A stretch of 63,887 nucleotides of DNA, the filler included, from Ferroacidibacillus organovorans (GTDB lineage: Bacteria > Bacillota > Bacilli > Alicyclobacillales > SLC66), in the NCBI RefSeq assembly GCF_001642725.1. It is 3 parts of 3 records of this genome, joined end to end, with 100 filler letters (N's around TTAATTAATTAA, not from the genome) between each part and the next. Parts side by side here need not be neighbours in the genome. Positions count along the whole stretch, not along the records: positions 23,280 to 45,697 come from NZ_LSUQ01000041.1; 2 more parts are not named here. One strand, written 5' to 3'. The notes below the pieces were generated by a model. The model had not been told where the DNA came from. It did no database searches and was given only the letters and a program-made list of their open reading frames with translations. How positions within the stretch are numbered: position 1 is the first letter of the stretch; every line of letters begins with the position of its first letter. Positions 1 to 63,887 of this stretch are shown here, piece after piece. A program made the translations under genes and the position numbers.

Positions 1-1
1 G

Positions 2-322
2 GCCTACAGCGCAGGAGTGGAGTCGCATGGGTTGAATCCGCGTGCCGTCGCGGTGATGAAGGAGGCAGGCATCGATATCTCGTCACATACGTCAAAATTG
101 ATTGATGATGAGATTCTCAATCGCGCGGATTACGTGATTACGCTTTGCGGTGATGCGGACGATCGCTGTCCCATGACACCGCCTCACGTGATGCGTCTGC
201 ATTTTGGATTTGAGGACCCCGCCAAAGCCACTGGTTCAGAAGAAGAGATCATGGCCAAATTTCGAGAGGTGCGCGATGCGATTCACGACCGCATACAAAC
301 GTTTATCAAAGAGACAATGTGA
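2..322 (+). CDS. arsC: Arsenate reductase, thioredoxin-dependent (5'-truncated by window edge)
   Basis: [27 protein letters not shown] and FEDPAKATG motifs of Bacillus-type ArsC; frame open to window start. Confidence 0.92.
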
Positions 323-362
323 CGCGCAATTGAAAATCGCTGGGGCGCTCTAGCGCAAACCG

Positions 363-411
363 ATGCGTATGGGCTAGCGGACTGTGGTGTGATCCGCTGA
401 CCCATACGCAT
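363..411. terminator. Hairpin between convergent arsC and thiC
   Basis: ATGCGTATGGG (363-373) / CCCATACGCAT (401-411) inverted repeat with further inner pairing. Confidence 0.7.
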
Positions 412-431
412 TTATACGCGATTCATGTGTG

Positions 432-2355
<1,924 letters not shown>

Positions 2356-2540
2356 ATTAAATTGTAAGTTCAGCATAGCACTGATCCTAAGTTGTGACAA
2401 CGCTACCTTCAGATTGGTTAGGAGAGTACATCGAAAAAGCATGTCGTACGTTTGCGAGTACAGGATTGCTTTTTTGTCTGCTTGTCGCCTATGATGAATC
2501 TAGGATTTCTTAGCGAAAATAAATGTAGTCTACAATTGCA

Positions 2541-2742
2541 TAGGTAAAGAAAAGGTGTTCATTTCAGAGACGTCCACTGCAACGCGATGGACGAACCTCT
2601 AAGCATGTGAACTTAAAAGGGAAACCGGTTAAAGTCCGGTGCGGTCCCGCCACTGTAAGGGTGAGACTCGATCATCGCTCACTGAGCATACGCTTGGGAA
2701 GGTTGACGCGTGGCTGTGAACCTGAGCCAGGAGACCTGCCAA
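2541..2742 (+). promoter_or_regulatory. Cobalamin riboswitch aptamer
   Basis: AGGTG...TAAAAGGGAAACCGGT...TCCGGTGCGGTCCCGCCACTGT...GGGAAGG...AGCCAGGAGACCTGCC (B12 box), upstream of cob genes. Confidence 0.95.
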
Positions 2743-2853
2743 CTTCTAAACACCCGCGAAAGGTATGCAGGTGAAATGTTGAATTTCGCCATTTGCACGC
2801 TTTCGTAAACCTACGGTCGATAGGGCGGTGTTTGTGGGCGGGACTTCTCGCGT

Positions 2854-2892
2854 ACAAGCGCTCTATCCTATCGAGGGCGCTTGTTTTTGTTT
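2854..2892 (+). terminator. Attenuator terminator of the B12 leader
   Basis: ACAAGCGCTCT...AGGGCGCTTGT stem plus T tract just before the cbiA RBS. Confidence 0.7.
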
Positions 2893-2923
2893 GTATGCGC
2901 AAAGAAAAAGGGGAGTAAAGCGT

Positions 2924-4333
2924 ATGGAACGACCGCGTATTGTCATTGCGGGCGCGAATAGCGGGGCTGGAAAGACGACCGTCACACTGGGCTTGCTCTC
3001 TGCGTTTATGAGACGTCACATGATTGTTCAAGGGTTTAAGGTGGGACCCGACTATATTGATCCAAGCTACCACACTGCGGTGACAAAGCGACCTTCTCGT
3101 AATCTCGATTCATGGATGATGGGACAGGATGTGATGCGCGAAGTATTTGAGCGGGGGAGCGAAGGCGCAGATCTCTCTGTGATTGAAGGCGTCATGGGGA
3201 TGTATGACGGCAAAGACCCGCTTGAAAATACGGGAAGCACAGCGGAAGTGAGTGTCCTTTTAAAAGCGCCGGTGATTCTCGTGGTCAATGTCTCTAGTAT
3301 GGCGCGAAGTGCGGCGGCGGTGGTACTTGGGTTTCAAACGCTCGATCCGAGCATTCATCTCGCGGGAGTGATTGTCAACCGCGTAGGGAGCAAGGGGCAC
3401 TATGAGCTGGTGAAGGCGGCCATTGAACAGGTTTGCGGGGTACCCGTCGTCGGATATCTCACAAAGCAGGAAACCTTGCGGGTTCCCGAGCGCCACTTGG
3501 GACTGATCCCGGCGCTTGAACGCGGTGAATTGGGTGATCTCTTTGACGCGTTGGCAAACGCCGTGGAGGAAACGGTGGACACGAAGCTCATCCTGCAAAT
3601 TGCGCGAGACGCGCCGCCGTTTGAAGCGGTCAAACCGACTTTGTTTTGCGGAGAAAAGCGTGCCGCCACGACGACGATTGCAATCGCGCGGGATCGGGCG
3701 TTCAATTTCTATTACCCTGAGAACCTCGAATTGCTTTCTTGGTATGGCGCAGAATTGGTTGAGTTTCGCCCGCTTGAAGGGGAGCCTATCCCAGAATCGG
3801 CGTGCGGCGTGTATATCGGAGGCGGCTTCCCTGAAGAGTACGCAGAAGAACTGAGTCATAAAACGGAGGTGCGCGCGAGCTTTCAGCGCGCGGTTCAGCG
3901 AGGGATGCCACTTTTTGCAGAGTGCGGTGGATATATGTATCTCGCGGATCAACTGATTGACCGTGCGGCAGCGCCGCACGCCATGGCGGGAATTCTAGGC
4001 ATGGAGATTACCATGCAAGCGCGACTGTCTGCACTTGGATATCGCGAGGTGACGGCGTGTACAGATACACTGCTGCTAAAAGCGGGAGAATGCGCGCGTG
4101 GACACGAGTTTCACTATTCGACCGTTTCTCGAAAATGGGAAGAGTCTTGGCCATTCGCGTATGAAGTTGCGGGATTGCGCGGAGTGTTTCGCGATGGATA
4201 CGCGTGTGGAAACCTTCTCGCCGGGTACACCCATCTGCATTTTGCGTCAAATAAGCAGATGGCGGAACGCTTCATTGCATCGTGCGCACACTGGCGGCGC
4301 AGCGCCGCCTCTGAACCTTTGCTGTCTTTGTGA
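2924..4333 (+). CDS. cbiA: Cobyrinate a,c-diamide synthase (CbiA/CobB)
   Basis: SGAGKTT, FKVGPDYIDP, IEGVMG, AECGGYMYL, GHEFHYS; start moved to ATG 2924 after a GGGGAG RBS. Confidence 0.95.
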   Translation: MERPRIVIAGANSGAGKTTVTLGLLSAFMRRHMIVQGFKVGPDYIDPSYHTAVTKRPSRNLDSWMMGQDVMREVFERGSEGADLSVIEGVMGMYDGKDPLENTGSTAEVSVLLKAPVILVVNVSSMARSAAAVVLGFQTLDPSIHLAGVIVNRVGSKGHYELVKAAIEQVCGVPVVGYLTKQETLRVPERHLGLIPALERGELGDLFDALANAVEETVDTKLILQIARDAPPFEAVKPTLFCGEKRAATTTIAIARDRAFNFYYPENLELLSWYGAELVEFRPLEGEPIPESACGVYIGGGFPEEYAEELSHKTEVRASFQRAVQRGMPLFAECGGYMYLADQLIDRAAAPHAMAGILGMEITMQARLSALGYREVTACTDTLLLKAGECARGHEFHYSTVSRKWEESWPFAYEVAGLRGVFRDGYACGNLLAGYTHLHFASNKQMAERFIASCAHWRRSAASEPLLSL

Positions 4334-4377
4334 CATGGTTTCGATGGATAATGTTATGAGCAGGGGGCAAACGTGTA

Positions 4378-5910
4378 TTGGCAAAATGTCTGATGGTGAT
4401 GGGTACATCGTCTAACGTAGGGAAAAGTGTATTGTGCACGGCGCTCTGTCGCATCCTCGCGCAGGACGGTCACCGGGTGGCGCCGTTCAAATCGCAGAAT
4501 ATGTCACTCAATTCAGCAGTGACGCCATCCGGTCGCGAAATTGGCCGCGCCCAGGCTGTTCAGGCGGCCGCTTGTGGCATTCCCCCCAGTGAGCATATGA
4601 ATCCCGTCCTTTTAAAGCCGACGAGTCACACCGCGTCACAAGTGATTCTAAAGGGTCGAGTTTATGAGACGAAGTCAGCGCGCGCGTATTTTACTGAGAG
4701 AACCGGAGAAATATGGGATGCTGTTGTCGAGAGCTTTCGCGAGTTGGAGCGTCACTATGACGTTTTGGTGATCGAAGGGGCAGGCAGTCCGGTTGAGATG
4801 AATCTAAAGCCGCGTGACATCGCCAATATGCGCACCGCAGAACTTGCTGACGCCGCGGTTCTGCTTGTGGCGGATATTGATCGCGGGGGGATTTTTGCAT
4901 CCGTTGTCGGAACGATGCACTTGTTGACAGAAGAAGAACGGTCGCGGGTAAAAGGGATTATTGTCAACAAATTTCGCGGTGATCCGTCCCTCTTTGACGA
5001 CGGGGTGCGCATGCTTGAAGCGTACGTTGGCGTACCTGTCTTGGGTGTCATCCCCTATCTACACGAAATTGGAATTGAAGAAGAAGATTCTGTCGCACTT
5101 GAAGAGGGACGTTATCGGCAACCCCAAATGCGACAAGAATCACAAACGTGTCTGCGGATCGCCATCTTGCAACTTCCTCATCTCTCAAATTTCACGGATT
5201 TTGATCCACTGTTTCTTGAACCGGATGTGCACGCTTATTTTTGCCTCCATCCGAATGAGGTGGTAGACGCGCACGTCGTGATTCTGCCTGGTTCAAAAAA
5301 CACGGTCGATGATCTCATCTGGCTTCGCGCAAACGGATTTGAAGGTGTGCTCAAACAAAAACACGCCGATGGCGCATTTATCGTGGGAATCTGTGGCGGC
5401 TATCAGATGCTGGGCGAAGAGATTCGCGATCCGGACGGTCAGGAGTCGATGATTGAGCGGATTGCAGGACTTCGCGAACTCCCCATCGTGACAACGCTTG
5501 CGCGAGAAAAGACAACCGTGCTTGTTCATGGACAAGCTGAGGGACCGTTTGCGTCAATTCCGATCACAGGTTATGAGATTCATATGGGGGAGACTGTGTC
5601 GGGTGTGGCGCACCAAGCGTTTGCGAGGATAAAGACAGGCGCGGATGGCGTGTGGCGGGAGGATGGCGCGGTCAGTTCGGATGGATTGGTCATGGGGACC
5701 TATCTGCACGGTATTTTTGACAACGATGTGTTTAGACACGCGTGGCTTGAAGCAGTTCGAAAGCGTGTGGGGAGCGACGTTCACACGCGTTCTAATGTGA
5801 CAATGTCTGTTCATCGATCGCAAGCGATGGATCGACTCGCGTCGACAGTGCGGGAGCATCTCGACATGCATGTGCTCTACAAACTTTTACACAGAGAGGT
5901 TGATTTGTGA
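4378..5910 (+). CDS. cobQ: Cobyric acid synthase (CobQ/CbiP)
   Basis: GTSSNVGKS, PFKSQNMSLNS, EGAGSP, DIDRGG, GICGGYQMLG, GTYLHG. Confidence 0.96.
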   Translation: MAKCLMVMGTSSNVGKSVLCTALCRILAQDGHRVAPFKSQNMSLNSAVTPSGREIGRAQAVQAAACGIPPSEHMNPVLLKPTSHTASQVILKGRVYETKSARAYFTERTGEIWDAVVESFRELERHYDVLVIEGAGSPVEMNLKPRDIANMRTAELADAAVLLVADIDRGGIFASVVGTMHLLTEEERSRVKGIIVNKFRGDPSLFDDGVRMLEAYVGVPVLGVIPYLHEIGIEEEDSVALEEGRYRQPQMRQESQTCLRIAILQLPHLSNFTDFDPLFLEPDVHAYFCLHPNEVVDAHVVILPGSKNTVDDLIWLRANGFEGVLKQKHADGAFIVGICGGYQMLGEEIRDPDGQESMIERIAGLRELPIVTTLAREKTTVLVHGQAEGPFASIPITGYEIHMGETVSGVAHQAFARIKTGADGVWREDGAVSSDGLVMGTYLHGIFDNDVFRHAWLEAVRKRVGSDVHTRSNVTMSVHRSQAMDRLASTVREHLDMHVLYKLLHREVDL

Positions 5911-6476
5911 TGAAGATTTACACGCGCGGTGGGGATCGCGGAAAAACTGCACTGATTGGTGGGGCGAGACGATTTAAAGACGATGCGCGCGTGGAGGCGT
6001 ATGGCGCCGTGGATGAGGCCGGTTCCTTTCTTGGGCTTGCCGCCAGTTGGCTTGAGTTGGACGGACAACGCGATCTCGTTGATCTGCTCACGCAGATTCA
6101 ACAGACCCTCTGGGATGTCGGGGCAGATCTGGCGGCGCCCACCTCAGAAAAGTATACCTATCGAACGCCTGAAGATGCGGCGGGTCTCATTGAGCCGCTG
6201 ATCGATCGATACAAAGAAGAAGCGGATGCTGTCAAACGCTTTATTCTGCGTGGTGGAACGGTTAGCGCATCCGCGCTGCAGGTTGCCTGTACGGTCGTGC
6301 GAAGGGCTGAGCGAAGAACGGTGAGTCTGATGCAACTCGAGGAGATCCATCAACCTGCGTTGCGCTATCTCAACCGATTGTCGGATCTCTTGTTTGTGCT
6401 GGCGCGTGCGGTAAACGCGCGCGCGGAGCAAAAAGAGGTGGAATACATTCACAGCACAGAGGTGTTTCGTGACTAG
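5907..6476 (+). CDS. Cob(I)alamin adenosyltransferase, PduO type
   Basis: KIYTRGGDRGKT, AYGAVDE, RRAERR, YLNRLSDLLF. Confidence 0.93.
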   Translation: MMKIYTRGGDRGKTALIGGARRFKDDARVEAYGAVDEAGSFLGLAASWLELDGQRDLVDLLTQIQQTLWDVGADLAAPTSEKYTYRTPEDAAGLIEPLIDRYKEEADAVKRFILRGGTVSASALQVACTVVRRAERRTVSLMQLEEIHQPALRYLNRLSDLLFVLARAVNARAEQKEVEYIHSTEVFRD

Positions 6477-6524
6477 GGGAATCTGTAAACAAAGACAGGC
6501 GGCTTCTCGCGGGGGAAATGTAGT

Positions 6525-7499
6525 GTGAATTTCCCACTGCTTGCGACAGTCAGTCTTTTGGTCGATCGTGTCGTCGGCGATCCACGAATTCTCCCGCATC
6601 CTGTGGTGCTTATGGGAAACGTCACGCGTTTCATGGAGCGGCGATTAAACAAGTGGCAATCGGATCGCGCACGCGCTCTCCAGATGAAAGGTGTTCTTCT
6701 CACTCTCATGGTCACGGGCGGCTCCTTTGTCATCACGTCGTGGACCTGCATGATCGCAGCGGCGGTTTCTCCATTGCTCGGGATTTTTGTAAACATCTGG
6801 TTGATTTCAACGACGATCGCGTGGAAGGGGCTGAATCGCGCGGGACGTGAGGTATACACTGCGCTCACAACCCGGGATCTTGATGCGGGAAGGAAAGCAG
6901 TCAGCATGATTGTCGGGCGCGATTCTGCGCAAATGAATGAGTCAGAGGTCGTCAGGGCAACGGTTGAGACGCTTGCGGAAAATGTGGTGGATGCGATCGT
7001 TTCTCCCGTGTTTTTCGCCATGCTAGGGGGCGCTCCGCTCGCCATGGCCTATCGCGCGGTGAACACCCTCGACTCGATGGTGGGGTATAAAAACGATCGC
7101 TATCGCGCTTTTGGGTGGGCATCTGCGCGGCTCGATGATGTTCTCAATTATCTACCCGCCAGAGCGACGGTTCTATTGCTCTATTTCGCTCTACTCCGCG
7201 ATCGACGTTCTGCAAACAGTGCTTGGCGTGTCATGTGCAGAGATGCGCGAAAACATCCCAGTCCGAATAGCGGATTTCCCGAATCCATGGTTGCGGGTGG
7301 ACTTTCTATTCAATTGGGTGGGCTGAATTATTATGACGGTGTGCCGTCACACCGAGCGCAGATGGGCGATCCGTTTCGCTCGCTTACACCCGAGCGGATT
7401 CTTGAAACGGTTCGCCTTGTCGCGAAAACGGGATGGCTCCTTTTTAGCGTTGCTGGATTGATCACACTCCTTGTGGCGGGATATTTGAACAGGACCTGA
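6525..7499 (+). CDS. cbiB: Adenosylcobinamide-phosphate synthase
   Basis: GDP..LPHPV, IVGRD, ETLAEN, NTLDSMVGY, HPSPNSG. Confidence 0.95.
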   Translation: MNFPLLATVSLLVDRVVGDPRILPHPVVLMGNVTRFMERRLNKWQSDRARALQMKGVLLTLMVTGGSFVITSWTCMIAAAVSPLLGIFVNIWLISTTIAWKGLNRAGREVYTALTTRDLDAGRKAVSMIVGRDSAQMNESEVVRATVETLAENVVDAIVSPVFFAMLGGAPLAMAYRAVNTLDSMVGYKNDRYRAFGWASARLDDVLNYLPARATVLLLYFALLRDRRSANSAWRVMCRDARKHPSPNSGFPESMVAGGLSIQLGGLNYYDGVPSHRAQMGDPFRSLTPERILETVRLVAKTGWLLFSVAGLITLLVAGYLNRT

Positions 7500-7513
7500 T
7501 GAGGTGACTGCTG

Positions 7514-8668
7514 ATGCATGGTGGAAGAGTCTATGAATATGCTGAGCAAAGAGGCGGCGCTCTGGATGAAATTGTAGATTTTAGTGCAAATCTGCATCCT
7601 TTGGGGCCTCCCGAGACTGTCACCCACGCTCTTCAAGTTGCACTTCATCTGGTGCGACACTATCCTGACTCGCGTCACTTGCGCGTGAAAGAGGTTTTGG
7701 CAAAACGCTATGACGTTGCGATGGATCATCTGGTTTGTGGCAATGGGGCGTCAGAGGTCTTGGAATTGCTGTTGCGCGTTCTGGCGCCTCAGCGAACGTG
7801 GATTATGGAACCAGCGTTTCGTGAGTACGAAGCAATCGCCCGCAGAGTTGGGTCGAAAATCGAACGCGTATCGATGATGGCTTTTGGCGACCGATTTTAT
7901 TTTCCGCTCAATCGAATTGTGGAATCGGCGCGCACTGGAGATTGCGTCGTCTTGAATACACCTCATAACCCTTCTGGAATGCACGTTTTAAAAGTCGATG
8001 TGTCGGATGCGGTCAACACTTTATTGGACCACAATGTAGATGTGATCGTCGATGAGTCATTTATCGATTTTTTAGAGAATGAAAAGTCAGAGACTTGGCT
8101 GCGTGAGTCGACGGTGAATCCTCATCTTCACACCATCCGCTCTGCCACAAAGGTGTTTGCCATTCCAGGATTGCGATTCGGGTTTGCCGTCGTTCACCCC
8201 GATGTCGCAAAAAAAATTGAGAGCGATCGCGATGGCTGGAGTGTCAATGTTCTAGCGCAAGAAGCGGCCATCGCCGCGTATCAGGATCGCGCATGGATTC
8301 TGCGGACGCAGCAGTGGCTCGTACAGCAGCATGCTTTTATTCACTCTAGTTGGGGGATGGATGCGCGCATACACGTCTATCCGTTTGCTGTGAATTTCTT
8401 TCTTGTTACGTTCTCACACGCCTCATTAAGTCGATTTATTCAAACTGAATTACACCGAAGCGGATATATTGTGAGAAATTGCGAATCGTTTCATGGATTG
8501 GGTGCATCGCATATGCGCATTGCGATTCGCACAGCAGAAGAAAATTACGCGCTCTGGAATGCGTATTTAAACGCGATGGACGCATATCAAGATCACTCCC
8601 CAATGTCATCATCTAAACGCAGAGGGGAGTCAGCGCATACTGTGGATGATGGAGACCATAAAAAATAA
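7514..8668 (+). CDS. cobD: Threonine-phosphate decarboxylase
   Basis: HGG, DFSANLHPLG, GNGASE, PHNPSG, DESFIDF, SATKVFAIPGLRFG; last gene of cob operon; 3' end overlaps recombinase. Confidence 0.88.
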   Translation: MHGGRVYEYAEQRGGALDEIVDFSANLHPLGPPETVTHALQVALHLVRHYPDSRHLRVKEVLAKRYDVAMDHLVCGNGASEVLELLLRVLAPQRTWIMEPAFREYEAIARRVGSKIERVSMMAFGDRFYFPLNRIVESARTGDCVVLNTPHNPSGMHVLKVDVSDAVNTLLDHNVDVIVDESFIDFLENEKSETWLRESTVNPHLHTIRSATKVFAIPGLRFGFAVVHPDVAKKIESDRDGWSVNVLAQEAAIAAYQDRAWILRTQQWLVQQHAFIHSSWGMDARIHVYPFAVNFFLVTFSHASLSRFIQTELHRSGYIVRNCESFHGLGASHMRIAIRTAEENYALWNAYLNAMDAYQDHSPMSSSKRRGESAHTVDDGDHKK

Positions 8669-10209
8669 ACGTGAACACTGCCGTCGCGATCGATGACCAC
8701 TCGATCAAGCACTTGACGAAGCGCCAGGCGCAGTGTGCTGTCATCGTACGGTGTCGATGGTGTAAATAAGAGTGCTGCACCTAGTGACACCGTGTCTTCT
8801 GAAGAAGTGGGTGCTTGTTCGATCTTTTTTTCGAGAAGGCGGTTCATCTCACTCTGCAATATCCTTTCTTGATCAATGAGGTTTCGCTGACTCTCCTCAA
8901 TGAGCGCAGTGGGGAAGATACCGCGACGAAACGCTTCCAGGTTGCGTTTTTGTTCTTTTCGATTGATAGAGATTTGCATTTTTAACGCTTGCATGCGCTG
9001 TTCACTTCGATCCACCCCTAAAGAGGCGATTTCCCTACGAGACTGTTGGAACTGGAGCCACCCAGAGTCTTCCTGAAATTTCCTGTTTAACACAGCAAAA
9101 ATCATTTCGCTAAGCGTGTCATAATTTGTGGCGCTGTGGTTGTCACACGCTGCCTTGTTGATCCTTTTTACTTTTGAACACACAACATACTTATAGCGCT
9201 CTCGTTCACGTTTTTTGCGCCCTGTGACAATCATGCTTCCTCCACACGATGCGCATCTCAAGAATCCGGCGAGGAGATTGGCGCTTTGTTTGACACTCTT
9301 GTTGCGCGCTTTGAATTTCATGAGATGTTGCGCGAGATCAAAGCGATCTTGACGAATAATGGGTGGATGCGCGTGAGGGATAACGATCCAATCATCCTCG
9401 CTGCGAAATTGAAGACGCTTTACGGGAAGATCAATTCTGCGAGACTTTTCGATGTCATGCATCGTCGTGCGTTTGTGCGCAATAAGTGTGCCTACGTACA
9501 CTTCGTGACGGAGAATGGCGTTTACGGTTGACGCTTGCCAGGCTGTGTTTTTCTGATACTGGTGCTTGAGTGCTGTGGGAACCTGTCGATGATTGAGTGT
9601 GTTTGCAATCTCTTTTGTTCCTTTTCCAGTAAGGTACATATCAAAAATTTCGCGCACGATAGGCGCTGTTTGTGGATCGGGGACAAGCTTTTTCGCACCG
9701 TCTTTCAAATAACCGTAGGGCGTGATGTTTCCGATGTGGCGTCCGCGGCGGGCGGATTGTCGCAGGCCGCGTTGAATCGCTCTTGACATTTCTTTGCTTT
9801 TATAGGCGGCTAACATTGCGTGAACGGTAAAAATCATTTCAGAATTGCGTCCCTCGATGGCAGAATCATAGCCCTCTTCAATACTGATCAAGCGTATTCC
9901 GTATACCTGTTCAAGTCGCTTCTTTGTGTTGAATGCGTCACTCAAGTCGCGGCTGAATCGGGAGATCGCTGTAAACAAAATGACTTCAAATCGCCCAGCC
10001 CGCGCATCAACGAGCATGCGCTGTACTTCATTTCGATGCGTCATCTCAGTCCCTGAAATACCTGCGTCATTATAAATCAGAGACGGATCTGTTTTGAGTT
10101 GAATGCGTTCGGCGTGCTCTTGGCACGTGGCAATCTGATTGGCAGGGGAGTCGCGTTGGGTGTCTGAGTCTGTCGATACGCGAACATAGATCGCGGCCCT
10201 TTTGATCAT
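8593..10209 (-). CDS. Large serine recombinase (candidate gerE-element integrase/excisase)
   Basis: AIYVRVST catalytic motif, ISRFSRD, PYGY, LLAGFLRCASCG zinc ribbon, coiled coil. Confidence 0.95.
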   Translation of the reverse strand: MIKRAAIYVRVSTDSDTQRDSPANQIATCQEHAERIQLKTDPSLIYNDAGISGTEMTHRNEVQRMLVDARAGRFEVILFTAISRFSRDLSDAFNTKKRLEQVYGIRLISIEEGYDSAIEGRNSEMIFTVHAMLAAYKSKEMSRAIQRGLRQSARRGRHIGNITPYGYLKDGAKKLVPDPQTAPIVREIFDMYLTGKGTKEIANTLNHRQVPTALKHQYQKNTAWQASTVNAILRHEVYVGTLIAHKRTTMHDIEKSRRIDLPVKRLQFRSEDDWIVIPHAHPPIIRQDRFDLAQHLMKFKARNKSVKQSANLLAGFLRCASCGGSMIVTGRKKRERERYKYVVCSKVKRINKAACDNHSATNYDTLSEMIFAVLNRKFQEDSGWLQFQQSRREIASLGVDRSEQRMQALKMQISINRKEQKRNLEAFRRGIFPTALIEESQRNLIDQERILQSEMNRLLEKKIEQAPTSSEDTVSLGAALLFTPSTPYDDSTLRLALRQVLDRVVIDRDGSVHVYFLWSPSSTVCADSPLRLDDDIGE

Positions 10210-10212
10210 GGG

Positions 10213-10440
10213 TCATCGGTCCAGTGAAGCGAGAGGATGTTTTATAACTCCTGTGTCGACCGATTCACAATTTCGTTTTACATCGTCTAAGGCCAGTGCA
10301 AAGATGTGGACCGCCAGTTCTTCAAAAGAAGGCCCGTGATTTCGGAGGTGAAAAGTAATGATTTTTTCGTTTGTGAGTTTGCTTTGTTTCCATTTCACGC
10401 AATCGTCAAGGGAAACATGATTTAATGTCATTGCCGTCAC
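10213..10440 (-). CDS. Small protein upstream of recombinase, candidate recombination directionality factor
   Basis: 75 aa, GGAG RBS before GTG, ends 3 bp before recombinase ATG; function inferred from position only. Confidence 0.5.
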   Translation of the reverse strand: MTAMTLNHVSLDDCVKWKQSKLTNEKIITFHLRNHGPSFEELAVHIFALALDDVKRNCESVDTGVIKHPLASLDR

Positions 10441-10509
10441 GCTCCAGTCTTTATAACGGTATGCGGATGCGGCCTGTCAACTTGTTAAGCGAGTTTCCAT
10501 ATTGACTAA

Positions 10510-10596
10510 CTCACTAATGTCATGAAAAAGCTAAACGTAAAAGGCCGGTCGCAGGCTGTTGTTGAATTGGTCAGACTGGGTGAAATACAGATTTAG
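10510..10596 (+). pseudogene. gerE: 3' fragment of split gerE (LuxR-type mother-cell regulator)
   Basis: Translates (L)TNVMKKLNVKGRSQAVVELVRLGEIQI*, matching the B. subtilis GerE C-terminus ISNAMQKLGVKGRSQAVVELLRMGELEL; in-frame TAA at 10507-10509; syntenic with marR-murI-rph. Confidence 0.9.
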
Positions 10597-10600
10597 TGAG

Positions 10601-10635
10601 ATCCCCCCGTGTTTTTTCACAGGGGGGAATTTTTT
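10601..10635 (+). terminator. gerE terminator
   Basis: TCCCCCCGTG...CACAGGGGGGA stem followed by TTTTTT immediately after the gerE stop. Confidence 0.75.
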
Positions 10636-10689
10636 CGGTATACTGTGATAAAATTTTCCTCATAGTTAGGAATGAATTGTGGAGGTATT

Positions 10690-11010
10690 ATGGCGAGGGC
10701 TTACGGGTTATTTATTTTGGCAGGGCTCGCTGAAATTGGCGGGGGATACCTCGTCTGGCAATGGATGAGAAATGGGAAACCGCTTTGGGTCGGCATTCTT
10801 GGCGGGGTGATTCTTTTTCTTTACGGTGTGATTGCCACACGTCAGGAGTTTGCATCGTTTGGAAGAGTGTATGCTGCATATGGTGGGGTATTTATCATCT
10901 TATCCCTTTTGTTTGGATGGGGTGTAGATCATCGACGCCCAGACATTCAAGAGTGGCTGGGCGCCGCAATATGTCTCGTAGGTGTGTCCGTGATGCTTTT
11001 ACGCAAATAA
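10690..11010 (+). CDS. YnfA family small membrane protein
   Basis: [11 protein letters not shown] and [21 protein letters not shown] before ATG 10690. Confidence 0.92.
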
Positions 11011-11015
11011 ATAAA

Positions 11016-11052
11016 CCCTAGAGAAAGAGGAGAATTCCCTCTTTCTCTAGGG
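11016..11052. terminator. Hairpin between convergent genes
   Basis: Perfect 15-bp stem CCCTAGAGAAAGAGG / CCTCTTTCTCTAGGG. Confidence 0.8.
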
Positions 11053-11071
11053 CAGGGAGATTCAACAAGGA

Positions 11072-11254
11072 TTAACCGAGTTGATTGATATGTTGCCCCT
11101 TTGAAGGCTCAACGCCGTGATCGCCGTCGTGATCACTCTGCGACGCCGCGGTCTGTAAGCTATTCGCAGTCGATGTTGTTTTATTGTGGGCGTTTGGACT
11201 CGCTGCACCCTGAACTAAACCTAAACCTGTTTGTGATGATAGACTTGTTATCAT
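11072..11254 (-). CDS. Small Ser/Thr/Gln-rich hypothetical protein with DHDGD motif
   Basis: GGGGAGG RBS, 60 aa, followed by terminator. Confidence 0.6.
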   Translation of the reverse strand: MITSLSSQTGLGLVQGAASPNAHNKTTSTANSLQTAASQSDHDGDHGVEPSKGQHINQLG

Positions 11255-11296
11255 TCTCTTCGCCTCCCCGTGTAAAGAGAATATGGGTGAAAAAAC

Positions 11297-12034
11297 TTAC
11301 GAGTGGCTGGACGTGTTATAGACAGACCCTGTGACAGAGGTAGTACTGTTTGCCTGCAATTGAGAGATTGAAGACTGTAAGCGACTCTCAAATTGACTGA
11401 AATCACGTTGAGTCTTGGCTGCTTGACGATCCAGTTTTTTGGTGGCCTTCTCTAATTGGTGCAGCGTTTCCTTAGAGACATTCGTTACAGTCGAATCTCT
11501 TGCGACAAGGGATGTCAGCCGTTCCGCGTCGCTCTTGAATTTTTGGAGATCCTTTGCTTCGTTACGGGTGATTTCGCGGAGTATCTCTGAAAGATGACGT
11601 TCCAAGGAAGACGGCTTTTTGCTATTTTCCTGTTTGTGATCGTGGGAGAGCGTCTCTTTCATTCGCTCAATTGTTTTTTGCATCGTGGCGAGCTCATTTT
11701 TAATTTCCTGGAGTGTCGTGGCGCTTTTCAAATTCGCCATCTCTTTTTCCAAGGTTGTCGTGTCGATCTGTGCGGGTAGGGGAAGGGCAGTTATTCCGGA
11801 TAATGTTCCATTTGCGCTGGCCGTCGTCGCCAGCGTAATGGACGTTTTTGCTTGCGCGATGAGACTGTCGAGGGATTGGCGAGATGAATCTACAGTGGTT
11901 TGGTCTGTCGTCAAAGCAGTTTGTGCGGAAGCGAGCGCCTGCACGTCACTTACCGTGTGGTGTGTGTCTGCAAATGCAGGCAACGTGGTAGTGAGCAAGA
12001 ATGCAGAAGTCGTTAAAAGAATCAATCGTTTCAT
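11297..12034 (-). CDS. Secreted helical/coiled-coil hypothetical protein
   Basis: AGGAGG RBS; Sec signal MKRLILLTTSAFLLTTTLPAFA-D; heptad-like body; C-terminal SVTGSVY. Confidence 0.8.
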   Translation of the reverse strand: MKRLILLTTSAFLLTTTLPAFADTHHTVSDVQALASAQTALTTDQTTVDSSRQSLDSLIAQAKTSITLATTASANGTLSGITALPLPAQIDTTTLEKEMANLKSATTLQEIKNELATMQKTIERMKETLSHDHKQENSKKPSSLERHLSEILREITRNEAKDLQKFKSDAERLTSLVARDSTVTNVSKETLHQLEKATKKLDRQAAKTQRDFSQFESRLQSSISQLQANSTTSVTGSVYNTSSHS

Positions 12035-12077
12035 CGGAATTCCTCCTGGCATCATTTTGCCCATCGGGGGAGAGCGA

Positions 12078-12165
12078 TGGCAACTGGCTGGCTTGAGGCA
12101 AGTAGAATCTCTGCCTGTTAGCCCCTTTAGCTTTGCGTCACGCGTTTTCACGCATTTTGCCTTAA
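12078..12165 (-). promoter_or_regulatory. Cyclic di-GMP-I (GEMM) riboswitch
   Basis: Minus strand AGGCAAAATGCGTGAAAACGCGTGACGCAAAGCTAAAGGGGCTAA...GCCAGCCAGTTGCC matches the GGCAAA / GAAA / GACGCAAAGC / CTAA / CAGCCAGTTGCC consensus. Confidence 0.9.
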
Positions 12166-12214
12166 TAGGACTATACCATAGTTTTACAGTTTGTCCAGCC
12201 CTCTAGAATTCAAA

Positions 12215-13075
12215 TTATGTAAAAAGAATGGTTTTGTTGTTGTGCACGAGAATGCGATCTTCTGCATGCCATTTTACGGCGCGCGCAAGCACGTTTTTTT
12301 CGATGAGCCTACCGATCTTTTTGAGTGATGGAACATCATCGCTGTGTTTGACACGCGTGATATCCTGCTCGATGATTGGACCTGCGTCTAGTTCATCTGT
12401 GACATAATGTGCTGTCGCGCCAATAATTTTCACACCTCGATCATAAGCGCGTTCGTAAGGGCGAGCGCCACTAAAAGCAGGTAAAAAGGAGTGATGAATG
12501 TTAATGATTTGATTAGGATAGTGCTCTATCATTTGAGGTGAAAGAATCTGCATGTAGCGCGCGAGTACGATGAGATCGACACGTGATTCGAGGAGGCGGA
12601 GTTGCGCGTTTTCAGCGTCTATCTTCGTGTCTTTTGTGATGGGTATATAATGAAAGGGGATAGAAAACTCATGCGCTGTTTTTTTATAGAGATCGTGATT
12701 GCTGATGATCATCGCAATGTCGACAGGTAGCATATGGGTTCGCTGTTGCCAAAGAAGTTCCATAAGGCAGTGATCTTCTCGCGAAACGAAGATGGCGACA
12801 CGCAGTCGTTGATTCGGATCGGTGAGGCGGTAGGTCATTCCTGAAGAAGTTTTAAGCTTGAGGAGATGGCAATTCAAATCAGTCAGTGCATGCGCCCCGT
12901 GATGGTCAAATGCGATGCGCATAAAAAACATTCCGTCCGTTGGATTTGTACTGAATTGCGCTGATTCAGTGATATTTGCGCCGATTTGATAGAGCGCGGA
13001 AGAGACGTTTGCGACGATGCCGGGCTGATCCTTGCAACTCACGAGAAGGCGGGCTTTTTCGTTGTACTGTCGCAT
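12215..13075 (-). CDS. purU: Formyltetrahydrofolate deformylase
   Basis: ACT domain SCKDQPGIV, VLARYMQILS, NIHHSFLPAF, DAGPIIEQ; exact start uncertain. Confidence 0.95.
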   Translation of the reverse strand: MRQYNEKARLLVSCKDQPGIVANVSSALYQIGANITESAQFSTNPTDGMFFMRIAFDHHGAHALTDLNCHLLKLKTSSGMTYRLTDPNQRLRVAIFVSREDHCLMELLWQQRTHMLPVDIAMIISNHDLYKKTAHEFSIPFHYIPITKDTKIDAENAQLRLLESRVDLIVLARYMQILSPQMIEHYPNQIINIHHSFLPAFSGARPYERAYDRGVKIIGATAHYVTDELDAGPIIEQDITRVKHSDDVPSLKKIGRLIEKNVLARAVKWHAEDRILVHNNKTILFT

Positions 13076-13200
13076 GGGATTTTGCATTCCTTTTTGGGAA
13101 TAGTTTACCATAAAAGGAACCGTTCACGAAAAGATCGGATGCGTTGACGTAGTTTACATCCGATGTGTACAATAAACGATAGTAAATAGGCGAAGGACGG

Positions 13201-13641
13201 TTGCTGGTGACCTTTCAAGAGGAAAGCAACGTTTTTGAGATTGAGCGGTTACTGCGAGCGATCGCGGGAACGGTTCGCAAAAAAGGACGATCGATTCTCG
13301 TTAACTTTGATATCACAATTCCTCAGTTCGACGCGTTGGTTTACGCGTTTGAATCCGGAAATGTAACGATTGGCGATCTTAGTGCAAAACTTGGTCTCGC
13401 GTACTCTACAACGACTGATCTGGTGGACCGCTTGGCGCTTCGGGGATATGTGGTGCGAGTGCGCGATGATGAAGACAAGCGCGTTGTGAGGGTGCGGGTT
13501 CAAGAGGCGGGACAGCGATTAATCGATGAAGTGCTGCGTGCGCGGCGCGCGTATTTATCAGGTGTCCTTGAGAAGCTGGCAGACACGGAACAACTTCATT
13601 TGAAGTCAGTACTCCAATTATTAGAGCGGCACCTCATCTAG
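13201..13641 (+). CDS. MarR family regulator (YsmB-like position)
   Basis: ITIPQFDAL, YSTTTDLVDRL, DKRVVRV winged helix. Confidence 0.9.
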   Translation: MLVTFQEESNVFEIERLLRAIAGTVRKKGRSILVNFDITIPQFDALVYAFESGNVTIGDLSAKLGLAYSTTTDLVDRLALRGYVVRVRDDEDKRVVRVRVQEAGQRLIDEVLRARRAYLSGVLEKLADTEQLHLKSVLQLLERHLI

Positions 13642-13707
13642 CGGCGCCTTTGCAGGGGCCGTTTTTTTATGTGAACATACGATGGGGTATGATGACGAGG
13701 TGAGAGA

Positions 13708-14538
13708 ATGCGCAATCAACCGATCGGTGTTATGGATTCGGGCGTGGGCGGAATGACCGTGGTTGCAGAGCTATTTCGCCAATTGCCCCGCGAATCCATT
13801 CTCTTTTATGGTGACTCTGCACGTTGTCCTTATGGCAATCGACCCGCAGAGGAAATTCGCGCATTCACATTCGAGGCGCTTGATTATCTCGTTTTGCAAG
13901 GTGTCAAGATGTTGGTGATCGCGTGTAACACCGCCACGGCGATCTGCCTGAGCGAAGCGCGCGAACGGTATGCCATCCCGGTGATTGGCGTCATATCGCC
14001 GGGCGCCCGCGCAGCGATTGCCGCAACGACATCCCATCGCATTGGTGTGATTGGAACGCGCGCAACGATTGAATCGGATCGGTATGCGCGAGCACTTCAG
14101 ATGATTCATCCGGATTTATTTGTTGCGAGTCACGCTTGCCCGCGATTTGTAGATCTGGTAGAGTCGGGCCGCTTTGATGACCCGGCGATTCTTGATGAGA
14201 TTGAAAAAGAGCTTTTGCCACTCCAATCGCGCGAGATCGATACATTAATCCTAGGATGCACACACTATCCCTTGCTTGCAGATGCGATCTCTGTTGTGAT
14301 GGGGGAAAGGGTGACACTGATTAACTCTGCCGAAGAAACGGCGCGTGATGTCAGTCACTGGCTTTCTGAAGAAAATCTCATGAGGGAAGAAGGGCATCCT
14401 CCCACACACGTGTTTTTGACATCGGGAGAGATTGAACCTTTCAGGGAGATTGCGCTTCGCTGGCTTGGCTTTTCACCCTTCGTCTCACAGGTGCGTGTTT
14501 GGGAGCAGAGCTGCTTTGATTCGCCGCGCGTGAGGTAA
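13708..14538 (+). CDS. murI: Glutamate racemase
   Basis: DSGVGG, PYG, IACNTAT, LGCTHYP. Confidence 0.97.
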   Translation: MRNQPIGVMDSGVGGMTVVAELFRQLPRESILFYGDSARCPYGNRPAEEIRAFTFEALDYLVLQGVKMLVIACNTATAICLSEARERYAIPVIGVISPGARAAIAATTSHRIGVIGTRATIESDRYARALQMIHPDLFVASHACPRFVDLVESGRFDDPAILDEIEKELLPLQSREIDTLILGCTHYPLLADAISVVMGERVTLINSAEETARDVSHWLSEENLMREEGHPPTHVFLTSGEIEPFREIALRWLGFSPFVSQVRVWEQSCFDSPRVR

Positions 14539-14576
14539 GTGCAATTTGCTGTTTGAGTTAATGTCCTGGAGGTTTA

Positions 14577-15332
14577 TTGATGCGAGTTGACGGACGTCAC
14601 GCAGATGAATTGAGACCGATTACGATAACGAAACATTTTATTAAACACGCGGAAGGTTCTGTGTTGATGGAAACGGGTGACACCAAGGTCATCTGCACCG
14701 TCTCGGTGGAAGATAAGGTGCCGCCATTTTTACGAGGACAAGGCCAAGGTTGGGTCACGGCGGAGTATGCAATGATACCACGCGCAACGGATACACGCAC
14801 ACAGCGCGAGGCGCAAAAGGGCAAACTGACGGGTCGCACCATGGAGATTCAGCGCCTTATTGGTCGTTCACTGCGGGCAGTCATCGATTTAAAGGATCTT
14901 GGAGAGCGCACGCTCTGGATTGACTGCGACGTGATTCAAGCGGACGGTGGGACGCGTACAGCTGCGATTACCGGATCTTTTGTCGCGGTTGTCGAGGCGC
15001 TCGCGACACTAAAGCAGCGCGGGGTACTCAAAAAATTCCCTGTGAAAGATTATTTAGCGGCGACCAGTGTGGGCATCCTTGACGGCAACGTGGCGCTAGA
15101 TCTGTGTTACGCGGAAGATTCTAAGGCGGAAGTCGACTGCAATGTGGTTATGACAGGTCGTAGAGATCTTGTCGAGGTACAAGGTACGGGTGAATCGGCT
15201 GTCTTTTCGCGTGCGCAGCTATCTGAGATGCTCGATGTTGCAGAGCGTGGTATCGCAAACCTCGTCGAGCAACAAAAGCTTGTTTTTGGGGAGTGGAATG
15301 GTTGGATTGCGGCGGCGGGCGCCTTAAAATGA
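14577..15332 (+). CDS. rph: Ribonuclease PH
   Basis: [29 protein letters not shown]. Confidence 0.98.
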
Positions 15333-15931
15333 CGCGTACTGCAATTTTACTAGCGACAACCAATGAGGGGAAGCGCGCGGAATTCGCCGACTTGTTGGCG
15401 CATTCTTTCGCGCGTGTTGATGCATTGCCGCATGCGTTTGTGATGCCAGAAGAAACAGGTGTAACTTTTTTGGAAAACGCGCGCATCAAGGCGCATGCCG
15501 TTGCGCGTGCAACGGGACGTGTGACGCTTGCGGATGATTCGGGCTTGGTCATTGACGCGCTCGGAGGAGAACCGGGCGTCCGCTCGGCGCGCTATGCGGG
15601 TGAGCGGGCAACGGATGAAGCGAATCGAACGCTTGTTTTGGAGCGAATGAAAGCTATACCGCGCAATGAGCGGACGGCTCGCTTTGTGTGCGCGCTTGTG
15701 CTCGTCGATCCGGATGGGCAAACGATTGAAGCGCAGGGAGAATGTTTCGGGATGATTCTTGACCGTCCGAAAGGGGTGCAAGGATTCGGTTACGATTCGC
15801 TCTTTTTTGTTCCAGAGTGGGAGAAAACATTTGCCGAAGTTTCGCGAGAAGAGAAGGCGAGGATGAGCCATCGCGCCCGCGCGTTGCAATCGCTTATCGA
15901 CAAGCTGGGGGAGCGTATGACGCGATTTTAA
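15329..15931 (+). CDS. rdgB: dITP/XTP pyrophosphatase (HAM1)
   Basis: [33 protein letters not shown] overlap with rph. Confidence 0.95.
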
Positions 15932-16086
15932 AATGAGTGTCTCATTTGCCAAAGTGGGGAGCCGCACCTTATAATAGTTCGGTATATGCAGACGAAGAAG
16001 CGTATGTTTTTAGGGAATGCGAAGCGCGGCGTCAACTTACATAGAGAAGGCGCGCGATCTGCGCCTTAGATACGGTATGGAGGTTT

Positions 16087-17382
16087 ATGGAAATGGCAAA
16101 GTGGGAAAAGACAGCAGTGAATGTTGGCGTTCTTGAAATTGAGGTCGATGAGTCGCGAGTCGCAGAAGCGCTTGAGCGCGCATTTAAAAAAGTGGTACGG
16201 GACGTAAACGTTCCTGGTTTTCGCAAAGGCAAAGTGCCTCGCAAAATTTTCGAACGCCGCTTTGGCGTTGAGAGTCTTTATCAGGAAGCGCTCGATCTCC
16301 TTCTTCCCGAGGCGTATTCAGAGGCTGTGCTCGAGCAGGAGATTGACCCGGTTGATCGTCCGCAGATTGACATCACGCAAATGGAAGCGGGAAAACCGCT
16401 CCTGTTTAAAGCCACTGTAACGGTGCGTCCGGAAGTTACACTCGGAGAATACAAAGGCATTTCATACGAAGACAAATCGACTGAGGTAACTGATGAAGAA
16501 ATCGCAGAAGAACTTGCGACGATTCAAAAGTCACACGCCGAACTTCGAAATATTGAAGACGGGCAAATTGAAGATGGCGATAGCGTCACGATTGACTTTC
16601 GCGGCACGGTCGAGGGTGAGTTATTTGAAGGCGGAGAAGCTGAGAACTACCAACTGGAGATCGGTTCCAAAACGTTTGTCCCGGGGTTTGAAGAGCAACT
16701 GATCGGACTCGCTCTCGGACAGGAGCGCGACATTGAGATCACATTCCCGGAAGACTACCACGTCAAATCGCTCGCCGGACAAAAAGCGATCTTTCATGTG
16801 AAACTTCACGAGATCAAGCGCCGCGTCTTGCCGGAACTTGACGACGAGTTTGCAAAAGATGTCAGCGAGTTTGAGACGTTCGAAGAGTATAAGAAGTCGG
16901 TTGTTGAGAACCTGGAGCACCAACGCGCACACGAGCGCGAACATGAGATCGAGAATGAGATCATTGAAAAAGTTGTGGCGGGCGCTACGCTCGAAGTTCC
17001 TGATGTCATGGTCGAACAGGAAATTGACGCGCAACTGAATGAGTTTGGGCAACGTCTCGCCCAACAGGGAATTCCGCTTGACGCGTACAAAGAATTTACG
17101 GGCGCGACGACGGAAGAGTTGCGCCAACAATTCAGGGAAGATGCAATCCGTCGCGTAAAGACGTCGCTCGTAATTGAAGCAGTTGCCAAGGCGGAGGCGC
17201 TGGAAGTTTCCGATGAAGCGGTGGATCTTGAACTGCAAAAGTTGGCTGACTCATCAGGACTGCCATTTGACCGCGTAAAGGAAATTTTCCTCACGCGCGA
17301 CCCTGGGTTCATCAGCCTGCGCGCCGACTTGCAAATGAAAGCCGCGATTCGCCTCCTCGTCGAACATGGCGTCAAGGCGTAA
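16087..17382 (+). CDS. tig: Trigger factor
   Basis: PGFRKGKVP signature and FKBP domain FVPGFEEQLIG. Confidence 0.98.
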   Translation: MEMAKWEKTAVNVGVLEIEVDESRVAEALERAFKKVVRDVNVPGFRKGKVPRKIFERRFGVESLYQEALDLLLPEAYSEAVLEQEIDPVDRPQIDITQMEAGKPLLFKATVTVRPEVTLGEYKGISYEDKSTEVTDEEIAEELATIQKSHAELRNIEDGQIEDGDSVTIDFRGTVEGELFEGGEAENYQLEIGSKTFVPGFEEQLIGLALGQERDIEITFPEDYHVKSLAGQKAIFHVKLHEIKRRVLPELDDEFAKDVSEFETFEEYKKSVVENLEHQRAHEREHEIENEIIEKVVAGATLEVPDVMVEQEIDAQLNEFGQRLAQQGIPLDAYKEFTGATTEELRQQFREDAIRRVKTSLVIEAVAKAEALEVSDEAVDLELQKLADSSGLPFDRVKEIFLTRDPGFISLRADLQMKAAIRLLVEHGVKA

Positions 17383-17475
17383 AATTGTGTAGAATAAAGA
17401 AGATGTCGAAGGGTGAAGCTTCTTTAAGCACAGCCCTATTTGACAAGATCCATCAGTCGGGAAACTGGAGGTCAT

Positions 17476-18069
17476 ATGATGAACCTTGTACCTATGGTCA
17501 TTGAACAGACCAACCGCGGCGAGCGTGCGTACGATATTTATTCGAGACTCTTGAAGGATCGAATTATTTTTATCGGCACGCCGATTGACGACTTTGTCGC
17601 GAACTCTGTCGTTGCGCAGTTGCTCTTCTTGGCCTCTGAAGATTCCGACAAGGATATCAGTATCTACATCAACAGTCCAGGCGGATCTGTGACGGCGGGG
17701 ATGGCGATTTTTGACACCATGCAATATATTAAGCCGGATGTATCGACCATTTGCGTCGGACTTGCGGCGAGCATGGGGTCGCTGTTGTTGACGGCGGGCG
17801 CCAAAGGGAAACGGTTTGCACTCCCCAATAGCGAGATCATGATTCATCAACCGCTGGGTGGCGTGCGCGGGCAGGCTTCAGACATTAAAATCCATGCCGA
17901 GTGGATCCTCAAAACAAGAAACAAATTGAACCTTATCTATGCTGAACGAACAGGACAACCTCTGTCGCAGATTGAACTTGATACGGATCGCGACAATTGG
18001 ATGAGTGCAGAAGAGGCTAAAGCGTACGGGCTCATCGATGAGGTGGTCTTGCGTCCGAACGCAAGATAG
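17476..18069 (+). CDS. clpP: Clp protease proteolytic subunit
   Basis: [30 protein letters not shown]. Confidence 0.98.
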
Positions 18070-18080
18070 GGGGGAAAGGC

Positions 18081-19361
18081 GTGTTTAAATTTAACGACGA
18101 CAAGGGTCAACTCAAATGCTCGTTCTGTGGAAAAACGCAAGATCAGGTGCGCAAGTTGGTTGCTGGACCTGGTGTGTATATCTGTGATGAATGCATCGAG
18201 TTGTGCAATGAGATCGTCGAAGAGGAACTGGGCGACGAAGAAGAGTTTGAACTCAAGGATGTGCCAAAGCCCGTCGAGATTAAATCGATTCTTGACTCGT
18301 ATGTGATCGGTCAGGAACGCGCAAAAAAATCGCTGGCTGTGGCTGTTTACAATCACTACAAACGGATTAACACGGGATCAAAAAATGAAGATGTGGAATT
18401 GTCCAAGAGCAACATTCTTCTGATTGGGCCTACTGGATCTGGAAAAACACTTCTCGCACAGACGCTTGCGCGAATTTTAAACGTACCTTTTGCAATAGCG
18501 GATGCCACGTCGCTTACAGAAGCAGGCTATGTGGGCGAGGACGTTGAGAACATTCTCTTAAAGCTGATTCAAGCGGCTGACTACGATGTTGAGAAGGCAG
18601 AACGCGGTATCATCTATATCGATGAGATTGATAAAATCGCTAGAAAGAGCGAAAATCCATCGATCACGCGGGATGTCTCAGGAGAGGGTGTTCAACAAGC
18701 TCTCCTCAAAATTCTCGAAGGTACGGTTGCGAGCGTTCCGCCTCAAGGTGGACGCAAGCATCCGCATCAAGAGTTTATTCAAATCGACACAAGCAATGTC
18801 TTGTTTATCTGCGGAGGCGCGTTTGATGGCATGGATGCGCTGATCAAACGAAGATTGGGCAAAAAAGTGATCGGGTTTGGAACGTCGGAAGAATCGCGCC
18901 AAGCGGTGGCTGATAAGGCGGTTTTGTCAAAGGTCTTGCCTGAAGATCTTTTGAAATTCGGCTTGATTCCAGAATTCGTCGGCCGTCTGCCTGTCATTAC
19001 GACGCTTGAAGCGCTCGATGAGGCGGCACTTAAACAAATTTTGACCGAACCGAAAAATGCTCTCGTGAAACAGTATCAGCGTTTGCTTGATATGGATTCC
19101 GTCGAGCTTGAATTCTCGGATGAGGCGTTATCTGAGATTGCGATTGAGGCAATCAAACGGAATACGGGCGCGCGCGGTTTGCGTGCGATCATCGAAGGAA
19201 TCATGCTTGATGTGATGTACGATCTGCCGACGCGTACAGATGTGAAAAAATGCATCGTAACGCGTGACACGGTGGTCCAGCGCGAAGAACCGATTCTCGT
19301 GCTTGATTCGGGGCCGGTGACCGACAAGAGCAAGAAGAAGAAAAAAGAAGAGACTGCATAG
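18081..19361 (+). CDS. clpX: Clp protease ATP-binding subunit
   Basis: CSFCGK zinc finger, [18 protein letters not shown]. Confidence 0.98.
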
Positions 19362-19391
19362 CGGTTATTTCTTTAAATGTGTGTCGCAATC

Positions 19392-19414
19392 GTCCGCCTT
19401 TGGCGGACTTTTTT
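19392..19414 (+). terminator. clpX terminator
   Basis: GTCCGCC-TTT-GGCGGAC plus T tract. Confidence 0.8.
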
Positions 19415-19505
19415 GTTTATTTCGGCCTTCTCGTGGCAAGAATGAGGATGGACAGGGTGTGCAAGAAGGCACAATTCACCACCTGACGAGGCGAGGAGGA
19501 CACGG

Positions 19506-21200
19506 ATGAATACGACCATGATGATACTTGCGATCGTGCAGGTACTTTTTGCGGGGATTGTAGGGATGTATTTTTTTAATCAATTGCGCGTGCAACAAAG
19601 CCACCGCGTTACGATTGATCGCGAATCAACGAGAGAATTAGAGAAACTTCGCAAAATGCGTGCGATTGCACTCACAGAACCTTTAGCGGAGCGCGCGCGG
19701 CCGAATTCGCTCCACGATTTGGTGGGACAGGCGGATGGTATTCGCGCATTGCGCGCTGCGCTCTGTGGCCCTAATCCACAGCACGTTCTGATTTATGGAC
19801 CGCCAGGTGTGGGTAAGACGGCTGCGGCACGCGTTGTATTAGAAGAGGCGAAACGCACACCCGGTTCTCCGTTTGAAATGGATGCCGTTTTCTTTGAAAT
19901 CGATGCGACGACAGCGAGATTCGATGAACGCGGCATTGCTGATCCGTTGATCGGCTCTGTTCACGATCCGATCTATCAGGGAGCAGGGGCGATGGGGATC
20001 GCTGGTATTCCGCAACCGAAATCCGGGGCGGTCTCGAAAGCGCACGGCGGTGTTCTGTTTATTGATGAGATTGGCGAACTCCACCCAATACAGATGAACA
20101 AATTGCTTAAAGTTCTTGAGGATCGTCGAGTGAATTTTGAGAGTGTCTACTATAGTCCGGATGATCAAAACATCCCGCTCCACATTCACGATATGTTTCA
20201 AAATGGGCTTCCCGCCGATTTTCGTATGGTGGGTGCGACGACGCGCAGTCCGCAGGAAATTCCTCCGGCGATTCGCTCGCGCTGCCTCGAAGTCTTCTTT
20301 CAACCGCTCACCAAAGATGAGGTGCACATCATTGTCAGGCGTGGCGCAATGAAAATTCCCCTTGAGATGGAAGACGAAGCGATCGATGTCGTGACACGTC
20401 ACGCGACGAATGGTCGCGAAGCGATCAACATGGTGCAACTCGCGGCAGGTGCTGTTTTGACGGAGAAACGGTCGGTAATCACTGTAGAAGATATCGAGTG
20501 GGTCGTTCACTCGAGTCAACTTCCACCGCGCCCTGAGCGAAAAATTCCGAAGGAACCGCAAGTTGGAACGGTTAACGGATTGGCCGTATTTGGTCCTACG
20601 TCTGGCGTCCTTTTGGAAGTTGAAGCCACGGCGACCAACGCGACGCACAAAGGGCGTGGCACGCTTTCGGTGACGGGTGTCGTCGACGAAGAAGAACTGG
20701 GTGGTGGCGGACGCGTCATGCGGCGGCAGAGCATGGCTCGCTCATCGATTGACAATGTGCGAACAGCGCTTCGAAAAATCTTGCCGGTGGCTCTTTCAGA
20801 CTATGATGTACATGTGAATTTCCCTGGAGGCGTCCCTGTGGATGGCCCATCGGCAGGTGTTACGATGGCCGTTGCCATTTATAGCGCGATCACGGGTATT
20901 CCGGTAGACAATACGGTCGCTATGACGGGAGAGGTGACCCTCCACGGCGCGGTGCGCCCTGTAGGGGGCGTAATTGCAAAGGTTGAGGCAGCGAGACAGA
21001 GTGGCGTCAAAAAGGTTTTGATTCCGCGCGAGAATGACCAGGCGCGTCTTCACGCAGAGGATATCGAAGTGATTCCTGTAGATACGGTCGCAGATGCACT
21101 GATTCACGCACTGTACCAATCGGGGACATCCGGACTTCGAGCGACGACGGGAAGTGCCCGCACATCATTCCCTGCCGGCGGCGCGTCGGCTCACCTATAA
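19506..21200 (+). CDS. lonB: Sporulation ATP-dependent protease LonB
   Basis: N-terminal TM, LCGPNPQHV, GPPGVGKT, DGPSAG; between clpX and lonA. Confidence 0.95.
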   Translation: MNTTMMILAIVQVLFAGIVGMYFFNQLRVQQSHRVTIDRESTRELEKLRKMRAIALTEPLAERARPNSLHDLVGQADGIRALRAALCGPNPQHVLIYGPPGVGKTAAARVVLEEAKRTPGSPFEMDAVFFEIDATTARFDERGIADPLIGSVHDPIYQGAGAMGIAGIPQPKSGAVSKAHGGVLFIDEIGELHPIQMNKLLKVLEDRRVNFESVYYSPDDQNIPLHIHDMFQNGLPADFRMVGATTRSPQEIPPAIRSRCLEVFFQPLTKDEVHIIVRRGAMKIPLEMEDEAIDVVTRHATNGREAINMVQLAAGAVLTEKRSVITVEDIEWVVHSSQLPPRPERKIPKEPQVGTVNGLAVFGPTSGVLLEVEATATNATHKGRGTLSVTGVVDEEELGGGGRVMRRQSMARSSIDNVRTALRKILPVALSDYDVHVNFPGGVPVDGPSAGVTMAVAIYSAITGIPVDNTVAMTGEVTLHGAVRPVGGVIAKVEAARQSGVKKVLIPRENDQARLHAEDIEVIPVDTVADALIHALYQSGTSGLRATTGSARTSFPAGGASAHL

Positions 21201-21338
21201 TCTGGTAACTTGGTTCCGAAATTGCATGGAGATGGACAGTCTACTGGCGACTGTCCATCTCTTTTCCATATGTGCAGTTAGACTTTCGAGAAATCATTCG
21301 ATACAATGCTCAGTGACACTGACCTAGGAGTGAACCAG

Positions 21339-23179
21339 ATGGCGAGTGCAGACGACACGGACGAACGCATCGTTCCACTTCTTCCGTTGCGAGGACTCTT
21401 GGTGTTTCCTGCCATGGTATTGCACCTCGACGTAGGACGAGAGCGATCGGTACGGGCGCTTGATCGCGCGATGGTAGAGGATCACACCCTCTTGTTGGCA
21501 ACCCAAAGGGATTCACAAGAAGATGAGCCGGACGCAGATGGCATCTTTAGCATTGGCACACTGGCACGCATCAAGCAGATGATCAAATTGCCAAACGGCA
21601 CGATTCGCGTGCTCGTGGAAGGCATCAAACGCGCAGAGATTCTTTCTTTTGAGAATACGGATGATCTATTTCGCGTACAGGTGCGCGAGATGGATGAGGA
21701 AACCGTCCGGACGCCTGAGATTGACGCGCTCGTGCGTGCGCTCTCCCAACAGTTTGAACAGTATCTGAAAATATCTAAAAAACATTCTCCAGAAATTCAC
21801 GCAGCCGTCGCTGATCTCGAAGATCCTGGGAGAATGGCGGATGCGATCGCTGCAAACTTATCACTCAAGATTCGTGACAAGCAGTCGATTCTTGAGGCAA
21901 CGGATGTGAAGGTGCGCATCGAGCTGCTCCTTCAGATTTTGTCGGATGAGCGTGAAATTCTCGAATTGGAAAAGAAGATTGGTCAGCGCGTGCGCAAACA
22001 GATGGAGCGCACTCAAAAAGAGTACTATTTGCGCGAACAGATGAAGGCGATTCAAAAGGAACTCGGTGAAAAAGAAGGACGCACGGGTGAGGTTGAAGAG
22101 CTACGCGATCAGTTGGCCGCGCTACAATTGCCTGAAGCGGTTCTCGAGCGCGTTGAGAAGGAACTGGACCGTTTGGAACGCATTCCACCTTCGTCCGCCG
22201 AGGGCTCTGTCGTAAGGACGTATGTGGATTGGCTCTTAGGCATCCCGTGGACGAATGAGACGCCATCTGACATTGATATTCGTCACGCGCAAAAGGTGTT
22301 GGATGAGGATCACTATGGGCTTGAGAAGGTCAAGGAGCGCATCATTGAGTATCTCGCCGTAAAAAAACTGGTCGAGGTGCATCGCGGACCCATTCTTTGT
22401 CTCGTCGGGCCACCTGGTGTTGGGAAAACGTCGCTCGCCAAATCGGTTGCGCGCGCGCTCGGACGCAAATTTGTGCGCATCTCTCTCGGCGGTGTTCGCG
22501 ACGAGGCGGAGATTCGCGGTCATCGACGTACATACATAGGCGCACTTCCGGGACGCTTGATTCAGGGCATGAAGACAGCGAGCGTTAAGAACCCGGTGTT
22601 CTTGTTGGATGAGATCGACAAAATGGCGAGTGATTTTCGGGGTGATCCGGCGTCTGCCATGCTGGAAGTGCTCGACCCTGAACAAAACAGCACGTTTAGC
22701 GATCACTACATAGAGCTTCCTTATGACCTTTCAGATGTCATGTTCATTACGACCGCCAATGGTGTACACGGGATTCCCCAGCCGCTTCTTGACCGCATGG
22801 AAACGATTTATGTGTCGGGGTATACAGAGGTCGAGAAACTGCGTATTGCGATGGATTATTTGTTGCCAAAACAGCGCAAAGCGCATGGACTTACAAAGGA
22901 TCGACTCGCAGTGAGCGAAGAAACGATGATGAAATTGATTCGCGAGTACACGCGGGAGGCGGGCGTGCGCAACCTTGAACGGCAAATTGCGGCGCTCTGT
23001 CGCAAAGCGACAAAAATAATTGTCTCGGGAGACAAAAAACGGGTTGTCGTCTCAGTAAAGACACTCCCAACCTATCTTGGGCCTGCGCGGTTTCGCTACG
23101 GAATGGCAGAAACTCAAGATCAGATTGGTGTAGCGACCGGGTTGGCGTGGACTGAGGCGGGTGGGGATACGCTCGCCAT
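21339..23179 (+). CDS. lon: Lon protease (3'-truncated by contig end)
   Basis: PLLPLRG, QKEYYLREQMKAI, GPPGVGKTS, GLAWT. Confidence 0.97.
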
Positions 23180-23279
23180 NNNNNNNNNNNNNNNNNNNNN
23201 NNNNNNNNNNNNNNNNNNNNNNNTTAATTAATTAANNNNNNNNNNNNNNNNNNNNNNNNNNNNNNNNNNNNNNNNNNNN
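23180..23279. other. Artificial contig linker
   Basis: N runs flanking TTAATTAATTAA (stops in all six frames). Confidence 0.97.
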
Positions 23280-23317
23280 GTATTTGACCATGGCTGAAGG
23301 GCTTAAACTGGCGGCTC

Positions 23318-24019
23318 TCACGTTTGATCGGGATGTGTCGACATTGTCGTGTTGCGCGGGTTAACGCGCCCCATTCGCTCTAGAATGCGCTCCACAGTGA
23401 CCTCGCGGATCGAGTCGACGACCCAATCTGCCTTGGAGAGATCCTGCGCGCCGGAGTTTACATTTTGAAACCCGATACACATCATCCCGGCGCGTTTGGC
23501 GGCGAGCACTCCGTGGCGTGCATCTTCGATGACGACGCAATCTTTTGGCGCAACGTCGAGTGTTTTCGCCGCTTCGAGATAGATGTCCGGCGCAGGCTTT
23601 CCATACGGCACTTCTTCTCCGCTCACGCTGGCGCTAAACGCGTGGATGATCCCAAACTTCACAAGAACGGCCTCGATCAACGGGCGGGGTGAAGAGGATG
23701 CCAGTCCGAAAGGAATGCCACGCGCACGCAAATCGTCAATCAAATCGCGAATGCCGGCGATCGGTTCCAGCGGCGTTTCTCGGATCAATTGAACCTTGTG
23801 CACCCGCTGTTCTTCTAAGATCGAGTCGAGGTTGATATTCAGTTGATGCTCTTCTGCGATACGTTTCCAGATATCGGGATTTCTCATGCCTACAAACTGT
23901 TCCATATATTCAGGGCCTTCATGGACGCCGAGCCGCTTTAAAAATTCCGCATCGACTGCGAAATGAATCGGCTCGCTGTCAATAATCACGCCATCCATGT
24001 CAAAGATCAATGCTTTCAT
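23318..24019 (-). CDS. HAD family phosphatase
   Basis: FDMDGVIIDSE, ASSS, KPAPDIY, IED. Confidence 0.92.
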   Translation of the reverse strand: MKALIFDMDGVIIDSEPIHFAVDAEFLKRLGVHEGPEYMEQFVGMRNPDIWKRIAEEHQLNINLDSILEEQRVHKVQLIRETPLEPIAGIRDLIDDLRARGIPFGLASSSPRPLIEAVLVKFGIIHAFSASVSGEEVPYGKPAPDIYLEAAKTLDVAPKDCVVIEDARHGVLAAKRAGMMCIGFQNVNSGAQDLSKADWVVDSIREVTVERILERMGRVNPRNTTMSTHPDQT

Positions 24020-24127
24020 AAAAAATCATCCACGCTCCTTATGCGCATATCATCTCATAGATTTGCTTTCACTTGCCAGCCTGCGTGTTATATTCTTTAT
24101 CAAGAACCGCCGGAAGGTGGCTGGCCA

Positions 24128-25345
24128 ATGTCAGTGCTCCGCAATCGATCTTTCTCAATCCTCCTTTCTGGTCAATTGATTTCGATGTTCGGGAGCAACG
24201 TATTTGCGCTGGCACTCCCGTGGTATGTTTATTTGTCTACCAACTCGAAACTAGCGTTAGCCACCGTTGGCTTTGTCCAATCCCTTCCTAACCTTGCTGG
24301 CCTCTTCGCAGGCGTTTTTGTCGACCGCTTTAAAAAGCGTAAAACGATGGTGGTCGTCGATCTATTGCGGTTTGGGATCTCCTTATTCATCGGGCTTATC
24401 GCCTATCTCAAATTCCCATTTCCGTGGATTGTTTTGAGCGTACTTCTGCTTCAACTCGCAGGCGTCTTCTTCGGGCCTGCCGTAACGGTTTTGATTCCAC
24501 TGGTTGTAGGTGACGAGCAAGTTCCTGCGGCGATGGGGATGAATCAATCGGGTGGCGCGCTGGCCCAATTAGCAGGACAGATGGGTGGCGGCGCACTTCT
24601 TGTGGCGCTTGGCGCCCCACTGCTTTTTATCGCAAATGGCATCTCCTTCCTTGTCTCTGTCATCAGCCTGCTCTTTGTTCGGGCAGATGAGCCACCGCGC
24701 GTTGTGACGTCCAGCTCCTTTTTTCAGGAGTGGCGTGAGGGACTGCAATGGATTGGGCGATCCAAGATGATGATCCTGATCCTCTCTGCCTCGATCGTGA
24801 CAAATTTTGGGATGGCGCCGTTTGACATCGCAATGACCGCCTGGGTGCGCGGCCCGCTCCACGCGAGTGCATTCTGGCTTGGACTGATTGGCGCGGCATT
24901 TTTTGTGGGCATCATTGTTGGTGGGTTCCTGCTTGGTGCAGTCACGAAAAGGGTGCCTTTGCGCACGACCCTAATGCTCGGGTTAATGATTGCGGGACTG
25001 ACGATCTCTGCGGTGGGCGCGTTTCTCTCTACCTATTGGGCGATGGGACTCTTGCTGATTTGCGGTTTAAGCGTCGGAATTCTAAACGGCTCGCTCGGCG
25101 CACTCTTGGTTCGCGTGGTGATCCCTGAAATGCGCGGCCGCGTCTTCGGGTTGGTGGGTGCGCTCGCCACGATTGCAACTCCGCTCGGGTTGGCCGTTTT
25201 CGGCGGTATGATGGTGCTTGTTTCGCTTGCGCATCTTTTTATCATGATGGGTGGGCTTTGTTTTCTGGGAGGCGTTACGATGCTGCTCCCGATTCGGGAT
25301 GATCTGAGTAAAGATGCACTGTCAGCTCGCTCATTGACGTCATAG
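24128..25345 (+). CDS. MFS transporter (macrolide-efflux-like family)
   Basis: GQLISMFG, AGVFVDRFKKR, MRGRVFG; about 12 hydrophobic segments. Confidence 0.88.
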   Translation: MSVLRNRSFSILLSGQLISMFGSNVFALALPWYVYLSTNSKLALATVGFVQSLPNLAGLFAGVFVDRFKKRKTMVVVDLLRFGISLFIGLIAYLKFPFPWIVLSVLLLQLAGVFFGPAVTVLIPLVVGDEQVPAAMGMNQSGGALAQLAGQMGGGALLVALGAPLLFIANGISFLVSVISLLFVRADEPPRVVTSSSFFQEWREGLQWIGRSKMMILILSASIVTNFGMAPFDIAMTAWVRGPLHASAFWLGLIGAAFFVGIIVGGFLLGAVTKRVPLRTTLMLGLMIAGLTISAVGAFLSTYWAMGLLLICGLSVGILNGSLGALLVRVVIPEMRGRVFGLVGALATIATPLGLAVFGGMMVLVSLAHLFIMMGGLCFLGGVTMLLPIRDDLSKDALSARSLTS

Positions 25346-25438
25346 CGCAGAAGATATCGTTTGAAGCTGCGACGCTTAAATTTTGGTTGGGATTTGGCAG
25401 CCCTGCTTTCGTGAGGGCTGCCGTCGCAGATCAATGAC

Positions 25439-26128
25439 TTATGCGTATGGGTGAGTAAAGCGATTTTTGACGACGAGTGCGAGCACGGCGGCGGGTCCGT
25501 GAATCCCAATCGTCTGGTCATTCTCAATGTCTGACGAGCGGCTGGGGCCGCTGATGAAATGGACAGAGGAAGGTAGCGCCTCTCGAATTGCGGAGAGTTC
25601 TTTCAAAACTCCCCCCATGTTCGGCTTGATCTGATCGTGAAAAAGGATGACAAGGTGCACGGTTGGCAACACGGCGACCGAGCGTCCTCGCTCTGGGGCG
25701 CTCAGGAGCACAATCGTCCCGGTGTCAGCGATCGCATACGCGCAACCAGTGATGCTGACATCGACATGTTGATAGGCGTCAATACAATTCGCAGATCCCC
25801 AGACGATGGTTTGATACGGCTTTAGCACCTCTGCGAGCGCGAACTCTTCTACAAAGGCTCCACCCCAGACTCCGACGCGCTGTGGGTGTAGCGCGTCGAG
25901 CCACTCCCGTACAGTTGCCGGAATCTGTGTATCATTCTCAAGCTGGCGCACTTCTCCACCCAGCGTCTCAAGTTCACGCGCAAATTTTGCCGCGAGTTCG
26001 CGCGATTCGGTTGGCGATGGAGTGTGGGGTGACGCATCCATGGCTGCGTCGCGCACAGGCGCGACTTGTGCAGCGTGGTCGCGTCCGAGGCGTTTTGCAA
26101 CCATGGTCAAAAAAGCCTGCTCATTCAC
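25439..26128 (-). CDS. lutC: Lactate utilization protein C (LUD domain)
   Basis: IADTGT, ISGPSRSSDIE, GIHGP; operon context. Confidence 0.88.
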   Translation of the reverse strand: MNEQAFLTMVAKRLGRDHAAQVAPVRDAAMDASPHTPSPTESRELAAKFARELETLGGEVRQLENDTQIPATVREWLDALHPQRVGVWGGAFVEEFALAEVLKPYQTIVWGSANCIDAYQHVDVSITGCAYAIADTGTIVLLSAPERGRSVAVLPTVHLVILFHDQIKPNMGGVLKELSAIREALPSSVHFISGPSRSSDIENDQTIGIHGPAAVLALVVKNRFTHPYA

Positions 26129-27582
26129 GCTTTGTCATCTCCCTTATTCGCTGTGAGTGTCTGCTCAAGCGACGGCCAGCGCTCGCGAAAAGACGTCGCG
26201 ACGAGCATGGGCGCCGCTCGGCTCGCTGTCCACGCCGATAGTGGACCAAACGCTGCGTCGATTTGCCCTTTTTTGACAAGGGGCATCTGCACGAGGCGTC
26301 CCGCTTTCATCATCAGGCGATAGCGGCGGTGATTCCCAAACCCCCACGCAAAACCTTTCATCAGCGCGCGCTCTTGTGGCGATGTCTTGCCAGCACGCAC
26401 CTTGCGCTGTCGCAGTTTGACCAGCATCTCGTGAAGTGGAATTTTAACGGGGCACGCCTCATAGCACGCACCGCAAAGGCTTGACGCATAGGGTAAATCG
26501 TCATGCGCGTCACTCTCTTCAAGCAGGGGTGTGAGCACGGCGCCAATCGGTCCGGGATAGACGGAACCGTAGGCGTGACCGCCGATTTGCCGGTATACAG
26601 GGCAAACATTAAGACATGCCCCACAGCGAATGCAGTTGAGAACCTCCTGAAAATGTTCATCGCCCAGTTGTTTTGAGCGCCCATTGTCGAGGATGATCAC
26701 GTGCAACTCCTGCGCGCCGTCGACTTCACTTGGTCTTTTTGTTCCGGTGATCATCGACATATATGTCGTTAATTTCTGCCCAGTTGCGCTTCGCGGCAGA
26801 AGGTTTGCAATCACTTCGAGGTCAGCCAAAGAGGGCAGGACGCGCTCCATCCCCATCAAAACAATGTGTGTCTTCGGCAAATTCGCCACCATGTCGGCGT
26901 TCCCTTCATTCGTAAAGAGGACGATCGTTCCCGACTCGGCAATGCCAAAATTGCAGCCCGTCATGCCAATGTCTGCCTGTAAGAAACGTTCGCGCATGCG
27001 TCGGCGCGCGAAGCTCGCCAACACTTTGGTGTCTGTCGTGAGATCGGCGCCGCCGTCTGCCGTAAACAAGTCTTTGATCTGTTCCCGGTTTTTGTGAATC
27101 GATGGAATGATGATGTGGGAAGGCGTCTCTCCCGCGAGTTGAATGATGTATTCGCCGAGATCTGACTCTACGACGTCGATGCCGGCTGCCTCGAGGTGAT
27201 GATTGACCTCAATCTCTTCGGACACCATCGACTTTGACTTGATCACGGAGCGCGCCTCTTTTTGGCGAACGATCTCAAGCACGCGCGCGTTTGCCTCACG
27301 CGCGTCTGTCGCAAAATGTACCTGACCTCCCGCCGCGCGGACATGTTTTGCGAACTGACCGAGATACGCATCGAGATGGGCGATCGTGTGCGAGCGAATG
27401 GCACGCCCTTGTTCACGCAAGTCTTCCCAATGGGGGATGTGTTCTGTGCTCGATTTTTTCTTACTCCGCAAGCGGTCGACGGTGAAGCGCACCGCAGAAC
27501 GCAGAAATTCATCCTGAAGTGCGCGGTGGGAACGCTCGCTCAAATCTTGTTGGGAGTGATCCACTTCTTTTGGCACATTCAT
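26125..27582 (-). CDS. lutB: Lactate utilization iron-sulfur protein B
   Basis: KSKSMVSEE, CIRCGACLNVCPVY, SSLCGACYEACP. Confidence 0.95.
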   Translation of the reverse strand: MNVPKEVDHSQQDLSERSHRALQDEFLRSAVRFTVDRLRSKKKSSTEHIPHWEDLREQGRAIRSHTIAHLDAYLGQFAKHVRAAGGQVHFATDAREANARVLEIVRQKEARSVIKSKSMVSEEIEVNHHLEAAGIDVVESDLGEYIIQLAGETPSHIIIPSIHKNREQIKDLFTADGGADLTTDTKVLASFARRRMRERFLQADIGMTGCNFGIAESGTIVLFTNEGNADMVANLPKTHIVLMGMERVLPSLADLEVIANLLPRSATGQKLTTYMSMITGTKRPSEVDGAQELHVIILDNGRSKQLGDEHFQEVLNCIRCGACLNVCPVYRQIGGHAYGSVYPGPIGAVLTPLLEESDAHDDLPYASSLCGACYEACPVKIPLHEMLVKLRQRKVRAGKTSPQERALMKGFAWGFGNHRRYRLMMKAGRLVQMPLVKKGQIDAAFGPLSAWTASRAAPMLVATSFRERWPSLEQTLTANKGDDKA

Positions 27583-28325
27583 CGGGATGCTCCTTCTTCG
27601 AGCAGGATGCCTTCATAGAGCAGCTCAGCGAGGTGTTTGACCTGCACAGTGCTTCCTTCGCGCTTCAGTCGTCCATCGATGTTCATGAGACAGCCCATAT
27701 CGGTGCCAACAAGAAAGGAGGCGTTCGTTTCGTGGATGTGTGCAGTTTTTTCTGTGACCATTGCCGCCGAGATCTCTGCCATCTTTACGGCGAACGTGCC
27801 GCCAAATCCGCAGCAATCGGATGCGTAAGGAAGTTCGACGAAATCGATTTCTTTGACACGGGAGAGGAGTGTCTCAGGTTCGTTTTTGATGCCGAGCAGA
27901 CGTGCGCCGTGACACGACGGATGGTATGTGACGCGGTGGGGAAAGCGCGCGCCGACGTCGCGAACGCCGAGGACGTTGACGAGAAACTGGGAAAACTCAT
28001 ACGTCTTTGCTTTGAGTTTCTCTGCGCGCGCGGCGAGACGTTCATCTGATTGGAAGAGAAAGGGATAATCGTGGTGAATCATGCCTGCGCATGACCCGGA
28101 GCCTGTGATGACATACTCCGCGTCTTCGAACGCGTCGAGAAGTGTCGCGCCAACCGTTCGCGCTTCATCGACGTAGCCGCTGTTATAGGCGGGCTGTCCG
28201 CAGCACGTCTGCGTCATTGGAACATCGATGCGCACGCCATAGCGGTCAAGGATCTTCACCATCGATTCGGCGACCTGAGGGTATAAATTGTCGATGAGGC
28301 ACGTGATAAAAAGGGATGCTCGCAG
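27579..28325 (-). CDS. lutA: Lactate utilization protein A (CCG domains), probable CTG start
   Basis: SLFITC, QTCCGQP, YHPSCH, CCGFGGTF; GGAGG 8 nt before CTG at 28325. Confidence 0.92.
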   Translation of the reverse strand: MRASLFITCLIDNLYPQVAESMVKILDRYGVRIDVPMTQTCCGQPAYNSGYVDEARTVGATLLDAFEDAEYVITGSGSCAGMIHHDYPFLFQSDERLAARAEKLKAKTYEFSQFLVNVLGVRDVGARFPHRVTYHPSCHGARLLGIKNEPETLLSRVKEIDFVELPYASDCCGFGGTFAVKMAEISAAMVTEKTAHIHETNASFLVGTDMGCLMNIDGRLKREGSTVQVKHLAELLYEGILLEEGASR

Positions 28326-28475
28326 TGTGACGACCTCCACGTAAGAATGACATTTCATGCAGTTGTGAACCTGCGTATGAAGATGAAAGCGCATACGATC
28401 GAAATTTGGTAACGGTATTCTATAATCGTAACATATTTACGGGGAGAATCTTTAGTGATTCTTTCATATAAAACA

Positions 28476-28512
28476 CAAAGGGAGACTCTCAAGAAGTTCG
28501 AGTCTCCCTTTG
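28476..28512 (-). terminator. Terminator downstream of chemoreceptor
   Basis: CAAAGGGAGACTC / GAGTCTCCCTTTG stem. Confidence 0.75.
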
Positions 28513-28560
28513 CCCGTTTGTGCGATCACAAGGATAGAAGGTTTTATGATGTCGGGTGGT

Positions 28561-29484
28561 TTACGATCGCCCCGCCGATTGCACTTCTTCGTGAATCTCC
28601 GACGCGATCTGTTTTGTCGCGGCGATCTGCTCTGTCACTGCGCTGATCGAGATGTGCAGTGCGTCGAGTTGCTCACGCACCACATCCATCCCACTGAGCG
28701 TCTCGCGGACGTTTTGCTCCAGCGAGTTGGCCGTCTCACTCGCGGATGCGGCATAGCCGCGGCTCGCGGTGGCAAGTTTGCGAATCTCGTCCGCGACGAC
28801 GCCGAACCCGCGCCCCGCTTCTCCTGCGCGCGCCGCCTCAATCGCCGCATTGAGACCGAGCAGGTTCGATTGCGCCGCGATATCCTGAATGGATTCGGCG
28901 GCTTGCTTTACTTCAGGTATCGTGTTCATCATATCGTGATACATTTTTTTGACGAATCGATCATTGTCCGCGATACGATTCATGCGTTCTTCAATATCGT
29001 TGATCTGCTGTTGGGCGGTTGCGGCGACCGTCATCCACTGATCGATCTGTTTTTCCACATCCATTTCGAGTAAGCGCGCGTTTTCCGTGACAATGCCATT
29101 CTCCAGGATTTTTAGCGCGCGGAGGTAACTCACAATATCCTCGCCCCACACGTCAAGATGGGCTAAGCCAAACTCCATGATCGCCTGAATCATCACCATG
29201 ACGTACGCGTTTTTCACTTTGAATCGTTGGTGCGTCTGGGCGATGCGCGACGCAAGTTGTTTCAAATCGCTCTGTGTGACGGAACCGAGTGCAGTGAACA
29301 CTTCGACGACCACCTGATAGAGTCGTTGGCTGCTCGACTGCTCCATGACATTTCGCATGCCGGAATGCTCTGCGGTCATTTGCAAAAATGCATTCGCGAC
29401 TTCTGGCGCTCGCAGTTCGAACCATTCTTTTTTGTTTTGAAGTGCTGCCTCATCTTTGGCGGTCAGTATGGCCAATTCGCTCAT
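28561..29484 (-). CDS. Soluble chemoreceptor with probable globin-like sensor domain
   Basis: [37 protein letters not shown]; no TM; N-terminal helical domain with IAQTHQR His. Confidence 0.85.
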
Positions 29485-29582
29485 CGGTCACCTCGTCCTC
29501 TCACAATCTGTGTCCATTATATCCCACCTAGAGGCACGAATCGATAGACGTTGGTTTTTCATTGAACTCTCTCAAGTAGACA

Positions 29583-29924
29583 TCAGGTTTCTTTCTCAGA
29601 GAAGCGTGTCCACACAAGGCGTAGGATGAGCATGATGACAAACACCCACATGTCCTGGGTCAGCGAAGGATTGCCAGGCGAGAGGAGCAGCTTTCGCGCA
29701 AAGATAGTGAGAAGAAGATCGAGCAAGCGAACGGGGGAAAGGCTGCGCAGCAAATCAAGTACTTCATAGAGCAACAAGAGAGAGAAGAGGTCGTCGACAA
29801 TGGAATAGAAATCGTCGAAAAGTAGTCCGGGATGGTACAAAAGCATGGACCACCGCGCCATAAATCCGATGATTCCGAGAATGAGCAACGCCAGAATCAA
29901 GAGGACGATGGCGGGGCGAATCAA
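29583..29924 (-). CDS. PsiE-like small membrane protein
   Basis: Four hydrophobic segments with LLLLYEV and FARKLLL pattern. Confidence 0.6.
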   Translation of the reverse strand: MIRPAIVLLILALLILGIIGFMARWSMLLYHPGLLFDDFYSIVDDLFSLLLLYEVLDLLRSLSPVRLLDLLLTIFARKLLLSPGNPSLTQDMWVFVIMLILRLVWTRFSEKET

Positions 29925-30001
29925 ATGGATCAGCTTGCGAGCAAATTGGATCAGATCGACTCTTCCTCTCCTTGGCGTTTATCTGCAACGGCGTGTCTGG
30001 G

Positions 30002-30622
30002 CTAAACGCGATACTCAATTCCGTGCCAGAATAAGTCTAGCACGCGTTTGGCGTGATCTTCGAGCGCGCCTTCCTGCGCTTCTAAGCTCTCTTTCGCTAC
30101 ACCGAGCGCGGCGAGGTACATACGCGCGTAAAGTTGAACGTCACCAGGGGTGATCTCGCCGCGCTCGGCTGCTCGTCTCATCGCTCTCGCAACCGTCTCG
30201 ATCAAGCGTTCTTCTGCTTCTTTCATCGCACGAAATTGCTCATCCGTCAATGACTTTTCGCTTCCTCGCATGATCAGCTCAAGGCTGAGCGGTGTATGGA
30301 TGCGCAGACGCACAAAAGCAATCGTTAACAGGCGGTCGTAGAGTGGAAGATCTGACGCAAGCAGTTGTTCCGTGCGTACGCGGACATTTTCCATGGTCGC
30401 CTGAATCGCCGCAAGAAACAGGTTTGCCTTTGATTGAAAGTAGTAGTAGACCATTGCTTTCGTCACGCCGCACGCGGTGGCGACCGTCTCGGTGCTGACG
30501 GACTCATAGCCGTGCTCAATAAACAGTTGGGAAGCGACGTTCAAGATGCGATCAGCCGTCAATTCGGTTTGTTCAGATTGTTTGGGGCGTCCTAAGCGGC
30601 GCGGTTTCTCTCGTACCGTCAC
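30002..30622 (-). CDS. TetR/AcrR family regulator
   Basis: GRPK...LFIEHGY...GVTKAMVYYYFQSK. Confidence 0.92.
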   Translation of the reverse strand: MTVREKPRRLGRPKQSEQTELTADRILNVASQLFIEHGYESVSTETVATACGVTKAMVYYYFQSKANLFLAAIQATMENVRVRTEQLLASDLPLYDRLLTIAFVRLRIHTPLSLELIMRGSEKSLTDEQFRAMKEAEERLIETVARAMRRAAERGEITPGDVQLYARMYLAALGVAKESLEAQEGALEDHAKRVLDLFWHGIEYRV

Positions 30623-30706
30623 GAAACACCCCTCTCTGCACCGTGCCTGGGTAAACGTTACACCTCGTCCTATTTTTGAGTATAGCATATCGTGCTGGAT
30701 CGGCTG

Positions 30707-31843
30707 TTAAGGTTTTAAGACCACTTTGATGCAGTCTTCTTCTTTTTGATCAAACACGCGATACGCATGCGGCGCTTCTGACAGCGGCAAGCGATGGGTG
30801 ATCAAATCTGTCGCCCGTAACGTCTCGTTTTCAATCATGCGAAAAAGTTCAGGCAACAAGTGAATCACCGACGCTTGTCCCATCTTGAGCGTGACGCCAC
30901 GGGAAAACAGGTCGCCTAGTGGAAACGCGTTGTAGCGCGCACCGTAGACGCCGATCAGTTGAATGACGCCGCCCTTGCGAACGCATTGCGACGCGATTAC
31001 GATCGCGCTGAGCGTCCCAACTTGGAGTTTAAGCGCAGATTCGACCACTTCGATCGGGTTCATCTTTCCATCGAGTCCGACACAGTCGATCACCACATCC
31101 GCACCGCCGCGGGTCATCTCCTTGATCATGTCACCTGTGTGCTGTTGCCGCTCAAAATGGATCGTTTCTACATGGTTGGTCCGTTTGGCATGCGCTAAGC
31201 GATAATCGAGTCGATCGACGGCGATGACGCGCGCGGCTCCCTCCATCCACGAGAAACGTTGTGCGAGCAATCCGACGGGCCCGCACCCCAACACGACCAC
31301 GGTATCCCCTTTTTTCACGCCAGCGTTGCGCACGCCCCAGTAGGCGGTCGGCAGGATGTCTGACAAGAAGAGCAACTCTTCATCGTCGCGCTCACATGAT
31401 TCGGGAACGACAAAAGAGCCGAAGTTACCGTAGGGAACACGCAAGAGTTCCGCCTGACCTCCGTCATAACCGCCAAAGGTGTCAGAGTAGCCGTAGATGG
31501 CGCCAGTCTCGTTGTGCTCATTCGAATTGTCACAGAGACCCTCCAACTGATTTTGACAGTAGATGCATGTTCCGCACGCGATGTTAAAAGGAACAATCAC
31601 GCGCTGTCCGACGCGCACCCGTTCTACATCGGGTCCTGCCGCGACGACCACACCCATCGCCTCGTGACCGAGAATATACCCCTTTTGCAAGTTCGGGATC
31701 ATGCCGTGAATTAAATGGAGATCGGATCCGCAGATCGCGGCAGAAGTCACCTGGATGACGAGGTCATCCGCCTTGACCAGTTTTGGGTCAGGCACATTTT
31801 TAACGTCGACATGTTTGCGTCCTTGATAGGTCACGGCGCGCAT
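30707..31843 (-). CDS. Zinc-dependent alcohol/formaldehyde dehydrogenase family
   Basis: ICGSDLH, GHE, CGTCIYC...C, LSDILPT, GCGPVG; GGAGG RBS. Confidence 0.92.
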   Translation of the reverse strand: MRAVTYQGRKHVDVKNVPDPKLVKADDLVIQVTSAAICGSDLHLIHGMIPNLQKGYILGHEAMGVVVAAGPDVERVRVGQRVIVPFNIACGTCIYCQNQLEGLCDNSNEHNETGAIYGYSDTFGGYDGGQAELLRVPYGNFGSFVVPESCERDDEELLFLSDILPTAYWGVRNAGVKKGDTVVVLGCGPVGLLAQRFSWMEGAARVIAVDRLDYRLAHAKRTNHVETIHFERQQHTGDMIKEMTRGGADVVIDCVGLDGKMNPIEVVESALKLQVGTLSAIVIASQCVRKGGVIQLIGVYGARYNAFPLGDLFSRGVTLKMGQASVIHLLPELFRMIENETLRATDLITHRLPLSEAPHAYRVFDQKEEDCIKVVLKP

Positions 31844-32009
31844 GATGAGAGCCCTCCTCGTTTTGATGTAGGATGCGTCGGCACAGGGAAATTTAACCGG
31901 CGGCAGGCGTTTCTCAGATGCATCTTGCAACGTTGTGTGCGAAAATAAGGTACGATAGATCGATACAACAACTGTCACTCGCTGCGTATGCGGATGGGGC
32001 GAACGAAGG

Positions 32010-33683
32010 ATGGATCGTGTGAACGTAATTACGACAAACGGGGCAGCAAGCAACTATATAAAGAAGATTATTGAAGAGGATTTGCGCGAAGGTCGCGTGG
32101 CAGAAGTGGTGACGCGGTTTCCGCCAGAACCAAACGGGTATTTGCATATCGGACACGCGAAGTCGATTTGCCTGAATTTTGACTTGGCGAACGAGTTTGG
32201 CGGACGCACGCATTTGCGCTTTGACGACACTAATCCTTTAAAAGAGGATGAAGAGTACGCGCGGGCAATCGAAGAGGATGTGCGCTGGCTCGGGTATGCG
32301 TGGGATCGCTTGTGCTATGCGTCAGACTATTATGAGGAGATGTTTGAGCGCGCGAAGCTGCTCATTCGAAAAGGTCTCGCCTATGTGTGTGAACTGTCAG
32401 GCGAAGAGATTCGCGCGACGCGCGGTACGCTTACGGAGCCGGGAACGCCGAGTCCGTTTCGGAATCGCTCCGCCGAAGAGAACCTCGATCAGTTTGAGCG
32501 GATGCGGTGCGGGGAGTTTGCGGATGGGGCAAAGGTGTTGCGCGCCAAAATCGATATGGCGTCACCGAATATCAACCTGCGCGACCCGATTCTCTATCGC
32601 ATCGCGCACGCGCCACACTATCGCGCAAAGAATGCGTGGTGCATCTATCCGATGTATGACTACGCCCACCCGCTAGAAGACGCGATCGAGGGTGTGACGC
32701 ACTCGATTTGTACGCTCGAATTCGAGGATCATCGGCCACTCTATGACTGGGTGATTCGCGCGTGCGAGATGCCAACGGTGCCACACCAGTACGAGTTTGC
32801 GCGCTTGAATATGACGAATACAGTGATGAGCAAGCGCAATCTCAAGGCGTTGGTAGAGCAGGGGGTCGTCGACGGGTGGGATGACCCGCGCATGCCGACG
32901 ATTGCAGGGCTGCGCCGGAAGGGCTATACGCCAGGGGCGATTCGGACATTCGCGCGCGAAGTCGGCGTGGCCAAGAGCAACAGCATGGTGGACGAGCGGA
33001 TGCTTGAGTATTTTGTGCGCGAAGATTTGAAGCTTGTGGCGCCGCGAACGATGGCTGTGTTGCGACCGCTGCGCGTGGTTATTCTCAATTATCCTGAGGG
33101 TCAATTGGAGTGGCTGGAAGCGGAGAACAACAGTGAGAACCCGGAACTTGGCGTGCGTCAGATTCCGTTTGGGCGGGAGATCTGGATTGAGCAGGATGAT
33201 TTCATGGAAAATCCGCCACCGAAGTATTTTCGCTTGACGCCGGGGCAGGAAGTGCGTTTAAAGCACGCGTACTTCATCCGCTGTGAAAAGGTCATTTACG
33301 ATGCGGCGGGAAAGGTCAGCGAGGTGCACTGCACGTATGATCCGGAGACCAAATCGGGGAGCGGTTTTACGGGGCGCAAGGTAAAGGGCACGATTCACTG
33401 GGTGTGCGCGCGCGAGGCGCGCGCGGCGACATTCCAACTTTTTGAGCCGATTTACCTGACGGAAAGTGAAAATGGGGGGGATGACGGCGAACGGTTGCTC
33501 AACCCAAACTCCCTGACGCAATGGATCGGCTACATCGAGGCGCAGATGGTGAAGGAGAATGCGGCGTCCACGTATCAGTTTTTCCGCCACGGGTATTTTC
33601 ACGAAGACTCTATGTTGAGCACGTGGTCACATCCAGTGTTTAATCGTGTGGTGTCACTAAAGAGTTCGTACGAAGTTTTGTAG
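32010..33683 (+). CDS. glnS: Glutaminyl-tRNA synthetase
   Basis: [44 protein letters not shown]. Confidence 0.95.
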
Positions 33684-33740
33684 CCGCCGCGAGCGTTGTT
33701 GTGTGATGGAACGCTTTCAGCCCAATCGGGGGTGGCATTC

Positions 33741-34697
33741 ATGAAACTCTTTTTGACGAGAAAGCTTCCTCGCGAGGTGTGCGATGCAGTTCCGGCGGAT
33801 GTGTCGCTTGCAATGTATGAGCATGAGGAGCAGGCGATTCCGCGTGAAGAATTGCTCGCACGCGTTGCTGGGGCGCGTGGCATCGTGACAATGCTTACGG
33901 AGCGTATCGACGAGGAGGTCATGGACGCGGCGGGACCGTCGCTCGCTGTGATTTCAACCATGTCGGTGGGCTACGAGCATATCGATCGATCGGCGGCGAA
34001 TACGCGCGGGATTGTCGTGTGTCATACGCCTGATGTGCTGACGGAGACGACGGCAGATCTGGTGTTTGCCCTTTTGCTGGCGACAGCCCGACAAGTGCCG
34101 CAGGCGGAACGGGCGCTGCGCAATGGGCAGTGGGGAACGTGGCAACCGTTTCAGTTTCTCGGTATTGATGTTTATGGAAAGACAATTGGGTTGCTCGGTA
34201 TGGGCGGCATTGCGCAGGCGGTGGCGCGGCGCGCGCGTGGGTTTGGGATGCGGATTCTCTATTGGAGCCGCACACCAAAACCGGATGTGGAAGAGGCGTT
34301 GGGTGTGTCGTACAGTGATCTGACCACTCTCTTGCAGACGTCGGATTTTGTCGTACCGCTATTGCCCGGCGGTGACGCGACGCGGCATTTGATCGATCAG
34401 CACGCGCTATCGCACATGAAACGAAGCGCTATGCTCATCAACGCGTCGCGCGGGAGTGTGGTGGATGAGGATGCGCTGTGCGCGGCGCTTCACGCAAAAA
34501 CGATCGCCGGTGCGGGCCTTGATGTCTTAGCACAGGAGCCCATCGCCGCCAACCATCCTCTCCTGCGCGAGGCGCGTGCGGTGCTTCTCCCGCACATTGG
34601 TTCGGCAACGCTTGAAACGCGCACGCGCATGGCGCGACGGGCGCTTGAAAACGCGGTGCTCGTCATGAGAGGGGAGGCGCCGTTTGATCGCGTGTGA
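33741..34697 (+). CDS. D-2-hydroxyacid dehydrogenase (glyoxylate reductase-like)
   Basis: TPDVLTETTAD, GMGGIA, NASRG, PHIGSAT. Confidence 0.92.
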   Translation: MKLFLTRKLPREVCDAVPADVSLAMYEHEEQAIPREELLARVAGARGIVTMLTERIDEEVMDAAGPSLAVISTMSVGYEHIDRSAANTRGIVVCHTPDVLTETTADLVFALLLATARQVPQAERALRNGQWGTWQPFQFLGIDVYGKTIGLLGMGGIAQAVARRARGFGMRILYWSRTPKPDVEEALGVSYSDLTTLLQTSDFVVPLLPGGDATRHLIDQHALSHMKRSAMLINASRGSVVDEDALCAALHAKTIAGAGLDVLAQEPIAANHPLLREARAVLLPHIGSATLETRTRMARRALENAVLVMRGEAPFDRV

Positions 34698-34875
34698 ACG
34701 GATCTTCTTGTTCCCACGCGTCGCAATACGATTGCGCTTCTTCTGCGGATGAGAATGACGAGAGAATGTGACCTGTCCCGACATGCGCCTCTGTAAAGTC
34801 GGGCAGTTTGATGACACTGTAGTGGTTTCCGAGCTTGCGGATATGGAATTGGCCTTTTTCTGTGTTGTAGAACAT
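34663..34875 (-). CDS. Small hypothetical protein
   Basis: GGAG RBS; 70 aa; fills the gap between neighbours. Confidence 0.55.
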   Translation of the reverse strand: MFYNTEKGQFHIRKLGNHYSVIKLPDFTEAHVGTGHILSSFSSAEEAQSYCDAWEQEDPFTRDQTAPPLS

Positions 34876-35021
34876 TTCTCTCACTCCTGCATGATGTTTT
34901 ATCGCAAAAGATGTACTTGTTCAGCAAAAAATAGTGTACCCTGAAGTAGAATCATGTATGAGATCGATTGACTTTCGCGGGAGTGAGGTGAAGGCATTCG
35001 AACGAGAAAGGATGAAACACA

Positions 35022-35498
35022 TTGGCGATTGATGCACAAACATTTCGCGCGTCGCTGGGACGATTTGCAAGTGGCGTCACCGTCGTGACCACATCGCACG
35101 GAGAACAGCGGGCGGGATTGACGGTGTCTGCATTCAGTTCGGTCTCGCTAGAACCACCGCTCATTCTCGTGTGTATTGATAAGCGATCCTCCGCGATTGA
35201 TCAGATTGACGCGAGTCAGGTGTTTGCCGTTCACATTCTGTCGGAGGCGCAGGTCGATCTTTCCAATCGCTTCGCGTCGCGCAGCGAAGATAAGTTTGCA
35301 GGGCTTGATTTTGAGAAAAGCGCGTTTGGCAATCCTAAATTACCGGACGCGCTCGTATTCCTCGACTGCCGCGTATCGCAAAAGATCGACGCGGGTGATC
35401 ACTTTATCTATGTTGGGCTGATCGAAGAGGCTGAAGTTGCGGAAGAAAAACAGCCGCTCGTGTATTTTTCAGGCGGATACCGTTCGCTTATGGAGTAA
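35022..35498 (+). CDS. Flavin reductase family protein
   Basis: FASGVTVVT, SVSLEPPL, AGDH. Confidence 0.93.
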   Translation: MAIDAQTFRASLGRFASGVTVVTTSHGEQRAGLTVSAFSSVSLEPPLILVCIDKRSSAIDQIDASQVFAVHILSEAQVDLSNRFASRSEDKFAGLDFEKSAFGNPKLPDALVFLDCRVSQKIDAGDHFIYVGLIEEAEVAEEKQPLVYFSGGYRSLME

Positions 35499-35517
35499 AA
35501 CCGGGGGAGGGATCGCA

Positions 35518-36699
35518 ATGTCCATCACGATGAACGAATTGCGTACAAAGACGGATCCGATCGCAGAGAAGGTGGTTGCGTGGCGACGCTATCTGCATGA
35601 GCATCCGGAGGTGTCGTTTCACGAAGAGAATACGTCCCAATACGTCTACGATCAGTTGTGCGCCGTCGACGGATTAACCGTGACAAGACCCACGAAAACG
35701 AGTGTCATGGCGCGCCTTATCGGTGATCGACCAGGACGAGTGCTCGCGATTCGCGCAGATATGGATGCGCTCCCGATCCTTGAAGAAAACACGTTTGACT
35801 TTGTCTCAAAGAATCCTGGCGCCATGCACGCGTGTGGTCACGACGGCCACACCGCGATGCTGTTGGGCACAGCGACCGTGCTCGCTGGTATGCGCGAACA
35901 TATCGCAGGGGAGATTCGCTTTTTGTTTCAGCATGCGGAGGAACTTTTCCCAGGCGGCGCACAGGAGATGGTCGATGCGGGTGTGCTTGAAGGTGTAGAT
36001 CAGGTGATTGGAACGCACCTCTGGGCGAGTCTGCCTTGCGGTCAGATCGCGATCGCGCCAGGCCCTGTCATGGCGGCACCTGACACGTTTACGATCACGA
36101 TTAAAGGGAAGGGCGGTCACGCTGCACACCCTGACCAGACGGTGGACAGTATCGCGATCGGTGCGCAACTCGTGACGAACTTGCAGCATGTCGTCGCGCG
36201 CAACCGCGATCCGCTCAAGCCAATGGTGCTCTCGGTCACCACGTTTCACGCGGGTACGGCGTTTAACGTCATTCCCGACTCGGCCACTCTATCAGGGACT
36301 GTGCGGACGTTTGACGCGTCCCTTCGCGCAGCCGCGCCGGGCATGATGGAGCGGGTGATCCGCGGTGTGACAGATGCGCACGGCGCGAGCTATGAATTCA
36401 AGTATACGAATGGCTATCACCCTGTCGTGAATGATGCAGCGCTCACTGCCCAATTGAAGGCGGCGTTTGTCGAGCAGTTTGGCGATGTGATCGTTCAGGA
36501 TGCGGTGCCGTCGATGGGTGGCGAAGACTTTTCGGCGTATCAGCAAAAGGTGCCGGGATGCTTCTTTTTTATTGGTGCTGGCAACGTAGAAAAAGGCATC
36601 ATCTATCCGCATCACCACCCGAAGTTTACAGTTGATGAAGACGCGCTTCCGGTCGGCGTTCAGTCGTTTGTGACGGCCGTCTTCGCACTGATGGACTGA
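35518..36699 (+). CDS. M20 amidohydrolase
   Basis: RADMDALP, MHACGHDGH, QHAEE, GGEDF, HHHPKF. Confidence 0.93.
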   Translation: MSITMNELRTKTDPIAEKVVAWRRYLHEHPEVSFHEENTSQYVYDQLCAVDGLTVTRPTKTSVMARLIGDRPGRVLAIRADMDALPILEENTFDFVSKNPGAMHACGHDGHTAMLLGTATVLAGMREHIAGEIRFLFQHAEELFPGGAQEMVDAGVLEGVDQVIGTHLWASLPCGQIAIAPGPVMAAPDTFTITIKGKGGHAAHPDQTVDSIAIGAQLVTNLQHVVARNRDPLKPMVLSVTTFHAGTAFNVIPDSATLSGTVRTFDASLRAAAPGMMERVIRGVTDAHGASYEFKYTNGYHPVVNDAALTAQLKAAFVEQFGDVIVQDAVPSMGGEDFSAYQQKVPGCFFFIGAGNVEKGIIYPHHHPKFTVDEDALPVGVQSFVTAVFALMD

Positions 36700-36843
36700 T
36701 TCGTGCGATGCATCTGTGGGCTTTACCCTTTCCATTCGGAAGGGGTTTTTATTTTTTCAGTTGTGACCTTCTCCGCGTTTATGCGAAACGTTTGCGTGCG
36801 TTCTTGCATCGTATAGAACAGGCGGAAAGAGGTGGAACTGTTG

Positions 36844-37589
36844 TGAATGAGTGGGTCAAGCGGTTCATGGATCTCGCGTCACCGCAACAAAAAACGAAAG
36901 ATACGCAGGCAGCCGCGCAGGCGCCTGAATCTGGACAAGGAACCGCGGATGGTTTGGGTGGGCAAGGGATGCACCCCTCATTTTCGCCGTTTGCTACGCA
37001 GGCAGGCGCGACGCCTTTTGCGGCGGGCACTTCGCGGGGTGCGTCGGAACGCCCCTCTGAGGCGAAGACTGCATCCCCGTCGCTCTCGACTATGATTCGC
37101 GAGCGATTGCAAGGATTTTTGCCGAAGAAAGCGGCAGCGCTTTGGCAGGGTGGGTCAAATGGAAAGGGGGAAGGATCGCTCAGACCTGGCGGCTACTCAC
37201 ACCCTCCCCAGATGGGAATGAGGACTGCGGCTCCAGCGCCGCACAATGTTGGAAACGATTTGGCAAACCGGGGAATGTTTGGTTCTCAGCCATCGCAGAT
37301 GCCACCGATGCAGATGCGCGTGCCTGCATCGCGCTTCGCAGATCCTTTTATGCCGCATCCTGGAATGGCGCAACGGAGGACGCCTGTACCTACTCGCTTC
37401 TCTTCGATGCAAGGTCATGGGTTTCAAACGCCAACCGTACGTCCCTATCCGCATGGCCCAGGGATGAATCGATCCGTGAGGTCGCGCATGCCTGGCTATC
37501 CGAATTTTCGGCAATCTTCATCGTTCATCGATCCGTACACAGGGCAGCCGCGCAGACCGCAGCCGCCGATGCCGCCCGGATTCTTCTGA
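36844..37589 (+). CDS. Pro/Gly/Gln/Met-rich low-complexity protein
   Basis: GAGGTGG RBS before GTG 36844; long open frame with disordered composition. Confidence 0.65.
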
Positions 37590-37723
37590 GAGATACGAAA
37601 AACCTGTCGCGCGCGAGGCCTATTGATTTGAAATGGGTGTATGTCAGGGTGCATTTGAACCAAGAGCTACCCAGAGCATCCGCATACGTTGAAGAATGAG
37701 GAATGAAAGGAGGTTTACGCGTA

Positions 37724-38045
37724 ATGTGCACGTATGGTCAATGTCAAAGGGCGGTTGGACAGTGGGTGCAGTTCTCGACACCGTGGGGGGCTCACCATGG
37801 GATTGTGCGTCAGGTGACACAGCAAGGTGTTTTGATGTCGGTGCCACGTACTTATGCGCCGCAGGGACTTGTGAATGGAATGAATTTCTCAGGCAAATCG
37901 GATGAAGAGCGCTTGGATCTCGCGCTCGCCGCATACGGATATGGTCCGGGGATGGGTGGACGTCCCGGTTACGGGGGTGGCTACGGCGCGCCCGGCTATG
38001 GTTGGTGGGGCGGCGGTTGGTGGTGGTGGTGGTTAGCGTTCGCTA
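37724..38045 (+). pseudogene. 5' part of a Gly/Tyr/Trp-rich spore-coat-like gene, probably interrupted at about 38040
   Basis: AAAGGAGG RBS; MCTYGQC...GYGGGYGAPGYGWWGGGWWWWWLAFA, then an abrupt AT-rich run-on antisense to the recombinase 3' end (ORF formally to 38125). Confidence 0.6.
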
Positions 38046-38053
38046 GTTATCTC

Positions 38054-39520
38054 TTATACACCCCCATGAAAATGAATGAGAATGCGATCTGGATAAACGG
38101 TGATTTCTTTTATGATCGTGCGTAGCAGTTCTTTTCTTTCCTGTACCGTTGCAATCCCCCACGTCGCGCGAAATGAGCCTAGAATGGTTTTAAGCGTGGC
38201 GAGATCCAGGGATTTGGCATTCATTTGTTCCAATGCATGAATCTTCTCGGCGAATAGAGTTTCCTTGCTGCGGAGTTCGTTCAAACGATCTTTAAGGACA
38301 TTTGATTCAATATCACCATTTTCAAATGCATTCATCCATCGATTTTTCCGTGAAGTGATTTTTGATATTTCATTACGTAGAGCATCCATTTCAGCCTGAT
38401 CATCTGATCTTAATGTAAACGTCGACATATCACGACTTAAATCCTGATGATACTGTTCTAAGTGTGTCAAAACAGCATTTTCAAGGTGACTCTCTTTTTG
38501 CCGAGGCATATCACAAAGTCCTGAATGGATTCTCTCGACGCATGTATAATAGCGTCTAGGCTCACTTTCCAATTTATTCTTCTTGTATCGCGTATCTCCT
38601 GACATTGAATAGCCACATTTACCACAGCGCAGGATTCCTGTCAACGAATAGGTGCCCGTACCACTTCGACTCGGCATTGTTTTGCGTTTACTTCTTAGTT
38701 CCTGTGCACGATTAAAATTCTCTAGACTAAGAATTGCTTCGTGATTCCCCTCTTCGATCATTGAATTCGTTTGTCTCCTTCCCTTTAGATCTCTGTATCC
38801 ATAACGCACCATGCCGCAGTAAAGCGGGTTTTGTAGAACATATTTTAGATTGTTCAATGTCCATCTTTTATTGGACGCAAGCTGTGGATGCGTAGGATCA
38901 TTGAGCCACTTCAATATCTTGGGTGTGCCGCTTCCTGCCAGATAGCGATCGTAAATTTCTTTAACGATTGCTGCTTCAGCATGATTGATTTTCAGATTTC
39001 CATTGTTGTAATCATATCCAAAAGGTCGATGACCCCCTGACCATTTCCCTTGCCGAGTCATTTCAATCTGTCCCATTTTAGTGCGTTCAGCGAGATTTTC
39101 ACGTTCCCACTGTGCCATCGCCCCGACGAGTGTGATAAAGAGTCGGCCGATCGCCGTTGTCGTATCATACACTTCTGTGGCGCTCCGAAATTTCGTTTGA
39201 TGGCGATCGAAGTAGTCTAGAAGCGTATGGAGATCAGAAACAGAGCGTGTTAGTCGATCTAATTTATAGACAAGCACAATTTTATGATCAGAATGGTCAG
39301 CTTTTAAATCATTGAGCAAGCGCTTTAACTCAGGCCGATCCATGTTTTTGGCGCTGACGCCTTCTTCGATGTAGCTATCTTGGATGACCCAGTCTTGCGA
39401 TAATGCATAGGCCTTTAACCTCTCACGCTGCGCGTCAATCGAATATCCCTCATCAGCCTGTTCATCCGTCGAAACACGTATATAAATACGCGCAAACCAT
39501 GTTTCGCTCATGGCGATCAC
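38054..39520 (-). CDS. Large serine recombinase (boundary integrase)
   Basis: IYIRVSTDEQ, YKLDRLTRS, AQWERE, PFGY, LTGILRCGKCG. Confidence 0.96.
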   Translation of the reverse strand: MIAMSETWFARIYIRVSTDEQADEGYSIDAQRERLKAYALSQDWVIQDSYIEEGVSAKNMDRPELKRLLNDLKADHSDHKIVLVYKLDRLTRSVSDLHTLLDYFDRHQTKFRSATEVYDTTTAIGRLFITLVGAMAQWERENLAERTKMGQIEMTRQGKWSGGHRPFGYDYNNGNLKINHAEAAIVKEIYDRYLAGSGTPKILKWLNDPTHPQLASNKRWTLNNLKYVLQNPLYCGMVRYGYRDLKGRRQTNSMIEEGNHEAILSLENFNRAQELRSKRKTMPSRSGTGTYSLTGILRCGKCGYSMSGDTRYKKNKLESEPRRYYTCVERIHSGLCDMPRQKESHLENAVLTHLEQYHQDLSRDMSTFTLRSDDQAEMDALRNEISKITSRKNRWMNAFENGDIESNVLKDRLNELRSKETLFAEKIHALEQMNAKSLDLATLKTILGSFRATWGIATVQERKELLRTIIKEITVYPDRILIHFHGGV

Positions 39521-39561
39521 CCTAATTTTGAAGTTGGCCTCTGAAAAATAAATAGGACAGA

Positions 39562-39590
39562 CACAGAAAAAGTGATCGCAGCATACGATA
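39562..39590 (+). promoter_or_regulatory. Sigma-K type promoter
   Basis: CACA (39562-39565) - 16 nt - CATACGATA (39582-39590) fits the B. subtilis sigma-K consensus ACA-N16-CATANNNTA. Confidence 0.65.
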
Positions 39591-39618
39591 CGTTAATGCC
39601 TGAACCTTAGTGGGGAGC

Positions 39619-39786
39619 GTGATCGTGTTGGATAACAATACATGTATATATCTTGTTATCCAGGCGAATTCCCCCTCGGAAGAAGCACTTATGCGTTTCA
39701 ACGAAGAAATTCGCCGCATTATCGAACGCGCCATTCAAGATGGGCGAATTGCTACCCATGATCTTATTGATTCCAAAACGCCGTAG
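39619..39786 (+). CDS. 55-aa protein, candidate recombination directionality factor
   Basis: GGGGAG RBS; MIVLDNNTCIYLVIQANSPSEEALMRFNEEIRRIIERAIQDGRIATHDLIDSKTP; divergent from integrase; below ORF-track cutoff. Confidence 0.6.
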   Translation: MIVLDNNTCIYLVIQANSPSEEALMRFNEEIRRIIERAIQDGRIATHDLIDSKTP

Positions 39787-39932
39787 TTATACTAAAGATT
39801 TATAATTCCGCCAACTACGTTGGACAAGCTTATAAAAAACAATGCCCAAAAGGATTTCCTCTTACCTATCTTAGTGGCTGACGATTTGAGATACGACAGG
39901 AAATCCCTAACTTTACTTGGGCAAAAGTCCAC

Positions 39933-39972
39933 ATAAAAAAGCAGATGCCATGGATGATGATGCGGCATCTGC
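39933..39972 (-). terminator. Terminator downstream of XRE gene
   Basis: GCAGATGCC / GGCATCTGC stem with T tract on the minus strand. Confidence 0.65.
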
Positions 39973-40072
39973 GTGATGAATCTTTTAAAATCGTGATTTC
40001 ATAGGGTGAAACGGGAAGATAACGATAGGTTAAACCTCATACGGGTGTGAAGATCATTCGTGAACGTGTTCA

Positions 40073-40300
40073 TCATGATTCGGATGGGGGCATTTGTTCG
40101 AAACTAATTTTCAGCATGACGTCGAGTGCGGTGGTGATTTTTTCAAGGCTCTCCAAGCTTACATTACCGATTCCACGTTCAATCATACCGACATATCGTT
40201 TTGAAAGTCCTGACGCTTGTGCCAAGGTCTCTTGGCTCATGCGCTGTTTGGTGCGGAGTTGACGAATTCTCATCCCCACTTCTCGACATAAATCACTCAG
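40073..40300 (-). CDS. XRE family helix-turn-helix regulator (possible CTG start)
   Basis: IRQLR...MSQETLA...YVGMIERG..NVSL; GAGGTG RBS 7 nt before CTG at 40300. Confidence 0.88.
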   Translation of the reverse strand: MSDLCREVGMRIRQLRTKQRMSQETLAQASGLSKRYVGMIERGIGNVSLESLEKITTALDVMLKISFEQMPPSES

Positions 40301-40439
40301 ACGGGTTCACCTCGATTTATATGGATGGATCTATGGTAAAAGCTTATCATCTGTCTCTTAAAAATTCATGCATGACGGATAACTATAGTGCATATACCGA
40401 AAATCCTTTGGACACCATGTACGCCAAGGGAGTGAAGGG

Positions 40440-40604
40440 ATGGAGAGGAATCGAATTCGTGTTCGCTCGATTCAATATGTGTACGATCCAAAGGCCGGTC
40501 GTCTGTGGCTGGATGTGTTAGCGCAAGCGCTCTATCGCTCGTGTCAAGATCATAAAATGGATACAAAGCACGAGCCCAACGAGGATGTGAATCCATGCGA
40601 ATGA
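40440..40604 (+). CDS. 54-aa protein coupled to tandem recombinases
   Basis: GGGAG RBS; MERNRIRVRSIQYVYDPKAGRLWLDVLAQALYRSCQDHKMDTKHEPNEDVNPCE; stop overlaps the recombinase start region (ATGA 40601-40604). Confidence 0.6.
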   Translation: MERNRIRVRSIQYVYDPKAGRLWLDVLAQALYRSCQDHKMDTKHEPNEDVNPCE

Positions 40605-42130
40605 CGGTGGCGTATTACCGAAGTTCTCTCGAACAACAGGAAAATTCCGTTCCGATGCAAAAGGACAACGCAAAACTTTATGCACAAAAGCACGGAATGA
40701 CCCTTCAAGATCACTACGACGATGAGGGGAAGTCGGCACGAAAAAAATCAGAGATCGAACGGCCCGCGATGCATCGATTGCGACAGGACATCCGCTCTAA
40801 TTTAATTGGGACGATTATTGTCTATAAACGGGATCGTCTGGCGCGAAGAGCGAGTGAGTACATGGAATTTTATCGTCTGTGCCGCAAATTTGACGTGAAG
40901 ATCATTTTTACGTCTGGAAAGGAATACCCGGTGTTTTACTCACCGTTCGGGGAATTCATTGAACTCATTTACGCGGGAATTATTGAGCGTGAGGCGGAAG
41001 TAATCGTTGAGCGTCTACGTGAAACGCAAATCACGAATTTCGTGAACAAGAAGACGGTGGGAAATCTACCGTATGGCCTGGTGGCGATTGAAGGGAAACA
41101 AGATAAACCGGAGATTCATTTTCAGTCAGACGAGGTAAAGGAAGAGATCAAAGGGATTTATTCGGACTTTCTCCAGTGGTCGACTACGCGAGGGGAGCAA
41201 AAATTCTCTGCCTTTGTTCAGCTGCAAAATGAGAGACATCCGAGACGGGAGCGCTTGGAATCCGAGGAGGAGGAGATAGAATACGATGAAGGAGGCGCTA
41301 AGGAACCAAACGCCAGATGGACCGATACCAATTTGCGTGGTCTTTTGACGAATTCACTCTACATGGGAAAACATCGCAAAACATGGGAGGATCAAATGTA
41401 CGAAGTGGATCGGCCTGAGTGCGCGATCATTTCTCCTGAAGCATGGGAAGCGACGAATCAAGCGATGAAGCCGTTTCTTGCGGTTCAACATGAAACCAAG
41501 AAACGAGAATTTGTTCTTGAGGGATTGATCGTTTGTGAATTTTGCAAACATCCTCTCGTGGGGAGAACATCGTGGCGAAAACAGGAACCGATGGATGGGT
41601 ATTATTGTCCCACCAAAACGTGTCCTGTGCGTATCTCCGCAACGAAATGTGAGGAAAAAATTGATGAAGAAGTCGTGGGGTTTCTGTCCATCCTCCTAAA
41701 GGAGAATGGGGATGCATTGTATCGGGAGGTGATGGCAGAGGAACGCAGGCGAATTAAAGCGGAGATGGAGAAGCTTCAACATCAGCGGACGATTCTACAG
41801 ACGCGTTTAAAGAAGGATGTATCGCAGTATATGCAAACGCGCGTGAGTATGCCTGAGATTTTTCAAACGAAAACGAATCTCGACAATCTCCATCATACGA
41901 TGCACAGACTGGAGGCAGAACTTCGTTCATTGCATGCGTTTCCGCTGGGGACAAAGCGGCGAAACATCCGCATTCAAGATCTAAAGATCGAGCTGAAGCA
42001 AGGGTCGGCCGTGCGTCGGCGAGAACTACTCGCGGATCTCCTTTTGGAAGTGCGGGTCAGCAAAAATACGATCGAGGCTCTTGTGTTTCGCCACCCATTT
42101 CAAAAGGTGGTGTCCCATGTCTCTTCATGA
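40595..42130 (+). CDS. Large serine recombinase (first of tandem pair)
   Basis: VAYYRSS, YKRDRLAR, LPYG, LEGLIVCEFC...YYCPTKTC, coiled coil. Confidence 0.9.
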   Translation: MRMTVAYYRSSLEQQENSVPMQKDNAKLYAQKHGMTLQDHYDDEGKSARKKSEIERPAMHRLRQDIRSNLIGTIIVYKRDRLARRASEYMEFYRLCRKFDVKIIFTSGKEYPVFYSPFGEFIELIYAGIIEREAEVIVERLRETQITNFVNKKTVGNLPYGLVAIEGKQDKPEIHFQSDEVKEEIKGIYSDFLQWSTTRGEQKFSAFVQLQNERHPRRERLESEEEEIEYDEGGAKEPNARWTDTNLRGLLTNSLYMGKHRKTWEDQMYEVDRPECAIISPEAWEATNQAMKPFLAVQHETKKREFVLEGLIVCEFCKHPLVGRTSWRKQEPMDGYYCPTKTCPVRISATKCEEKIDEEVVGFLSILLKENGDALYREVMAEERRRIKAEMEKLQHQRTILQTRLKKDVSQYMQTRVSMPEIFQTKTNLDNLHHTMHRLEAELRSLHAFPLGTKRRNIRIQDLKIELKQGSAVRRRELLADLLLEVRVSKNTIEALVFRHPFQKVVSHVSS

Positions 42131-43643
42131 AATCATGGAACGTTTGAGGCAGCCGGATACGCTTTTGCGTGCCGCGTTTTATGGCCGTCATTCGACCAAG
42201 AATCAAGAAATGATGATGCAAGAGAATACCGCCGAGCGATTTTGCAAGAAGTATGGTTGTGAAATCGTGGAAAAATACCTCGATCCGGATGTATCGGCTA
42301 CGAAAGTGAAAATGACCCAACGCAAAGCGTTGTTGCGGATGATCAATGATGCGAGTGATGGCAAATTTGATGTCATCCTTGTGTACAGTGACAGTCGTTT
42401 GGCGCGTGATCCGATTGAACATGCTCAAATCCGCATCGCTTTGCGGGGCATCCCTGTCTTTCTGTGTGACACCGAAACCTTGTACAATCCCAAGAATGTG
42501 GAAATTTTAACGCAATTGATCCGCGATGGCGTTTCCAAATTTGAAGTGGATCAGACCTCGGAACGAACCCGGGATACGTTTCTTTACATGGTGAAACACG
42601 GTGAAGCGATCAATGGCAGGTTGCCCTACGGGTATGTAAAACGGGAGGGTCGTTTTGTTATTGAATCTTTTCAACAAGCCGAACACATTCGGTCCATTTT
42701 TATGTGGTATTCAAACGGCGACGGATTCTCGGCGATCGCGAAACGCCTGGGGTGGCTCAAAGCGGATCGCGTCACACCAAATAAAGAGCGGGTCAAGTCG
42801 ATTGTCTTGAATCCCTTTTATGCCGGTTATCGTAGCATGGACAAAGTCAAAAAGAAGGCGCGCATGAGCTTTCAACCGCTCGCGCAGTGGATCATGGGTT
42901 CCGATCCTCACATCGAGCCGGTACTTTCGTTTGAAGAGTGGAGAACGTGCTACGATCTGTATGAGAAAAAACAGAAAAGGGAAATCGCGCCGAAGACTTT
43001 TAAGACACCGTTTCTATTGGCGGGGCTTCTCGTCTGTGGAGATTGCAGGAAAAGAGGGATGGAAAACTTTTTGCGCGGCCAAAATCGCCAAACACGCTCA
43101 ACATTTGGAAGGACAGGATCTCGGTATTATGAATGTCCGGAATGCAGACTCTGCATGGACATGGGGGCATTGCATCAAATTCTGATCGATGACGTTTTTC
43201 ATCCGTGGGTCTCGAAAAATGAGCGGCAGTGGGAGACGGCGGTCGAACGGGTGAAAGAAAAGATCGATCACGAGAAAGCGGCGTTGGCGGCGGCGATCGA
43301 ACATGCAGAAATCAAGATCGTAAAGGATCAATTGGAGCACGAGGTTGCGCGCGATCACCAGAAAGGTCTCGATAATGCCAGTGAACTGTGGGGTGTGATG
43401 GACGAATACTGCCGTGTGCTCAAGGAACAGATGGACAAAACGCGAGAAGAGCAGGATGAATTAAAGCAGATGCAGCGACGCCTAAACGCGTGGGTCACCG
43501 ATGAGAGCGCACTGCGAGAGGTGCGCTTGGATCTCTTGAACGAACAAGATTTCCGCAGGCTGACGCTTGCGTTGATTACCGAGGTAGTGGCGACATCGGT
43601 TGAGGATCAAACGATTGAACTGGATGTCGTAGGTCGATGGTAG
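42117..43643 (+). CDS. Large serine recombinase (second of tandem pair)
   Basis: AAFYGRHST, SRLARD, LPYGY, LNPFYAG, LLAGLLVCGDC...YECPEC; overlaps upstream gene by 14 nt. Confidence 0.9.
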   Translation: MSLHEIMERLRQPDTLLRAAFYGRHSTKNQEMMMQENTAERFCKKYGCEIVEKYLDPDVSATKVKMTQRKALLRMINDASDGKFDVILVYSDSRLARDPIEHAQIRIALRGIPVFLCDTETLYNPKNVEILTQLIRDGVSKFEVDQTSERTRDTFLYMVKHGEAINGRLPYGYVKREGRFVIESFQQAEHIRSIFMWYSNGDGFSAIAKRLGWLKADRVTPNKERVKSIVLNPFYAGYRSMDKVKKKARMSFQPLAQWIMGSDPHIEPVLSFEEWRTCYDLYEKKQKREIAPKTFKTPFLLAGLLVCGDCRKRGMENFLRGQNRQTRSTFGRTGSRYYECPECRLCMDMGALHQILIDDVFHPWVSKNERQWETAVERVKEKIDHEKAALAAAIEHAEIKIVKDQLEHEVARDHQKGLDNASELWGVMDEYCRVLKEQMDKTREEQDELKQMQRRLNAWVTDESALREVRLDLLNEQDFRRLTLALITEVVATSVEDQTIELDVVGRW

Positions 43644-43858
43644 GGTATATTCTGCGATGATGTTGAATCGGGGGGCAGAATGAGAGTGGGGGTGTTCTGA
43701 GAATAGATCGTTTGTAAATGACGAGAGGTTTTCGTGTCATTTTAATGAAAATGGAGAGAATACGCCGCCATTTCTTCTTCAGCTTTGTTGCCTTGGAGAA
43801 CGGCAATTCATACTAGTGTAACGATGAATAGCCATGCAGCACTCAGGTTGCACCGCTA

Positions 43859-43884
43859 TTGCAGATAAGCACCCGATAGTTGAA
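43859..43884 (-). repeat. Candidate recombination site, downstream end of nuclease cassette
   Basis: Minus strand TTCAACTAT-CGGGTGCT-TATCTGCAA; same TT-N7-CGGG-N11-AA geometry as 45310-45335. Confidence 0.65.
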
Positions 43885-43886
43885 TA

Positions 43887-43912
43887 ACAGCAGGGGCAAT
43901 TTGCTCTTGCTG
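43887..43912 (-). terminator. Hairpin closing the nuclease cassette
   Basis: ACAGCAAGAGCAA / TTGCCCCTGCTGT stem on the minus strand directly abutting the 26-bp site. Confidence 0.65.
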
Positions 43913-43996
43913 TGTAGCTGAAAAATTACGGTTTGGTCACCACCAACATTATTTCGATGGCATTAATTGTAATTTCCTTACATACGAAACCCTCAG

Positions 43997-45208
43997 TCAG
44001 TCTGACAACAAAATCGGTAAGCGACGATCACGTGACATTAAACGAAGTACGCTCATATCCAAGACAAACGCAGACTTGTCCTGTATAACAGTTTCATGAA
44101 GCAGACCTTTTTCTAAAGCCAAGTCCATAATTCGTTTTCCACCGACAGCCTTCGTGATTGTTGCTCGACTGACTGGACGATTATTTCTCTTATCAACTAA
44201 TAAGCCTTCATCATCAGCATATTGATTCAGTATTATGTGTCCAGCATGTCGGAGGGCTCGTTTGAACGTAACCTCAGCAATTCTTTCCTGAGCCTCCTCA
44301 TCTTTGGTCATCATCGCTTTGACTTTGTTTTCAACCCTAGGCGATCTCTGTTTTTGAAGAATTCCAATAAATTTTTCAGCGAACTCATCTAAGTCGAACA
44401 CGGTCTTGATGTCGGCAATCGTTAAATACACGAAACGGTTAAACCTCGAAAAGAACACCCCTATTTTGCCTATCTCAACGGGGAAATCTCTATCGAACTT
44501 CGATAGTATGTAGTAACCGATAAGTTGCCGCATGTGCTCAGCTTGATAACCTAAACGTCGTACCGTCTTTATATCGACCAACATGGTATCAATAACAAAA
44601 TCCGCATCTGCTCCACCGACCAACGCGGACATGTCCCCGAATGTTGGATTGTACAATATGCGATTTTCCTTCTTAAAAAAAGCTTCAACATCCATCGTTT
44701 TGTCTGCAATTTGAGACAAATCATGCACTTCACGGGAGTCTACATCGTAACCGTTTTGACGGACGTATCCTGACCTGTAGTAAGCCTCCATGTAGCCCAA
44801 AAATACACAAGCCTCATACAGCCCGCGTTCATCCACATTGTCTCCCCGACTGTACTGCCTTCTGATTTCCCTGCTTATATTGTACTTTTCTGTTATCTCA
44901 GGTAATGAATCTTCCATTCCAAATTGTGTGAGCCCCAATATAAGACGACGCATCGCCTGGTCCGCGACCACGACGGGTTCTTCATAGTCTTGATTGATTC
45001 GTTGCAAATAAGCACGTAGCCAGTAATCATAAGCCATGCCGACGTTACCCGCGTTTGCACCTTGAACCAAATCTGCTACAGGGGGTATACCTTTTGGAAA
45101 GGGGGCACCATCATCATTCAGGGTTTTACATAGACCTTTGAAATTCGGCAGCGTCGAGAACAAAGATTTAACTTCGGCGTTATCACTTAACATGCTTGTC
45201 AACGACAA
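43997..45208 (-). CDS. Hypothetical protein with PD-(D/E)XK nuclease-like motif
   Basis: GGADADFVIDTMLVDIKT...QLIGY; GGAGG RBS before TTG 45208; AT-rich. Confidence 0.7.
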   Translation of the reverse strand: MSLTSMLSDNAEVKSLFSTLPNFKGLCKTLNDDGAPFPKGIPPVADLVQGANAGNVGMAYDYWLRAYLQRINQDYEEPVVVADQAMRRLILGLTQFGMEDSLPEITEKYNISREIRRQYSRGDNVDERGLYEACVFLGYMEAYYRSGYVRQNGYDVDSREVHDLSQIADKTMDVEAFFKKENRILYNPTFGDMSALVGGADADFVIDTMLVDIKTVRRLGYQAEHMRQLIGYYILSKFDRDFPVEIGKIGVFFSRFNRFVYLTIADIKTVFDLDEFAEKFIGILQKQRSPRVENKVKAMMTKDEEAQERIAEVTFKRALRHAGHIILNQYADDEGLLVDKRNNRPVSRATITKAVGGKRIMDLALEKGLLHETVIQDKSAFVLDMSVLRLMSRDRRLPILLSD

Positions 45209-45309
45209 TTTGTCCACCTCCAATATTCCGTTAACAATATAACAACGTGTCTAGGATATCATAACTGACCCACCAGAACCTCGATTTCCCGTCAAAAAAC
45301 GTATTCATC

Positions 45310-45335
45310 TTCAGCTAACCTGCCCGAATGCGCAA
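45310..45335 (-). repeat. Candidate recombination site, upstream end of nuclease cassette
   Basis: Minus strand TTGCGCATT-CGGGCAGG-TTAGCTGAA. Confidence 0.65.
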
Positions 45336-45697
45336 GAGCCACCGTGGTGACAATCATATACGGGTTAAATGATGGTGATTTTGCAATTGCTCAACCAATG
45401 GCTGAAAACCAACGGGGACAAATTTGCCGATGTTTGTGTATCTAAAATTACAGTTGGTCGCGTATTTCAGAACGGACCGTTTACAGCTCGCGTGACAAAC
45501 TGAAATCCTTTCGTGTCTTGCAACTGGCGCTGCAACTCGAAACGAAGAAGGAACACACGATAGAATCTATATTCGGCACTTTTCTGAAGAATCCCTTTGC
45601 AAGCAAGAGACGAAAGGGCGAGTGTCGTTTTGGTACGGATTTTTTCATTTATCGATTTTGGACGGGACATGAGGATTTTAAGGAACATGGACAGGCC

Positions 45698-45797
45698 NNN
45701 NNNNNNNNNNNNNNNNNNNNNNNNNNNNNNNNNNNNNNNNNTTAATTAATTAANNNNNNNNNNNNNNNNNNNNNNNNNNNNNNNNNNNNNNNNNNNN
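45698..45797. other. Artificial contig linker
   Basis: N runs flanking TTAATTAATTAA. Confidence 0.97.
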
Positions 45798-45852
45798 GCT
45801 ATAGCAAGTGCTGAGGTCTTACGTAACGGGTAGGTACGCAGCGTAGTGTGAC

Positions 45853-45897
45853 ACGGCGGTGCTCGATTCGAGAGAATCGGGTGACGCCGTGCTTTTT
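45853..45897 (+). terminator. Terminator of a gene upstream of contig start
   Basis: CACGGCG...CGCCGTG stem with inner CTCGATTC/GAATCGGG pairing, then TTTTT. Confidence 0.65.
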
Positions 45898-46014
45898 AAT
45901 GTCCGCGCGTACTCGGAGCGCGCGGGTGCGTCAGCGGGTGTCTTCTATCCTGGGAAACGCGCACATGGTATGATCCTACTAGAAAGTTTGTCAGGTGGGG
46001 AGTATAGGAAATCC

Positions 46015-46758
46015 ATGGAATATCTTTCATTCAGCCGCTTATCCTTGCTTGAGACGTGCGGACTGCGCTTTTACTTTGAGTATGTCGAGAAGCGAAGCCC
46101 GGTCGATCCGGTACCGCTGCACCACGCGAAGTTTGGCACACTATTGCACAGTCTCTATGAACAACACGCGAATTCTGCAGGTCATGATTCTTATGAAGTG
46201 TTGAAAAAACGATATGATGTAGACTTCCCCAAACTCGTATCGCTTTTTCCTGATCGCGACGCGGCGGTCCAGTTTTACAAGAAAGGGCTCGCGGCGATTC
46301 AGCGCTTTAGCCGCTATCTTGTCAAGGATGTGGTGGCATCGGAAAAGGAGTTTCTGATTGAGACATCGACTGGGGTGCCCCCTCTCAAAGGGTTTATCGA
46401 TCGTCTCATCTATTCTGAAGATCACGGGTATCTCGTCGCCGATTTGAAGACGGGAAAGGCATTCTCTGGCGGTGACCGAAAAAAACGCCGACAACTGGTC
46501 GTCTACTCCATCGCGTGTGAATCCGAGTACGGGACGCCTGCTGACAGCGGATACTTTGACTTTGTCGTACAGGGGAATCGCGCATGGGTTGACATTGCTG
46601 AGGAAGATCGCGCGGAGGTTCGCGCGTGGGTGAGAGAAAAGTGGCATGAGATTGAGATGGAGCGCTTTGACGCGAAGTATTCGCGTGCGTTTTGTTCCGC
46701 ATACTGCCCGTTTCGAAGTGAGTGTGACACATTTTTACAGCATCATCGCGCGGGATAA
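46015..46758 (+). CDS. RecB/Cas4-like PD-(D/E)XK nuclease with 1+3 Cys arrangement
   Basis: LSFSRL...C, GTLLH, GFIDRL, DLKTG, QLVVY, CSAYCPFRSEC. Confidence 0.88.
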   Translation: MEYLSFSRLSLLETCGLRFYFEYVEKRSPVDPVPLHHAKFGTLLHSLYEQHANSAGHDSYEVLKKRYDVDFPKLVSLFPDRDAAVQFYKKGLAAIQRFSRYLVKDVVASEKEFLIETSTGVPPLKGFIDRLIYSEDHGYLVADLKTGKAFSGGDRKKRRQLVVYSIACESEYGTPADSGYFDFVVQGNRAWVDIAEEDRAEVRAWVREKWHEIEMERFDAKYSRAFCSAYCPFRSECDTFLQHHRAG

Positions 46759-46777
46759 TCCCTGGAGGGGTGGATGG

Positions 46778-47749
46778 ATGGACAATCGTGTGATATCGCT
46801 GCTTGGATGTCGGTTACCTATCGTGCAAGGCGGTCTTGCGTATGTTGGTAATGGTGTGCTCGCGGGTGCGATCTCGCGCGCGGGCGGCTTTGGGCAAGTG
46901 GGCAGCGCCGGACGAACACCAGAGCAGATGCTCGATGAGATCGAGAAGGCAGCAAAGGAAGCGGCAGGCGCGCCGTTTGGCGTCAATCTTCCGCTGAGTG
47001 AGCACAGCGACCGCGAAGCGTACGTTGAGGTGATTCTTTCAAATGCGCAGCGCCTTCGCGCAGTCAGTCTATCGGCGGGCAATCCGCGGCCCTATATTGA
47101 CCGCTTGAAGCGGGCGGGGCTCACTGTGATTGCACTTGTGTCGACACCACTGCAGGCGCAAAAGGCGGAGGCGGCGGGCGCCGATCTGCTTGTCGCAGAA
47201 GGCTATGAGGCAGGCGGTCACAACGGACCGGGAGAGTGGACGACGATGGCGCTGATTCCGGCTGTCGCGCGCGCAGTACAGGTTCCTATTCTCGCGGCAG
47301 GCGGCATCGCCACTGGCGATGGGATTGTCGCCGCATTCGCTCTTGGCGCGAGTGGGGTGCAGATGGGGACGCGCTTTGTCGCAACGAAAGAGTGCGAAGC
47401 GCACGAGAACTACAAAGCGGAACTGATGAGAAGATCGGCTGATGATACGCGGATCATCGAGCGAAGCCGCGGGCGCGTGACGCGGGTGTTGCAATCGGAG
47501 CATGTGGATGACATTCTGGAGTTGGAAAAGCGGAACCCTTCTGAAAGCGAAGTCTACGCGCTGGTGCGCGGCGAAAAAAACCGCGTGGCGGCGATCGGCG
47601 GCACGCTTGAAGAAGGGTATGTCAATTGTGGGCAAGGCGTGTCACTCATTCACGATGCGCCGAGTGTAGATGAATTGTTTCAGCGATTGACTGGCGAGAT
47701 GCGGGAAGCGACGAGGAGAATCCGCAGTTTGGACACGCTGCTTCATTGA
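46778..47749 (+). CDS. Nitronate monooxygenase / FabK-like flavoprotein
   Basis: PIVQGG, EGYEAGGH, AAGGI, VQMGTRF, ECEAH. Confidence 0.9.
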   Translation: MDNRVISLLGCRLPIVQGGLAYVGNGVLAGAISRAGGFGQVGSAGRTPEQMLDEIEKAAKEAAGAPFGVNLPLSEHSDREAYVEVILSNAQRLRAVSLSAGNPRPYIDRLKRAGLTVIALVSTPLQAQKAEAAGADLLVAEGYEAGGHNGPGEWTTMALIPAVARAVQVPILAAGGIATGDGIVAAFALGASGVQMGTRFVATKECEAHENYKAELMRRSADDTRIIERSRGRVTRVLQSEHVDDILELEKRNPSESEVYALVRGEKNRVAAIGGTLEEGYVNCGQGVSLIHDAPSVDELFQRLTGEMREATRRIRSLDTLLH

Positions 47750-47784
47750 AGAATTCTTGATCACCTACGTAGAGGCGTGATGGT

Positions 47785-49620
47785 ATGCGTTTCATGACTC
47801 CCTTTGCAGCCGACGAACGTTCCAAGCGCGTTCCACTTTCCGCTGTTCCTTGGAAGCGAATTGGGGGATATTTTAAGCCGTATCGGCTCTTGCTTGCGCT
47901 CGTCGTTCTCGTCACTGCGTGTGGCGCGGTGGTTGGCGCATTGCAACCGGTGATGATTCGATTGATCGTCGATCGCGCCCTGCCGCAACATCGCACCGAT
48001 TTGCTCGACCAGTATGTTCTGATGATGCTCGCGCTTGTCGTTGGCGGAGGGTTGCTTGGCGTGTTGCAGACGTACATCACCAGCTTGATTGGCCAGTCTG
48101 TCATGAATGATCTGCGCGTATCACTTTATCGACACCTGCACCGCTTGTCCATGTCATTTTACAGCAAGACGAAGACGGGTGAGCTTCTCTCGCGCATGAC
48201 GAATGACGTGCAGCAACTCCAGAGTGTCGTGACGGACACGTACGGATCAACGATCAACAACCTGTTGACTGTCACGGCGACGATCATTACGATGTATGCG
48301 TTGAATGCGGAACTGGCGACCTTTTCGATCATTTTTCTTCCGCTGTTCATCCTACCGACACGCCAGGTGGGCAAAGCAACCTTTCGCGTGCGCAAAGCGA
48401 CGCAGGAGCGAATCGGCGATTTATCTGCTCATCTCAGCGAAACGCTCTCGCAGAGTGGTGCGCTGCTTATCAAAGTGTTTGGTCGCCAAGCAGAACAAAC
48501 CGAAACTTTCTCGGGTATGAGTCAATCCGTCAAACATCTTCAAATGCGCCAAGCGCTCATCGGACGATGGTTTTTTATGAGCATCTCGATCATCACATCG
48601 GCAGGCCCTGCGCTCATCTACTTTGTGGGCGGTCACACGCTGTTTGGTCGTCCCCCCTCGATCGGAACACTCGTCGCGTTTACAGTTTTTCTGACGCGCC
48701 TCTTTGGACCCATCGCATCGCTCGCCAATCTCGGGGTGAATGTGTATGGCAGTGTCGCCCTGTTTGGCAGATTGTTTGAGTACTTTGACGAGCAGCCAGA
48801 GATCGCAGACAAACCGAACGCAGTCCAACTCGAACAACCGATCGGACACGTCGAGTTCACAGATGTATCCTTTTCCTACGATCAGAATCGCCCCATCCTC
48901 TCGCATCTCTCGCTCGTGGCAGAACCAGGTGAAATGATCGCGCTGGTCGGACCGAGTGGCGCCGGGAAAACGACCGTGAGCAGTCTCGTCGCACGCCTCT
49001 ATGATCCGCAGACAGGCGCGGTGCGCATCGATGGCGTTGACCTGCGTGATCTCACGCTTTTGAGTCTCGCCAAAACGATCGGTGTGGTCACGCAGGAGAC
49101 GTATCTGTTTCACGCGACCCTTGCGGAGAATCTACGTTTTGCAAAACCTGACGCGACGGATGAGGAACTCGTGCGCGCGGCGCAGGCGGCAGCCATTCAC
49201 GAGATGATTGCGGACTTGCCTGATGGATACGATACGCTGGTCGGGGAGCGCGGACATAAACTCTCAGGCGGGGAAAAGCAGCGTATCGCGATTGCCCGAA
49301 TGATCTTGAAGGATCCGCGCATCGTATTGCTGGATGAGGCGACCTCTGCGCTCGATTCTGCGTCGGAGCGCGCGGTGCAGGATGCACTCGCCGTTCTTCT
49401 CAAAGGCCGTACATCGATTGTGATTGCGCATCGGTTGAGCACGATCGTTGATGCAGATCGCATCTATGTCATCGCGCGTGGGACTGTGGTGGAAGAGGGA
49501 ACGCACGAAGCGTTGTTGCGAAAAGAAGGGCTCTACGCGAATCTCTATCGCGAGCAATTCGAACGCGCGGTGCTTGATGCGTCTGATCGGGACCTCCCCG
49601 CTTCTGTGACGATTGCCTAA
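47785..49620 (+). CDS. ABC exporter, fused TMD-NBD
   Basis: GPSGAGKT, LSGGEKQR, LLDEATSALD. Confidence 0.93.
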   Translation: MRFMTPFAADERSKRVPLSAVPWKRIGGYFKPYRLLLALVVLVTACGAVVGALQPVMIRLIVDRALPQHRTDLLDQYVLMMLALVVGGGLLGVLQTYITSLIGQSVMNDLRVSLYRHLHRLSMSFYSKTKTGELLSRMTNDVQQLQSVVTDTYGSTINNLLTVTATIITMYALNAELATFSIIFLPLFILPTRQVGKATFRVRKATQERIGDLSAHLSETLSQSGALLIKVFGRQAEQTETFSGMSQSVKHLQMRQALIGRWFFMSISIITSAGPALIYFVGGHTLFGRPPSIGTLVAFTVFLTRLFGPIASLANLGVNVYGSVALFGRLFEYFDEQPEIADKPNAVQLEQPIGHVEFTDVSFSYDQNRPILSHLSLVAEPGEMIALVGPSGAGKTTVSSLVARLYDPQTGAVRIDGVDLRDLTLLSLAKTIGVVTQETYLFHATLAENLRFAKPDATDEELVRAAQAAAIHEMIADLPDGYDTLVGERGHKLSGGEKQRIAIARMILKDPRIVLLDEATSALDSASERAVQDALAVLLKGRTSIVIAHRLSTIVDADRIYVIARGTVVEEGTHEALLRKEGLYANLYREQFERAVLDASDRDLPASVTIA

Positions 49621-49674
49621 TTCGGAAAATCAGCAAGAATAGATCAGGTGAGGATAGAAAAGGAGTGACAGACT

Positions 49675-50367
49675 TTGGATAGCCAGGATTTGCGCGGGAA
49701 AAGACGTTTGCCTGAAGGGCAATATTTAACGACGAAATGGCCTGTGCTTCACGCCGGGACGGTACCTCGCTTTGACGCAAAGACGTGGGATTTACACCTT
49801 TTTGGCGAGATTGAACAGGAATGCCGCTTTCGGTTTGAAGAGGTGATGGAGCTTCCGCGCGTGACCTATCGGTGTGACATTCACTGTGTTACCACGTGGT
49901 CGCGTTATGACAACGTATGGGAAGGCGTTTCACTTGCGGCGATTCTTGAACGTGTCAAGCCGAATCAGCGCGCCCGTTTTGTCACAGCCCACTGTGAACA
50001 AGGTTTTACAACGAATCTTCCGCTTGAGGAATTGATGAAACCAGGTGTGATGCTTGCGCTAAAGCACGACGGTGCGCCACTCACGCCAGAGCACGGATAT
50101 CCGTTGCGCTTGATGGTTCCGCACCTGTATTTTTGGAAAAGTGCAAAGTGGGTGCGCGGGTTAGAATTTACGGAGAATGATCGGGCTGGTTTTTGGGAAG
50201 AGCGCGGCTACCACATGTTGGGGGATCCGTGGGTGACTGACGAACAAAACCCGGACGGTCAGCGGTTTCGCGACGATCCATTATGGTTTGGGAGTGACGA
50301 TCCGGCCGCTTACGAACAGTGGAGGAAAGAGATCGAGCAAAAACGCCGCGAGGTTTTATCGCTCTAA
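49675..50367 (+). CDS. Sulfite-oxidase-like molybdopterin oxidoreductase
   Basis: DIHCVTTWS, EHGYPLRL, YFWKSAKW, GFWEERGYH. Confidence 0.92.
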   Translation: MDSQDLRGKRRLPEGQYLTTKWPVLHAGTVPRFDAKTWDLHLFGEIEQECRFRFEEVMELPRVTYRCDIHCVTTWSRYDNVWEGVSLAAILERVKPNQRARFVTAHCEQGFTTNLPLEELMKPGVMLALKHDGAPLTPEHGYPLRLMVPHLYFWKSAKWVRGLEFTENDRAGFWEERGYHMLGDPWVTDEQNPDGQRFRDDPLWFGSDDPAAYEQWRKEIEQKRREVLSL

Positions 50368-50403
50368 GGTGAATAGGTGTAAATAGGGTGCAAAAGTCGC
50401 ACC

Positions 50404-50619
50404 CTATTTCACTTTTAGATGCCCACCTTCAAACGATTCATCGAGCAGTGTTTGGCACTGGGTGCACGTGTACTGATAGGATACGGAGACGGTTTGAGCA
50501 GGAACCTTCATGCCTTTTGTGATCATCACGCTCGCGTCAAGCGCGACGATCTTTTCTTCTTTAAAGTTTGTACTTCCACAATGGTTACACTGTACCGCGT
50601 GGTCTTTTGCGCCAGCCAT
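50404..50619 (-). CDS. Small zinc-ribbon-like protein
   Basis: GAGGAGGAG RBS; CNHCG...CTQC. Confidence 0.65.
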   Translation of the reverse strand: MAGAKDHAVQCNHCGSTNFKEEKIVALDASVMITKGMKVPAQTVSVSYQYTCTQCQTLLDESFEGGHLKVK

Positions 50620-50782
50620 AAAAGCTCCTCCTCACATAGAAAACAAGTCGTCTGAAGTGACGGATCGAAACAGATACGTGGAGTTGCGAGACAAGTATAG
50701 CATAGGGGAGCGGGGGTAATCTCTCGCTTCTGTGTCGCAAGATCGATAAAATAAGCGTTGTGGCGCTTTTCAAAAACAGTGT

Positions 50783-51814
50783 TTGGGCAGATTGCGTGGT
50801 TTAATGATGTTGATGATTCATGAAGCGGGAATCACTTATTTGGTTGACGCAGGGCGGGTAGGATATCTCAAAGACGGGATTCCTGAAGGGGGCCCGCTCG
50901 ATGACATGTCAGCAGAGTTGGCGTATGCGCTACTAGGAACCCGCGCGCCGCACACCCCGTGGTGGCTTGAGATCGGGCCTGCCGCATTTTCACTTATCGC
51001 GGAAAACCCGTGTACGGTGGCTGTCGCCGGCGCCCCGCGCGCCGTTTATCTCAATCGCGAATGTGTCAGTCAGGTTGAGTCTGTGGAGGTGCATCTCCAT
51101 CAAGACATGGTGGGTGTCGCTTTAGTACTCTCGCTTGAAGCGGGTGACACGCTCACACTCTCTGCGGCTGTTCGTGGTGTGGTTACGTATATCACGTGCG
51201 ACGCTGAGCTTCGCGAAGCGATCGTTCTCGGCAGTCGAGGCTACTGCCCTTTTGGGGACTTCCCGGGGCTTGCTGGACGACGGGTTCGCGCGGGAGATCA
51301 TATTAACTTAGAAGTTTCGTCGCCCACAGGAATTCGCACACGTGTTCGAACGCGACTAAACGCTTCCGCGGCATCTGTTTGGTTAGCGTATCCGCGCCAG
51401 CAAACCTTGCGTTTTTCTCCAGTCGGCGAATTTGTAACGCTGCGAGACGAGCTGTCATTGGACGCGTTTGGCCCCTTTCATGTTCAGCAAGCGGATCGCC
51501 GCGCGCTTCGCCTGCTCGCGCCAGAAACAATGCGCGCACACGCGGTTGCGCGAAAGACGTCCTCTCCAACGGTTCGTGGACTCGTGCAGTGGCCTGCGTC
51601 TGGTTCACCGATTCTGCTCGGTCCTGATCGACAGACGGTTGGTGGTTACGCGCGTTTTGGTGTGATCAGACGAGCTGATCAATACAAAGTTGGGCGACTA
51701 TGGCCAGGGTGTGGTGTCACATTTGAATACGGTGACGTAGAAGGGGAGATTGCTGCGTTTGAGAGGGCGCGGCGCGCGTGGATGAGGCGTGTGAAAAATC
51801 ACATTATTGAGTGA
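50783..51814 (+). CDS. Biotin-dependent carboxyltransferase family (PxpC/KipA-like), divergent
   Basis: DAGR.GY...G.P.GG..D, LGSR, G.VQ.P..G.PILL..D.QTVGGY; start uncertain. Confidence 0.8.
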   Translation: MGRLRGLMMLMIHEAGITYLVDAGRVGYLKDGIPEGGPLDDMSAELAYALLGTRAPHTPWWLEIGPAAFSLIAENPCTVAVAGAPRAVYLNRECVSQVESVEVHLHQDMVGVALVLSLEAGDTLTLSAAVRGVVTYITCDAELREAIVLGSRGYCPFGDFPGLAGRRVRAGDHINLEVSSPTGIRTRVRTRLNASAASVWLAYPRQQTLRFSPVGEFVTLRDELSLDAFGPFHVQQADRRALRLLAPETMRAHAVARKTSSPTVRGLVQWPASGSPILLGPDRQTVGGYARFGVIRRADQYKVGRLWPGCGVTFEYGDVEGEIAAFERARRAWMRRVKNHIIE

Positions 51815-51829
51815 ACCTGGGGGTGACAC

Positions 51830-52015
51830 ATGGAGCGAAACGCAAAGCCGTGGATGTTTGTTTCGATAGCAATATTAATCGCAGAATTGGGTCGCATCGC
51901 GGGAAGCAGTCTTCATTTGCGAACGACAGAGCATGTTTTTGACGGAGTGGCCATCGCGCTATGTCTTGTTGCATTTGTTCGTTTTCTCTTTCATAAATAC
52001 AAGAAGAATCATTGA
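51830..52015 (+). CDS. Small two-TM membrane protein
   Basis: GGGGGTG RBS; two hydrophobic segments. Confidence 0.55.
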   Translation: MERNAKPWMFVSIAILIAELGRIAGSSLHLRTTEHVFDGVAIALCLVAFVRFLFHKYKKNH

Positions 52016-52035
52016 CAGTTTGTGATACACTAGGA

Positions 52036-52055
52036 TTGACTGACCGTTCAGTCAA
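52036..52055. promoter_or_regulatory. Palindromic operator (TetR/FadR-like)
   Basis: TTGACTGA-CCGT-TCAGTCAA directly before the RBS of fatty-acid catabolic genes. Confidence 0.65.
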
Positions 52056-52070
52056 GAAGGGGAGAGATTC

Positions 52071-52850
52071 GTGAATACGTTTGTCACACTTCTAAAGCAG
52101 GATGGCGTCGCGACGGTGGAAGTCAACAACCCACCGATGAACGTTATGAGTCGCGCGGTTGGCGAGGGATTAAAAGAAGCGTTTGAGGCGCTTGCGGCAG
52201 ACCAAAGCGTGCAGGCTGTCGTCCTTACGGGTTCTGGCGAAAGGGCATTCATGGCTGGCGCAAATATTAAAGAGTTTCCAGATGCGCTTGGCCATCCGGG
52301 TCAGGCGTATGCGTATGCACTTCAATTGCATGAGGTGATGGCGGAGATTGAAGCGTGCGGGAAACCGGTGGTCGCGGCATTATTCGGGTTTGTGTTAGGC
52401 GGCGGGCTAGAGCTCGCGCTCGCGTGCGATTTTCGCGTGTGCGATGAGAAAACGATGCTCGGGCTGCCAGAGATTAAACTTGGGATCTTTCCAGGCGGCG
52501 GCGGAACACAGCGACTCCCGCGTTTGATTGGGACCGCGCGCGCGATGGAACTCATGATGAGCGGTGAGCCGATTTCTGCTCAGCGCGCTTATGAACTCGG
52601 GATTGTCAATCGCATCGCGACAGGTTCTTCTCGGGACGAGGCGCTTTCGTGGGCTGGGCAATTGGCCAAGCACAGTCTCCCTGCCCTCGCGGCGATCAAA
52701 GCGGCCGTTCGAGAAGGGATCGAACTTCCCTTAGCGGCCGGATTAAAGCGGGAAGCAGAACGTTTTGATCAGATTTTTCAAACGCAAGACAGCCGAGAAG
52801 GGATCGAAGCGTTTCTCGAAAAGCGAAGCCCCCGCGTGAGACATCAATAA
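52071..52850 (+). CDS. Enoyl-CoA hydratase/isomerase
   Basis: FMAGANIKE, LGGGLELALACD, PEIKLGIFPGGGGTQRL. Confidence 0.94.
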   Translation: MNTFVTLLKQDGVATVEVNNPPMNVMSRAVGEGLKEAFEALAADQSVQAVVLTGSGERAFMAGANIKEFPDALGHPGQAYAYALQLHEVMAEIEACGKPVVAALFGFVLGGGLELALACDFRVCDEKTMLGLPEIKLGIFPGGGGTQRLPRLIGTARAMELMMSGEPISAQRAYELGIVNRIATGSSRDEALSWAGQLAKHSLPALAAIKAAVREGIELPLAAGLKREAERFDQIFQTQDSREGIEAFLEKRSPRVRHQ

Positions 52851-52920
52851 CTCATCTTTGTGTTGTGATCTTTTTTTACTTACGGGTGAGATGGAAGACT
52901 GGAGAGGGGATTTTTATAAG

Positions 52921-54459
52921 ATGGAACACCTCGATCAGCACCTAAAGGATAGCGTAGCACGCGCTGCAGACGCGATCGCCTACACCTTTCAGGATCGTCG
53001 CATAGACTACCGAACGTTTGACCGGGAGGTGCAGGATGTCGCTGTTTCTCTTTTGCGGCTCGGTTTTAAAAAAGGTGAAGGCATGGCGCTCATCTTGCCA
53101 AACTCGGACGCCTTTTTAACGCTCTATCACGCAGCGCTGCGCATTGGCATGTACTGTGTCCCCATGAATCCACTCTATACGCCGTCTGAACTGTTGTATA
53201 TGATCCGTGACAGTTCTGTCGGATGCATCGCGGCACCCGCGCAAATGGCGCCACTCGCTCCTGCTATTCTGTCGGAAGCGCCCGACGTAAAACTCATTAT
53301 GGTGGGTGACGGCGCACATGCAGAGGCGGACAGAATCCATCGTTATCTTTCACTGCTTCGCCATCAAGTTGAAGATGATCGTTCTTTCACGCAAGAGATC
53401 GAAGGAATCGCGCGCGATCCGGATGACCTTGCGGTCATTCTCTATACGAGTGGAACGACGGGTAAGCCTAAAGGGGCGATGCTCACTCACGCCAACCTTG
53501 CGTCCAATGCGATGATGATCGGTGATTATCTAAAGTATACGGCGAATGACCGCATTCTCACTGTTCTACCGATGTTCCACGTCTTTTGTCTGACGGTGTG
53601 CGTGAATGCGGCGATTTACCGCGGCGCCGAAATGATTATCCTCCCCCACTTTAGTCCCACAGAACTGATCGAACTCATCCCTGCGCGGCACGCCACAATT
53701 TTTGCAGGCGTTCCCACGATGTATAACTTCTTGCTGCAGGCGAGTCAGTCACGTGAAGTCGACTTTTCCACACTGCGCTACTGCATCTCTGGAGGCGCAG
53801 CAATGCCGGTGGCACTGCTCTCAGCGTTTGAAGCGCGCATGGGGGTCACTGTGCTGGAGGGGTACGGGTTATCTGAGGCATCCCCTGTAAGCGCATTCGC
53901 TCCCATCGATGGTCGACCGCGAAAGGTTGGCTCGATCGGCGTGACGTTGCCCGGAATTGAGCAAAAAGTCGTGGATGAGTTTGACCGTGAGGTGGACGTA
54001 GACGAAGTCGGCGAATTGGTGATGCGCGGCCCCAATGTGATGAAAGGGTATTGGCACTTGCCAGATGCGACGGCGCAGGCACTGCGCGGTGGGTGGCTGC
54101 ACACAGGAGATATGGCAAGAGTTGATGAAGACGGCTATTTTTATCTGGTCGACCGAAAAAAAGACATGATCATTGTCGGTGGGTTTAACGTGTATCCGCG
54201 CGAGATCGAAGAGGTGCTCTATCGCTGTGAAGGCGTGAGGGAAGCGGCGGTGATCGGTGTTCCTGACGATGCGTATGGGGAGGTTCCTATTGCATTTGTC
54301 GTACCTGGCAGTGATACTTTGAGTCAGGAAGATGTAAAAGTATTTTGTGCGGCGCATCTCGCCAAGTACAAACAACCGGCGCGCGTGGTGTTTATTAAAG
54401 AACTTCCAAAGAACACGGTGGGAAAAATTATGCGCCGTGATCTGCGACAGTTTGCCTAG
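52921..54459 (+). CDS. Long-chain fatty acid-CoA ligase
   Basis: YTSGTTGKPKG, EGYGLSE, TGD, DRKKD, LPKNTVGK. Confidence 0.93.
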   Translation: MEHLDQHLKDSVARAADAIAYTFQDRRIDYRTFDREVQDVAVSLLRLGFKKGEGMALILPNSDAFLTLYHAALRIGMYCVPMNPLYTPSELLYMIRDSSVGCIAAPAQMAPLAPAILSEAPDVKLIMVGDGAHAEADRIHRYLSLLRHQVEDDRSFTQEIEGIARDPDDLAVILYTSGTTGKPKGAMLTHANLASNAMMIGDYLKYTANDRILTVLPMFHVFCLTVCVNAAIYRGAEMIILPHFSPTELIELIPARHATIFAGVPTMYNFLLQASQSREVDFSTLRYCISGGAAMPVALLSAFEARMGVTVLEGYGLSEASPVSAFAPIDGRPRKVGSIGVTLPGIEQKVVDEFDREVDVDEVGELVMRGPNVMKGYWHLPDATAQALRGGWLHTGDMARVDEDGYFYLVDRKKDMIIVGGFNVYPREIEEVLYRCEGVREAAVIGVPDDAYGEVPIAFVVPGSDTLSQEDVKVFCAAHLAKYKQPARVVFIKELPKNTVGKIMRRDLRQFA

Positions 54460-54486
54460 CGTCACGACCCCAACTGATCACAAACG

Positions 54487-54514
54487 ACAGGGTGCCGTCT
54501 TCACGGCACCCTGT
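54487..54514. terminator. Hairpin between convergent genes
   Basis: ACAGGGTGCCGT / ACGGCACCCTGT perfect stem. Confidence 0.8.
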
Positions 54515-54521
54515 TGAATGA

Positions 54522-55028
54522 CTATCCTTTATAGCGAGTCACAGACTCATCATAGATGCGTTTGGCCTCTTTTGATCCTTGCCAGCCTTCAATTTTCGTC
54601 ACTTTGTTTTCGAGGTCTTTGTATACTTGGAAGAAGTGAGCGATTTCTTTTAGCTTGTGCGCAGGGATGTCATCCAGTGTATGGACATCTTTAAAACGCG
54701 GATCTTTTGTTGGTACGCCAAGCAGTTTTTCGTCCTGGCCTTTGTCATCCGACATGAGCAAGACGCCAATTACCCGCGACTCGATGACGCAACCGGGAAA
54801 TGTCGGCAAGGTCGTGAGGACGAGGATATCGAGAGGATCGCCGTCTTCTGCGAGCGTATTTTCGAGATATCCGTACTCGGTCGGGTAGTGAAAAGGGGAG
54901 TAGAGCACGCGATCGAGTCGATACACGCCTGCTTCTTTGTCGAACTCGTATTTATTTTGACTCCCTGCGGGAATCTCAATGTGTGCATCAAGAATGAATG
55001 CGTCTGACAACAAAAGCCCTCCTGACAT
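54522..55028 (-). CDS. ppa: Inorganic pyrophosphatase, family I
   Basis: EIPAGSQNKYE, LDRVLY, DGDPLD, YKDLE; start may be slightly downstream. Confidence 0.95.
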   Translation of the reverse strand: MSGGLLLSDAFILDAHIEIPAGSQNKYEFDKEAGVYRLDRVLYSPFHYPTEYGYLENTLAEDGDPLDILVLTTLPTFPGCVIESRVIGVLLMSDDKGQDEKLLGVPTKDPRFKDVHTLDDIPAHKLKEIAHFFQVYKDLENKVTKIEGWQGSKEAKRIYDESVTRYKG

Positions 55029-55261
55029 GGTTTACATATTGGTGAACACGGTATTCATTATACGTAATCTACAAGGGGAGGGCAAAGCGATAAAACTGTG
55101 CTGATTATGACGATTGACGCGATGCTGTGATATAATACTGGCATCCTAGGGATCATAGATCTTGCTCGCGCAGGGTTCTGTGAAACCGGTGCACTCGTTT
55201 GGAGGTGAATTCCCCCCTCGCATGTCCGATTTTGACAGGGCATCCGAGGTGTGAGGAGACG

Positions 55262-56608
55262 GTGGGTCATTCCACAAATTTATTTGATCTGGTTTTATCT
55301 GTGTTTTTAATCGGAGTAAACGGTTTTTTTGTCTCCGTTGAGTTTGCCATTGTTCGCTCTCGCAAAACGCGAATTGAACAATACGTGCAGCAAGGCAATC
55401 GACTCGCGCGTCACGCCATGGATATCATTCAACAGATCGATGGATACTTATCAGCTACGCAGTTAGGCATTACACTCGCGTCGCTCGCGCTCGGTTGGGC
55501 ATCGCAGCGCGCCCTATCGCCGATCGTAGGAGATTTTTTGCTTCAGATCAAGGTGTTTTCGCTCTCGCGGAGTGGAACGGTTTTTGTCGTCTCAGGTATT
55601 ATCGCATTCGCGCTGATTACCTTCCTCCAGATTGTGTTTGGTGAACTCGCGCCAAAAAATCTCGCAATTTCTCGTCCGGAGACGTGGCTCATGCTTGCGG
55701 CAATGCCGCTCAAAGCTTTTTACCGCGTCATGTTCCCTGCGATCTGGCTGTTAAATCGAACAGCTTCAGGCGTCGTGCGAATGGCACGGGTGCGCGCGAT
55801 CTCGAATGCAGAATTGGCACACTCTGAAGAAGAATTGCGGATGCTCGTAACGCAGAGCCACGAGAGTGGTGTCATCGATGAGACAGAGCGCGAACTGTTT
55901 AACAATGTGTTTTCATTCGCTGATCGCGTCGCTCGTGAAATCATGGTACCGCGAACGGATATGGTCAGCCTCTTTACGGATCAATCGCTACATGAGTGCC
56001 TCGAAGTGGTGAAAAATGATCGACACACCCGTTTTCCACTCTGTGAAGATGATAAAGATCACGTAGTTGGTATCATTCATAGTAAGGATCTTTTCAAATT
56101 TGCACTGGCTCACGGAATGGACTCACCTGAACCTGTTCGCCGTTTGGCGAGAAAAGGCGTCATGGTGCCAGAAGCAATGGGAATCGACGAAGTGCTCAAG
56201 GTGCTTCAGCGTGAGCGCTCGGGACTCGCAATCGTCATTGATGAATACGGCGGAACGGCGGGAATGGTTTCACTCGAAGACATTATTGAAGAATTGGTCG
56301 GTGAAATTCAGGACGAATTTGATGAAGAACGGCCGCCAATTGAAGAATTGGAGGGCTATTTTTCAATCGACGCGCGCATGCTCATTGAAGAAGTCAATGA
56401 ACTGTTTGGCTTTGAACTGTCGGACGAAGAAGTGGATACGGTGGGCGGGTTTGTCTATTCTCAATTGACGGCACCGCTTCGTGTGGGGCTTGAGGTTTAT
56501 CATGAAGGCGCGCGGTTTGTGGTTTCCGAAATTGATAATCTTCGCGTGACGCGCGTACACGTCTATCCACCTGACATGGCTGAACGCCCGAGTGCAGACG
56601 AGACATGA
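55262..56608 (+). CDS. Hemolysin-family CNNM/CBS/CorC transporter
   Basis: NGFFVSVEFA, QLGITLASL, GELAPK, DEYGGTAG, EELVGEI. Confidence 0.92.
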   Translation: MGHSTNLFDLVLSVFLIGVNGFFVSVEFAIVRSRKTRIEQYVQQGNRLARHAMDIIQQIDGYLSATQLGITLASLALGWASQRALSPIVGDFLLQIKVFSLSRSGTVFVVSGIIAFALITFLQIVFGELAPKNLAISRPETWLMLAAMPLKAFYRVMFPAIWLLNRTASGVVRMARVRAISNAELAHSEEELRMLVTQSHESGVIDETERELFNNVFSFADRVAREIMVPRTDMVSLFTDQSLHECLEVVKNDRHTRFPLCEDDKDHVVGIIHSKDLFKFALAHGMDSPEPVRRLARKGVMVPEAMGIDEVLKVLQRERSGLAIVIDEYGGTAGMVSLEDIIEELVGEIQDEFDEERPPIEELEGYFSIDARMLIEEVNELFGFELSDEEVDTVGGFVYSQLTAPLRVGLEVYHEGARFVVSEIDNLRVTRVHVYPPDMAERPSADET

Positions 56609-56630
56609 CAGCGGCTATGGAGTGGTATGA

Positions 56631-56996
56631 GTGAAGAATGACAAGGTTGCGATTCGCTTTCAACCGCAGCGCACCGAGATTGCGATCGAACGGGGAAGCA
56701 CCATCTTGGACGCTGCGCTGCTTGGCAAGGTTACCCTTTCTCACAAATGCGGTGGTCACGGTTCCTGTGGAACGTGCAAAGTGATTGTTGACAGCAAGAC
56801 AACACTTGAGCCGCCGAATCTTCTCGAACACCGTCATCTCGCAGAGGCACAGTTGGGAATGGGGTATCGCCTCGCCTGCCAGTGCCAATTGACGGGACCG
56901 GCGACGGTTCAGGTTCCAGAAGATCCCCTGCGTCGCGTAGTGCGTGAGTTACTCGCTGCTATGCGCGAAACAGATAAGGCGAATATGACAGATTAA
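56631..56996 (+). CDS. 2Fe-2S ferredoxin-like protein
   Basis: CGGHGSCGTC...RLACQ. Confidence 0.9.
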   Translation: MKNDKVAIRFQPQRTEIAIERGSTILDAALLGKVTLSHKCGGHGSCGTCKVIVDSKTTLEPPNLLEHRHLAEAQLGMGYRLACQCQLTGPATVQVPEDPLRRVVRELLAAMRETDKANMTD

Positions 56997-57035
56997 AAAC
57001 CCCCACGGCCTTTACTTAGGTCGTGGGGGTTTTTA
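56994..57035. terminator. Bidirectional terminator
   Basis: TAAAAACCCCCACG...CGTGGGGGTTTTTA. Confidence 0.85.
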
Positions 57036-57044
57036 GGTGCAATC

Positions 57045-59156
57045 CTAGGCTTCATGTACGAGTTCGGACGCGCTGTCTTTCAACTGATCTTTGTACTGAA
57101 GCTCGTATAAGGTTTGATAGAGGCCGCCTGTTTGCAGCAAGTGTTGGTGTGTTCCGCGCTCTCGGATTTTTCCTTTGTGTAGGACGATGATTTGGTCGGC
57201 ATGCTGAATGGTGGACAATCGATGAGCGACGACGAGCGTTGTGCGATGGGCCATCAAGTGTGTCAGCGCGTCTTGAATCACCATCTCTGTTTCTGTGTCG
57301 ATATTCGCTGTGGCTTCATCGAGCACAAGGATGCGCGGATCAAACGCCAGCGCGCGCGCGAATGCGATCAATTGACGTTGACCGTAGGAAAGGGTGGCAC
57401 CGCGTTCCATCACAGGTTCGTGGATGCCCAAAGGCAGCGCTTCTATGAAAGGGCCAGCATTCACTTGCTTGAGCACTTGTTCAATCGTTTGATCGCTTAA
57501 ATCCTCACGGTTGAGGCGAATATTTGACGCGATATCCCCTGTAAACAAGAAGACGTCCTGAAGAACCATGGCGACGTGACTGCGCAGTGTGGCGAGACTC
57601 AGTGTGCGAATGTCAATTCCGTCAATACGAATGGTTCCTTTTTGAATCTCATAAAGGCGCGAAAGAAGATTGAGGATCGAGCTTTTTCCAGCGCCAGTCG
57701 CCCCCACAAACGCTACCGTTTGCCCTGGTGTAACGTGGAAGCTGACGTCGCGCAACACCCACTCCTCGCCTTGGTAGGCAAACCAAACGTGCTCAAACTC
57801 GATTTCTCCGCGCATGAAAGGGAGAGAGACTGGGGATGTCGTTTCCGTGATTCGCTCGTCCGTATCAAGAAGGAGAAAGATGCGTTCCGATGAGGCCATG
57901 GCAGATTGTAAAATGTTGTATTTCTCGGTCATGTCATTGATCGGTTGAAAAAATTGGCCGACGTAGGTGATGATCGCGTAGAGTGTGCCAAAATTGACGG
58001 CGTGTGATATGGCGGATCCGCCGCCAAACCAGATGAGAAGTGCGAGCGTGAGGTCTTCAATCAGGTCCATCGTCGGGCGAAACACGGCATTCGCCTTGAG
58101 CTCACGCCAACTCGCATTCAAGTGGTCTTGGTTTATAGCGAGAAACTTTTGGAACATCGGTACTTCGCGATGAAAAATTTGAATGATGCGCATGCCAGAA
58201 AGATTTTCGGCGAGCATCGCATTGATGCGTGCAAGGCGAACGCGCACTTGGCGATAGGACTCACGTGCGACGCGTCGATAAATGACGGATGCAATCGCGA
58301 TCAAAGGGATGGCGACGAAGGCGATCAATGCAAGTTTGACGTTGAGATGCAGCATGACGAGAATGATACCGATGAGTAGAAAGAGATCATTGAAGATATT
58401 GACCATCAGATTCGCGTACATGTCATTGAGCGTTTGTGTGTCATTCATGACGCGCGTCACGAGACGACCGACCGGATTGCGATCAAAAAAAGCGATGGAC
58501 AATCCCTGAACGTGCGTGAAAATATCAGTGCGAATGCGAAAAATGATGCGCTGCACGGTCCACTGCAAGATGTACGTCTGGATGTAGTTAAGCACGCCAC
58601 CCACCAGAATGAGCGCGAGATAAATTCCACCTAGCCAGAGCATGCCGGTCTGATCGTAGCGGTATACGCTCGCGAGGGTTGCATTGGCAATCCATCTCGT
58701 CGAAAAGGTCGTTTGCCCGATGCGCACAGCATTGTGATTCATGGTAGGATTTCCGACAAGCGGTGTCAGTCGACCGGAAGTATAAAAATCTTTGGCAGGT
58801 GCCGCGATCAGTGCTGTTCGGTTTCCGACGGGAAGAAGCTCGTAGAGTGTGGCGGAGATCGGCGTTTTCGCAGGGAGATCTTGGACGCGCGCGTATGAAG
58901 AACCGTGAACAGTGAGTACAACGTTTGGCTGTGTTGAAGGGACGCGCATCATGGGTTGTGAGAAAGCGGTCATATGATTGTCGATCGCAATTTTCATCAG
59001 ATAAGGTCTGGCCAGATTGGCCACAGTCATGACGAGCAGGAGCAGGACACACAGCGCGACCCAGTAGCGGTGAGGTCGCGCATATCCAATCAGTCGCTTC
59101 ATTAACTGGGCATCATACGCTTTACCGAGCGAATCTTCTTCGTGTAGGTTTGACAT
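57045..59156 (-). CDS. Heterodimeric ABC exporter subunit (YheH-like)
   Basis: GATGAGKS, LSYGQRQL, LDEATANID; large insert after first TM. Confidence 0.9.
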   Translation of the reverse strand: MSNLHEEDSLGKAYDAQLMKRLIGYARPHRYWVALCVLLLLVMTVANLARPYLMKIAIDNHMTAFSQPMMRVPSTQPNVVLTVHGSSYARVQDLPAKTPISATLYELLPVGNRTALIAAPAKDFYTSGRLTPLVGNPTMNHNAVRIGQTTFSTRWIANATLASVYRYDQTGMLWLGGIYLALILVGGVLNYIQTYILQWTVQRIIFRIRTDIFTHVQGLSIAFFDRNPVGRLVTRVMNDTQTLNDMYANLMVNIFNDLFLLIGIILVMLHLNVKLALIAFVAIPLIAIASVIYRRVARESYRQVRVRLARINAMLAENLSGMRIIQIFHREVPMFQKFLAINQDHLNASWRELKANAVFRPTMDLIEDLTLALLIWFGGGSAISHAVNFGTLYAIITYVGQFFQPINDMTEKYNILQSAMASSERIFLLLDTDERITETTSPVSLPFMRGEIEFEHVWFAYQGEEWVLRDVSFHVTPGQTVAFVGATGAGKSSILNLLSRLYEIQKGTIRIDGIDIRTLSLATLRSHVAMVLQDVFLFTGDIASNIRLNREDLSDQTIEQVLKQVNAGPFIEALPLGIHEPVMERGATLSYGQRQLIAFARALAFDPRILVLDEATANIDTETEMVIQDALTHLMAHRTTLVVAHRLSTIQHADQIIVLHKGKIRERGTHQHLLQTGGLYQTLYELQYKDQLKDSASELVHEA

Positions 59157-59165
59157 AGTACCTCC

Positions 59166-60920
59166 TTACGCATCGCCGCTGGCGATTTGATCTTCGAGTT
59201 GTTGCTTGCGGTGGAGTTCGGCATAGATTCCGTTTTGGCTCAGCAATTCTTCGTGTGTGCCTTGCTCAACGATCGCTCCTTCATCGAGGACGAGGATGAG
59301 ATCGGCGTCTTTGATGGTGGAAATACGGTGTGCAATCAGGATCGAGGTTCGCTCACTCAAAACCCGGTTAAGTCCACGCAGAATGCGATCTTCTGTACGC
59401 GTATCGACGGCGGAAAGACTATCGTCGAGAATGAGGATGCGTGGATTTTTGAGCAGGGCCCGTGCGATGGAAACGCGCTGCTTTTGGCCGCCTGAAAGAG
59501 TGACGCCGCGCTCCCCGAGCATCGTTTCGTAGCTGAGGGGAAATTCGACAATGTTATCGTGGACATCTGCGATGCGCGCAGCATCTTCAATCTCCGCTTG
59601 CTTTGCCTCATCAACGCCAAAAGCGATGTTTTCAGCAATCGTCTGTGAGAAGAGAAAGTTATCTTGCGGCACGTAGCCGATCGCCTGGCGAATGTCACGC
59701 AAACGCAATTGGCGAATGTCTGTGCCATCAAGGAAAATGGTTCCTGGCGGGGGATCGAAGAGGCGCAACAGGAGATTGACAAGGGTCGTTTTTCCGCTTC
59801 CCGTTCGTCCCACCATCGCAATACGTCCGCCTGCCGGGATGTGAATGGAAATATTCTTGAGTGACGGTGTGGCGGCACCGCGATGGGTGTAGGTGAGGTT
59901 GCGAATCTCAATCTCGCCGGAGAGTTCGCGCTTTTCAACCGCCATCTCGTGATCGGTGATTTCTGGTCGCTGGTCAAAGATGCGGTTGATCCGCTCCATC
60001 GATGCGCTGCCGCGCTGGAGCATGTTGATCACCCAACCGATGGCCATAATCGGCCACGTGAGCAACCCAAGGTAGCTCGTGAAAGAGATGTATTGCCCTA
60101 AGGTGATGCGATGATCAATCGTCAAGACGCCCCCGTAGACGAGAGCGATGAGAAAGCTGATCGAAGAGATGATCTGAATCAGTGGATTATAGATGCTCTG
60201 AATACGCGCTAACGCCATTTGTCTGTCAAAATAGCTGCGATTTCCGTCAACAAATTTTTGCACTTCCGCGTGTTCCTGAACAAACGTTTTGACGACACGC
60301 GCACCGGCTAAACTCTCTTGAACGCGATCGGTGAGCGCAGAAAATGCGTCCTGCACAAGGATGAACCGGCGATGGATGACACGCCCGAAAAAGAGCACGG
60401 TGAGCGCAAGAATCGGTAGCGGGAGTAAGGAAAAAAATACGAGGCTGCCTTGAACGGTGTTGAGCATCACGATGACGGTGGTAACGATGAGGAAAAAGGG
60501 GTCTACGATCATGACGAGCCCTGATCCGAGCGCCATGCGGACGGCGTACACATCGTTTGTCGCGTGCGCCATCAAGTCGCCCGTTTTATGTTGATTGAAA
60601 TAATTGGTTGAGAGTGTCTCTAAGTGCGAAAACAGGCGGTTGCGAAGTTCGAACTCAAGCCGTCGCGACGTTCCGAAAATATGCATGCGCCAGCGATAGC
60701 GGGAAAAACCAACGAGAAAGCCGAGCGCGCAGAAAATGCCCGCGTATACGCCGAGGCGAGAAACGTTGAGCGTCCCATTGGCGTAATCTTGTGCGAAGGA
60801 CCCGAGAATTTTTGGAATGATCAACTGCAGACAGTCGACGAAAATAATCCATAAAAGGCCTAATGCGTATTGGCCACGATTGGCCCATAAAAAATCGCGA
60901 ACGGTGCGAAACTGGCCCAT
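59166..60920 (-). CDS. Heterodimeric ABC exporter subunit (YheI-like)
   Basis: GRTGSGKT, LSGGQKQR, degenerate LDDSLSAVD; GGAGG RBS. Confidence 0.92.
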   Translation of the reverse strand: MGQFRTVRDFLWANRGQYALGLLWIIFVDCLQLIIPKILGSFAQDYANGTLNVSRLGVYAGIFCALGFLVGFSRYRWRMHIFGTSRRLEFELRNRLFSHLETLSTNYFNQHKTGDLMAHATNDVYAVRMALGSGLVMIVDPFFLIVTTVIVMLNTVQGSLVFFSLLPLPILALTVLFFGRVIHRRFILVQDAFSALTDRVQESLAGARVVKTFVQEHAEVQKFVDGNRSYFDRQMALARIQSIYNPLIQIISSISFLIALVYGGVLTIDHRITLGQYISFTSYLGLLTWPIMAIGWVINMLQRGSASMERINRIFDQRPEITDHEMAVEKRELSGEIEIRNLTYTHRGAATPSLKNISIHIPAGGRIAMVGRTGSGKTTLVNLLLRLFDPPPGTIFLDGTDIRQLRLRDIRQAIGYVPQDNFLFSQTIAENIAFGVDEAKQAEIEDAARIADVHDNIVEFPLSYETMLGERGVTLSGGQKQRVSIARALLKNPRILILDDSLSAVDTRTEDRILRGLNRVLSERTSILIAHRISTIKDADLILVLDEGAIVEQGTHEELLSQNGIYAELHRKQQLEDQIASGDA

Positions 60921-60986
60921 CGAATTCCTCCTTCTACTCAATGAACCGGTTGAGAGTCATGGACTCTCGATGTCTTGCAAGAAAGA

Positions 60987-61952
60987 TTACGGTGTCGCGC
61001 TTGCCGACTGCATGACAGAGGAAACATAGTGCTGCGTCTCCGGGTAGGGGGGAATTCCGCCGAATGCATCCACGGTGCTCGGTCCTGCATTATAGGCGGC
61101 TAATGCGAGGGAGATGTCTCCGTGGTAGCGATGTATCAACTGACTCAAATACGACATGCCAGCCTGCAGGTTTTGAACGGGATCGTAAGGGTTTGTAACG
61201 CCTAGCGATTGTGCGGTTTGTGGCATCAATTGCATCAGGCCCATCGCGCCTGCCTGCGATGTTGCATTTGCTGAAAAGTTCGACTCTTGCTTGACGACGG
61301 CTGAAACGAGATTTGGACTCAATCCATACTGGGGTGCGAGTGAGGCGATTAGTGCTTCGTAGTGTGTCATCGCTGCTGTGGGACTGCCACCAGAGAACGG
61401 TGACGCAAGGGATGTGCCGGAGACCGGCGATGCACCGGTTGTCCCAGAGAGAGGGAATGATGATGCGCCCATGGATGGGAGTGTGGCGTTGGATTGTGCA
61501 ACACCACTAGAGAATCCGGATACACCCTCTATGGCGGCTGCCAGGCTTGAGAGATTGGCGGTCGAGCCGGATTTTGCAGCGCTTGTTAGCAGGAGGCTGA
61601 GCAGTTGGCTTGACGACCCACCGAGCAGACTTCCGCTGAACGTGCCACTCACACCGCCGAGCAGGGAGGTAAGGGACGATGTGCCACTCACACCGCCGAG
61701 CAGAGATGAAAGCGACGAGCCGCTTGTCACGCTGGTTCCTGACAAACTGCCAGATTGAGAGAGCGCGGTCAAGCCGGAGAGTTCCGTATTTGCAATCGTC
61801 TGCAAAAGCGCAGATTGAAACGGTGTCAATCCGCTTGTCGGAAGTGTTTGGCGAGCGGTGTTGCCGCGTGTTTTTGTGCTCACTTCGCTTGGCGTAGCTG
61901 CGTTTGCCACGGAAGACGGGCGCATTGGATCAAGGTTCATCAGAAAAATCAT
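60987..61952 (-). CDS. Lytic transglycosylase (SLT) with Ser/Gly-rich N-terminus
   Basis: QESNF, GAMGLMQLMP, ALAAYNAG, PPYPETQHYV. Confidence 0.92.
   Translation of the reverse strand: MIFLMNLDPMRPSSVANAATPSEVSTKTRGNTARQTLPTSGLTPFQSALLQTIANTELSGLTALSQSGSLSGTSVTSGSSLSSLLGGVSGTSSLTSLLGGVSGTFSGSLLGGSSSQLLSLLLTSAAKSGSTANLSSLAAAIEGVSGFSSGVAQSNATLPSMGASSFPLSGTTGASPVSGTSLASPFSGGSPTAAMTHYEALIASLAPQYGLSPNLVSAVVKQESNFSANATSQAGAMGLMQLMPQTAQSLGVTNPYDPVQNLQAGMSYLSQLIHRYHGDISLALAAYNAGPSTVDAFGGIPPYPETQHYVSSVMQSASATP
61642..61703. repeat. 23-bp intragenic direct repeat
   Basis: GTGCCACTCACACCGCCGAGCAG at 61642 and 61681, encoding SLLGGVSGT twice. Confidence 0.85.
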
Positions 61953-62610
61953 ACCTTTCTTTAGGCGCGGAGATTGACGTTGGTTGCAATGATTTTACCA
62001 AAAGATCGCAGAGCGGGTCTACGAGATCAGAGAGTGGACGGTCTTCATTTTCGAGCAATCTCATCAAAAGGACTTCGTGGATCGCTCCGAGCCAAGCATA
62101 TGCCGTCAACGTACAGTCGATCGGTTCAATCGATCCGTCTTCCACTGCATGGGTTAGGTGCAAAGCAATAAATCGCGCGATCGCGCGATGTGCCGCGTAG
62201 ACTTGTCGATCAAATGTTTTCCCGAGTCCGGATGCTTCTACAAACAATAGACGGGTCGCTTTTTCGTGGCGAGTCAGTGTAGACAGAACGACCGTAAGCG
62301 CCGCGCGAATTTTTTCCACTGCGCCGTGTCGAGTGTCAATGGCCTGGTTTGCGCCAGCGAGAAGGCGATCGATCAACGTGTCAAGCAGCACTTCGAAAAT
62401 GGCCTTCTTGGATGGAAAATGAAAATAAAATGCGCCTTTTGACGTGGATGATTCACGCGTGATATCGTCCACGAGCGTGTCGTTATATCCTTTTTCAGAA
62501 AAGACATCCATGGCGGCTTGAAGAATTTTATTCCTCGTCTCTTGGCGGCCGCGCTCTTTTTTTTCGCTACCTTCCGTTTTCCCATTCGTCGCTGGTTCAT
62601 CTAATTCCAC
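61930..62610 (-). CDS. TetR/AcrR family regulator
   Basis: ILQAAMDVFSEKGY...SKGAFYFHFPSK. Confidence 0.92.
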   Translation of the reverse strand: MELDEPATNGKTEGSEKKERGRQETRNKILQAAMDVFSEKGYNDTLVDDITRESSTSKGAFYFHFPSKKAIFEVLLDTLIDRLLAGANQAIDTRHGAVEKIRAALTVVLSTLTRHEKATRLLFVEASGLGKTFDRQVYAAHRAIARFIALHLTHAVEDGSIEPIDCTLTAYAWLGAIHEVLLMRLLENEDRPLSDLVDPLCDLLVKSLQPTSISAPKERYDFSDEP

Positions 62611-63887
62611 GGAATGTAGTACACCTCCACCTCATCGCCCTGCGCAATCGGAGAAGTGAACTCGGCTTCTTCTCCGTTAATTTTCATGATCAGCCGTTCA
62701 CGGCCGTGCACGCCTGCCCGAAGCGTTTCGGATAGGAGGAGTACCATTGTGCTCATCGTGGGCCCTGTTTCGAGACGGCCTTCCGTAGTGATGACGTCGC
62801 CTTGTTCAAGCGTGTCCTTCAGCTCACACGGTGCGCCGTTTCTTAGGATTCGCTCGATCATCGGAATTTCTCGCTTTATCCCGTTTACAAGCACTGTCAT
62901 GCATTCCCCCGCGCGATATAAAGCGGCTTTTAGCGCGTCAATGACGGTAGGTGGTGCGGTTGCGGCGCCTTTTAGCGAGAAGGAGAGTCCCTCCACAATC
63001 GGCTCATCCCAGGAAAAAAAAGGTTCAATGAGCATGGTTTGCCACTGTAATTCAAGGGGTTTTTCATCGACGACAACAGCGATTCGCTCGACGACGTTGC
63101 GACCGATAATCGACTCGATCCACTCGCCAATCGTTGGCCATTGGGTCACGATGACGTCGCGGTCGCTGAGTTTACTGTGTAGTGTGGCAACACGATCATT
63201 CTTTAAGATTCGCGGCGACACGCGTTGGACGGTTCCATTCACCGTTATCGAGAGTGGTTTTACTGTCAACACGGACGCAATCGTTCCGATTGCGTCCTTT
63301 CCGTCTTCGCCGACGGCGACGCTAATCGTGTCACCTGCGTCAAGTGTGTCATCAAGCAGACACGGGAGTCCATTTTTTTGCACGACACCCTGCGTTCCAG
63401 TCGTCCCAGGAATGGAGCGAATCTCTTGATTCACTTCAACGACAAGCGCATTCCCTGTGCGCGCCCGCAAGCGTCGCAGATCGAGACCACACTCGGAAAG
63501 TGCGTCACCTACGGTCATGAGCCGCATGGCAAAGAGGCGGTGGCTGCGGCCGTCAAAGCGCACGGTGACGGGTGTAATCTCCGAGTTTTCAGCGGTGAGC
63601 GCGATACCGATGGGCGTGACGGATTCCGGCCCAAATAACGTTTCCACACAGCCTTTGGCCTGATGAATTGAGACGCGGTCGCGCACGCGGATGCGATCGA
63701 GTGGAAGTCCGAGTTTGTCGGATAGCTCTTTTTCGAGAAAAGGTGTTTTTGCGCCGCCGCCGATCAACATGAGTGCGTCAGGCGCTTTCTCGTTGAGGCG
63801 AACGAGTTCATCGGCGATTTTTTGCGCAAGATCAGATACGGCAGGGCGCAGCGTCGCCAACAACTTTTTACAGGAGAGGTGACGCAC
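62601..63887 (-). CDS. FtsA/PilM-like actin-fold protein with C-terminal ubiquitin-like repeats (5'-truncated)
   Basis: LIGGGAKTP and VTPIGIA actin-fold motifs, repeated VNG...L..GD.I units. Confidence 0.7.
   Translation of the reverse strand: MRHLSCKKLLATLRPAVSDLAQKIADELVRLNEKAPDALMLIGGGAKTPFLEKELSDKLGLPLDRIRVRDRVSIHQAKGCVETLFGPESVTPIGIALTAENSEITPVTVRFDGRSHRLFAMRLMTVGDALSECGLDLRRLRARTGNALVVEVNQEIRSIPGTTGTQGVVQKNGLPCLLDDTLDAGDTISVAVGEDGKDAIGTIASVLTVKPLSITVNGTVQRVSPRILKNDRVATLHSKLSDRDVIVTQWPTIGEWIESIIGRNVVERIAVVVDEKPLELQWQTMLIEPFFSWDEPIVEGLSFSLKGAATAPPTVIDALKAALYRAGECMTVLVNGIKREIPMIERILRNGAPCELKDTLEQGDVITTEGRLETGPTMSTMVLLLSETLRAGVHGRERLIMKINGEEAEFTSPIAQGDEVEVYYIPWN

Follow-up and report, generated by a model that had tools for sequence, protein, structure and literature searches.

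The window analysed here, a 63,887-nucleotide stretch of DNA from Ferroacidibacillus organovorans (GCF_001642725.1) in which three parts of three genome records are joined end to end with filler, carries the 3′ end of gerE beside a serine-recombinase element (Table 1). The product of gerE regulates the spore coat and acts as a transcription factor late in sporulation, in the mother cell. Positions 10510–10596 of the plus strand translate to LTNVMKKLNVKGRSQAVVELVRLGEIQI, with a TAG stop codon at 10594–10596, and an in-frame TAA lies directly upstream at 10507–10509. Translation thus confirms both the C-terminal GerE fragment with its stop codon intact and the adjoining TAA, which an earlier note on this DNA had reported; the 87 bases encode 28 residues, L first, and not 27. 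In a profile search of the genome the fragment matches positions 38–55 of PF00196 (GerE), and its last 24 residues, MKKLNVKGRSQAVVELVRLGEIQI, are the same as in the intact GerE of a relative (G017). The stop codon is directly followed by a hairpin with a folding energy of −20.6 kcal/mol (z −4.0; none of 200 shuffled sequences folds as well) and then by a U-run; a simple terminator scan made no call at this bulged hairpin. Further 3′ come a UPF0060 gene, an ORF of unknown family, purU, a MarR-type gene, racE and rph. By Pfam matches of these ORFs, the previously noted ysmB–racE–rph neighbourhood is present 3′ of gerE, with three extra genes in between.

Table 1 Features of the locus, numbered from the first letter of the window
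Feature	Position	Strand	Basis or remark
gerE-intervening element, right-hand 10.5 kb	1–10517	.	total 12,621 bp
arsC 3′ part (LMW-phosphatase-type arsenate reductase)	2–322	+	orthologue in sister species G001 matches PF01451
thiC	432–2186	−	PF01964, E 2.5e-191
TPP riboswitch ahead of thiC	2252–2359	−	RF00059, 56.2 bits, above gathering score
Cobalamin riboswitch ahead of cob genes	2554–2740	+	RF00174, 91.3 bits
Cobalamin finishing genes	2828–8668	+	Pfam matches
cbiA-like	2828–4333	+	Pfam
cobQ-like	4378–5910	+	Pfam
PduO-type adenosyltransferase	5907–6476	+	Pfam
cbiB/cobD	6525–7499	+	Pfam
Class I/II aminotransferase	7514–8668	+	Pfam
Large serine recombinase (LSR), 538 aa	8593–10209	−	Resolvase PF00239, Recombinase PF07508, Zn_ribbon_recom PF13408
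Small ORF, candidate recombination directionality factor (RDF)	10213–10440	−	conserved upstream of LSR
CATACCGT box, possible σE-type −10	10456–10463	−	32 nt upstream of the ATG of the small ORF
attR, element arm left, gerE arm right	10491–10542	+	central dinucleotide AA at 10516–10517
gerE 3′ segment, Asn codon to stop	10516–10596	+	translation; PF00196 positions 38–55
gerE terminator hairpin and U-run	10601–10636	+	folding energy

Directly left of the fragment, ORFs and Pfam domains bear out the large serine recombinase (LSR) and small ORF that had been recorded there, the LSR lying about 300 bp from attR. Its class assignment draws on the three domains, the catalytic S12, four cysteines and an alignment to the SPβ integrase (SprA; 9dxh), which is its nearest solved structure (E 1.3e-17, residues 52–516). 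The motif Y8-R10-V11-S12-T13 and the four zinc-ribbon cysteines are invariant among 31 homologues. All five relatives of this LSR in the genome collection adjoin a gerE 3′ fragment.

The small ORF spans 75 aa from a GTG; its likely start is an ATG at 10431, which gives 72 aa. All 14 aligned loci have a co-oriented small ORF immediately upstream of the LSR, and from this synteny we infer that it may encode a recombination directionality factor (RDF). Searches of all 14 members against Pfam and PHROGs returned nothing below E 0.06, and the ESM Atlas, with a best feature score of 0.86, offered no lead. The predicted model consists of a β-hairpin and a helix (pLDDT 80.5); its best Foldseek match in the PDB has an E of 2.0, with SPβ integrase–RDF entries ranked 45–46 (E 6.7). 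A profile of the family searched against 1.84 billion representatives matched 37 proteins at E ≤ 0.001, 16 of them at E ≤ 1e-10 and nearly all 52–119 aa long; the family is small.

Upstream of the small ORF, CATACCGT is an 8-nt box that, from the B. subtilis consensus, we take to have the form of a −10 of a mother-cell (σE-type) promoter, and it could possibly act as such an element here. A CATAC[AC]NT box occurs no more than 60 nt from the start of the small ORF in five of the six loci with this module orientation. A σ70 scan found no minus-strand site upstream of the small ORF; a TTGACA-N18-TTATAA arrangement picked out there by eye was discarded, as its second hexamer fails the rule of the scan.

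The window holds no 5′ part of gerE, as the earlier note had stated. When sought in the same assembly (G000, the genome under study; a draft of 98 contigs, 96.8% complete), the 5′ half was found on contig C60 (G000:C60:13594–13722), where it matches PF00196 positions 2–45 (E 3.8e-14) and reads ...EKTVRNHISNV before entering element sequence. The end of C60 and the start of C40, the contig of the window, share an exact 10-bp overlap, and the two are together colinear with one contig of the sister species G001. The gerE frame is interrupted between C60:13718 and window position 10516, and its halves lie in direct orientation on adjoining contigs. An in silico join, a check that the note had suggested, made at the AA that both halves have in the Asn codon of the RNHISN motif yields a 75-aa GerE that is identical to that of an intact relative at 69 of 75 residues. 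An intact gerE elsewhere would have spoken against a split gene, and the assembly contains none: in a PF00196 profile search of this 96.8% complete genome no other small gerE appeared, the other four matches above the cut-off being frames of 229–251 aa. Because the halves lie in direct orientation on adjoining contigs and join to an intact GerE, 10516/10517 is an attR, at which a serine-recombinase element interrupts gerE in its native place; the proposed reading of the right-hand junction is supported by the 5′ half, the adjacency and the working join.

The exact point of crossover had to be moved. The letters of a TGAC (10503–10506)/GTCA (10519–10522) symmetry are present as described, but the centre at 10512/10513 that was drawn from them did not hold: comparison of nine attL/attR pairs places it at the AA of 10516–10517, about 4 bp further right. 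The element arm has its symmetric counterpart at the other end of the element, not within gerE. The core identical between attL and attR is AATGT here and only AA in Alicyclobacillus acidiphilus (G041, locus L038). In reconstructed attP sites, dyad symmetry peaks at the central AA in eight of nine genomes and overall, with a sum of 128/216 at this centre against 35–70 at other shifts; the present genome contributes 14 of 24 positions.

The left 2.1 kb of the 12.6-kb element lies outside the window (G000:C60:13719–15832). The element has a GC content of 51.5% against 52.0% for the genome, contains one LSR, and no phage genes were seen in its 12.6 kb. Its cargo consists of an ars operon, of which arsR (PF01022) and arsB (PF02040, E 9.5e-177) are on C60, together with thiC and cobalamin genes. 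In tblastn searches of the genome, thiC occurs at this locus only, and cbiA, cobQ and cbiB are single-copy. Among five relatives with an intact gerE, thiC is on a non-gerE contig in three and was not found in two; the contigs are small, which makes this comparison uninformative on the origin of the cargo.

Between G000 and G001, the gerE 3′ segment differs by 7 synonymous and about 1 non-synonymous changes, and the two gerE halves together by 8 and about 1. LSR and small ORF have dN/dS values of 0.155 and 0.305, respectively; these are rough, since dS, at about 1.1, comes close to saturation. Judged from these substitution patterns, purifying selection acts on the LSR and the small ORF as well as on both halves of gerE. 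As the genes of the element show the same dS (about 1.1) as the flank (1.10), the element is older than the split between G000 and G001, all its parts having stayed functional; being colinear and equally diverged in the two species, it is stable and vertically inherited. All 14 loci compared (9 split, 5 intact) retain a σK-type promoter of gerE, AC-N17-CATAnnnTA, and the present genome has an intact SpoIVA and sigK.

In 16 (about a quarter) of the 58 Alicyclobacillales genomes with gerE, the gene is interrupted at this site, in 14 of them together with an orthologous LSR. No orthologous LSR was detected in G005 (99% complete), in which the best match is 34% identical and on another contig, or in G018 (60% complete); a split gerE is thus not always accompanied by this recombinase. 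The element ranges from about 1.9 kb to about 33 kb among relatives, and the element of about 1.9 kb in G052 consists of attL, small ORF, LSR and attR only. LSRs next to gerE 3′ fragments in three other families of Bacilli are 33–35% identical to the present one. For host family f1, a single clade of LSRs is rejected by an approximately unbiased (AU) test (a drop of 147.6 in log-likelihood, p well under 0.05; one unclassified MAG row was left out and the group was defined once the tree was known), and this conflict between LSR tree and host families points to horizontal transfer. In the literature searched, which is largely open-access, no split gerE is reported beyond the B. cereus group and B. 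glycinifermentans.

The features above, namely a split mother-cell gene, halves in direct orientation that join to a full frame, and an own recombinase beside an att site, are those of the sporulation-gene-intervening elements (skin, SPβ, vfbin and gin). In B. cereus ATCC 10987 the same gene is occupied at the same place by gin (Abe et al. 2017); here the centre is the Asn-codon AA of ...HISN. According to that study (PMC5595907), gin is excised at T4 of sporulation, at the Ile-Ser-Asn codons, by GirC and GirX; recombination takes place inside CATCTCAAA, the sequence of these three codons, and the predicted cleavage is at its final AA. Both gin and the present element are non-phage and have a serine recombinase and a small protein, which here is a candidate accessory factor. 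They differ in several respects. The three recombinases of gin (the girAB operon and girC) contrast with a single one here; gin is larger (28.6 kb against 12.6 kb) and has a lower GC content than its host, whereas that of the present element equals the genome's; gin carries a restriction–modification system and recJ, in place of ars, thiC and cob genes; and GirX, of 42 aa, is encoded apart from girC, whereas the small ORF of 72–75 aa here is directly upstream of the LSR. The hosts belong to different orders.

Likewise interrupting a mother-cell gene is skin of B. subtilis, which splits sigK and has SpoIVCA and Skr. Published work (PMC6957869) gives the recombination unit of skin the order attL, small rdf, LSR, attR, with skr (64 aa) directly upstream of spoIVCA; the order of small ORF and LSR is that of skr–spoIVCA and also of sprB–sprA. 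Excision of skin is confined to the mother cell, which leads to its vertical inheritance. Unlike the present element, skin is a defective prophage with another target gene, and skr overlaps spoIVCA by 101 nt, whereas the small ORF and LSR here are 3 nt apart. SPβ in spsM also uses an LSR (SprA, whose structure is nearest to the present LSR) and a small RDF (SprB), but it is an active phage of 134 kb that targets another gene; its integrase is described as constitutive and its RDF as sporulation-controlled (PMC5595907). The same text records that gerE is occupied in Bacillus glycinifermentans BGLY too, by a prophage whose integrase is 52% identical to GirC (PMC5595907).

For a 12.6-kb non-phage insert of this kind, programmed excision in the mother cell that rebuilds gerE is in our view the best explanation, with a probability of roughly 80%. 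Its support is indirect and comes from the purifying selection, the σK-type promoter, the 16 split genomes of an order with the spore-forming type strains of Alicyclobacillaceae (PMC11123200) and the precedent of gin at the same codon; excision itself, its timing and its cell type are all put forward on these grounds. In vegetative cells and the forespore the element would stay integrated, allowing no more than a truncated 5′ GerE to be produced. The mother cell would express the recombinase and, as its RDF, the small protein, and the two would recombine attL with attR at the central AA. The element would then exit as a circle, restoring the 75-aa gerE frame behind its σK-type promoter, and the integrated copy kept in the spore would account for vertical inheritance. 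Among the matches listed from one isolate run and three metagenome runs (window 1–12500), no joint or loose end falls at 10516/10517; these run data are assembled contigs of DNA, which drop rare forms and are thus silent on excision.

An ordinary integrative island could also use gerE as its att site, leaving it sporadically or under stress while the host lives with a disrupted gene. The ars operon and metabolic cargo do resemble those of a fitness island, the horizontal transfer implied by the LSR tree would fit, and the sporulation promoter is putative. A gene that is never rebuilt would nevertheless decay, whereas both gerE halves keep their protein sequence across a dS of about 1.1 and the gerE promoter is kept in all nine split loci examined; the stable, vertical inheritance of the element in two species and its genome-like GC content also argue against such an island, which we consider unlikely. 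We find it slightly less probable still that the locus is a fossil in which the recombinase or its sites are dead and gerE is a dead gene of the lineage. This would agree with the faster evolution of the small ORF relative to the LSR, but the LSR frame is intact with its catalytic motif and a dN/dS well below 1, attP symmetry is preserved, the protein encoded by the gerE 3′ fragment is the same as in intact relatives, and type strains of Alicyclobacillaceae are all reported to form spores (PMC11123200). That the split is an assembly artefact, through either chimerism of a contig or misassembly at a repeat, has next to no credibility: the draft is fragmented and the gerE halves are on different contigs, but in G001 a single contig runs from attL through the entire colinear element to attR, attR is spanned in the same arrangement by contigs of three metagenome runs that come from three studies, and fifteen other genomes of the order have the same split.

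Programmed excision here would extend a gerE rearrangement known experimentally in B. cereus to a distant order of acidophilic spore-formers; Alicyclobacillus, a member of that order, is linked to fruit-juice spoilage in other papers. Annotation pipelines will call gerE absent or a pseudogene at such loci, wrongly so if the gene is rebuilt. The targeting appears convergent, with one dinucleotide in a 225-bp gene used by recombinases that are only 33–50% identical to each other. Tentatively, and with a little less than even confidence, we suggest that Bacilli commonly and repeatedly use the splitting of gerE at this dinucleotide as a developmental switch, well beyond a few B. cereus strains. 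The two-gene unit, which combines an undescribed small RDF-like family with its own LSR clade, may be stable within genera while moving between families. Relatives offer it as a natural two-gene attL–rdf–int–attR unit of about 2 kb, and some 15 natural triplets of LSR, small ORF and att sites lend themselves to work on the choice of site and direction by serine integrases.

If gerE is indeed rebuilt in this way, mother-cell excision in this genus would alter the state of core metabolic genes as well, and an element with the sole thiC and the cobalamin-finishing genes could not be spared by the germ line. Removal of such housekeeping-type cargo from the mother-cell chromosome may have metabolic consequences. 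The only thiC, cbiA, cobQ and cbiB of a genome are an odd cargo for an element that leaves the chromosome, even if it does so only in a terminal cell.

In Ferroacidibacillus organovorans, gerE lies at its native locus but is interrupted by a serine-recombinase element, and the site in the window is one end of that element, attR. The C-terminal fragment described in the earlier note is present: directly behind an in-frame TAA, it translates as LTNVMKKLNVKGRSQAVVELVRLGEIQI followed by a stop, it matches positions 38–55 of PF00196 (GerE), the C-terminal part of the model, and its last 24 residues are those of intact GerE in a relative. A hairpin and U-run follow the stop codon (−20.6 kcal/mol, z −4.0), and a large serine recombinase (LSR) and a small ORF lie directly to the left, as the note had said. 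The missing 5′ half came from a PF00196 search of the whole assembly (GCF_001642725.1, a draft of 98 contigs and 3.03 Mb in which contig C40 is window 1–23179). Four of the five matches above cut-off lie within frames of 229–251 aa, the size of response regulators, and the fifth, on contig C60, lies in a short frame that reads ...MKSLLTIREREVFELLVQDKTTREIAEILYISEKTVRNHISNV-RWAMG and stops; no intact small gerE was found in this search. C60 ends in the same 10 bases with which C40 begins, and in the sister species G001 one contig is colinear with both (C60 13898–15813 with L061 3526–5440, and C40 6–11010 with L061 5455–16485; 77–79% identity). This places the two halves on one strand, with 12,621 bp between them. 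Joined in silico at AATGT, the core common to attL and attR, they restore a frame of 67 aa when read from ATG; starting at a GTG with a good ribosome-binding site (AAGGAGGG), it has 75 aa, of which 69 are the same in the intact GerE from a relative (G017), and the join is exact. The split proposed in the earlier note is thus correct, and we consider it very likely (a probability of about 0.8) that gerE is rebuilt in the mother cell. The genome has SpoIVA and sigK in intact form, and a species description (PMC11123200) gives all Alicyclobacillaceae type strains as spore-forming.

Positions of the gerE element, its surroundings and related loci
Feature	Position	Strand	Details
TPP riboswitch	window 2252–2359	−	precedes thiC
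Cobalamin riboswitch	window 2554–2740	+	upstream of cob genes
LSR	window 8593–10209	−	538 aa; Resolvase, Recombinase and Zn_ribbon_recom domains
Aminotransferase–LSR overlap	window 8593–8668	+/−	3′ ends, 76 bp
Small ORF	window 10213–10440	−	75 aa; no Pfam match
CATAC[AC]NT box	window 10456–10463		
In-frame TAA	window 10507–10509		
gerE 3′ fragment	window 10510–10596	+	
Recombination centre	window 10516–10517		
Genes downstream of gerE 3′ fragment			in order: UPF0060 gene, unknown ORF, purU, MarR-type gene, racE, rph
LSR gene, second window contig	window 38054–39520	−	
LSR gene, second window contig	window 40595–42130	+	overlaps the next
LSR gene, second window contig	window 42081–43643	+	
arsR, arsB, arsC	C60		arsC continues into the window
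gerE leader	C60 ~13480–13570		
gerE 5′ half	C60:13594–13722		compared with G001 L061 3147–3275
PF00196 match of gerE 5′ half	C60:13603–13734		model positions 2–45; 63-aa frame
Sigma-factor gene, 5′ part	C17:34688–35026		TIGR02846 positions 9–122
LSR-like gene	C17 ~40136–41056	−	adjoins sigma-factor 3′ part
Sigma-factor gene, 3′ part	C17:41242–41592		TIGR02846 positions 110–226
Minimal element of G052	G052:C1:3279800–3283500		L066
LSR copy of G010	G010 C22:20500–23473		L074

From attL to attR, the element carries ars genes, thiC (minus strand), cob genes (cbiA-like, cobQ-like, a PduO-type adenosyltransferase, cbiB/cobD and an aminotransferase), the LSR and the small ORF, the last two adjoining attR; no phage genes were seen among these. 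Its thiC, cbiA, cobQ, cbiB and arsB are the only copies that tblastn found in the assembly, and such housekeeping-type cargo adds to the interest of the element. The GC content is 51.5%, compared with 52.0% for the genome, with lower values of 48.4% for the LSR and 43.0% for the small ORF. A single intergenic region of 500 bp holds both riboswitches, back to back. The overlap between the aminotransferase and the LSR shrinks to 31 bp in the sister species.

In nine genomes with both attL and attR, the identical stretch around the Asn codon ranges from 15 bp to 2 bp, and the only bases common to all nine pairs are AA, the first two of the Asn codon in RNHISN. Complementarity between the arms of attP, the reconstructed circle site, is highest with AA as the centre, with a clear maximum in eight of the nine genomes: summed over all nine, 128 of 216 positions are complementary, compared with 35–70 at sixteen other shifts, and attB, the site in joined gerE, is far less symmetric (45 of 120). 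The TGAC/GTCA pair, which the earlier note took as the crossover centre, has its centre about 4 bp further left and is not the recombination centre.

A comparable element is gin, which spans 28.6 kb and splits gerE of B. cereus ATCC 10987. According to the account by Abe et al. (2017; PMC5595907), it recombines inside CATCTCAAA, coding Ile-Ser-Asn, with cleavage predicted at the terminal AA; excision occurs at about T4 of sporulation through GirC and the 42-aa GirX, and the 5′ fragment alone is inactive. As far as gin is described there, the F. organovorans element resembles it in using the same dinucleotide of the same gerE codon and in being non-phage. It differs in having one recombinase rather than three, other cargo, a GC content equal to that of its genome, a candidate recombination directionality factor that is larger than GirX and differently placed (compared by description only), and a host from a different order. 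No report of split gerE in Alicyclobacillales was found in the literature searched.

That candidate factor is the small ORF. A co-oriented ORF of 55–118 aa lies directly upstream of the LSR in all 14 aligned loci, with a common ungapped core of about 45 residues; identity to the window's protein is 56% in the sister species and 15–24% in the others. Because the same gene order is described for skr–spoIVCA of skin and sprB–sprA of SPbeta (PMC6957869), we read the small ORF, by synteny, as a candidate directionality factor. An AlphaFold model from the 14-locus alignment has a β-hairpin followed by one long helix (mean pLDDT 80.5). Searches with the ORF against Pfam, PHROGs and solved folds gave no match, nor did the Atlas yield a cluster of note, and its profile retrieved only 37 proteins at E ≤ 0.001 from 1.84 billion representatives. 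Also of interest is that the two genes form a conserved unit and that the small protein belongs to an undescribed family.

Split gerE is frequent in the order, which is of interest in itself. With the intact GerE of G017 as query, 42 of 64 genomes (the source assembly included) gave a single full-length match, 16 a match ending at residue 43–51, indicating a split gene, and 6 (62–85% complete) paralogue-level hits only. Split genes occur in 9 of 19 genomes of the window's family and 7 of 45 of the other. An LSR 44–73% identical to the window's is present in 14 of the 16; none was found in G005 (99% complete; best hit 34% identical, on a different contig) or G018 (60% complete). In the loci examined, the LSR has the gerE 3′ fragment as its neighbour in 12 of these genomes and 3.7 kb away in G016. 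Independently, all five LSR relatives found in a genome collection, including records titled Alicyclobacillus acidiphilus and A. fodiniaquatilis, have the fragment beside the recombinase. On a single contig, the sister species has attL and attR with a colinear element of about 12.7 kb, whose LSR is 73% identical. Judged from match coordinates, the elements span about 1.9 kb up to about 33 kb. The shortest one, that of G052, consists of attL, an 82-aa ORF, the LSR and attR alone, all in gerE orientation, and read-through from the gerE promoter could therefore drive its expression. Its LSR frame crosses attR and ends within the gerE 3′ segment. In G010, an LSR copy 1.6 kb past attL is accompanied by a small ORF of its own and cut short at the contig end, and a full LSR lies beside gerE-3′ on another contig (C76, L073); this may reflect either a single element with two recombination units or elements in tandem.

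A tree of the LSRs (15 rows) groups members of each genus together and interleaves the two host families; an AU test on 14 rows, of a group chosen only after the tree was seen, rejected a single clade for the window's family (log-likelihood 147.6 lower, p far below 0.05). These results indicate that the recombination unit has been transferred between lineages over long times, with vertical inheritance within genera. In a class-level gerE search of 401 genomes, the best E-value for about 30 genomes outside the order was of the size expected for a 5′ fragment, with full-length values in other members of their families. Five of these, from five families and chosen for this fragment-like value, all have separate 5′ (residues 2–45..52) and 3′ (36..40–67) matches, and in three the best relative of the window's LSR (33–35% identical) lies at most about 200 bp from the 3′ fragment.

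Between the source genome and the sister species, the gerE 5′ half has one synonymous and no non-synonymous differences and the 3′ half has seven and about one; dN/dS is 0.155 for the LSR and 0.305 for the small ORF, both rough because dS is near saturation. The dS values of the cargo genes (1.08–1.18) are close to that of the flanking UPF0060 gene (1.10). Together, these comparisons indicate that the insertion is older than the species split, and that every part of the element and both gerE halves have since been under purifying selection. In the 5′ half, 1 of 129 bases differs (dS 0.03, compared with about 1.1 for its neighbours), a nucleotide conservation that exceeds the needs of the protein.

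All 14 loci examined (9 split, 5 intact) have AC-N17-CATAnnnTA upstream of gerE, which we take to be a σK-type promoter. The leader between it and the ribosome-binding site contains conserved blocks (...gtaactgtatccc...cttgt...caaggaggga...), common to the source genome and 13 other loci across both families, and may be a regulatory RNA or protein-binding site. In five of the six loci whose module is oriented as in the window, a CATAC[AC]NT box occurs no more than 60 nt from the start of the small ORF; its resemblance to the σE −10 element hints at a putative σE-type promoter element.

Other recombinases occur in the same genome. On C17, a sigma-factor gene of the sigK/sigE kind is divided, with about 6.2 kb between its parts on one strand and an LSR-like gene next to the 3′ part, which looks like a second, skin-like intervening element; the intact sigK, above cut-off, is on C81. 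Three more LSR genes lie on the second window contig, two of them tandem and overlapping, as in ccrAB or girAB, and in the 3-Mb genome as a whole tblastn gave a further 14 LSR-like hits, spread over 10 contigs.

Follow-up and report, generated by a model that had tools for sequence, protein, structure and literature searches.

The locus considered here raises the question of why, in Ferroacidibacillus organovorans, a small gene that is conserved in acid-loving spore formers gives way to low-GC DNA nine codons short of its end, and whether a gene divided in this way is simply disrupted or can be rebuilt. The gene lies in a window of 63,887 nucleotides (filler included) that joins three contigs, C40, C41 and C51. 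An earlier note had described its open reading frame as a spore-coat-like gene split at an attL junction beside a serine integrase. The features on which this description depends, together with the linker that ends contig C41, are as follows:

37683-37691, plus strand: -10-like box CATACGTT (37683-37690), in CATACGTTG, of sigma-E/K type, upstream of the split gene
37724-38044, plus strand: split gene, 5' piece with codons 1-107 of 116 (from orthologue comparison and protein P0001)
38034-38045, no strand: attL core GCG-TT-CGC in the palindrome TAGCG-TT-CGCTA, placed from the end of empty-site homology, metagenome contigs and dyad symmetry
38041-45697, no strand: left 7.66 kb of the inserted element, of low GC, to the end of contig C41; continues at G000:C25:122-10882 (G000 being this genome)
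38054-39520, minus strand: LSR1, a large serine recombinase (LSR) of 488 aa (Resolvase 7e-42, Recombinase 1.8e-19, Zn_ribbon_recom 4e-14)
45699-45797, no strand: artificial linker between contigs (N runs on both sides of TTAATTAATTAA), no biological feature

The split-gene ORF starts with the ATG at 37724, behind a ribosome-binding site (AAAGGAGG, 37706-37713), and carries the Gly/Tyr-rich tract and the Trp run (WWGGGWWWWWLAFA) that the earlier note had seen. The cut follows ...WWWWWLAFA at GCG-TT-CGC, nine codons before the gene end, and in the integrated state the frame continues past the junction to a stop at 38125. The palindrome TAGCGTTCGCTA is present at 38034-38045, with TT at 38039-38040, and the described switch to AT-rich DNA near 38040 is visible as a fall in GC from 0.578 (37001-38000) to 0.425 (38001-39000), followed by values of 0.42-0.49 to the contig end. 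LSR1 possesses the Resolvase, Recombinase and zinc-ribbon domains that together define a large serine recombinase, and its stop at 38054, on the minus strand as noted, lies 10 nt from the att core, so that LSR1 is antisense to the end of the split-gene ORF. The proposal that the gene is split is borne out by its intact orthologues, which end ...WWWWWLAFAWIF[AW]LAFLW* and do not continue SYLLYTPM, whereas the occupied allele reads ...LAFASYLLYTPM... at this position. Similarly, the database protein P0001 (116 aa, on 5 contigs, the longest 136 kb) consists of the 5' piece followed by WIFALAFLW.

The hydrophobic C-terminal tail that had been expected beyond the contig break was found by searching the assembly. 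It is located at G000:C25:10883-10918, where WIFALAFLW* is followed by a terminator and then by chromosomal flank that is 91% identical to the empty site of a same-genus genome. This matching 3' junction supports the assignment of the 5' junction as attL. Precise excision would restore an intact frame, as the 5' piece joined to this tail equals both P0001 and the orthologue consensus. Homology of the attL-side flank to the empty site of the same-genus genome (G001) stops at the core. On the element side, the arms of both junctions make up an inverted repeat centred on TT that matches at 18/27 positions, while the same arms match at 6-12/27 when the centre is shifted by 1-4 nt as a control for the dyad. 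The distinct ends of the orthologues and the 18/27 dyad, set against 6-12/27 at shifted centres, place the split beyond chance. The dyad symmetry of attP also supports the central dinucleotide suggested in the earlier note, and we infer from sequence that the crossover dinucleotide is the TT at 38039-38040.

The element is distributed over two contigs, and the window itself is built of joined contigs, so a chimeric junction, or contigs C41 and C25 that are not true neighbours, could be suspected. Such an artefact is extremely improbable in view of several results. The ends of C41 and C25 overlap by 121 exact bases, an overlap that is unique, in an assembly with just 5 end overlaps in all, and the attP arm taken from C41 is dyad-symmetric with that from C25. 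In run X5, independent contigs that contain the element side break at the same place, while contigs of X1, possibly the source run, bridge the junction. Furthermore, both junctions are found on one contig in 7 other genomes, with elements of ~4, 5.1, 5.9, 8.2, 8.5, 18 and 43 kb.

The site also exists in an unoccupied form. An empty site is present in G001, and on metagenome contigs X6 and X7 the 5' piece runs directly into GTGGATTTTCGCGCTCGCATTT, the tail being entered from 38040/38043; the uninterrupted P0001 represents this allele as well. With the unoccupied allele found in this way, and with a 3' piece and differently ending orthologues in hand, neither observation that the earlier note had named as contrary to its reading was encountered. 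The site is polymorphic, with occupied and empty alleles coexisting among near-identical strains and samples. The assembly of this genome contains no attB or attP contig, i.e. no excision product, and the contigs of source run X1 contain the occupied site only; contigs cannot reveal rare forms. In G001 the tail is frameshifted by a 1-nt deletion, and because of this frameshift the tail may be dispensable there. Both the polymorphism and the frameshifted tail are in keeping with an ordinary integrative element that uses the conserved 3' end of the gene as its attB and excises for transfer only, the gene being either inactivated or tolerant of the loss of nine residues. tRNA genes and comK serve as integration sites of other elements, and the insertion at the extreme 3' end of the gene also favours this explanation, which we regard as possible but somewhat unlikely.

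The contents of the element bear on the same question. The element totals ~18.4 kb (C41 and C25 combined), and its cargo comprises three serine recombinases, an HTH regulator, a small divergent gene, a PD-(D/E)XK-like gene, CRISPR-Cas9 and an IS copy. Beyond LSR1 and the small gene, the following are located on C41:

40073-40279, minus strand: Xre-type HTH regulator (HTH_3 7.5e-14; control-protein models)
40595-42130, plus strand: LSR2, serine recombinase, first of an overlapping pair (domain search)
42081-43643, plus strand: LSR3, third serine recombinase (domain search)
43997-45223, minus strand: PD-(D/E)XK-like protein of 408 aa, a possible defence gene (PADLOC PDC-S61 4.1e-10, RTasPDDEXK 2.6e-07)

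The 408-aa protein matched no Pfam family. Contig C25 encodes Cas9 (1117 aa; PADLOC 1.1e-191), Cas1 and Cas2, and contains a CRISPR array of 46.5 copies (~47 repeats) of a 66-nt unit with a 36-nt repeat; from Cas9, Cas1, Cas2 and the array, the locus is putatively assigned to type II-C. A 3' remnant of an LSR3-related gene is found downstream of the tail in both G000 and G001. PHROGs searches with 8 element proteins returned integrase and regulator matches only and no phage genes, the C25 ORFs besides Cas9, Cas1, Cas2 and the transposase having been scanned for phage genes only in part. CRISPR-Cas9 accompanied by a nuclease-like gene is cargo typical of mobile defence islands, and integrases from phages of Anoxybacillus and Geobacillus share ~40% identity with LSR1; both points are consistent with an ordinary element.

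The arrangement recurs in the order Alicyclobacillales, where the split-gene family is present in 57 of 64 genomes. Orthologous recombinases are inserted at the same codon in 13 of these 57, in two families and in both orientations, within elements that span 4-43 kb. Examination of 23 LSR loci identified 14 with 45% identity or more to LSR1, of which 13 adjoin the split gene, 9 of them beside the tail and 4 antisense to its 5' piece; no tail was found within 60 kb downstream in G043. Culturable carriers include Alicyclobacillus sp. SP_1, A. fastidiosus DSM 17978 and A. hesperidum DSM 12489. The residues R15, V16 and S17 are invariant in the 13-sequence LSR alignment. Taken with the sites of its relatives, the position of LSR1 suggests that it is the cognate recombinase of this att site. 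Elements that have shrunk to 4-6 kb retain the LSR and the small gene, a pattern that argues against an ordinary element.

The product of the split gene is small and rich in Gly, Tyr and Trp, with a hydrophobic tail. Its predicted structure opens with an N-terminal beta domain and a helix, from which a Gly/Tyr-rich linker leads to a Trp-rich, hydrophobic C-terminal helix made up of residues 97-115, such that the element cuts mid-helix at residue 107. The protein belongs to no family in Pfam or NCBIfam, its named relatives are hypothetical proteins without exception, and a search of the ESM Atlas gave hypothetical-protein clusters only. Foldseek against the PDB gave no match at E <= 0.001, with weak Sm/KOW-like rows only. 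A profile of the N-terminal domain recovered 32 representative clusters among 1.84 billion proteins; in the 10 of these that were looked up, all named members are hypothetical proteins. The protein is lineage-restricted, its family is seen in spore-former lineages only, and it is a candidate tail-anchored protein. With no annotated family and only hypothetical relatives, the gene has at most a putative role in sporulation, a point in favour of an ordinary element. As the earlier note had supposed, a literature search found no report, in the portions of text it covered, of this family as a target of developmental rearrangement. In A. sacchari a small hydrophobic gene lies upstream, and the separate suggestion of a likeness to YjcZ was unsupported by NCBIfam.

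Evidence for constraint on the divided gene comes from comparison of split loci. Between G044 and G045, collinearity at 82-83% extends from one flank across the tail, the element and the 5' piece to the other flank, and as judged from this alignment the split module is vertically inherited in at least this one species pair (~18% nucleotide divergence). The lowest dN/dS belongs to the 5' piece (0.127), followed by the LSR (0.165) and the small gene (0.306), and the 11 tail codons compared contain 3 synonymous and 0 non-synonymous changes, a result that rests on 3 substitutions. The frame is intact in 12 of 12 separated tails examined. Of these, 11 read WIF[AW]LAFLW with synonymous codon variation (two of them with an extra final W), and the remaining tail, from G033, reads SIFLLAFLF. 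Passage of the split locus through ~18% divergence with LSR, small gene and both pieces intact, and with only synonymous change in the tail, weighs against an ordinary element. As only nine codons are lost, the truncated protein might still work, and this could alone explain purifying selection on the 5' piece.

A 5' piece that evolves under such selection while split (dN/dS 0.127) would also be expected if the element acts as a DNA switch in which the occupied allele gives a soluble truncated protein and the excised allele a membrane-anchored one, with a trigger that need not be sporulation. The cut in the middle of the predicted C-terminal helix fits this explanation, as do the ends of other 5' pieces. 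When nine of these are read through the junction, 4 stop right after LAFA/LAFP, 3 stop within four further codons, and those of G007 and G014a extend further. The occupied allele here would add a 26-aa foreign tail, while several other genomes stop immediately, and this foreign extension is not conserved between elements. The production and function of a truncated form are themselves predictions, and with an unconserved extension we consider such a switch very unlikely.

Attention is next directed to the small gene that is divergent from LSR1, and to the promoter-like box before it:

39582-39590, plus strand: -10-like box CATACGATA, ahead of the divergent small gene
39619-39786, plus strand: small conserved gene of ~53-55 aa with an NxPS motif, defined by alignment; divergent from LSR1; start GTG at 39619 or 39625

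The small gene was first recognised in 7 elements, and a profile then added 3, giving 10 of 13 elements; the profile search did not find it in the complete element of G032 or in the partial loci of G035 and G031. A Pfam search with 7 of the small partner proteins returned no family. On the basis of its sequence and setting, we infer that it is a candidate recombination directionality factor (RDF). The motif CATAnnnT is found just 5' of the ribosome-binding site in 9 of 9 clear members examined, against a genome background of 0.0006 per nt, and the occurrence of a sigma-E/K-like box in 9/9 members is a further point against an ordinary element. The mother-cell-type -10 that had been noted at 37683 is present as well, and as evidence it is circumstantial only. 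Among 39 non-redundant split-gene orthologues, 10 have CATAnnnT upstream on the forward strand (background 6.8%), compared with 0 on the reverse strand and an average of 3.4 in shuffles. The sigma-E/K consensus is that of B. subtilis, and the -35 regions of the boxes have no obvious fit to it. The host encodes the SpoIVA, SpoIIID, SpoIIM and DpaA families above cut-offs, as expected of an endospore former, while SpoIIP (PF07454) was not found in this 96.8% complete genome. A CATAnnnT box is present upstream of 3 of these 4 sporulation genes (spoIIID CATACGCTA, spoIVA CATATCTTG, dpaA CATAGGATG) and of 0 of 2 SpoIID-like genes in the same genome.

The element has inserted into the gene at the near-palindromic core GCG-TT-CGC, with LSR1 encoded at the junction. 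The explanation that we favour, and consider probable though far from assured, is that the small gene encodes a mother-cell directionality factor driving an excision at sporulation that rebuilds the interrupted gene. In this mechanism, the small gene (39619-39786) would be transcribed from a mother-cell (sigma-E/K-type) promoter, and in the sporulating mother cell its product would turn LSR1 towards excision between attL and attR. Excision would rejoin the split gene, whose product may be a mother-cell-expressed spore-envelope or membrane protein, while the spore would retain the element as with gin, skin and SPbeta. Sporulation-specific excision is suggested by the CATAnnnT boxes and by analogy to these three systems. 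A bolder version, which we think quite unlikely, sees in the element a developmental switch, domesticated and inherited vertically, that toggles soluble and tail-anchored forms and also removes CRISPR-Cas9 from the mother-cell chromosome at sporulation. Here the toggle would follow from the cut falling mid membrane helix, and either orientation would work because only the TT/AA centre of the palindromic core sets polarity.

If excision is developmental, as in the favoured mechanism, a new target gene, a new recombinase/partner family and a new bacterial order would be added to the mother-cell rearrangements, and the tail-anchored protein would be marked as a likely spore-envelope component in Alicyclobacillus, a genus that matters for juice spoilage. 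The elements form a natural series from 43 kb to 4 kb with the same recombination unit and offer a case of a CRISPR-Cas9 locus carried on a gene-splitting element. Additionally, possible recombination tools are at hand in 13 orthologous serine integrases whose attB, attL and attR sites are defined, together with a candidate directionality factor.

The closest likeness is to gin, the gerE-intervening element of Bacillus cereus ATCC 10987, which according to the available part of PMC5595907 encodes three serine recombinases, no phage genes and restriction-modification cargo, has a 9-bp core, and employs the recombinase GirC with GirX, a 42-aa RDF. So far as that account extends, both elements possess an adjacent same-strand pair of serine recombinases (girAB; LSR2/LSR3, which overlap on one strand here) and a separate one. 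The separate recombinase is the one used for gene rearrangement in gin, and here it is LSR1 that stands apart. Both elements also lack detected phage genes, carry defence cargo, have a GC content below that of the host, split a small gene, and possess a short core of ~9 bp with inverted repeats and a tiny RDF (42 aa in gin, ~55 aa for the candidate here). In contrast to gin, which cuts a known regulator, the element here interrupts an uncharacterised tail-anchored protein (by prediction) nine codons short of its end; its host belongs to the order Alicyclobacillales, and the cargo is CRISPR-Cas9 instead of restriction-modification. Excision, timing and RDF function are proven for gin, whereas here they are inferred, and the two are likened by layout and not by Gir sequences.

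In the portions of the literature consulted, SPbeta in spsM (SprA/SprB) and skin in sigK (SpoIVCA), both of Bacillus subtilis, likewise have a large serine recombinase at an in-gene junction, and their decayed relatives retain the recombination unit only. SprB, a protein of 58 aa, is described in the available text of PMC4191935 as having a sigma-E/K promoter in which the -10 is perfect and the -35 imperfect; a small accessory gene behind a mother-cell -10 is a feature that the element here has in candidate form. SPbeta and skin differ in being prophages or remnants in known sporulation genes, whereas no phage gene was found in the 8 scanned proteins of this element. MMB025 of Alicyclobacillus acidoterrestris is a sigK-integrated, infectious phage of 105 kb with the 4-nt core TCTC, and the available part of its description (PMC13141910) was found to hold no mention of the split-gene family. 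It comes from the same bacterial group as the element described here and differs in its target, sigK.

The ORF at the left junction was described in the earlier note as a Gly/Tyr tract and a Trp run cut at WWWWWLAFA, with a switch to AT-rich DNA near 38040, an antisense run into a serine integrase with its stop at 38054, a palindrome at the junction and an upstream -10-type box. Each of these elements is present in the window, which is arranged as follows.

1-23179: contig C40
23280-45697: contig C41
From 45798: contig C51
37683: CATACGTT box, upstream of the split gene
37724-38125, plus strand: split-gene ORF on C41 (ATG at 37724 with RBS AAAGGAGG in front; stop at 38125)
38034-38045: palindrome TAGCG-TT-CGCTA
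38054-39520, minus strand: LSR1, large serine recombinase, 488 aa (Resolvase 7e-42, Recombinase 1.8e-19, Zn_ribbon_recom 4e-14)

The linkers between the contigs are N/TTAATTAATTAA. The ORF product begins MCTYGQC..., passes through the Gly/Tyr tract to ...WWGGGWWWWWLAFA and then changes to the continuation SYLLYTPMKMNENAIWINGDFFYDRA*, which ends at 38125. At about 38040 the GC content falls from 0.578 to 0.425 and remains low to the end of C41.

Relatives of the 107-aa 5' piece occur in 38 of 41 related genomes and in 57 of the 64 genomes of the order. The intact relatives end ...WWWWWLAFAWIF[AW]LAFLW*, with no SYLLYTPM, and a six-frame scan located this tail twice in the own genome, on contigs C25 and C34. 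The matching 3' piece is that on C25, where a terminator comes after the tail and the flank beyond it shares 91% identity over 239 nt with DNA 3' of the gene in G001, a genome of the same genus; on the other side, the left flank of G001 matches C41 as far as the core (GCG-TT-CGC). C41 ends in the same 121 bases with which C25 begins; these are found in no third contig, and only five exact end overlaps (45, 70, 73, 121 and 138 nt) exist in the whole assembly. This shared overlap places the left part of the element between C41:14762 and the end of that contig and the rest at C25:122-10882, giving about 18.4 kb in total, which bears out the earlier proposal of an attL with a hydrophobic tail beyond the contig break. 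The element-side arms, one per contig, form an inverted repeat of 18/27 when centred on TT and of 6-12/27 when the centre is shifted by 1-4 nt. This symmetry ties both junctions to one attP and favours TT (38039-38040), previously a candidate central dinucleotide, as the crossover dinucleotide.

The second tail copy (G000:C34:19893-19976, outside the window) reads FAWIFALAFLW* with a terminator and, across 85 nt, shares 84-86% identity with the copies on C25 and in G001. The arm in front of it is similar to the element-side one but displaced by 1 nt, the DNA to its left and right is low in GC, and no second 5' piece to go with it was found in the own genome. This copy has the appearance of an orphaned, attR-like remnant left by a different element. 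Older element debris also adjoins the integration site. Directly past the split gene's terminator, G000 (C25:10982-11238) and G001 (L002:1917-2529) carry a 3' remnant of a gene resembling that of LSR3, another recombinase of the element, with the same starting point in both and an 84-89% match to window 43267-43870; beyond it, as far as about C25:18500, the DNA is low in GC and contains APH and GNAT genes.

The empty site has also been recovered. The G001 locus is uninterrupted and free of the element; one A is missing just left of the core (L002:1800-1860, GGTT-GCGTTCGC), which frameshifts the last 12 codons, and database protein P0002 has the same form. A second database entry of 116 aa, P0001, has exactly the sequence of the 5' piece followed by WIFALAFLW. 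It is encoded on five contigs, of up to 136 kb, and the 133-aa split form on two. Contigs of four public sequencing runs were compared with window 36000-40000. Those of the metagenomes X6 and X7 go directly from the 5' piece into (T)GCGTGGATTTTCGCGCTCGCATTT, the Phe codon at the joined site being TTT in X7, as in the C25 junction, and TTC in X6. Those of X5 break at 38017-38040, where word depth is 246 towards the chromosome and 141 towards the element. In X1, which may be the source sample, the junction is bridged and no empty form was seen in contigs, which cannot reveal rare variants; the own assembly has no contig with attB or attP.

A search with LSR1 at E <= 1e-80 across the order (64 genomes) returned 23 loci in 16 genomes. 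Of these loci, 14 share 45% identity or more with LSR1, and 13 of the 14 end within about 170 nt of a split-gene piece, so that 13 of the 57 family-bearing genomes, in two families and nine genera, are occupied. The recombinase is antisense to the 5' piece in G000, G007, G014 and G043, and sense and adjoining the tail in G025, G031 (contig stopping within the core), G032, G033, G035, G044, G045, G054 and G056. The remaining one of the 14 (G063, internal stop) and the nine less similar recombinases are located elsewhere. Both junctions lie on a single contig in seven genomes (elements of about 4.0, 5.1, 5.9, 8.2, 8.5, 18 and 43 kb) and on different contigs in four; no tail was found within 60 kb in G043. 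Carriers include Alicyclobacillus sp. SP_1, A. hesperidum DSM 12489, A. tengchongensis, A. suci, A. fastidiosus DSM 17978, Alicyclobacillus sp. ALC3 and hot-spring MAGs. These findings demonstrate the split gene, its att sites, the recombinase and their recurrence. The core is palindromic apart from its centre, which, viewed from the recombinase gene, is TT in one orientation and AA in the other. In the Bxb1 and phiC31 systems the central dinucleotide alone sets polarity, and the orientation pattern fits this rule.

Other loci of the order were recorded alongside. At L106:15408-16926 (G014:C37), a recombinase 40% identical to LSR1 abuts a paralogue fragment comprising only the first ~37 residues, with a TGA inside the family match; this may be a relic, or the family may have a second site of insertion here. 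Four LSR1 relatives at 38-42% identity (L089, L094, L095 and L096, in G042, G035, G044 and G045) share, right behind their stops, a conserved sequence that starts with GTTTGCCC(A/G)AT(G/C)A(T/C)TTCC and differs from the split-gene site, which suggests that a sister lineage of recombinases has its own conserved target gene. Unusual cargo of minimal elements, judged by eye, includes a polysaccharide-deacetylase-like gene in G054 (L026:1395-2825) and a nitric-oxide-synthase-like gene in G044 (L103:3894-5099).

Selection in the split state bears on how these insertions are to be read. G044 and G045 are collinear at 82-83% nucleotide identity across flank, tail, element, 5' piece and flank, indicating that the element was in place before the two species diverged. 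For this pair, dN/dS is 0.127 (5' piece), 0.165 (recombinase) and 0.306 (small gene), and the 11 tail codons compared differ by three synonymous and no non-synonymous changes. G007 and G014 are collinear at ~94.5% (recombinase dN/dS 0.18). All 12 separated tails examined have an intact frame; 11 read WIF[AW]LAFLW, two of them ending in an additional W, and vary synonymously in their codons, and that of G033 reads SIFLLAFLF. This pattern would be expected of a regularly rejoined gene, although the tail figures are small and a working truncated protein could by itself account for selection on the 5' piece. That these are ordinary integrative elements with a favoured attB appears less likely to us; we consider it moderately probable that the element undergoes developmental excision with the aid of a directionality factor and that the gene has a role in sporulation.

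The own genome encodes SpoIVA, SpoIIID, SpoIIM and DpaA. CATAnnnT resembles the sigma-E/K -10 consensus of B. subtilis. This box lies upstream of spoIIID (CATACGCTA), spoIVA (CATATCTTG) and dpaA (CATAGGATG); spoIIM, with CATACACG upstream, is not among these, and the box was not found upstream of two SpoIID-like genes. For split-gene orthologues, it occurs on the forward strand in 10 of 39 non-redundant upstream regions (56 minus those > 80% identical) and on the reverse strand in none; shuffled upstreams gave a mean of 3.4 and a maximum of 10 (1000 shuffles), and among 2047 long ORFs, taken as background, 6.8% have the box. The family is small, with 32 representative clusters at E <= 0.001. 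It was seen only in Alicyclobacillus, its relatives and Aneurinibacillus, and all named members of the ten clusters looked up are hypothetical proteins. In the predicted structure, residues 1-45 form a small beta domain (pLDDT about 80) and residues 60-71 a helix; a disordered Gly/Tyr stretch leads to the C-terminal helix (97-115), inside which the insertion point, residue 107, falls. These indirect lines of evidence make the split gene a candidate sporulation gene.

The remaining features of the element are as follows.

39619-39786: small divergent ORF
40073-40279: Xre-type HTH gene
40595-42130 and 42081-43643: LSR2 and LSR3, overlapping serine recombinase pair
43997-45223: PD-(D/E)XK-like protein, 408 aa
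On C25: Cas9 (1117 aa; PADLOC 1.1e-191), Cas1 and Cas2
On C25: CRISPR array, 46.5 units of 66 nt, repeat 36 nt
On C25: rve-type IS copy, 94.6% identical to a C47 copy
On C25, before attR: 66-nt arm

PHROGs matches for the eight element proteins scanned were to integrases and regulators only, and LSR1 is ~40% identical to Anoxybacillus and Geobacillus phage integrases. Elsewhere in the window, at 8593-10209 (minus strand), a further large serine recombinase of 538 aa overlaps with its 3' end the end of an aminotransferase ORF (7514-8668, plus strand) and stands where a lower-GC stretch begins; the locus is collinear in G001 at 76-80%, marking it as an old resident.

Seven elements carry, divergent from the recombinase, an ORF of 48-68 aa with an NxPS motif followed by a helix. 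A profile from these seven also matches G043 (7e-16), G025 (5e-9) and G056 (4e-5); it has no match in the complete element of G032 or the partial loci of G035 and G031, and the gene has no Pfam family. In each of the nine clear members examined (G056 left out), CATAnnnT precedes the NxPS codon by 46-85 nt and sits immediately 5' of the RBS: CATACGATA, CATACGTTA (three times), CATACCATC (twice), CATAGGGTA, CATACGTTG and CATATGATG. Genome-wide, the motif occurs at 0.0006 per nt per strand. In position, size and promoter the ORF is similar to SprB, a protein of 58 aa with a perfect sigma-E/K -10 and an imperfect -35 (PMC4191935), and likewise to GirX, of 42 aa (PMC5595907). By this analogy, it is a candidate directionality factor.

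In the open full texts searched, no report of the split-gene family as an integration target was found. For Alicyclobacillus, one paper calls a sigK prophage the first prophage-sporulation link (PMC13141910). Among known systems, gin, which lies in gerE of B. cereus, comes closest; it combines three serine recombinases and defence cargo with a 9-bp core and a tiny RDF, and has no phage genes (PMC5595907). Compared by layout and content, gin and the present element both possess three serine recombinases, defence cargo, a short core and a tiny RDF, here a candidate, and no phage genes were detected among the eight proteins scanned here.

Follow-up and report, generated by a model that had tools for sequence, protein, structure and literature searches.

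The three large serine recombinases (LSRs) encoded at this locus belong to an island of about 18.4 kb that was probably inserted by attP x attB recombination at a central TT dinucleotide, with LSR1 as the integrase and an operon-encoded pair of the GirA/GirB type, LSR2 and LSR3, as a second, co-inherited unit. The locus lies in a 63,887-nucleotide stretch of Ferroacidibacillus organovorans DNA (the window), which consists of three contigs of one genome (G000) joined by artificial N linkers. The relevant features are listed here in window coordinates.

23180-23279, no strand: artificial linker, a joint of the same kind as that at 45698-45797
37703-38040, plus strand: 5' part of the target gene, whose product, small and G/Y/W-rich, is conserved among relatives of Alicyclobacillus
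38017-38062, no strand: attL, made up of the host B arm, the central TT (38039-38040) and the element P' arm; homology to the sister-species genome stops here
38054-39520, minus strand: LSR1, a canonical large serine recombinase with Resolvase, Recombinase and Zn_ribbon_recom domains (Pfam)
40073-40279, minus strand: HTH regulator of the XRE type, transcribed away from the pair operon, with NCBIfam, PADLOC and PHROGs matches
40440-40604, plus strand: orfS, a conserved ORF of about 50 amino acids that ends at the LSR2 start
40595-42130, plus strand: LSR2, large serine recombinase of the GirA type, motif YYRSS
42081-43643, plus strand: LSR3, large serine recombinase of the GirB type, motif YGRHS, likely start at 42117
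43997-45223, minus strand: 408-residue protein with a PD-(D/E)XK-like core, candidate defence cargo
45224-45697, no strand: start of a non-coding or small-ORF module of about 1.7 kb in all, which goes on in contig C25
45698-45797, no strand: artificial linker, N runs flanking a 12-base stop-codon motif; not biology

A first-pass annotation had described three large serine recombinases at 38054-43643, two of them overlapping in an operon that diverges from an XRE regulator. The layout is as described, and all three ORFs lie where they had been placed and match the Pfam Resolvase and Recombinase families. The recombinase core was thus correctly located, but the interval covers just part of the island. 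The contig break invoked by the same annotation needs a similar correction: the island does meet a contig end at 45697, but what stands at 45698-45797 is an artificial linker. The contig that ends at 45697 (C41) continues on contig C25 of the same genome. Its last 121 bases are identical to the first 121 of C25, an overlap unique to these two contigs; the genome of a sister species (G001) is colinear across the join with 92-97% identity; and the att arms on the two contigs match. The whole element therefore comprises window positions 38041-45697 followed by C25:122-10882, in the order LSR1, XRE regulator, orfS, LSR2, LSR3, PD-(D/E)XK-like protein, tracrRNA-cas9-cas1-cas2, 47 CRISPR repeats and IS3.

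No phage or conjugation families were found in 38054-45697 with Pfam, PADLOC and PHROGs, and between attL and attR there is no match to phage structural, lysis or replication families, relaxases or type IV secretion. The only phage-type matches in the whole island are the integrase, the regulator and one PHROG of unknown function. The earlier statement that phage and conjugation genes are absent extends to the entire attL-attR element, beyond the region on which it had been based. The concern that the pair might belong to a prophage or integrative and conjugative element (ICE) with further genes past the contig end found no support, as CRISPR-Cas9, IS3 and attR are found there instead. We consider it very improbable that the locus represents the degenerate terminal part of a prophage or ICE with its functional genes elsewhere, or that the C41/C25 join is an assembly artefact. 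The island does meet a contig end, public assemblies fragment near 45.4-45.7 kb, the stretch containing the join, and this genome has 18 LSR matches and many islands; against this, the overlap is unique, the att arms of both contigs make one symmetric attP, and both boundaries have been located with no phage or conjugation family between them.

The island interrupts the last codons, at the 3' end, of a small gene that is conserved and hypothetical. The frame of its 5' part runs on into the island up to 38125, and the missing last codons are located at C25:10885-10925; in six related genomes the intact homologues share a conserved C-terminal tail that is hydrophobic and rich in Trp. All 86 database homologues of the protein are unnamed or 'hypothetical', the named ones being Alicyclobacillus. 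Upstream of the gene there is a -10-like motif, which is not persuasive as a sign of a sporulation role; the genome encodes Spo0A. In the sister species the site is uninterrupted and the entire 18.4 kb is absent. Two metagenomic data sets are informative about the same site. In run X5, an independent metagenome, two contigs extend from the host flank beyond 38043 with the sequence of the B' arm, which represents an empty site. In run X6, a 5740-base contig whose first base lies 24 bases within the host B arm contains diverged copies of LSR1 to LSR3, so that a diverged copy of the left part of the island occupies the same site.

The two copies of the TT core map to C41:14760-1 and C25:10883-4. 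The P' arm overlaps the LSR1 stop codon, and the P arm corresponds to C25:10861-10882. In the rebuilt attP, the P and P' arms are complementary at 17 of 22 positions around the TT; none of 200000 random genome positions reaches 17. This imperfect palindrome is the inverted-repeat form expected of LSR sites. The genome contains no further copies of either the P or the P' arm. A second copy of the B' arm is present on contig C34 and is not explained by the island model. We suggest that LSR-mediated exchange between attP and attB at the central TT would have placed the island into the last codons of its target.

The attP of an LSR usually sits at the 3' end of that LSR's own gene. Given the overlap of its 3' end with the P' arm, we infer that LSR1 is the integrase of the island and would act at this site. 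LSR1 has strong matches to Resolvase (E = 7e-42), Recombinase (E = 1.8e-19) and PHROG 95 integrase (E = 4e-139), and its zinc ribbon scores above the Pfam cut-off. In our tree it falls in a clade (97%) whose members, from Bacillaceae and from this genome itself, occur at split spoVR genes. Its paralogue at C22:8022-9536 ends 18 bases from a spoVR fragment, with no pair there, and at locus L028 among those surveyed an LSR1-like gene ends 5 bases from the N-terminal half of spoVR. Since its nearest relatives are located at interrupted spoVR genes, LSR1 may in addition catalyse excision of the island in sporulating cells. The first-pass annotation had likened the set of three recombinases to gin, the gerE-intervening element of Bacillus cereus ATCC 10987, and on this point it did not hold for LSR1, which is placed apart from the GirC-like LSR of genome G111, where a gin splits gerE. 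The identity to that third LSR is 26% (E = 2e-17), no closer than to other LSRs, and we therefore rejected LSR1 as GirC-like. It also lies outside the LSR1-like clade of Bacillaceae; as its sister is a paralogue from its own genome, its link with the pair may be independent. No GirX-like or other candidate for a recombination directionality factor (RDF) is supported; a conserved 76-residue ORF found in Bacillaceae between the LSR1-like gene and the XRE gene has no homologue in the island.

The reading frames of LSR2 and LSR3 share 14 bases if LSR3 starts at 42117 and 50 if it starts at 42081. Both match Resolvase (E = 2.4e-23 and 1.3e-19) and Recombinase (E = 5.9e-7 and 1.8e-9). The YYRSS and YGRHS motifs reported earlier are present, and the serine aligned with the catalytic serine is invariant in each family (S11 in LSR2, S26 in LSR3). 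The claim of zinc-ribbon cysteines in all three proteins needs qualification: LSR1 has the domain, and invariant cysteines are found in the families of LSR2 (C314, C338) and LSR3 (C307, C310, C340, C343), but by Pfam LSR2 is below threshold (20 bits against 25.3) and LSR3 has no match. With a Resolvase catalytic domain containing the serine, a Recombinase domain, a zinc ribbon and a long C-terminal region, the recombinases are of the LSR integrase type, and they give full-length matches to the solved structures of the SPbeta and A118 integrases.

The phylogeny suggested by the first-pass annotation supports assignment of the tandem pair, from their sequences, to the GirA and GirB lineages. LSR2 forms a clade (99% SH-aLRT) with MC28_F082 of the Bacillus thuringiensis plasmid pMC319 (CP003693) and the GirA-like protein of G111 (28.8% identity over 518 residues, E = 7e-48), and LSR3 a clade (99%) with MC28_F083 of pMC319 and the GirB-like protein of G111 (33.9% over 378 residues, E = 3e-67). 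Reciprocal scores agree: LSR2 scores 150 bits against F082 and LSR3 223 bits against F083, whereas the cross scores are 44-46. Our use of the names GirA and GirB is anchored by the Discussion of PMC5595907, a passage of which relates the pMC319 pair to these proteins. The pMC319 locus resembles the island in having a minus-strand gene annotated 'transcriptional regulator' in the XRE position, a small ORF (F081) and two overlapping LSRs; it differs in being plasmid-borne, in having no third LSR nearby and in an identity of just about 28-35%.

The regulator matches the PADLOC 'control protein' (E = 2e-16), and an HTH_3/HTH_31 gene occupies the same position in five of seven triad loci scanned (L016, L017, L020, L021, L029). 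A profile of orfS built from 12 homologues, leaving out the window, matches this ORF alone among the 59442 ORFs of the genome (E = 5.9e-6). Counterparts in 14 other loci can be aligned with orfS, which pMC319, G111, G118, G119 and G138 have as well and which was found in all pair loci examined. The suggested survey of the neighbourhoods of homologous pairs revealed this XRE-orfS-pair module in at least 16 further loci. The islands carrying it mostly hold defence or resistance genes. Among 28 loci surveyed, 13 have the pair and nine an upstream LSR1-like gene on the opposite strand. The module occurs in Bacillaceae, Caryophanaceae and relatives of Alicyclobacillus, chromosomally and on a plasmid, both where a third recombinase is present and where there is none, and accessory cargo adjoins it in nearly all cases.

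We propose that the XRE regulator and the orfS-LSR2-LSR3 operon would constitute a second recombination unit, which belongs to the GirA/GirB family and is co-inherited. By analogy with CcrAB, LSR2 and LSR3 most likely act as a heteromer, perhaps with orfS as an accessory, in the horizontal movement or accretion of islands. An alternative that we regard as unlikely is that the pair, perhaps with orfS, integrates and excises the island itself, in the manner of CcrAB with SCC, and that LSR1 is a passenger or otherwise employed. The pair does occur without a third LSR within 10 kb (L015, L017, L018, L019, L027 and the short contig L022), pMC319 has it alone, and both G000 and G001 contain a girB-like remnant at a distance of about 50 bases from attB, an observation that the island model does not explain. 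However, the 3' end of LSR1 extends into the P' arm, with a like geometry in the C22 paralogue at spoVR and in L028, the pair sits 2.5 kb inside the element, and girAB was dispensable for excision in the gin experiments described in PMC5595907.

It is quite unlikely, in our view, that the island is a composite, in which an intervening element of the LSR1 type captured, or was entered by, a separate GirAB-type element with ends of its own inside the 18.4 kb. Such an origin was proposed for gin in the relevant passage by its authors (PMC5595907). In the same vein, the X5 contig depth is 45 at the pair region and about 1-3 at the LSR1 region, which suggests that the pair also occurs elsewhere without LSR1; an LSR1-type gene without the pair exists on C22, and pairs without an LSR1-type gene are found elsewhere; and the nearest relatives of LSR1 and of the pair differ. 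Yet we found no internal direct or inverted repeats and no extra att-like arms in the island, and the sister genome lacks the entire 18.4 kb at this site. Bacillaceae, moreover, keep one constant order of the three LSR genes in nine loci, and the three LSR clades share the same groupings (L024/L025/L028 and L016/L020/L029).

The island is best supported as a member of a class related to gin but distinct from it. Both are low-GC islands without phage genes; both have three serine recombinases, two as an operon and a separate third, with about 25% mutual identity here and 22-26% in gin according to the part of Abe et al. 2017 (PMC5595907) that describes them. In both, the third LSR is at the element end beside an att site and attP consists of imperfect inverted repeats flanking a central dinucleotide; the defence cargo is CRISPR-Cas9 here and, as far as that account goes, restriction-modification in gin. 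The differences are that LSR1 is not GirC-like and lies close to and divergent from the pair, whereas the third recombinase of gin is distant; that the host is an Alicyclobacillus relative; and that insertion is at the 3' end of a small gene for a hypothetical protein, not in gerE, as the first-pass annotation had anticipated in postulating a related element class with another target. A recJ homologue is conserved across the B. cereus gin elements covered in that account, whereas the island has no DHH/RecJ match; among the related loci, L016, L017 and L020 do carry RecJ-like genes.

Three other known systems bear comparison. The staphylococcal cassette chromosome (SCC) is moved by CcrA and CcrB, LSRs encoded in an operon, and inserts in the 3' end of rlmH (orfX). 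The island is likewise a cargo cassette without phage or conjugation genes, with an operon-encoded LSR pair and a conserved gene entered at its 3' end, and remnants tend to accrete at the insertion site. It differs in its target, which is not rlmH, and in having a third LSR; no direct repeats of the SCC-type site were seen in it, and identity with the CcrA/CcrB/CcrC equivalogs was ruled out (best NCBIfam scores of 203, 51 and 75 bits against cut-offs of 700-900). Streptococcal ICEs carry serine integrase triplets that, in the portion of Ambroset et al. 2016 (PMC4701971) describing them, are likewise inherited as one module, with a clade for each position and insertion inside genes. As described there, they have conjugation modules, and their three genes are in tandem in one orientation at the element end; an ICE of this kind was rejected here, as there is no Pfam match to a relaxase, coupling protein or type IV secretion from attL to attR. 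Intervening elements of sporulation genes, such as skin in sigK, SPbeta in spsM and others in spoVFB and spoVR (passages in PMC6957869 and PMC5595907), share with the island an LSR at the element edge, and the LSR1 clade sits at split spoVR genes; the examples given in those passages are prophage-like with a single recombinase, as opposed to three here.

A limited literature search found no paper after 2017 on the role of GirA/GirB. Our survey widens the pair from a B. cereus curiosity to a conserved four-gene module of regulator, small ORF and two LSRs, and with this locus supplies concrete constructs and sites for testing it. Very tentatively, XRE-orfS-GirA-GirB might be a self-contained heteromeric machine, equipped with a small accessory protein, that mobilises a widespread, unnamed family of Bacillota islands horizontally, with an interchangeable third recombinase picking the chromosomal target. 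If so, these islands would swap cargo (CRISPR-Cas9, CBASS, Gabija-like, Hachiman, Thoeris, restriction-modification, metal resistance), the third recombinase would often target a sporulation gene and so give developmental excision, and the whole would be a two-tier recombinase system shuttling defence islands.

The cargo of the present island begins with the 408-residue protein, which has no Pfam or NCBIfam match but resembles PADLOC PDC-S61 (E = 4e-10) and RTasPDDEXK (E = 3e-7) and matches PHROG 34041 (function unknown). The CRISPR locus is complete and type II-C-like, with cas9 (TIGR01865, 762 bits), cas1 and cas2 but no csn2 or cas4, an anti-repeat copy (tracrRNA) at C25:1423-1465 upstream of cas9, and, 98 bases after cas2, an array of 47 repeats of 36 nt with 46 spacers. 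The locus offers a natural example, with well-defined boundaries, of a complete Cas9 system and its long array carried by a small recombinase-bounded island that a sister species lacks, and it bears on the spread of CRISPR-Cas among spore formers. The host of the island is a spore-forming, acid-loving bacterium.

The source genome (3.03 Mb) is split into 98 contigs, three of which are joined in the window by artificial linkers at 23180-23279 and 45698-45797, N runs flanking a 12-base stop motif. Window positions 23280-45697 are contig C41; C51, which comes after the second linker, is unrelated. An ORF of PD-(D/E)XK type at 45859-46758, considered as a member of the island, was dropped because it sits on C51. 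The G+C content falls at ~38.0 kb from 0.55-0.58 to 0.42-0.49 and remains low up to the end of C41. C41 and contig C25 overlap exactly by 121 bases, the last of C41 and the first of C25, and no other contig has this sequence. Across the join, colinearity with the sister-genus genome G001 is maintained at 92-97% identity, and on C25 the low G+C goes on past it. The boundary coordinates give an island of ~18.4 kb (7,657 + 10,761 bases), which is real and well delimited.

The first-pass annotation had called three large serine recombinases (LSRs) and an XRE-type regulator here. All are present, the three recombinase ORFs with both the Pfam Resolvase and Recombinase domains.

Features of the island on C41 (window coordinates)
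38054-39520, minus strand: LSR1
40073-40279, minus strand: XRE-type regulator
40440-40604, plus strand: orfS, a conserved small ORF
40595-42130, plus strand: LSR2
42081-43643, plus strand: LSR3
43997-45223, minus strand: 408-aa protein with matches to candidate defence models of PD-(D/E)XK type and to one PHROG whose function is unknown

The three recombinases share 25-29% identity with each other. The motifs YYRSS and YGRHS ascribed to the LSR2-LSR3 pair are as claimed, and, within each family, the Ser that lines up with the catalytic one never varies. A zinc ribbon had been assigned to all three proteins: LSR1 passes the model and LSR2 falls just under the cut-off, while in LSR3 what stands of the assignment is four family-invariant Cys residues. 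The mechanism of the pair is one that we infer.

The island splits a small gene that starts at 37703 on the plus strand and encodes a small G/Y/W-rich protein. Its 86 homologues in the database are all hypothetical proteins, those with names being from Alicyclobacillus, and Pfam, NCBIfam, homologue names and the protein atlas yielded no functional assignment. Aligned upstream regions share only a weak -10-like motif. In six related genomes, intact homologues have a conserved C-terminal tail that is hydrophobic and rich in Trp. The frame in the window departs from the homologue pattern past residue 113 and then runs through 27 codons inside the island; the missing final codons and stop are at C25:10885-10925. 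The site is uninterrupted in G001, where the target copy has a one-base frameshift within the run of Trp codons.

A 9-base core with TT at its centre is common to both junctions, attL and attR (window 38039-40 and C25:10883-4). The arms of the rebuilt attP, 22 bases left of the TT at attR and 22 bases right of it at attL, are complementary at 17 of 22 positions, a value reached by none of 200,000 random positions in the genome. The right arm and the stop codon of LSR1 overlap. The rebuilt site has the form of a serine-integrase attP. A search for internal att-like repeats in the island found none.

Public assemblies, examined as contigs and not reads, gave independent support. Two contigs of assembly X5 run straight from the host flank into the sequence of the B' arm, the host arm beyond the island; they come from a diverged strain in which the site is empty. 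A 5,740-base contig of assembly X6 starts 24 bases into the host arm and bears diverged versions of LSR1, LSR2 and LSR3: a variant island at the site used in the window. Depth in a further assembly, X1, is uneven (~8 vs 130-230), with changes that do not match the island borders.

The island had been described as free of phage and conjugation genes, and this holds over its whole length: searches of the interval from attL to attR with Pfam, NCBIfam, PADLOC and PHROGs matched only integrase, regulator, Cas and transposase genes, plus the one 408-aa protein. The alternative that the pair belongs to a prophage or ICE whose other genes lie past the contig break falls away, since these are the only matches as far as attR.

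C25 encodes a 1117-aa Cas9 (TIGR01865, 762 bits) as well as Cas1 and Cas2. A repeat copy upstream of cas9 is likely to be the tracrRNA anti-repeat. The CRISPR array has 47 repeats of 36 nt and 46 spacers (45 unique), and is followed on C25 by an IS3-family transposase pair. The spacers gave zero matches to their own genome and all fetched loci, and an Rfam search of the island gave no match. With the island Cas9 as query, 4 of 40 relatives matched, at a best identity of 53%; the sister genome was not among them. The Cas9 loci of two relatives, G025 and G029, have no LSR within ~18 kb; a link between Cas9 and such islands is therefore not general.

LSR2 has few relatives (24 matches), the best being 68% identical (from a metagenome) and those of Bacillaceae 25-31%. 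A plasmid search with LSR2 matched a recombinase of pMC319, which has the same gene order as the island: regulator, small ORF, two overlapping LSRs. According to the paper on gin, the gerE-intervening element of Bacillus cereus (PMC5595907), the pMC319 pair is 83-86% identical to GirA/GirB of another Bacillus gin. The B. cereus-group genome G111 encodes a pair 87% identical to that of pMC319; its gerE is cut at the 9-base site given in PMC5595907, and the opposite edge is occupied by a third LSR.

A phylogeny, as proposed in the first-pass annotation, was run on 73 LSRs (IQ-TREE quick, LG+G4, support by SH-aLRT only), leaving out ORFs shorter than 380 aa and loci L039-L042. LSR2 falls within a 99% clade alongside GirA-like proteins and LSR3 within a 99% clade alongside GirB-like proteins. 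LSR1 belongs to a 97% clade of 13 that does not include the third LSR of G111. The pair is thus of GirAB type, and LSR1 is not of GirC type. Gin and the island are both three-LSR islands, but only gin has a GirC-type third recombinase. The interest of the island lies in its conserved four-gene pair module and its Cas9 cargo.

We also surveyed the neighbourhoods of pair homologues. LSR2 alone as locus query found no relative; a profile from the family alignment fetched 28 loci. The full GirA-like/GirB-like pair is present in 13 of them, in two more it is cut off at the locus end, and 13 are distant. An LSR1-like gene lies upstream on the opposite strand in nine of the 28 (L016, L020, L021, L023-L026, L028, L029), and six have only the pair within the locus DNA examined. 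The three LSR clades of the tree group the loci identically, which a co-inherited module would be expected to show. In the window's own order, three complete genomes (G118, G119, G138) have orfS and the pair in tandem with a third LSR. One Bacillaceae metagenome-assembled genome contains two separate three-recombinase modules (L024 and L025).

Wherever a GirA-like gene was examined (the window and 14 loci, pMC319, G111, G118, G119 and G138), a small ORF encoding 45-65 aa ends at its start. An orfS HMM built without the window found the window copy as its sole match in the whole genome. The available part of PMC5595907 makes no mention of a small ORF before the girA-type gene. A homologue of a Bacillaceae 76-aa ORF was searched for in the island, and none was found.

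The neighbours of the pair modules are accessory cargo.

Cargo beside related modules, by locus or genome
L016, L029: CBASS
L024: OLD-type nuclease
L025: AAA_21
L028: Mrr
L021: toxin-antitoxin and ParA
L015: OLD and UvrD
L018: HamA
L019: type I restriction-modification
L027: STAND NTPase
L017: ars genes
G138: ThsB-TIR protein and caspase
G118: metal ATPase and ars genes

RecJ-like genes, which are noted in gin as well, occur in L016, L020 and L017.

The kin of LSR1 split sporulation genes. spoVR lies beside the island in four of seven triad loci scanned: its halves are on both sides in L021, L028 and L029 each have one half directly next to the island, and in L024 the adjoining spoVR is intact. 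In the window's own genome, spoVR is in three pieces at C22:7825-28848 (Pfam positions 3-62, 53-270 and 260-405), and thus interrupted by two separate elements.

LSR1 paralogues on contig C22
8022-9536, minus strand: LSR1-type recombinase
16777-18306, plus strand: LSR1-type recombinase

The first spoVR piece is followed at 18 bases by the end of one paralogue, and the second piece at 1.1 kb by another; upstream there are two further LSRs. In the Bacillaceae loci L021, L028 and L029, spoVR is interrupted at the position of this genome's second cut. Given these spoVR-splitting kin and the Spo0A encoded in the window's genome, a sporulation-linked life style for LSR1 is plausible.

Both the window's genome and G001 retain, ~50 bases past the target stop and attB, the 3' third of a girB-like gene as a remnant, which suggests that a related element visited earlier. 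The remnant is 84% identical to the island LSR3, and the copies in the two genomes are 91% identical to each other.

girB-like remnants
C25 (locus L001), 10920-11166: remnant in the window's genome
G001 (locus L011), 10543-11155: remnant in the sister genome

A second copy of the last codons and terminator of the target gene (the B' arm) is present at C34:19893-19976 (L013:11894-11977), with 38 of 42 bases aligned at 97% identity. Its first base falls precisely at the crossover, and the arm before it is different, though similar in appearance; the 5' part of the target has no second copy in the genome. A ~1.7-kb module of small ORFs (window 45320-45697 and C25:1-1323) is inside the island here, and in G001 lies 2.8 kb beyond the empty site, adjoining a giant YD/RHS-like ORF. 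The module is 92-97% identical between the two genomes, compared with 81-84% for the core flanks, and the window's genome lacks 209 bases present in G001. After attR (C25:11293-19978), low G+C continues for ~7.5 kb over phosphotransferase (APH family), HAD, three GNAT, histidine phosphatase, pentapeptide-repeat and PadR types of gene, in what looks like an older accreted block. The remnant, the C34 copy, the 1.7-kb module and this block point to repeated visits and decay at the site.

The genome has 18 matches to the LSR Recombinase domain. Another LSR in the window (8593-10209, minus strand) is the tree sister (96%) of the GirC-like third LSR of the G111 gin; it overlaps, 3' end to end, with an aminotransferase gene (7514-8668), where a low-G+C stretch of ~8-13 kb has its border. 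A distant tandem LSR pair at C15:27461-30383 is related to tandem LSR triplets of L030, L035 and L037. Two complete, Alicyclobacillus-type genomes have an LSR directly next to a C-terminal fragment of a gene for a glycoside hydrolase of family 18 (profile positions ~205-316; L073:13420-15406 in G138 and L078:9166-11258 in G119), making this gene another recurrent LSR target.

Follow-up and report, generated by a model that had tools for sequence, protein, structure and literature searches.

The closest described systems are sedentary chromosomal integrons and CALINs, the latter being clusters of attC sites without an integrase, the composite arrays of SCC with the recombinases CcrA and CcrB, the intergenic repeats of the REP/BIME and MITE types, and, for the gene carried at the locus described here, the candidate PD-(D/E)xK defence nucleases. 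Repeats of the REP/BIME type are targets of IS110-family elements. SCC elements integrate at the rlmH (orfX) 3′ end and have direct repeats at both cassette borders; upon their excision, two palindromic sites would re-form from the hybrid junctions at the left and right. According to Cury et al. 2016 (PMC4889954), no genome of the Firmicutes holds a complete integron and only some CALINs are found there. Group IIC-attC introns and IS1111-attC elements are known to target attC (PMC3001079, PMC11187229).

Here we analyse a window of 63,887 nucleotides, that is, the whole stretch of DNA studied, from Ferroacidibacillus organovorans (genome G000), in which a single putative nuclease gene lies between two copies, U1 and U2, of a ~110-nt intergenic repeat, which we call the 'unit' (Table 1). 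The data show a repeat family and where it occurs, the architecture of its arrays, differing cargo in one and the same slot and sharp, recurrent breakpoints at both unit edges. We give an even chance to the reading in which the nuclease gene forms one of the cassettes of a repeat-punctuated array, integron-like in its working yet not an integron.

Table 1. Features of the locus in window coordinates (window coordinate = C41 coordinate + 23279)
Feature	Position	Strand	Remarks
ssrA, third large serine recombinase gene	38054..39520	-	within 5.2-kb segment (38052-43266) absent from G001
ssr1, large serine recombinase gene	40595..42130	+	overlaps ssr2 by 50 nt
ssr2, large serine recombinase gene	42081..43643	+	Pfam Resolvase and Recombinase; ends 135 nt before U1
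unit U1	43778..43887	+	nhmmer match C41 20499-20608, E 2.5e-13, model positions 1-110
site B	43859..43884	-	across B edge of U1; conserved ...GCAGATAAGC abuts cassette-specific ACCCGATAGTTGAA
left homology breakpoint (B edge)	43870..43871	.	left common to G001 C72 and G000 C25; right different in each
swappable segment (cassette)	43871..45319	-	1449 bp; from cargo and breakpoint comparisons
cargo gene, 408-aa ORF	43997..45223	-	PD-(D/E)xK-type putative nuclease with C-terminal extension
site A	45310..45335	-	across A edge of U2
unit U2	45310..45407	+	nhmmer match C41 22031-22128, E 3.6e-10; covariance model R1 44.7 bits
right homology breakpoint (A edge)	45319..45320	.	just before CTGCCCG, plus strand

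An earlier note on this DNA had described the nuclease gene as bounded by 26-bp sites with swapped arms. On the minus strand site A reads TTGCGCATTCGGGCAGGTTAGCTGAA and site B reads TTCAACTATCGGGTGCTTATCTGCAA, with the letters and coordinates given there. The two are not a private pair but parts of ~110-nt repeat copies, site B being the right end of U1 and site A the left end of U2. Taken as an isolated pair, A and B are at chance level and their likeness is not significant. They agree at 11 of 26 positions directly and at 16 of 26 as an inverted pair, and this inverted identity already contains the cross-arm matches of 7/9 and 6/9 that had been pointed out. With these two thresholds and a common 4-bp core A/B is the sole pair among the 147,272 position pairs of the two flanks; pairs with 16/26 inverted identity are observed 11 times, against a binomial expectation of 12.7 and a shuffle mean of 16.8. 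The exact 9-8-9 scheme, a geometry picked post hoc, arises in 28 of 300 dinucleotide-shuffled flanks (9%), and its reading as tyrosine-recombinase geometry is a guess. Across 10 cassettes, the complementarity of own arms (6.9 of 14) does not significantly exceed that of mismatched ones (6.2; p = 0.076). The motif TT-N7-CGGG-N11-AA, proposed as a search pattern, has six occurrences in the window where 2.33 are expected, and at least six in 2 of 100 shuffles. Coreless minimal sites, sought in this genome with short patterns, are found in chance counts.

These pair-level statistics are what one would expect if the A/B pair were a coincidental likeness and the nuclease gene an ordinary resident, an explanation that is hardly credible. 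Both sites fall within members of a repeat family whose E values go down to 1e-20, orthologous flanks hold different cargo, and the nuclease gene occurs in one of 64 genomes; the comparison of slot cargo and the searches for the repeat family already refute it. Sites A and B are real because each of them forms one end of a copy of the repeat, and both copies match the family profile.

The nhmmer profile search puts the number of units in this genome at about 31 (E < 0.005), and U1 is also matched by the covariance model R1 (C41 20493-20614, 62.5 bits). Units are present in 45 of the 64 genomes of the order, with up to 54 or more scored copies per genome, and outside the order a single weak match is found in one of 140 sampled genomes. 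Read antiparallel to the genes, the unit consists of an arm, CTGCCCG, a GCGCAA-type block, the palindromic TG.ATAATCAT.CA centre, a TTGCAG-type block, GCACCCG and a second arm. The CGGG that the earlier note had singled out is conserved at both edges of the unit consensus: in gene orientation all cassettes end in ...CGGGCAG, and many units have the second CGGG edge (AAC-GGGTGC) right after the stop codon of the preceding gene. The alignment indicates a partial deletion of the central block of U2 relative to G001, the genome of a sister species.

The conservation of the unit resides in its primary sequence. RNAalifold predicts 0 pairs on the units, that is, no conserved secondary structure, and the folding energy of single units is no better than that of shuffles (z about 0, 15 units). 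Own-arm pairing amounts to 3.39 against 2.78 (p = 0.049), a marginal difference carried by 2 of 23 units. At the family level the arms are weakly inverted: the symmetry of the outer arms is 5.44/12 against 4.82 in shuffled arms (z 11.6) and that of the inner arms 5.57 against 4.75 (z 15.8), in a test which is poorly specific, the control of inner-left against outer-right arm giving z 10.3. Rfam, searched with three unit-rich contigs, holds no family for the units, its sole matches being group II intron domains. The scan with promoter and terminator patterns over 43500-45697 calls nothing at the units and nothing after the nuclease gene. The terminator ascribed to this gene is not called by the scan; at about 43890-43915 one can see a short GC hairpin. 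We found no printed description of the units or of their arrays.

The nuclease gene is a cassette-like insert at the bounds proposed before, as homology ends within site B and resumes within site A. G001 has orthologous flanks and contig C25 of this genome has paralogous ones, and the cargo differs in all three: the nuclease gene here, a GNAT gene with a transglutaminase-like gene at the orthologous slot and an APH gene with a HAD-like gene at the paralogous one. The window and G001 represent one chromosomal locus, with a common left gene and, at the right, U2, a 1.3-kb stretch and cas9. The neighbour on the left, a Gly/Trp-rich ORF, belongs to no Pfam family. Crossover inside the CGGG at site B, as formerly proposed, does not agree with these alignments, in which the four bases are not conserved in G001 and C25. 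The cassette is ordered as 3′ arm, possible hairpin, nuclease gene, 5′ untranslated region and 5′ arm, and its GC content is 0.41-0.46 against 0.518 in the window. The expectation of further cassettes beyond the contig break is confirmed by the true neighbour, C25, where three units are found along with a row of small genes on one strand.

Metagenome contigs extend the series. Contigs of runs X5, X6 and X1 depart from the window at 43868-43886 into different sequences, and contigs of these runs supply at least five further continuations of the B edge. A contig of run X6 joins U2 at 45320 from other DNA. A contig of run X8 links 43874 to 45320, skipping 1445, and may carry different cargo or represent an empty site. 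Among the assembled contigs neither an excised circle nor an empty site was seen. In run X5 the contig word depths differ, at 45 for the ssr2 contig and 3-5.6 for the nuclease contigs, and we do not draw on them as evidence. B edges also hold an IS110-family element, a group II intron and a DDE insertion sequence.

Recent exchanges are seen elsewhere in the order. Loci L064 and L069 share 98.9% identity over 1236 nt and diverge at the identical B-edge position. A metallophosphatase cassette is common to G026 and contig C83 of G000 (85.7% over 903 nt), and the sequence in common extends from a unit's CAG edge as far as the ...GGGCAG of the following unit. An ORF with its own downstream site as the mobile module fits this cassette and the comparison of G025 with L064, whereas the downstream unit stays and the gene changes in the window versus G001 and C25, in L064 versus L069 and in C83 versus L066.

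In the arrays the units alternate with small co-oriented accessory genes, which encode GNAT, APH, glyoxalase, DinB, NUDIX, isochorismatase, metallophosphatase and similar proteins. A large example, in G026, comprises 19 units alternating with small opposite-strand genes over 30 kb, each unit beginning 4-30 nt past a stop codon; in the 47 kb read there is no recombinase gene at either end of this array. In G025 a solitary unit follows a core gene, and the counterpart in G026 has 12.8 kb of other genes and no unit.

Breakpoints are found at both unit edges and once at the centre. We note that homologous recombination between conserved blocks predicts the same placement.

Part of this evidence could also be explained if the units were intergenic repeats of a selfish or regulatory kind (REP/BIME-like, MITE-like, or a promoter, terminator or operator module) at the 3′ ends of accessory genes, and the genes were swapped by homologous or short-homology recombination inside the conserved blocks, with no dedicated recombinase and no circle. 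The conservation of primary-sequence blocks and not of a fold is in line with this explanation, as are breakpoints in the A block, the B block and once the central block, the solitary units beside core genes, the arrays without a nearby recombinase and the chimeric copy of U1 on C25, of which the right 50 nt alone match the U1 of the window. The TG.ATAATCAT.CA centre resembles a palindromic protein-binding site or a -10-like element. We rejected it as a -10 element, as position 1 of the hexamer is not conserved, and claim no promoter. However, conserved blocks of 12-24 nt with a mean column identity of 55% are a poor substrate for RecA, and the switch falls at one nucleotide position both in the 98.9%-identical pair and in the window versus G001 and C25. 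Conservation is lower in the outer arms than in the core, and no target-site duplication is visible at the unit edges. Like REP/BIME and MITE repeats, the units form dozens of ~100-nt intergenic copies per genome behind genes; unlike them, they are conserved throughout the order, show no stable hairpin, and are bound in fixed orientation to small accessory genes and their arrays. On balance, we consider explanation by such repeats somewhat unlikely.

The reading as a cassette array calls attention to the recombinases. In a whole-genome search with the IntI model TIGR02249 the top match reaches 89.5 bits, where the cut-off is 265, and 0 of 18 matches pass. The candidate enzymes are an Xer-like tyrosine recombinase, which scores 94.9 bits with the same model, and the serine recombinase pair beside U1. 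Close homologues of the former are encoded by 19 of the 45 genomes with units and by none of the 19 without; a full-length gene lies in G026 at C1:4365756-4366355. Of 10 independent loci of this gene, 5 have a half unit or a coreless ...TTCAGGTAAC-GGGCAG site behind it. The homologue is absent from 26 of the 45 unit-bearing genomes, including G016 with its 46 units. The unit count tracks genome size (Spearman 0.66), and this confounds the co-occurrence with a recombinase.

The serine recombinase pair invites comparison with SCC. As in SCC composite arrays, two overlapping large serine recombinase genes adjoin cassette DNA, and a further likeness would be the hybrid junctions that restore two palindromic sites on excision. 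Unlike in SCC, the cassettes here hold single genes and measure 0.5-2 kb, there are units remote from any serine recombinase gene, and ssr1 and ssr2 score far below the CcrA and CcrB cut-offs (51-75 bits for CcrB and 44-55 bits for CcrA). In particular, ssr2 reaches 75.2 bits against CcrB (cut-off 900) and is likewise under the XisF cut-off, and for ssr1 the scores are 51.1 bits with CcrB and 43.8 bits with CcrA (cut-off 700).

The position of these genes also suggests a different explanation, namely that U1 is the end of a serine recombinase mobile element and the B edge its attachment junction, so that the sequences past 43870 would be different insertion targets, namely units beside various genes, and not turnover. 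The last ~380 nt of ssr2 and U1 recur jointly as remnant copies on C25, in G001 and, as the ssr2 3′ end with U1, in a third contig of the source run. Serine recombinase genes are terminal in elements, and the homology between C56 and C59 stops at a serine recombinase stop codon. G001 is devoid of the 5.2-kb recombinase segment, and in this genome 3 of the 19 serine recombinase loci have units within 3 kb, downstream and in the same orientation. Nevertheless, the window and G001 are the same locus with different cargo, so turnover between U1 and U2 is still needed, and the A-edge breakpoints and the arrays far from serine recombinases are left unexplained. The other 16 of the 19 loci have no unit within 3 kb. 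This explanation is thus improbable. A serine recombinase as the general enzyme was also rejected, given those 16 loci, the remote arrays and the presence of serine recombinases in 15 of 19 unit-less genomes.

For the cassette reading we turn to integrons and CALINs. Shared with them are arrays of mostly co-oriented small accessory genes, each followed within a few bases by an imperfectly palindromic site of ~60-140 nt; the kinds of cargo (GNAT, glyoxalase, DinB) and its rapid turnover among relatives; at least one module consisting of a gene with its own downstream site and with equal bounds in successive sites; and the use of the units as insertion points by a group II intron and by an IS110-family element. 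The statement that the sites do not resemble attC holds, as there are no RYYYAAC/GTTRRRY boxes and no conserved hairpin; IntI is absent as well. Unlike integrons, the units lack R''/R' boxes and have long conserved primary-sequence blocks instead, each unit has two recombining edges, and no attI or Pc platform was found.

The cargo gene is a candidate single-gene defence protein, a putative nuclease of the PD-(D/E)xK type as judged from its translation. The latter contains a D...D-I-K motif (...DADFVID...VDIK), and the database copy of the protein begins 5 residues later. Like candidate PD-(D/E)xK defence nucleases (PDC-S61 and DRT-associated PDDEXK), the protein shows the D...D-x-K motif and matches both PADLOC profiles: PDC-S61 at 4.1e-10 over residues 57-274 and RTasPDDEXK at 2.6e-7 over residues 160-271, which are profile matches to PADLOC models only. 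It also matches phrog_34041 at 1.6e-17. Unlike these nucleases, it has an extra C-terminal part of ~130 residues, and the protein belongs to no Pfam family at E <= 0.01 and to no NCBIfam family. Its closest relatives are unnamed metagenome sequences with 65-76% identity, the rest being at 42% or less. The other 63 genomes of the order contain zero homologues, and three pattern scans for loci of homologues confirmed none.

Hence, the cassette idea of the earlier note is supported; its swapped-arm detail and the recombinase are unproven. We suggest that accessory genes would be gained, lost and replaced via recombination at the two unit edges, and that the nuclease gene may have come to lie between U1, at its B edge, and U2, at its A edge, in this way. 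The exchange may be site-specific recombination, with roughly equal chances for it and for repeat-mediated homologous recombination, and it might proceed through a circular intermediate. It is possible, and we propose it tentatively, that this integron-less Gram-positive order has a gene-capture system of its own, in which single-gene cassettes would be exchanged by site-specific recombination at the CGGG-bearing unit edges. The recombinase would be other than IntI (Xer-like, or the large serine pair on a platform unit), and the arrays would have arisen independently of integrons.

Last but not least, integrons are the textbook route for stockpiling and shuffling single genes, and here the arrays of an entire order follow the same logic, with sites of another kind and without IntI. 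Should the exchange prove enzymatic, it would amount to a second cassette system, independent of integrons, with a recombination site that is new and perhaps a novel role for Xer-like or large serine recombinases. It would also account for the acquisition of defence and detoxification genes and would offer new pairs of site and enzyme for genome engineering. Even with homologous recombination, the unit is an element not described before, which occurs order-wide and gives accessory-gene islands their structure.

The nuclease gene lies in a cassette slot, a reading we regard as solid. Two copies of a ~110-nt intergenic repeat unit, U1 and U2, enclose it; the same two units are common to the window, the sister species G001 and contig C25 of the window's own genome (G000), with different content between them and sharp switch points at 43870|43871 and 45319|45320. 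In G001, which is of the same genus, the match to the window is 83% on the left (43646-43870) and 89% on the right (45320-45480), while the slot between these flanks holds 2121 nt with a GNAT gene, an internal unit and a transglutaminase-like gene. On C25 a U1-kind unit, accompanied by a 134-nt remnant of the 3′ end of the serine recombinase gene ssr2, and U2 surround an APH gene, a unit and a HAD-like gene. Public-run contigs matching U1 (runs X5, X6 and X1, the probable source) diverge from the window at 43868-43886, with at least five different continuations, and one X6 contig joins U2 at 45320 coming from other DNA. Of the order's 64 genomes, 1 was found to have the nuclease gene, which has three unnamed metagenome proteins as its only close relatives, and has a GC content of 0.41-0.46 vs 0.518 for the window. 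The cassette idea of the earlier note is thus supported.

The same note had argued from two 26-bp sites, A and B, with swapped arms and a shared core. Both strings are found in the window letter for letter, and their inverted-pair identity is 16/26, the cross-arm matches of 7/9 and 6/9 included. The pairing by itself is unremarkable: 11 of 147,272 position pairs from the two gene flanks reach 16/26 (binomial expectation 12.7, shuffle mean 16.8), and 28 of 300 shuffled flank pairs contain one or more instances of the exact scheme (9-8-9, arm thresholds, shared 4-bp core). For the motif TT-N7-CGGG-N11-AA the window has 6 occurrences, where 2.33 are expected. Across 10 cassettes, complementarity of a cassette's own two arms gave no significant gain over mismatched arms (p = 0.076), therefore the swapped-arm argument stands only as a family-level tendency. 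In gene orientation CGGG is found at both edges (...TTCGGGCAG and ...AACGGGTGC), in agreement with the shared core of the note, but the four B-edge bases are not conserved in G001 and C25, and the B-edge crossover is therefore better placed just outside CGGG.

Coordinates of the features discussed (window positions unless a locus is named)
Feature	Position	Strand	Remark
U1	43778-43887		unit copy; right end = site B
U2	45310-45407		unit copy; left end = site A
Site A	45310-45335	minus	26 bp
Site B	43859-43884	minus	26 bp
Nuclease gene	43997-45223	minus	
ssr1	40595-42130	plus	large serine recombinase
ssr2	42081-43643	plus	large serine recombinase
Group II intron	L017 (G000 C86) 5205-7582	minus	two Rfam domain hits; RT/maturase ORF 676 aa
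Type II CRISPR-Cas operon	L005 (G000 C25) 1532-6128		cas9 (1117 aa), cas1, cas2
rve-type transposase gene	L005 (G000 C25) 9718-10605		
PD-(D/E)xK / Cas4-like ORF	45859-46758	plus	PDDEXK_1, 4.9e-27

A search of G000 with the gene and its flanks returned paralogous flanks on C25, where the matching sequence ends 12 nt inside site B and begins 9 nt inside site A. With fuzzy searches and an iterated nhmmer profile, the two sites were resolved as opposite ends of two unit copies, and the repeat family is solid, with ~31 units in G000 at E < 0.005, clustered on 12 contigs. The first half of the consensus, antiparallel to the neighbouring genes, consists of a weakly conserved arm, CTGCCCG (the A edge), a GCGCAA-type block and ~18 variable bases; the centre is the palindromic TG.ATAATCAT.CA; the second half has ~18 variable bases, GCTATTGCAGAT, GCACCCG (the B edge) and a second arm. 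At the family level the outer arms form weak inverted repeats, as do the two inner blocks (5.44 and 5.57 of 12 vs 4.8 shuffled), in a test of low specificity, with one of two controls also high. Pairing of left and right halves inside one unit is marginally better than cross pairing (p = 0.049, owed to two units). We found no conserved secondary structure in the units, and they match no Rfam family.

A sequence-only covariance model built from 23 units detects the family in 45 of the order's 64 genomes (17/18 in the window's family, 27/45 in the other), with up to 54 scored units per genome; of 140 genomes sampled from the class outside the order, 1 gives a match, single and weak. The 30-kb array of the complete genome G026 interleaves 19 units with small genes of the opposite strand, among them DinB, glyoxalase, metallo-beta-lactamase fold, metallophosphatase and several DUFs; three insertion sequences are interspersed. 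Each unit starts 4-30 nt past a gene's stop codon and lies 40-100 nt ahead of the next start, and smaller arrays and lone units follow the same orientation rule. Many units of this array (L078-L081, contig C1, 3.493-3.523 Mb) are half units (model positions 1 to about 60-73) that retain the centre and the CTGCCCG block but have no B half, and the stop codon of the gene lies directly against the centre. The same half unit is found 3′ of the metallophosphatase gene in both of two families within the order.

All loci in hand were compared, and the ends of shared segments were placed in unit coordinates. They cluster at the A and B edges, with one end at a unit's centre, so modules of two kinds, gene plus unit and gene alone, have moved. 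At the A edge, the metallophosphatase cassette common to G026 and G000 C83 (85.7% over 903 nt) spans from the CAG edge of the upstream unit to ...GGGCAG of its own downstream half unit; genome G025 and locus L064 show the same pattern. At the B edge, a 1236-nt stretch that L064 and L069 share at 98.9% identity ends at the position equivalent to window 43870|43871, where the segments shared by C83 and by C9 with L066 stop too. Site-specific recombination is the most likely mechanism, at roughly even odds. Elsewhere, a 5.2-kb segment with three serine recombinase genes (38044-43266) is absent from G001, and partners switch at the 8-base string GCGTTCGC in the window, L013 (G001 C72, 18440-18541) and G000 C25 (10880), which may be another recombination junction.

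The window joins contigs C40, C41 (23280-45697) and C51 by N runs (23180-23279 and 45698-45797) that hold 12-base islands, and the sequences on either side are not true neighbours. The true neighbour of the C41 end is C25, with a 121-nt overlap, and G001 is continuous across this join. Past the contig break, 1.4 kb beyond U2, the CRISPR-Cas operon has the window's cassette on one side and, on the other, a second U1-type unit at C25 11146; cas9 has the same position in G001. The Cas4-like ORF belongs to the unrelated next contig, outside the cassette.

As for the enzyme, no IntI was found in G000. The overlapping ssr1 and ssr2 form a serine recombinase pair ending 135 nt before U1, and the 3′ end of this pair plus U1 is found again as remnants; on C25 an rve-type transposase gene, directly upstream of such an ssr2 remnant and a U1-type unit, may have truncated the platform. 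A link between serine recombinases and units is not general: units lie within 3 kb of just 3 of the 19 serine recombinase loci in G000, serine recombinase genes occur in 15 of 19 genomes without units, and none flank the G026 array. A candidate Xer-like tyrosine recombinase is the better lead. It scores 201.8 bits as XerC (cut-off 335) and 94.9 bits as integron integrase (cut-off 265), and the arrays on C83, C61 and C2 have truncated copies of it next to them. Close homologues occur in 19 of 45 unit-bearing vs 0 of 19 unit-less genomes (Fisher one-sided p = 2.8e-4, with related genomes not independent and genome size a confounder). Of 10 independent loci, 5 have, 3′ of the gene, either a half unit or a coreless site ...TTCAGGTAAC-GGGCAG, the form foreseen in the earlier note for the cassette junction. 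However, the homologue is missing from 26 unit-bearing genomes, including G016 with its 46 units, which counts against the candidate.

The unit arrays resemble integron cassette arrays in ORF-site-ORF-site layout and in cargo. The system behaves as a sedentary integron or CALIN would, yet fails IntI and attC membership; it differs from SCC elements in recombinase family, and, unlike REP and MITE repeats, the units are without hairpin and tied to accessory-gene arrays. Cury et al. 2016 report no complete integrons in Firmicutes (PMC4889954). Full-text searches of the main text of open-access articles turned up nothing relevant on integron-like arrays in this group. Other mobile elements are also found at B edges: a group II intron, inserted directly past a unit's GCACCCG on C86, and an IS110-family element and a DDE insertion sequence in G025. 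Integron attC sites are likewise known to be targeted by group IIC-attC introns (PMC3001079) and IS1111-attC elements (PMC11187229), which is a parallel and not proof. Finally, a unit-bearing array in L014 (G000 C83, 185-7272) and L015 (G001 C23) is 98.7-99.1% identical, far above the 80-84% of chromosomal synteny near the window, which suggests a recent transfer of the entire array.
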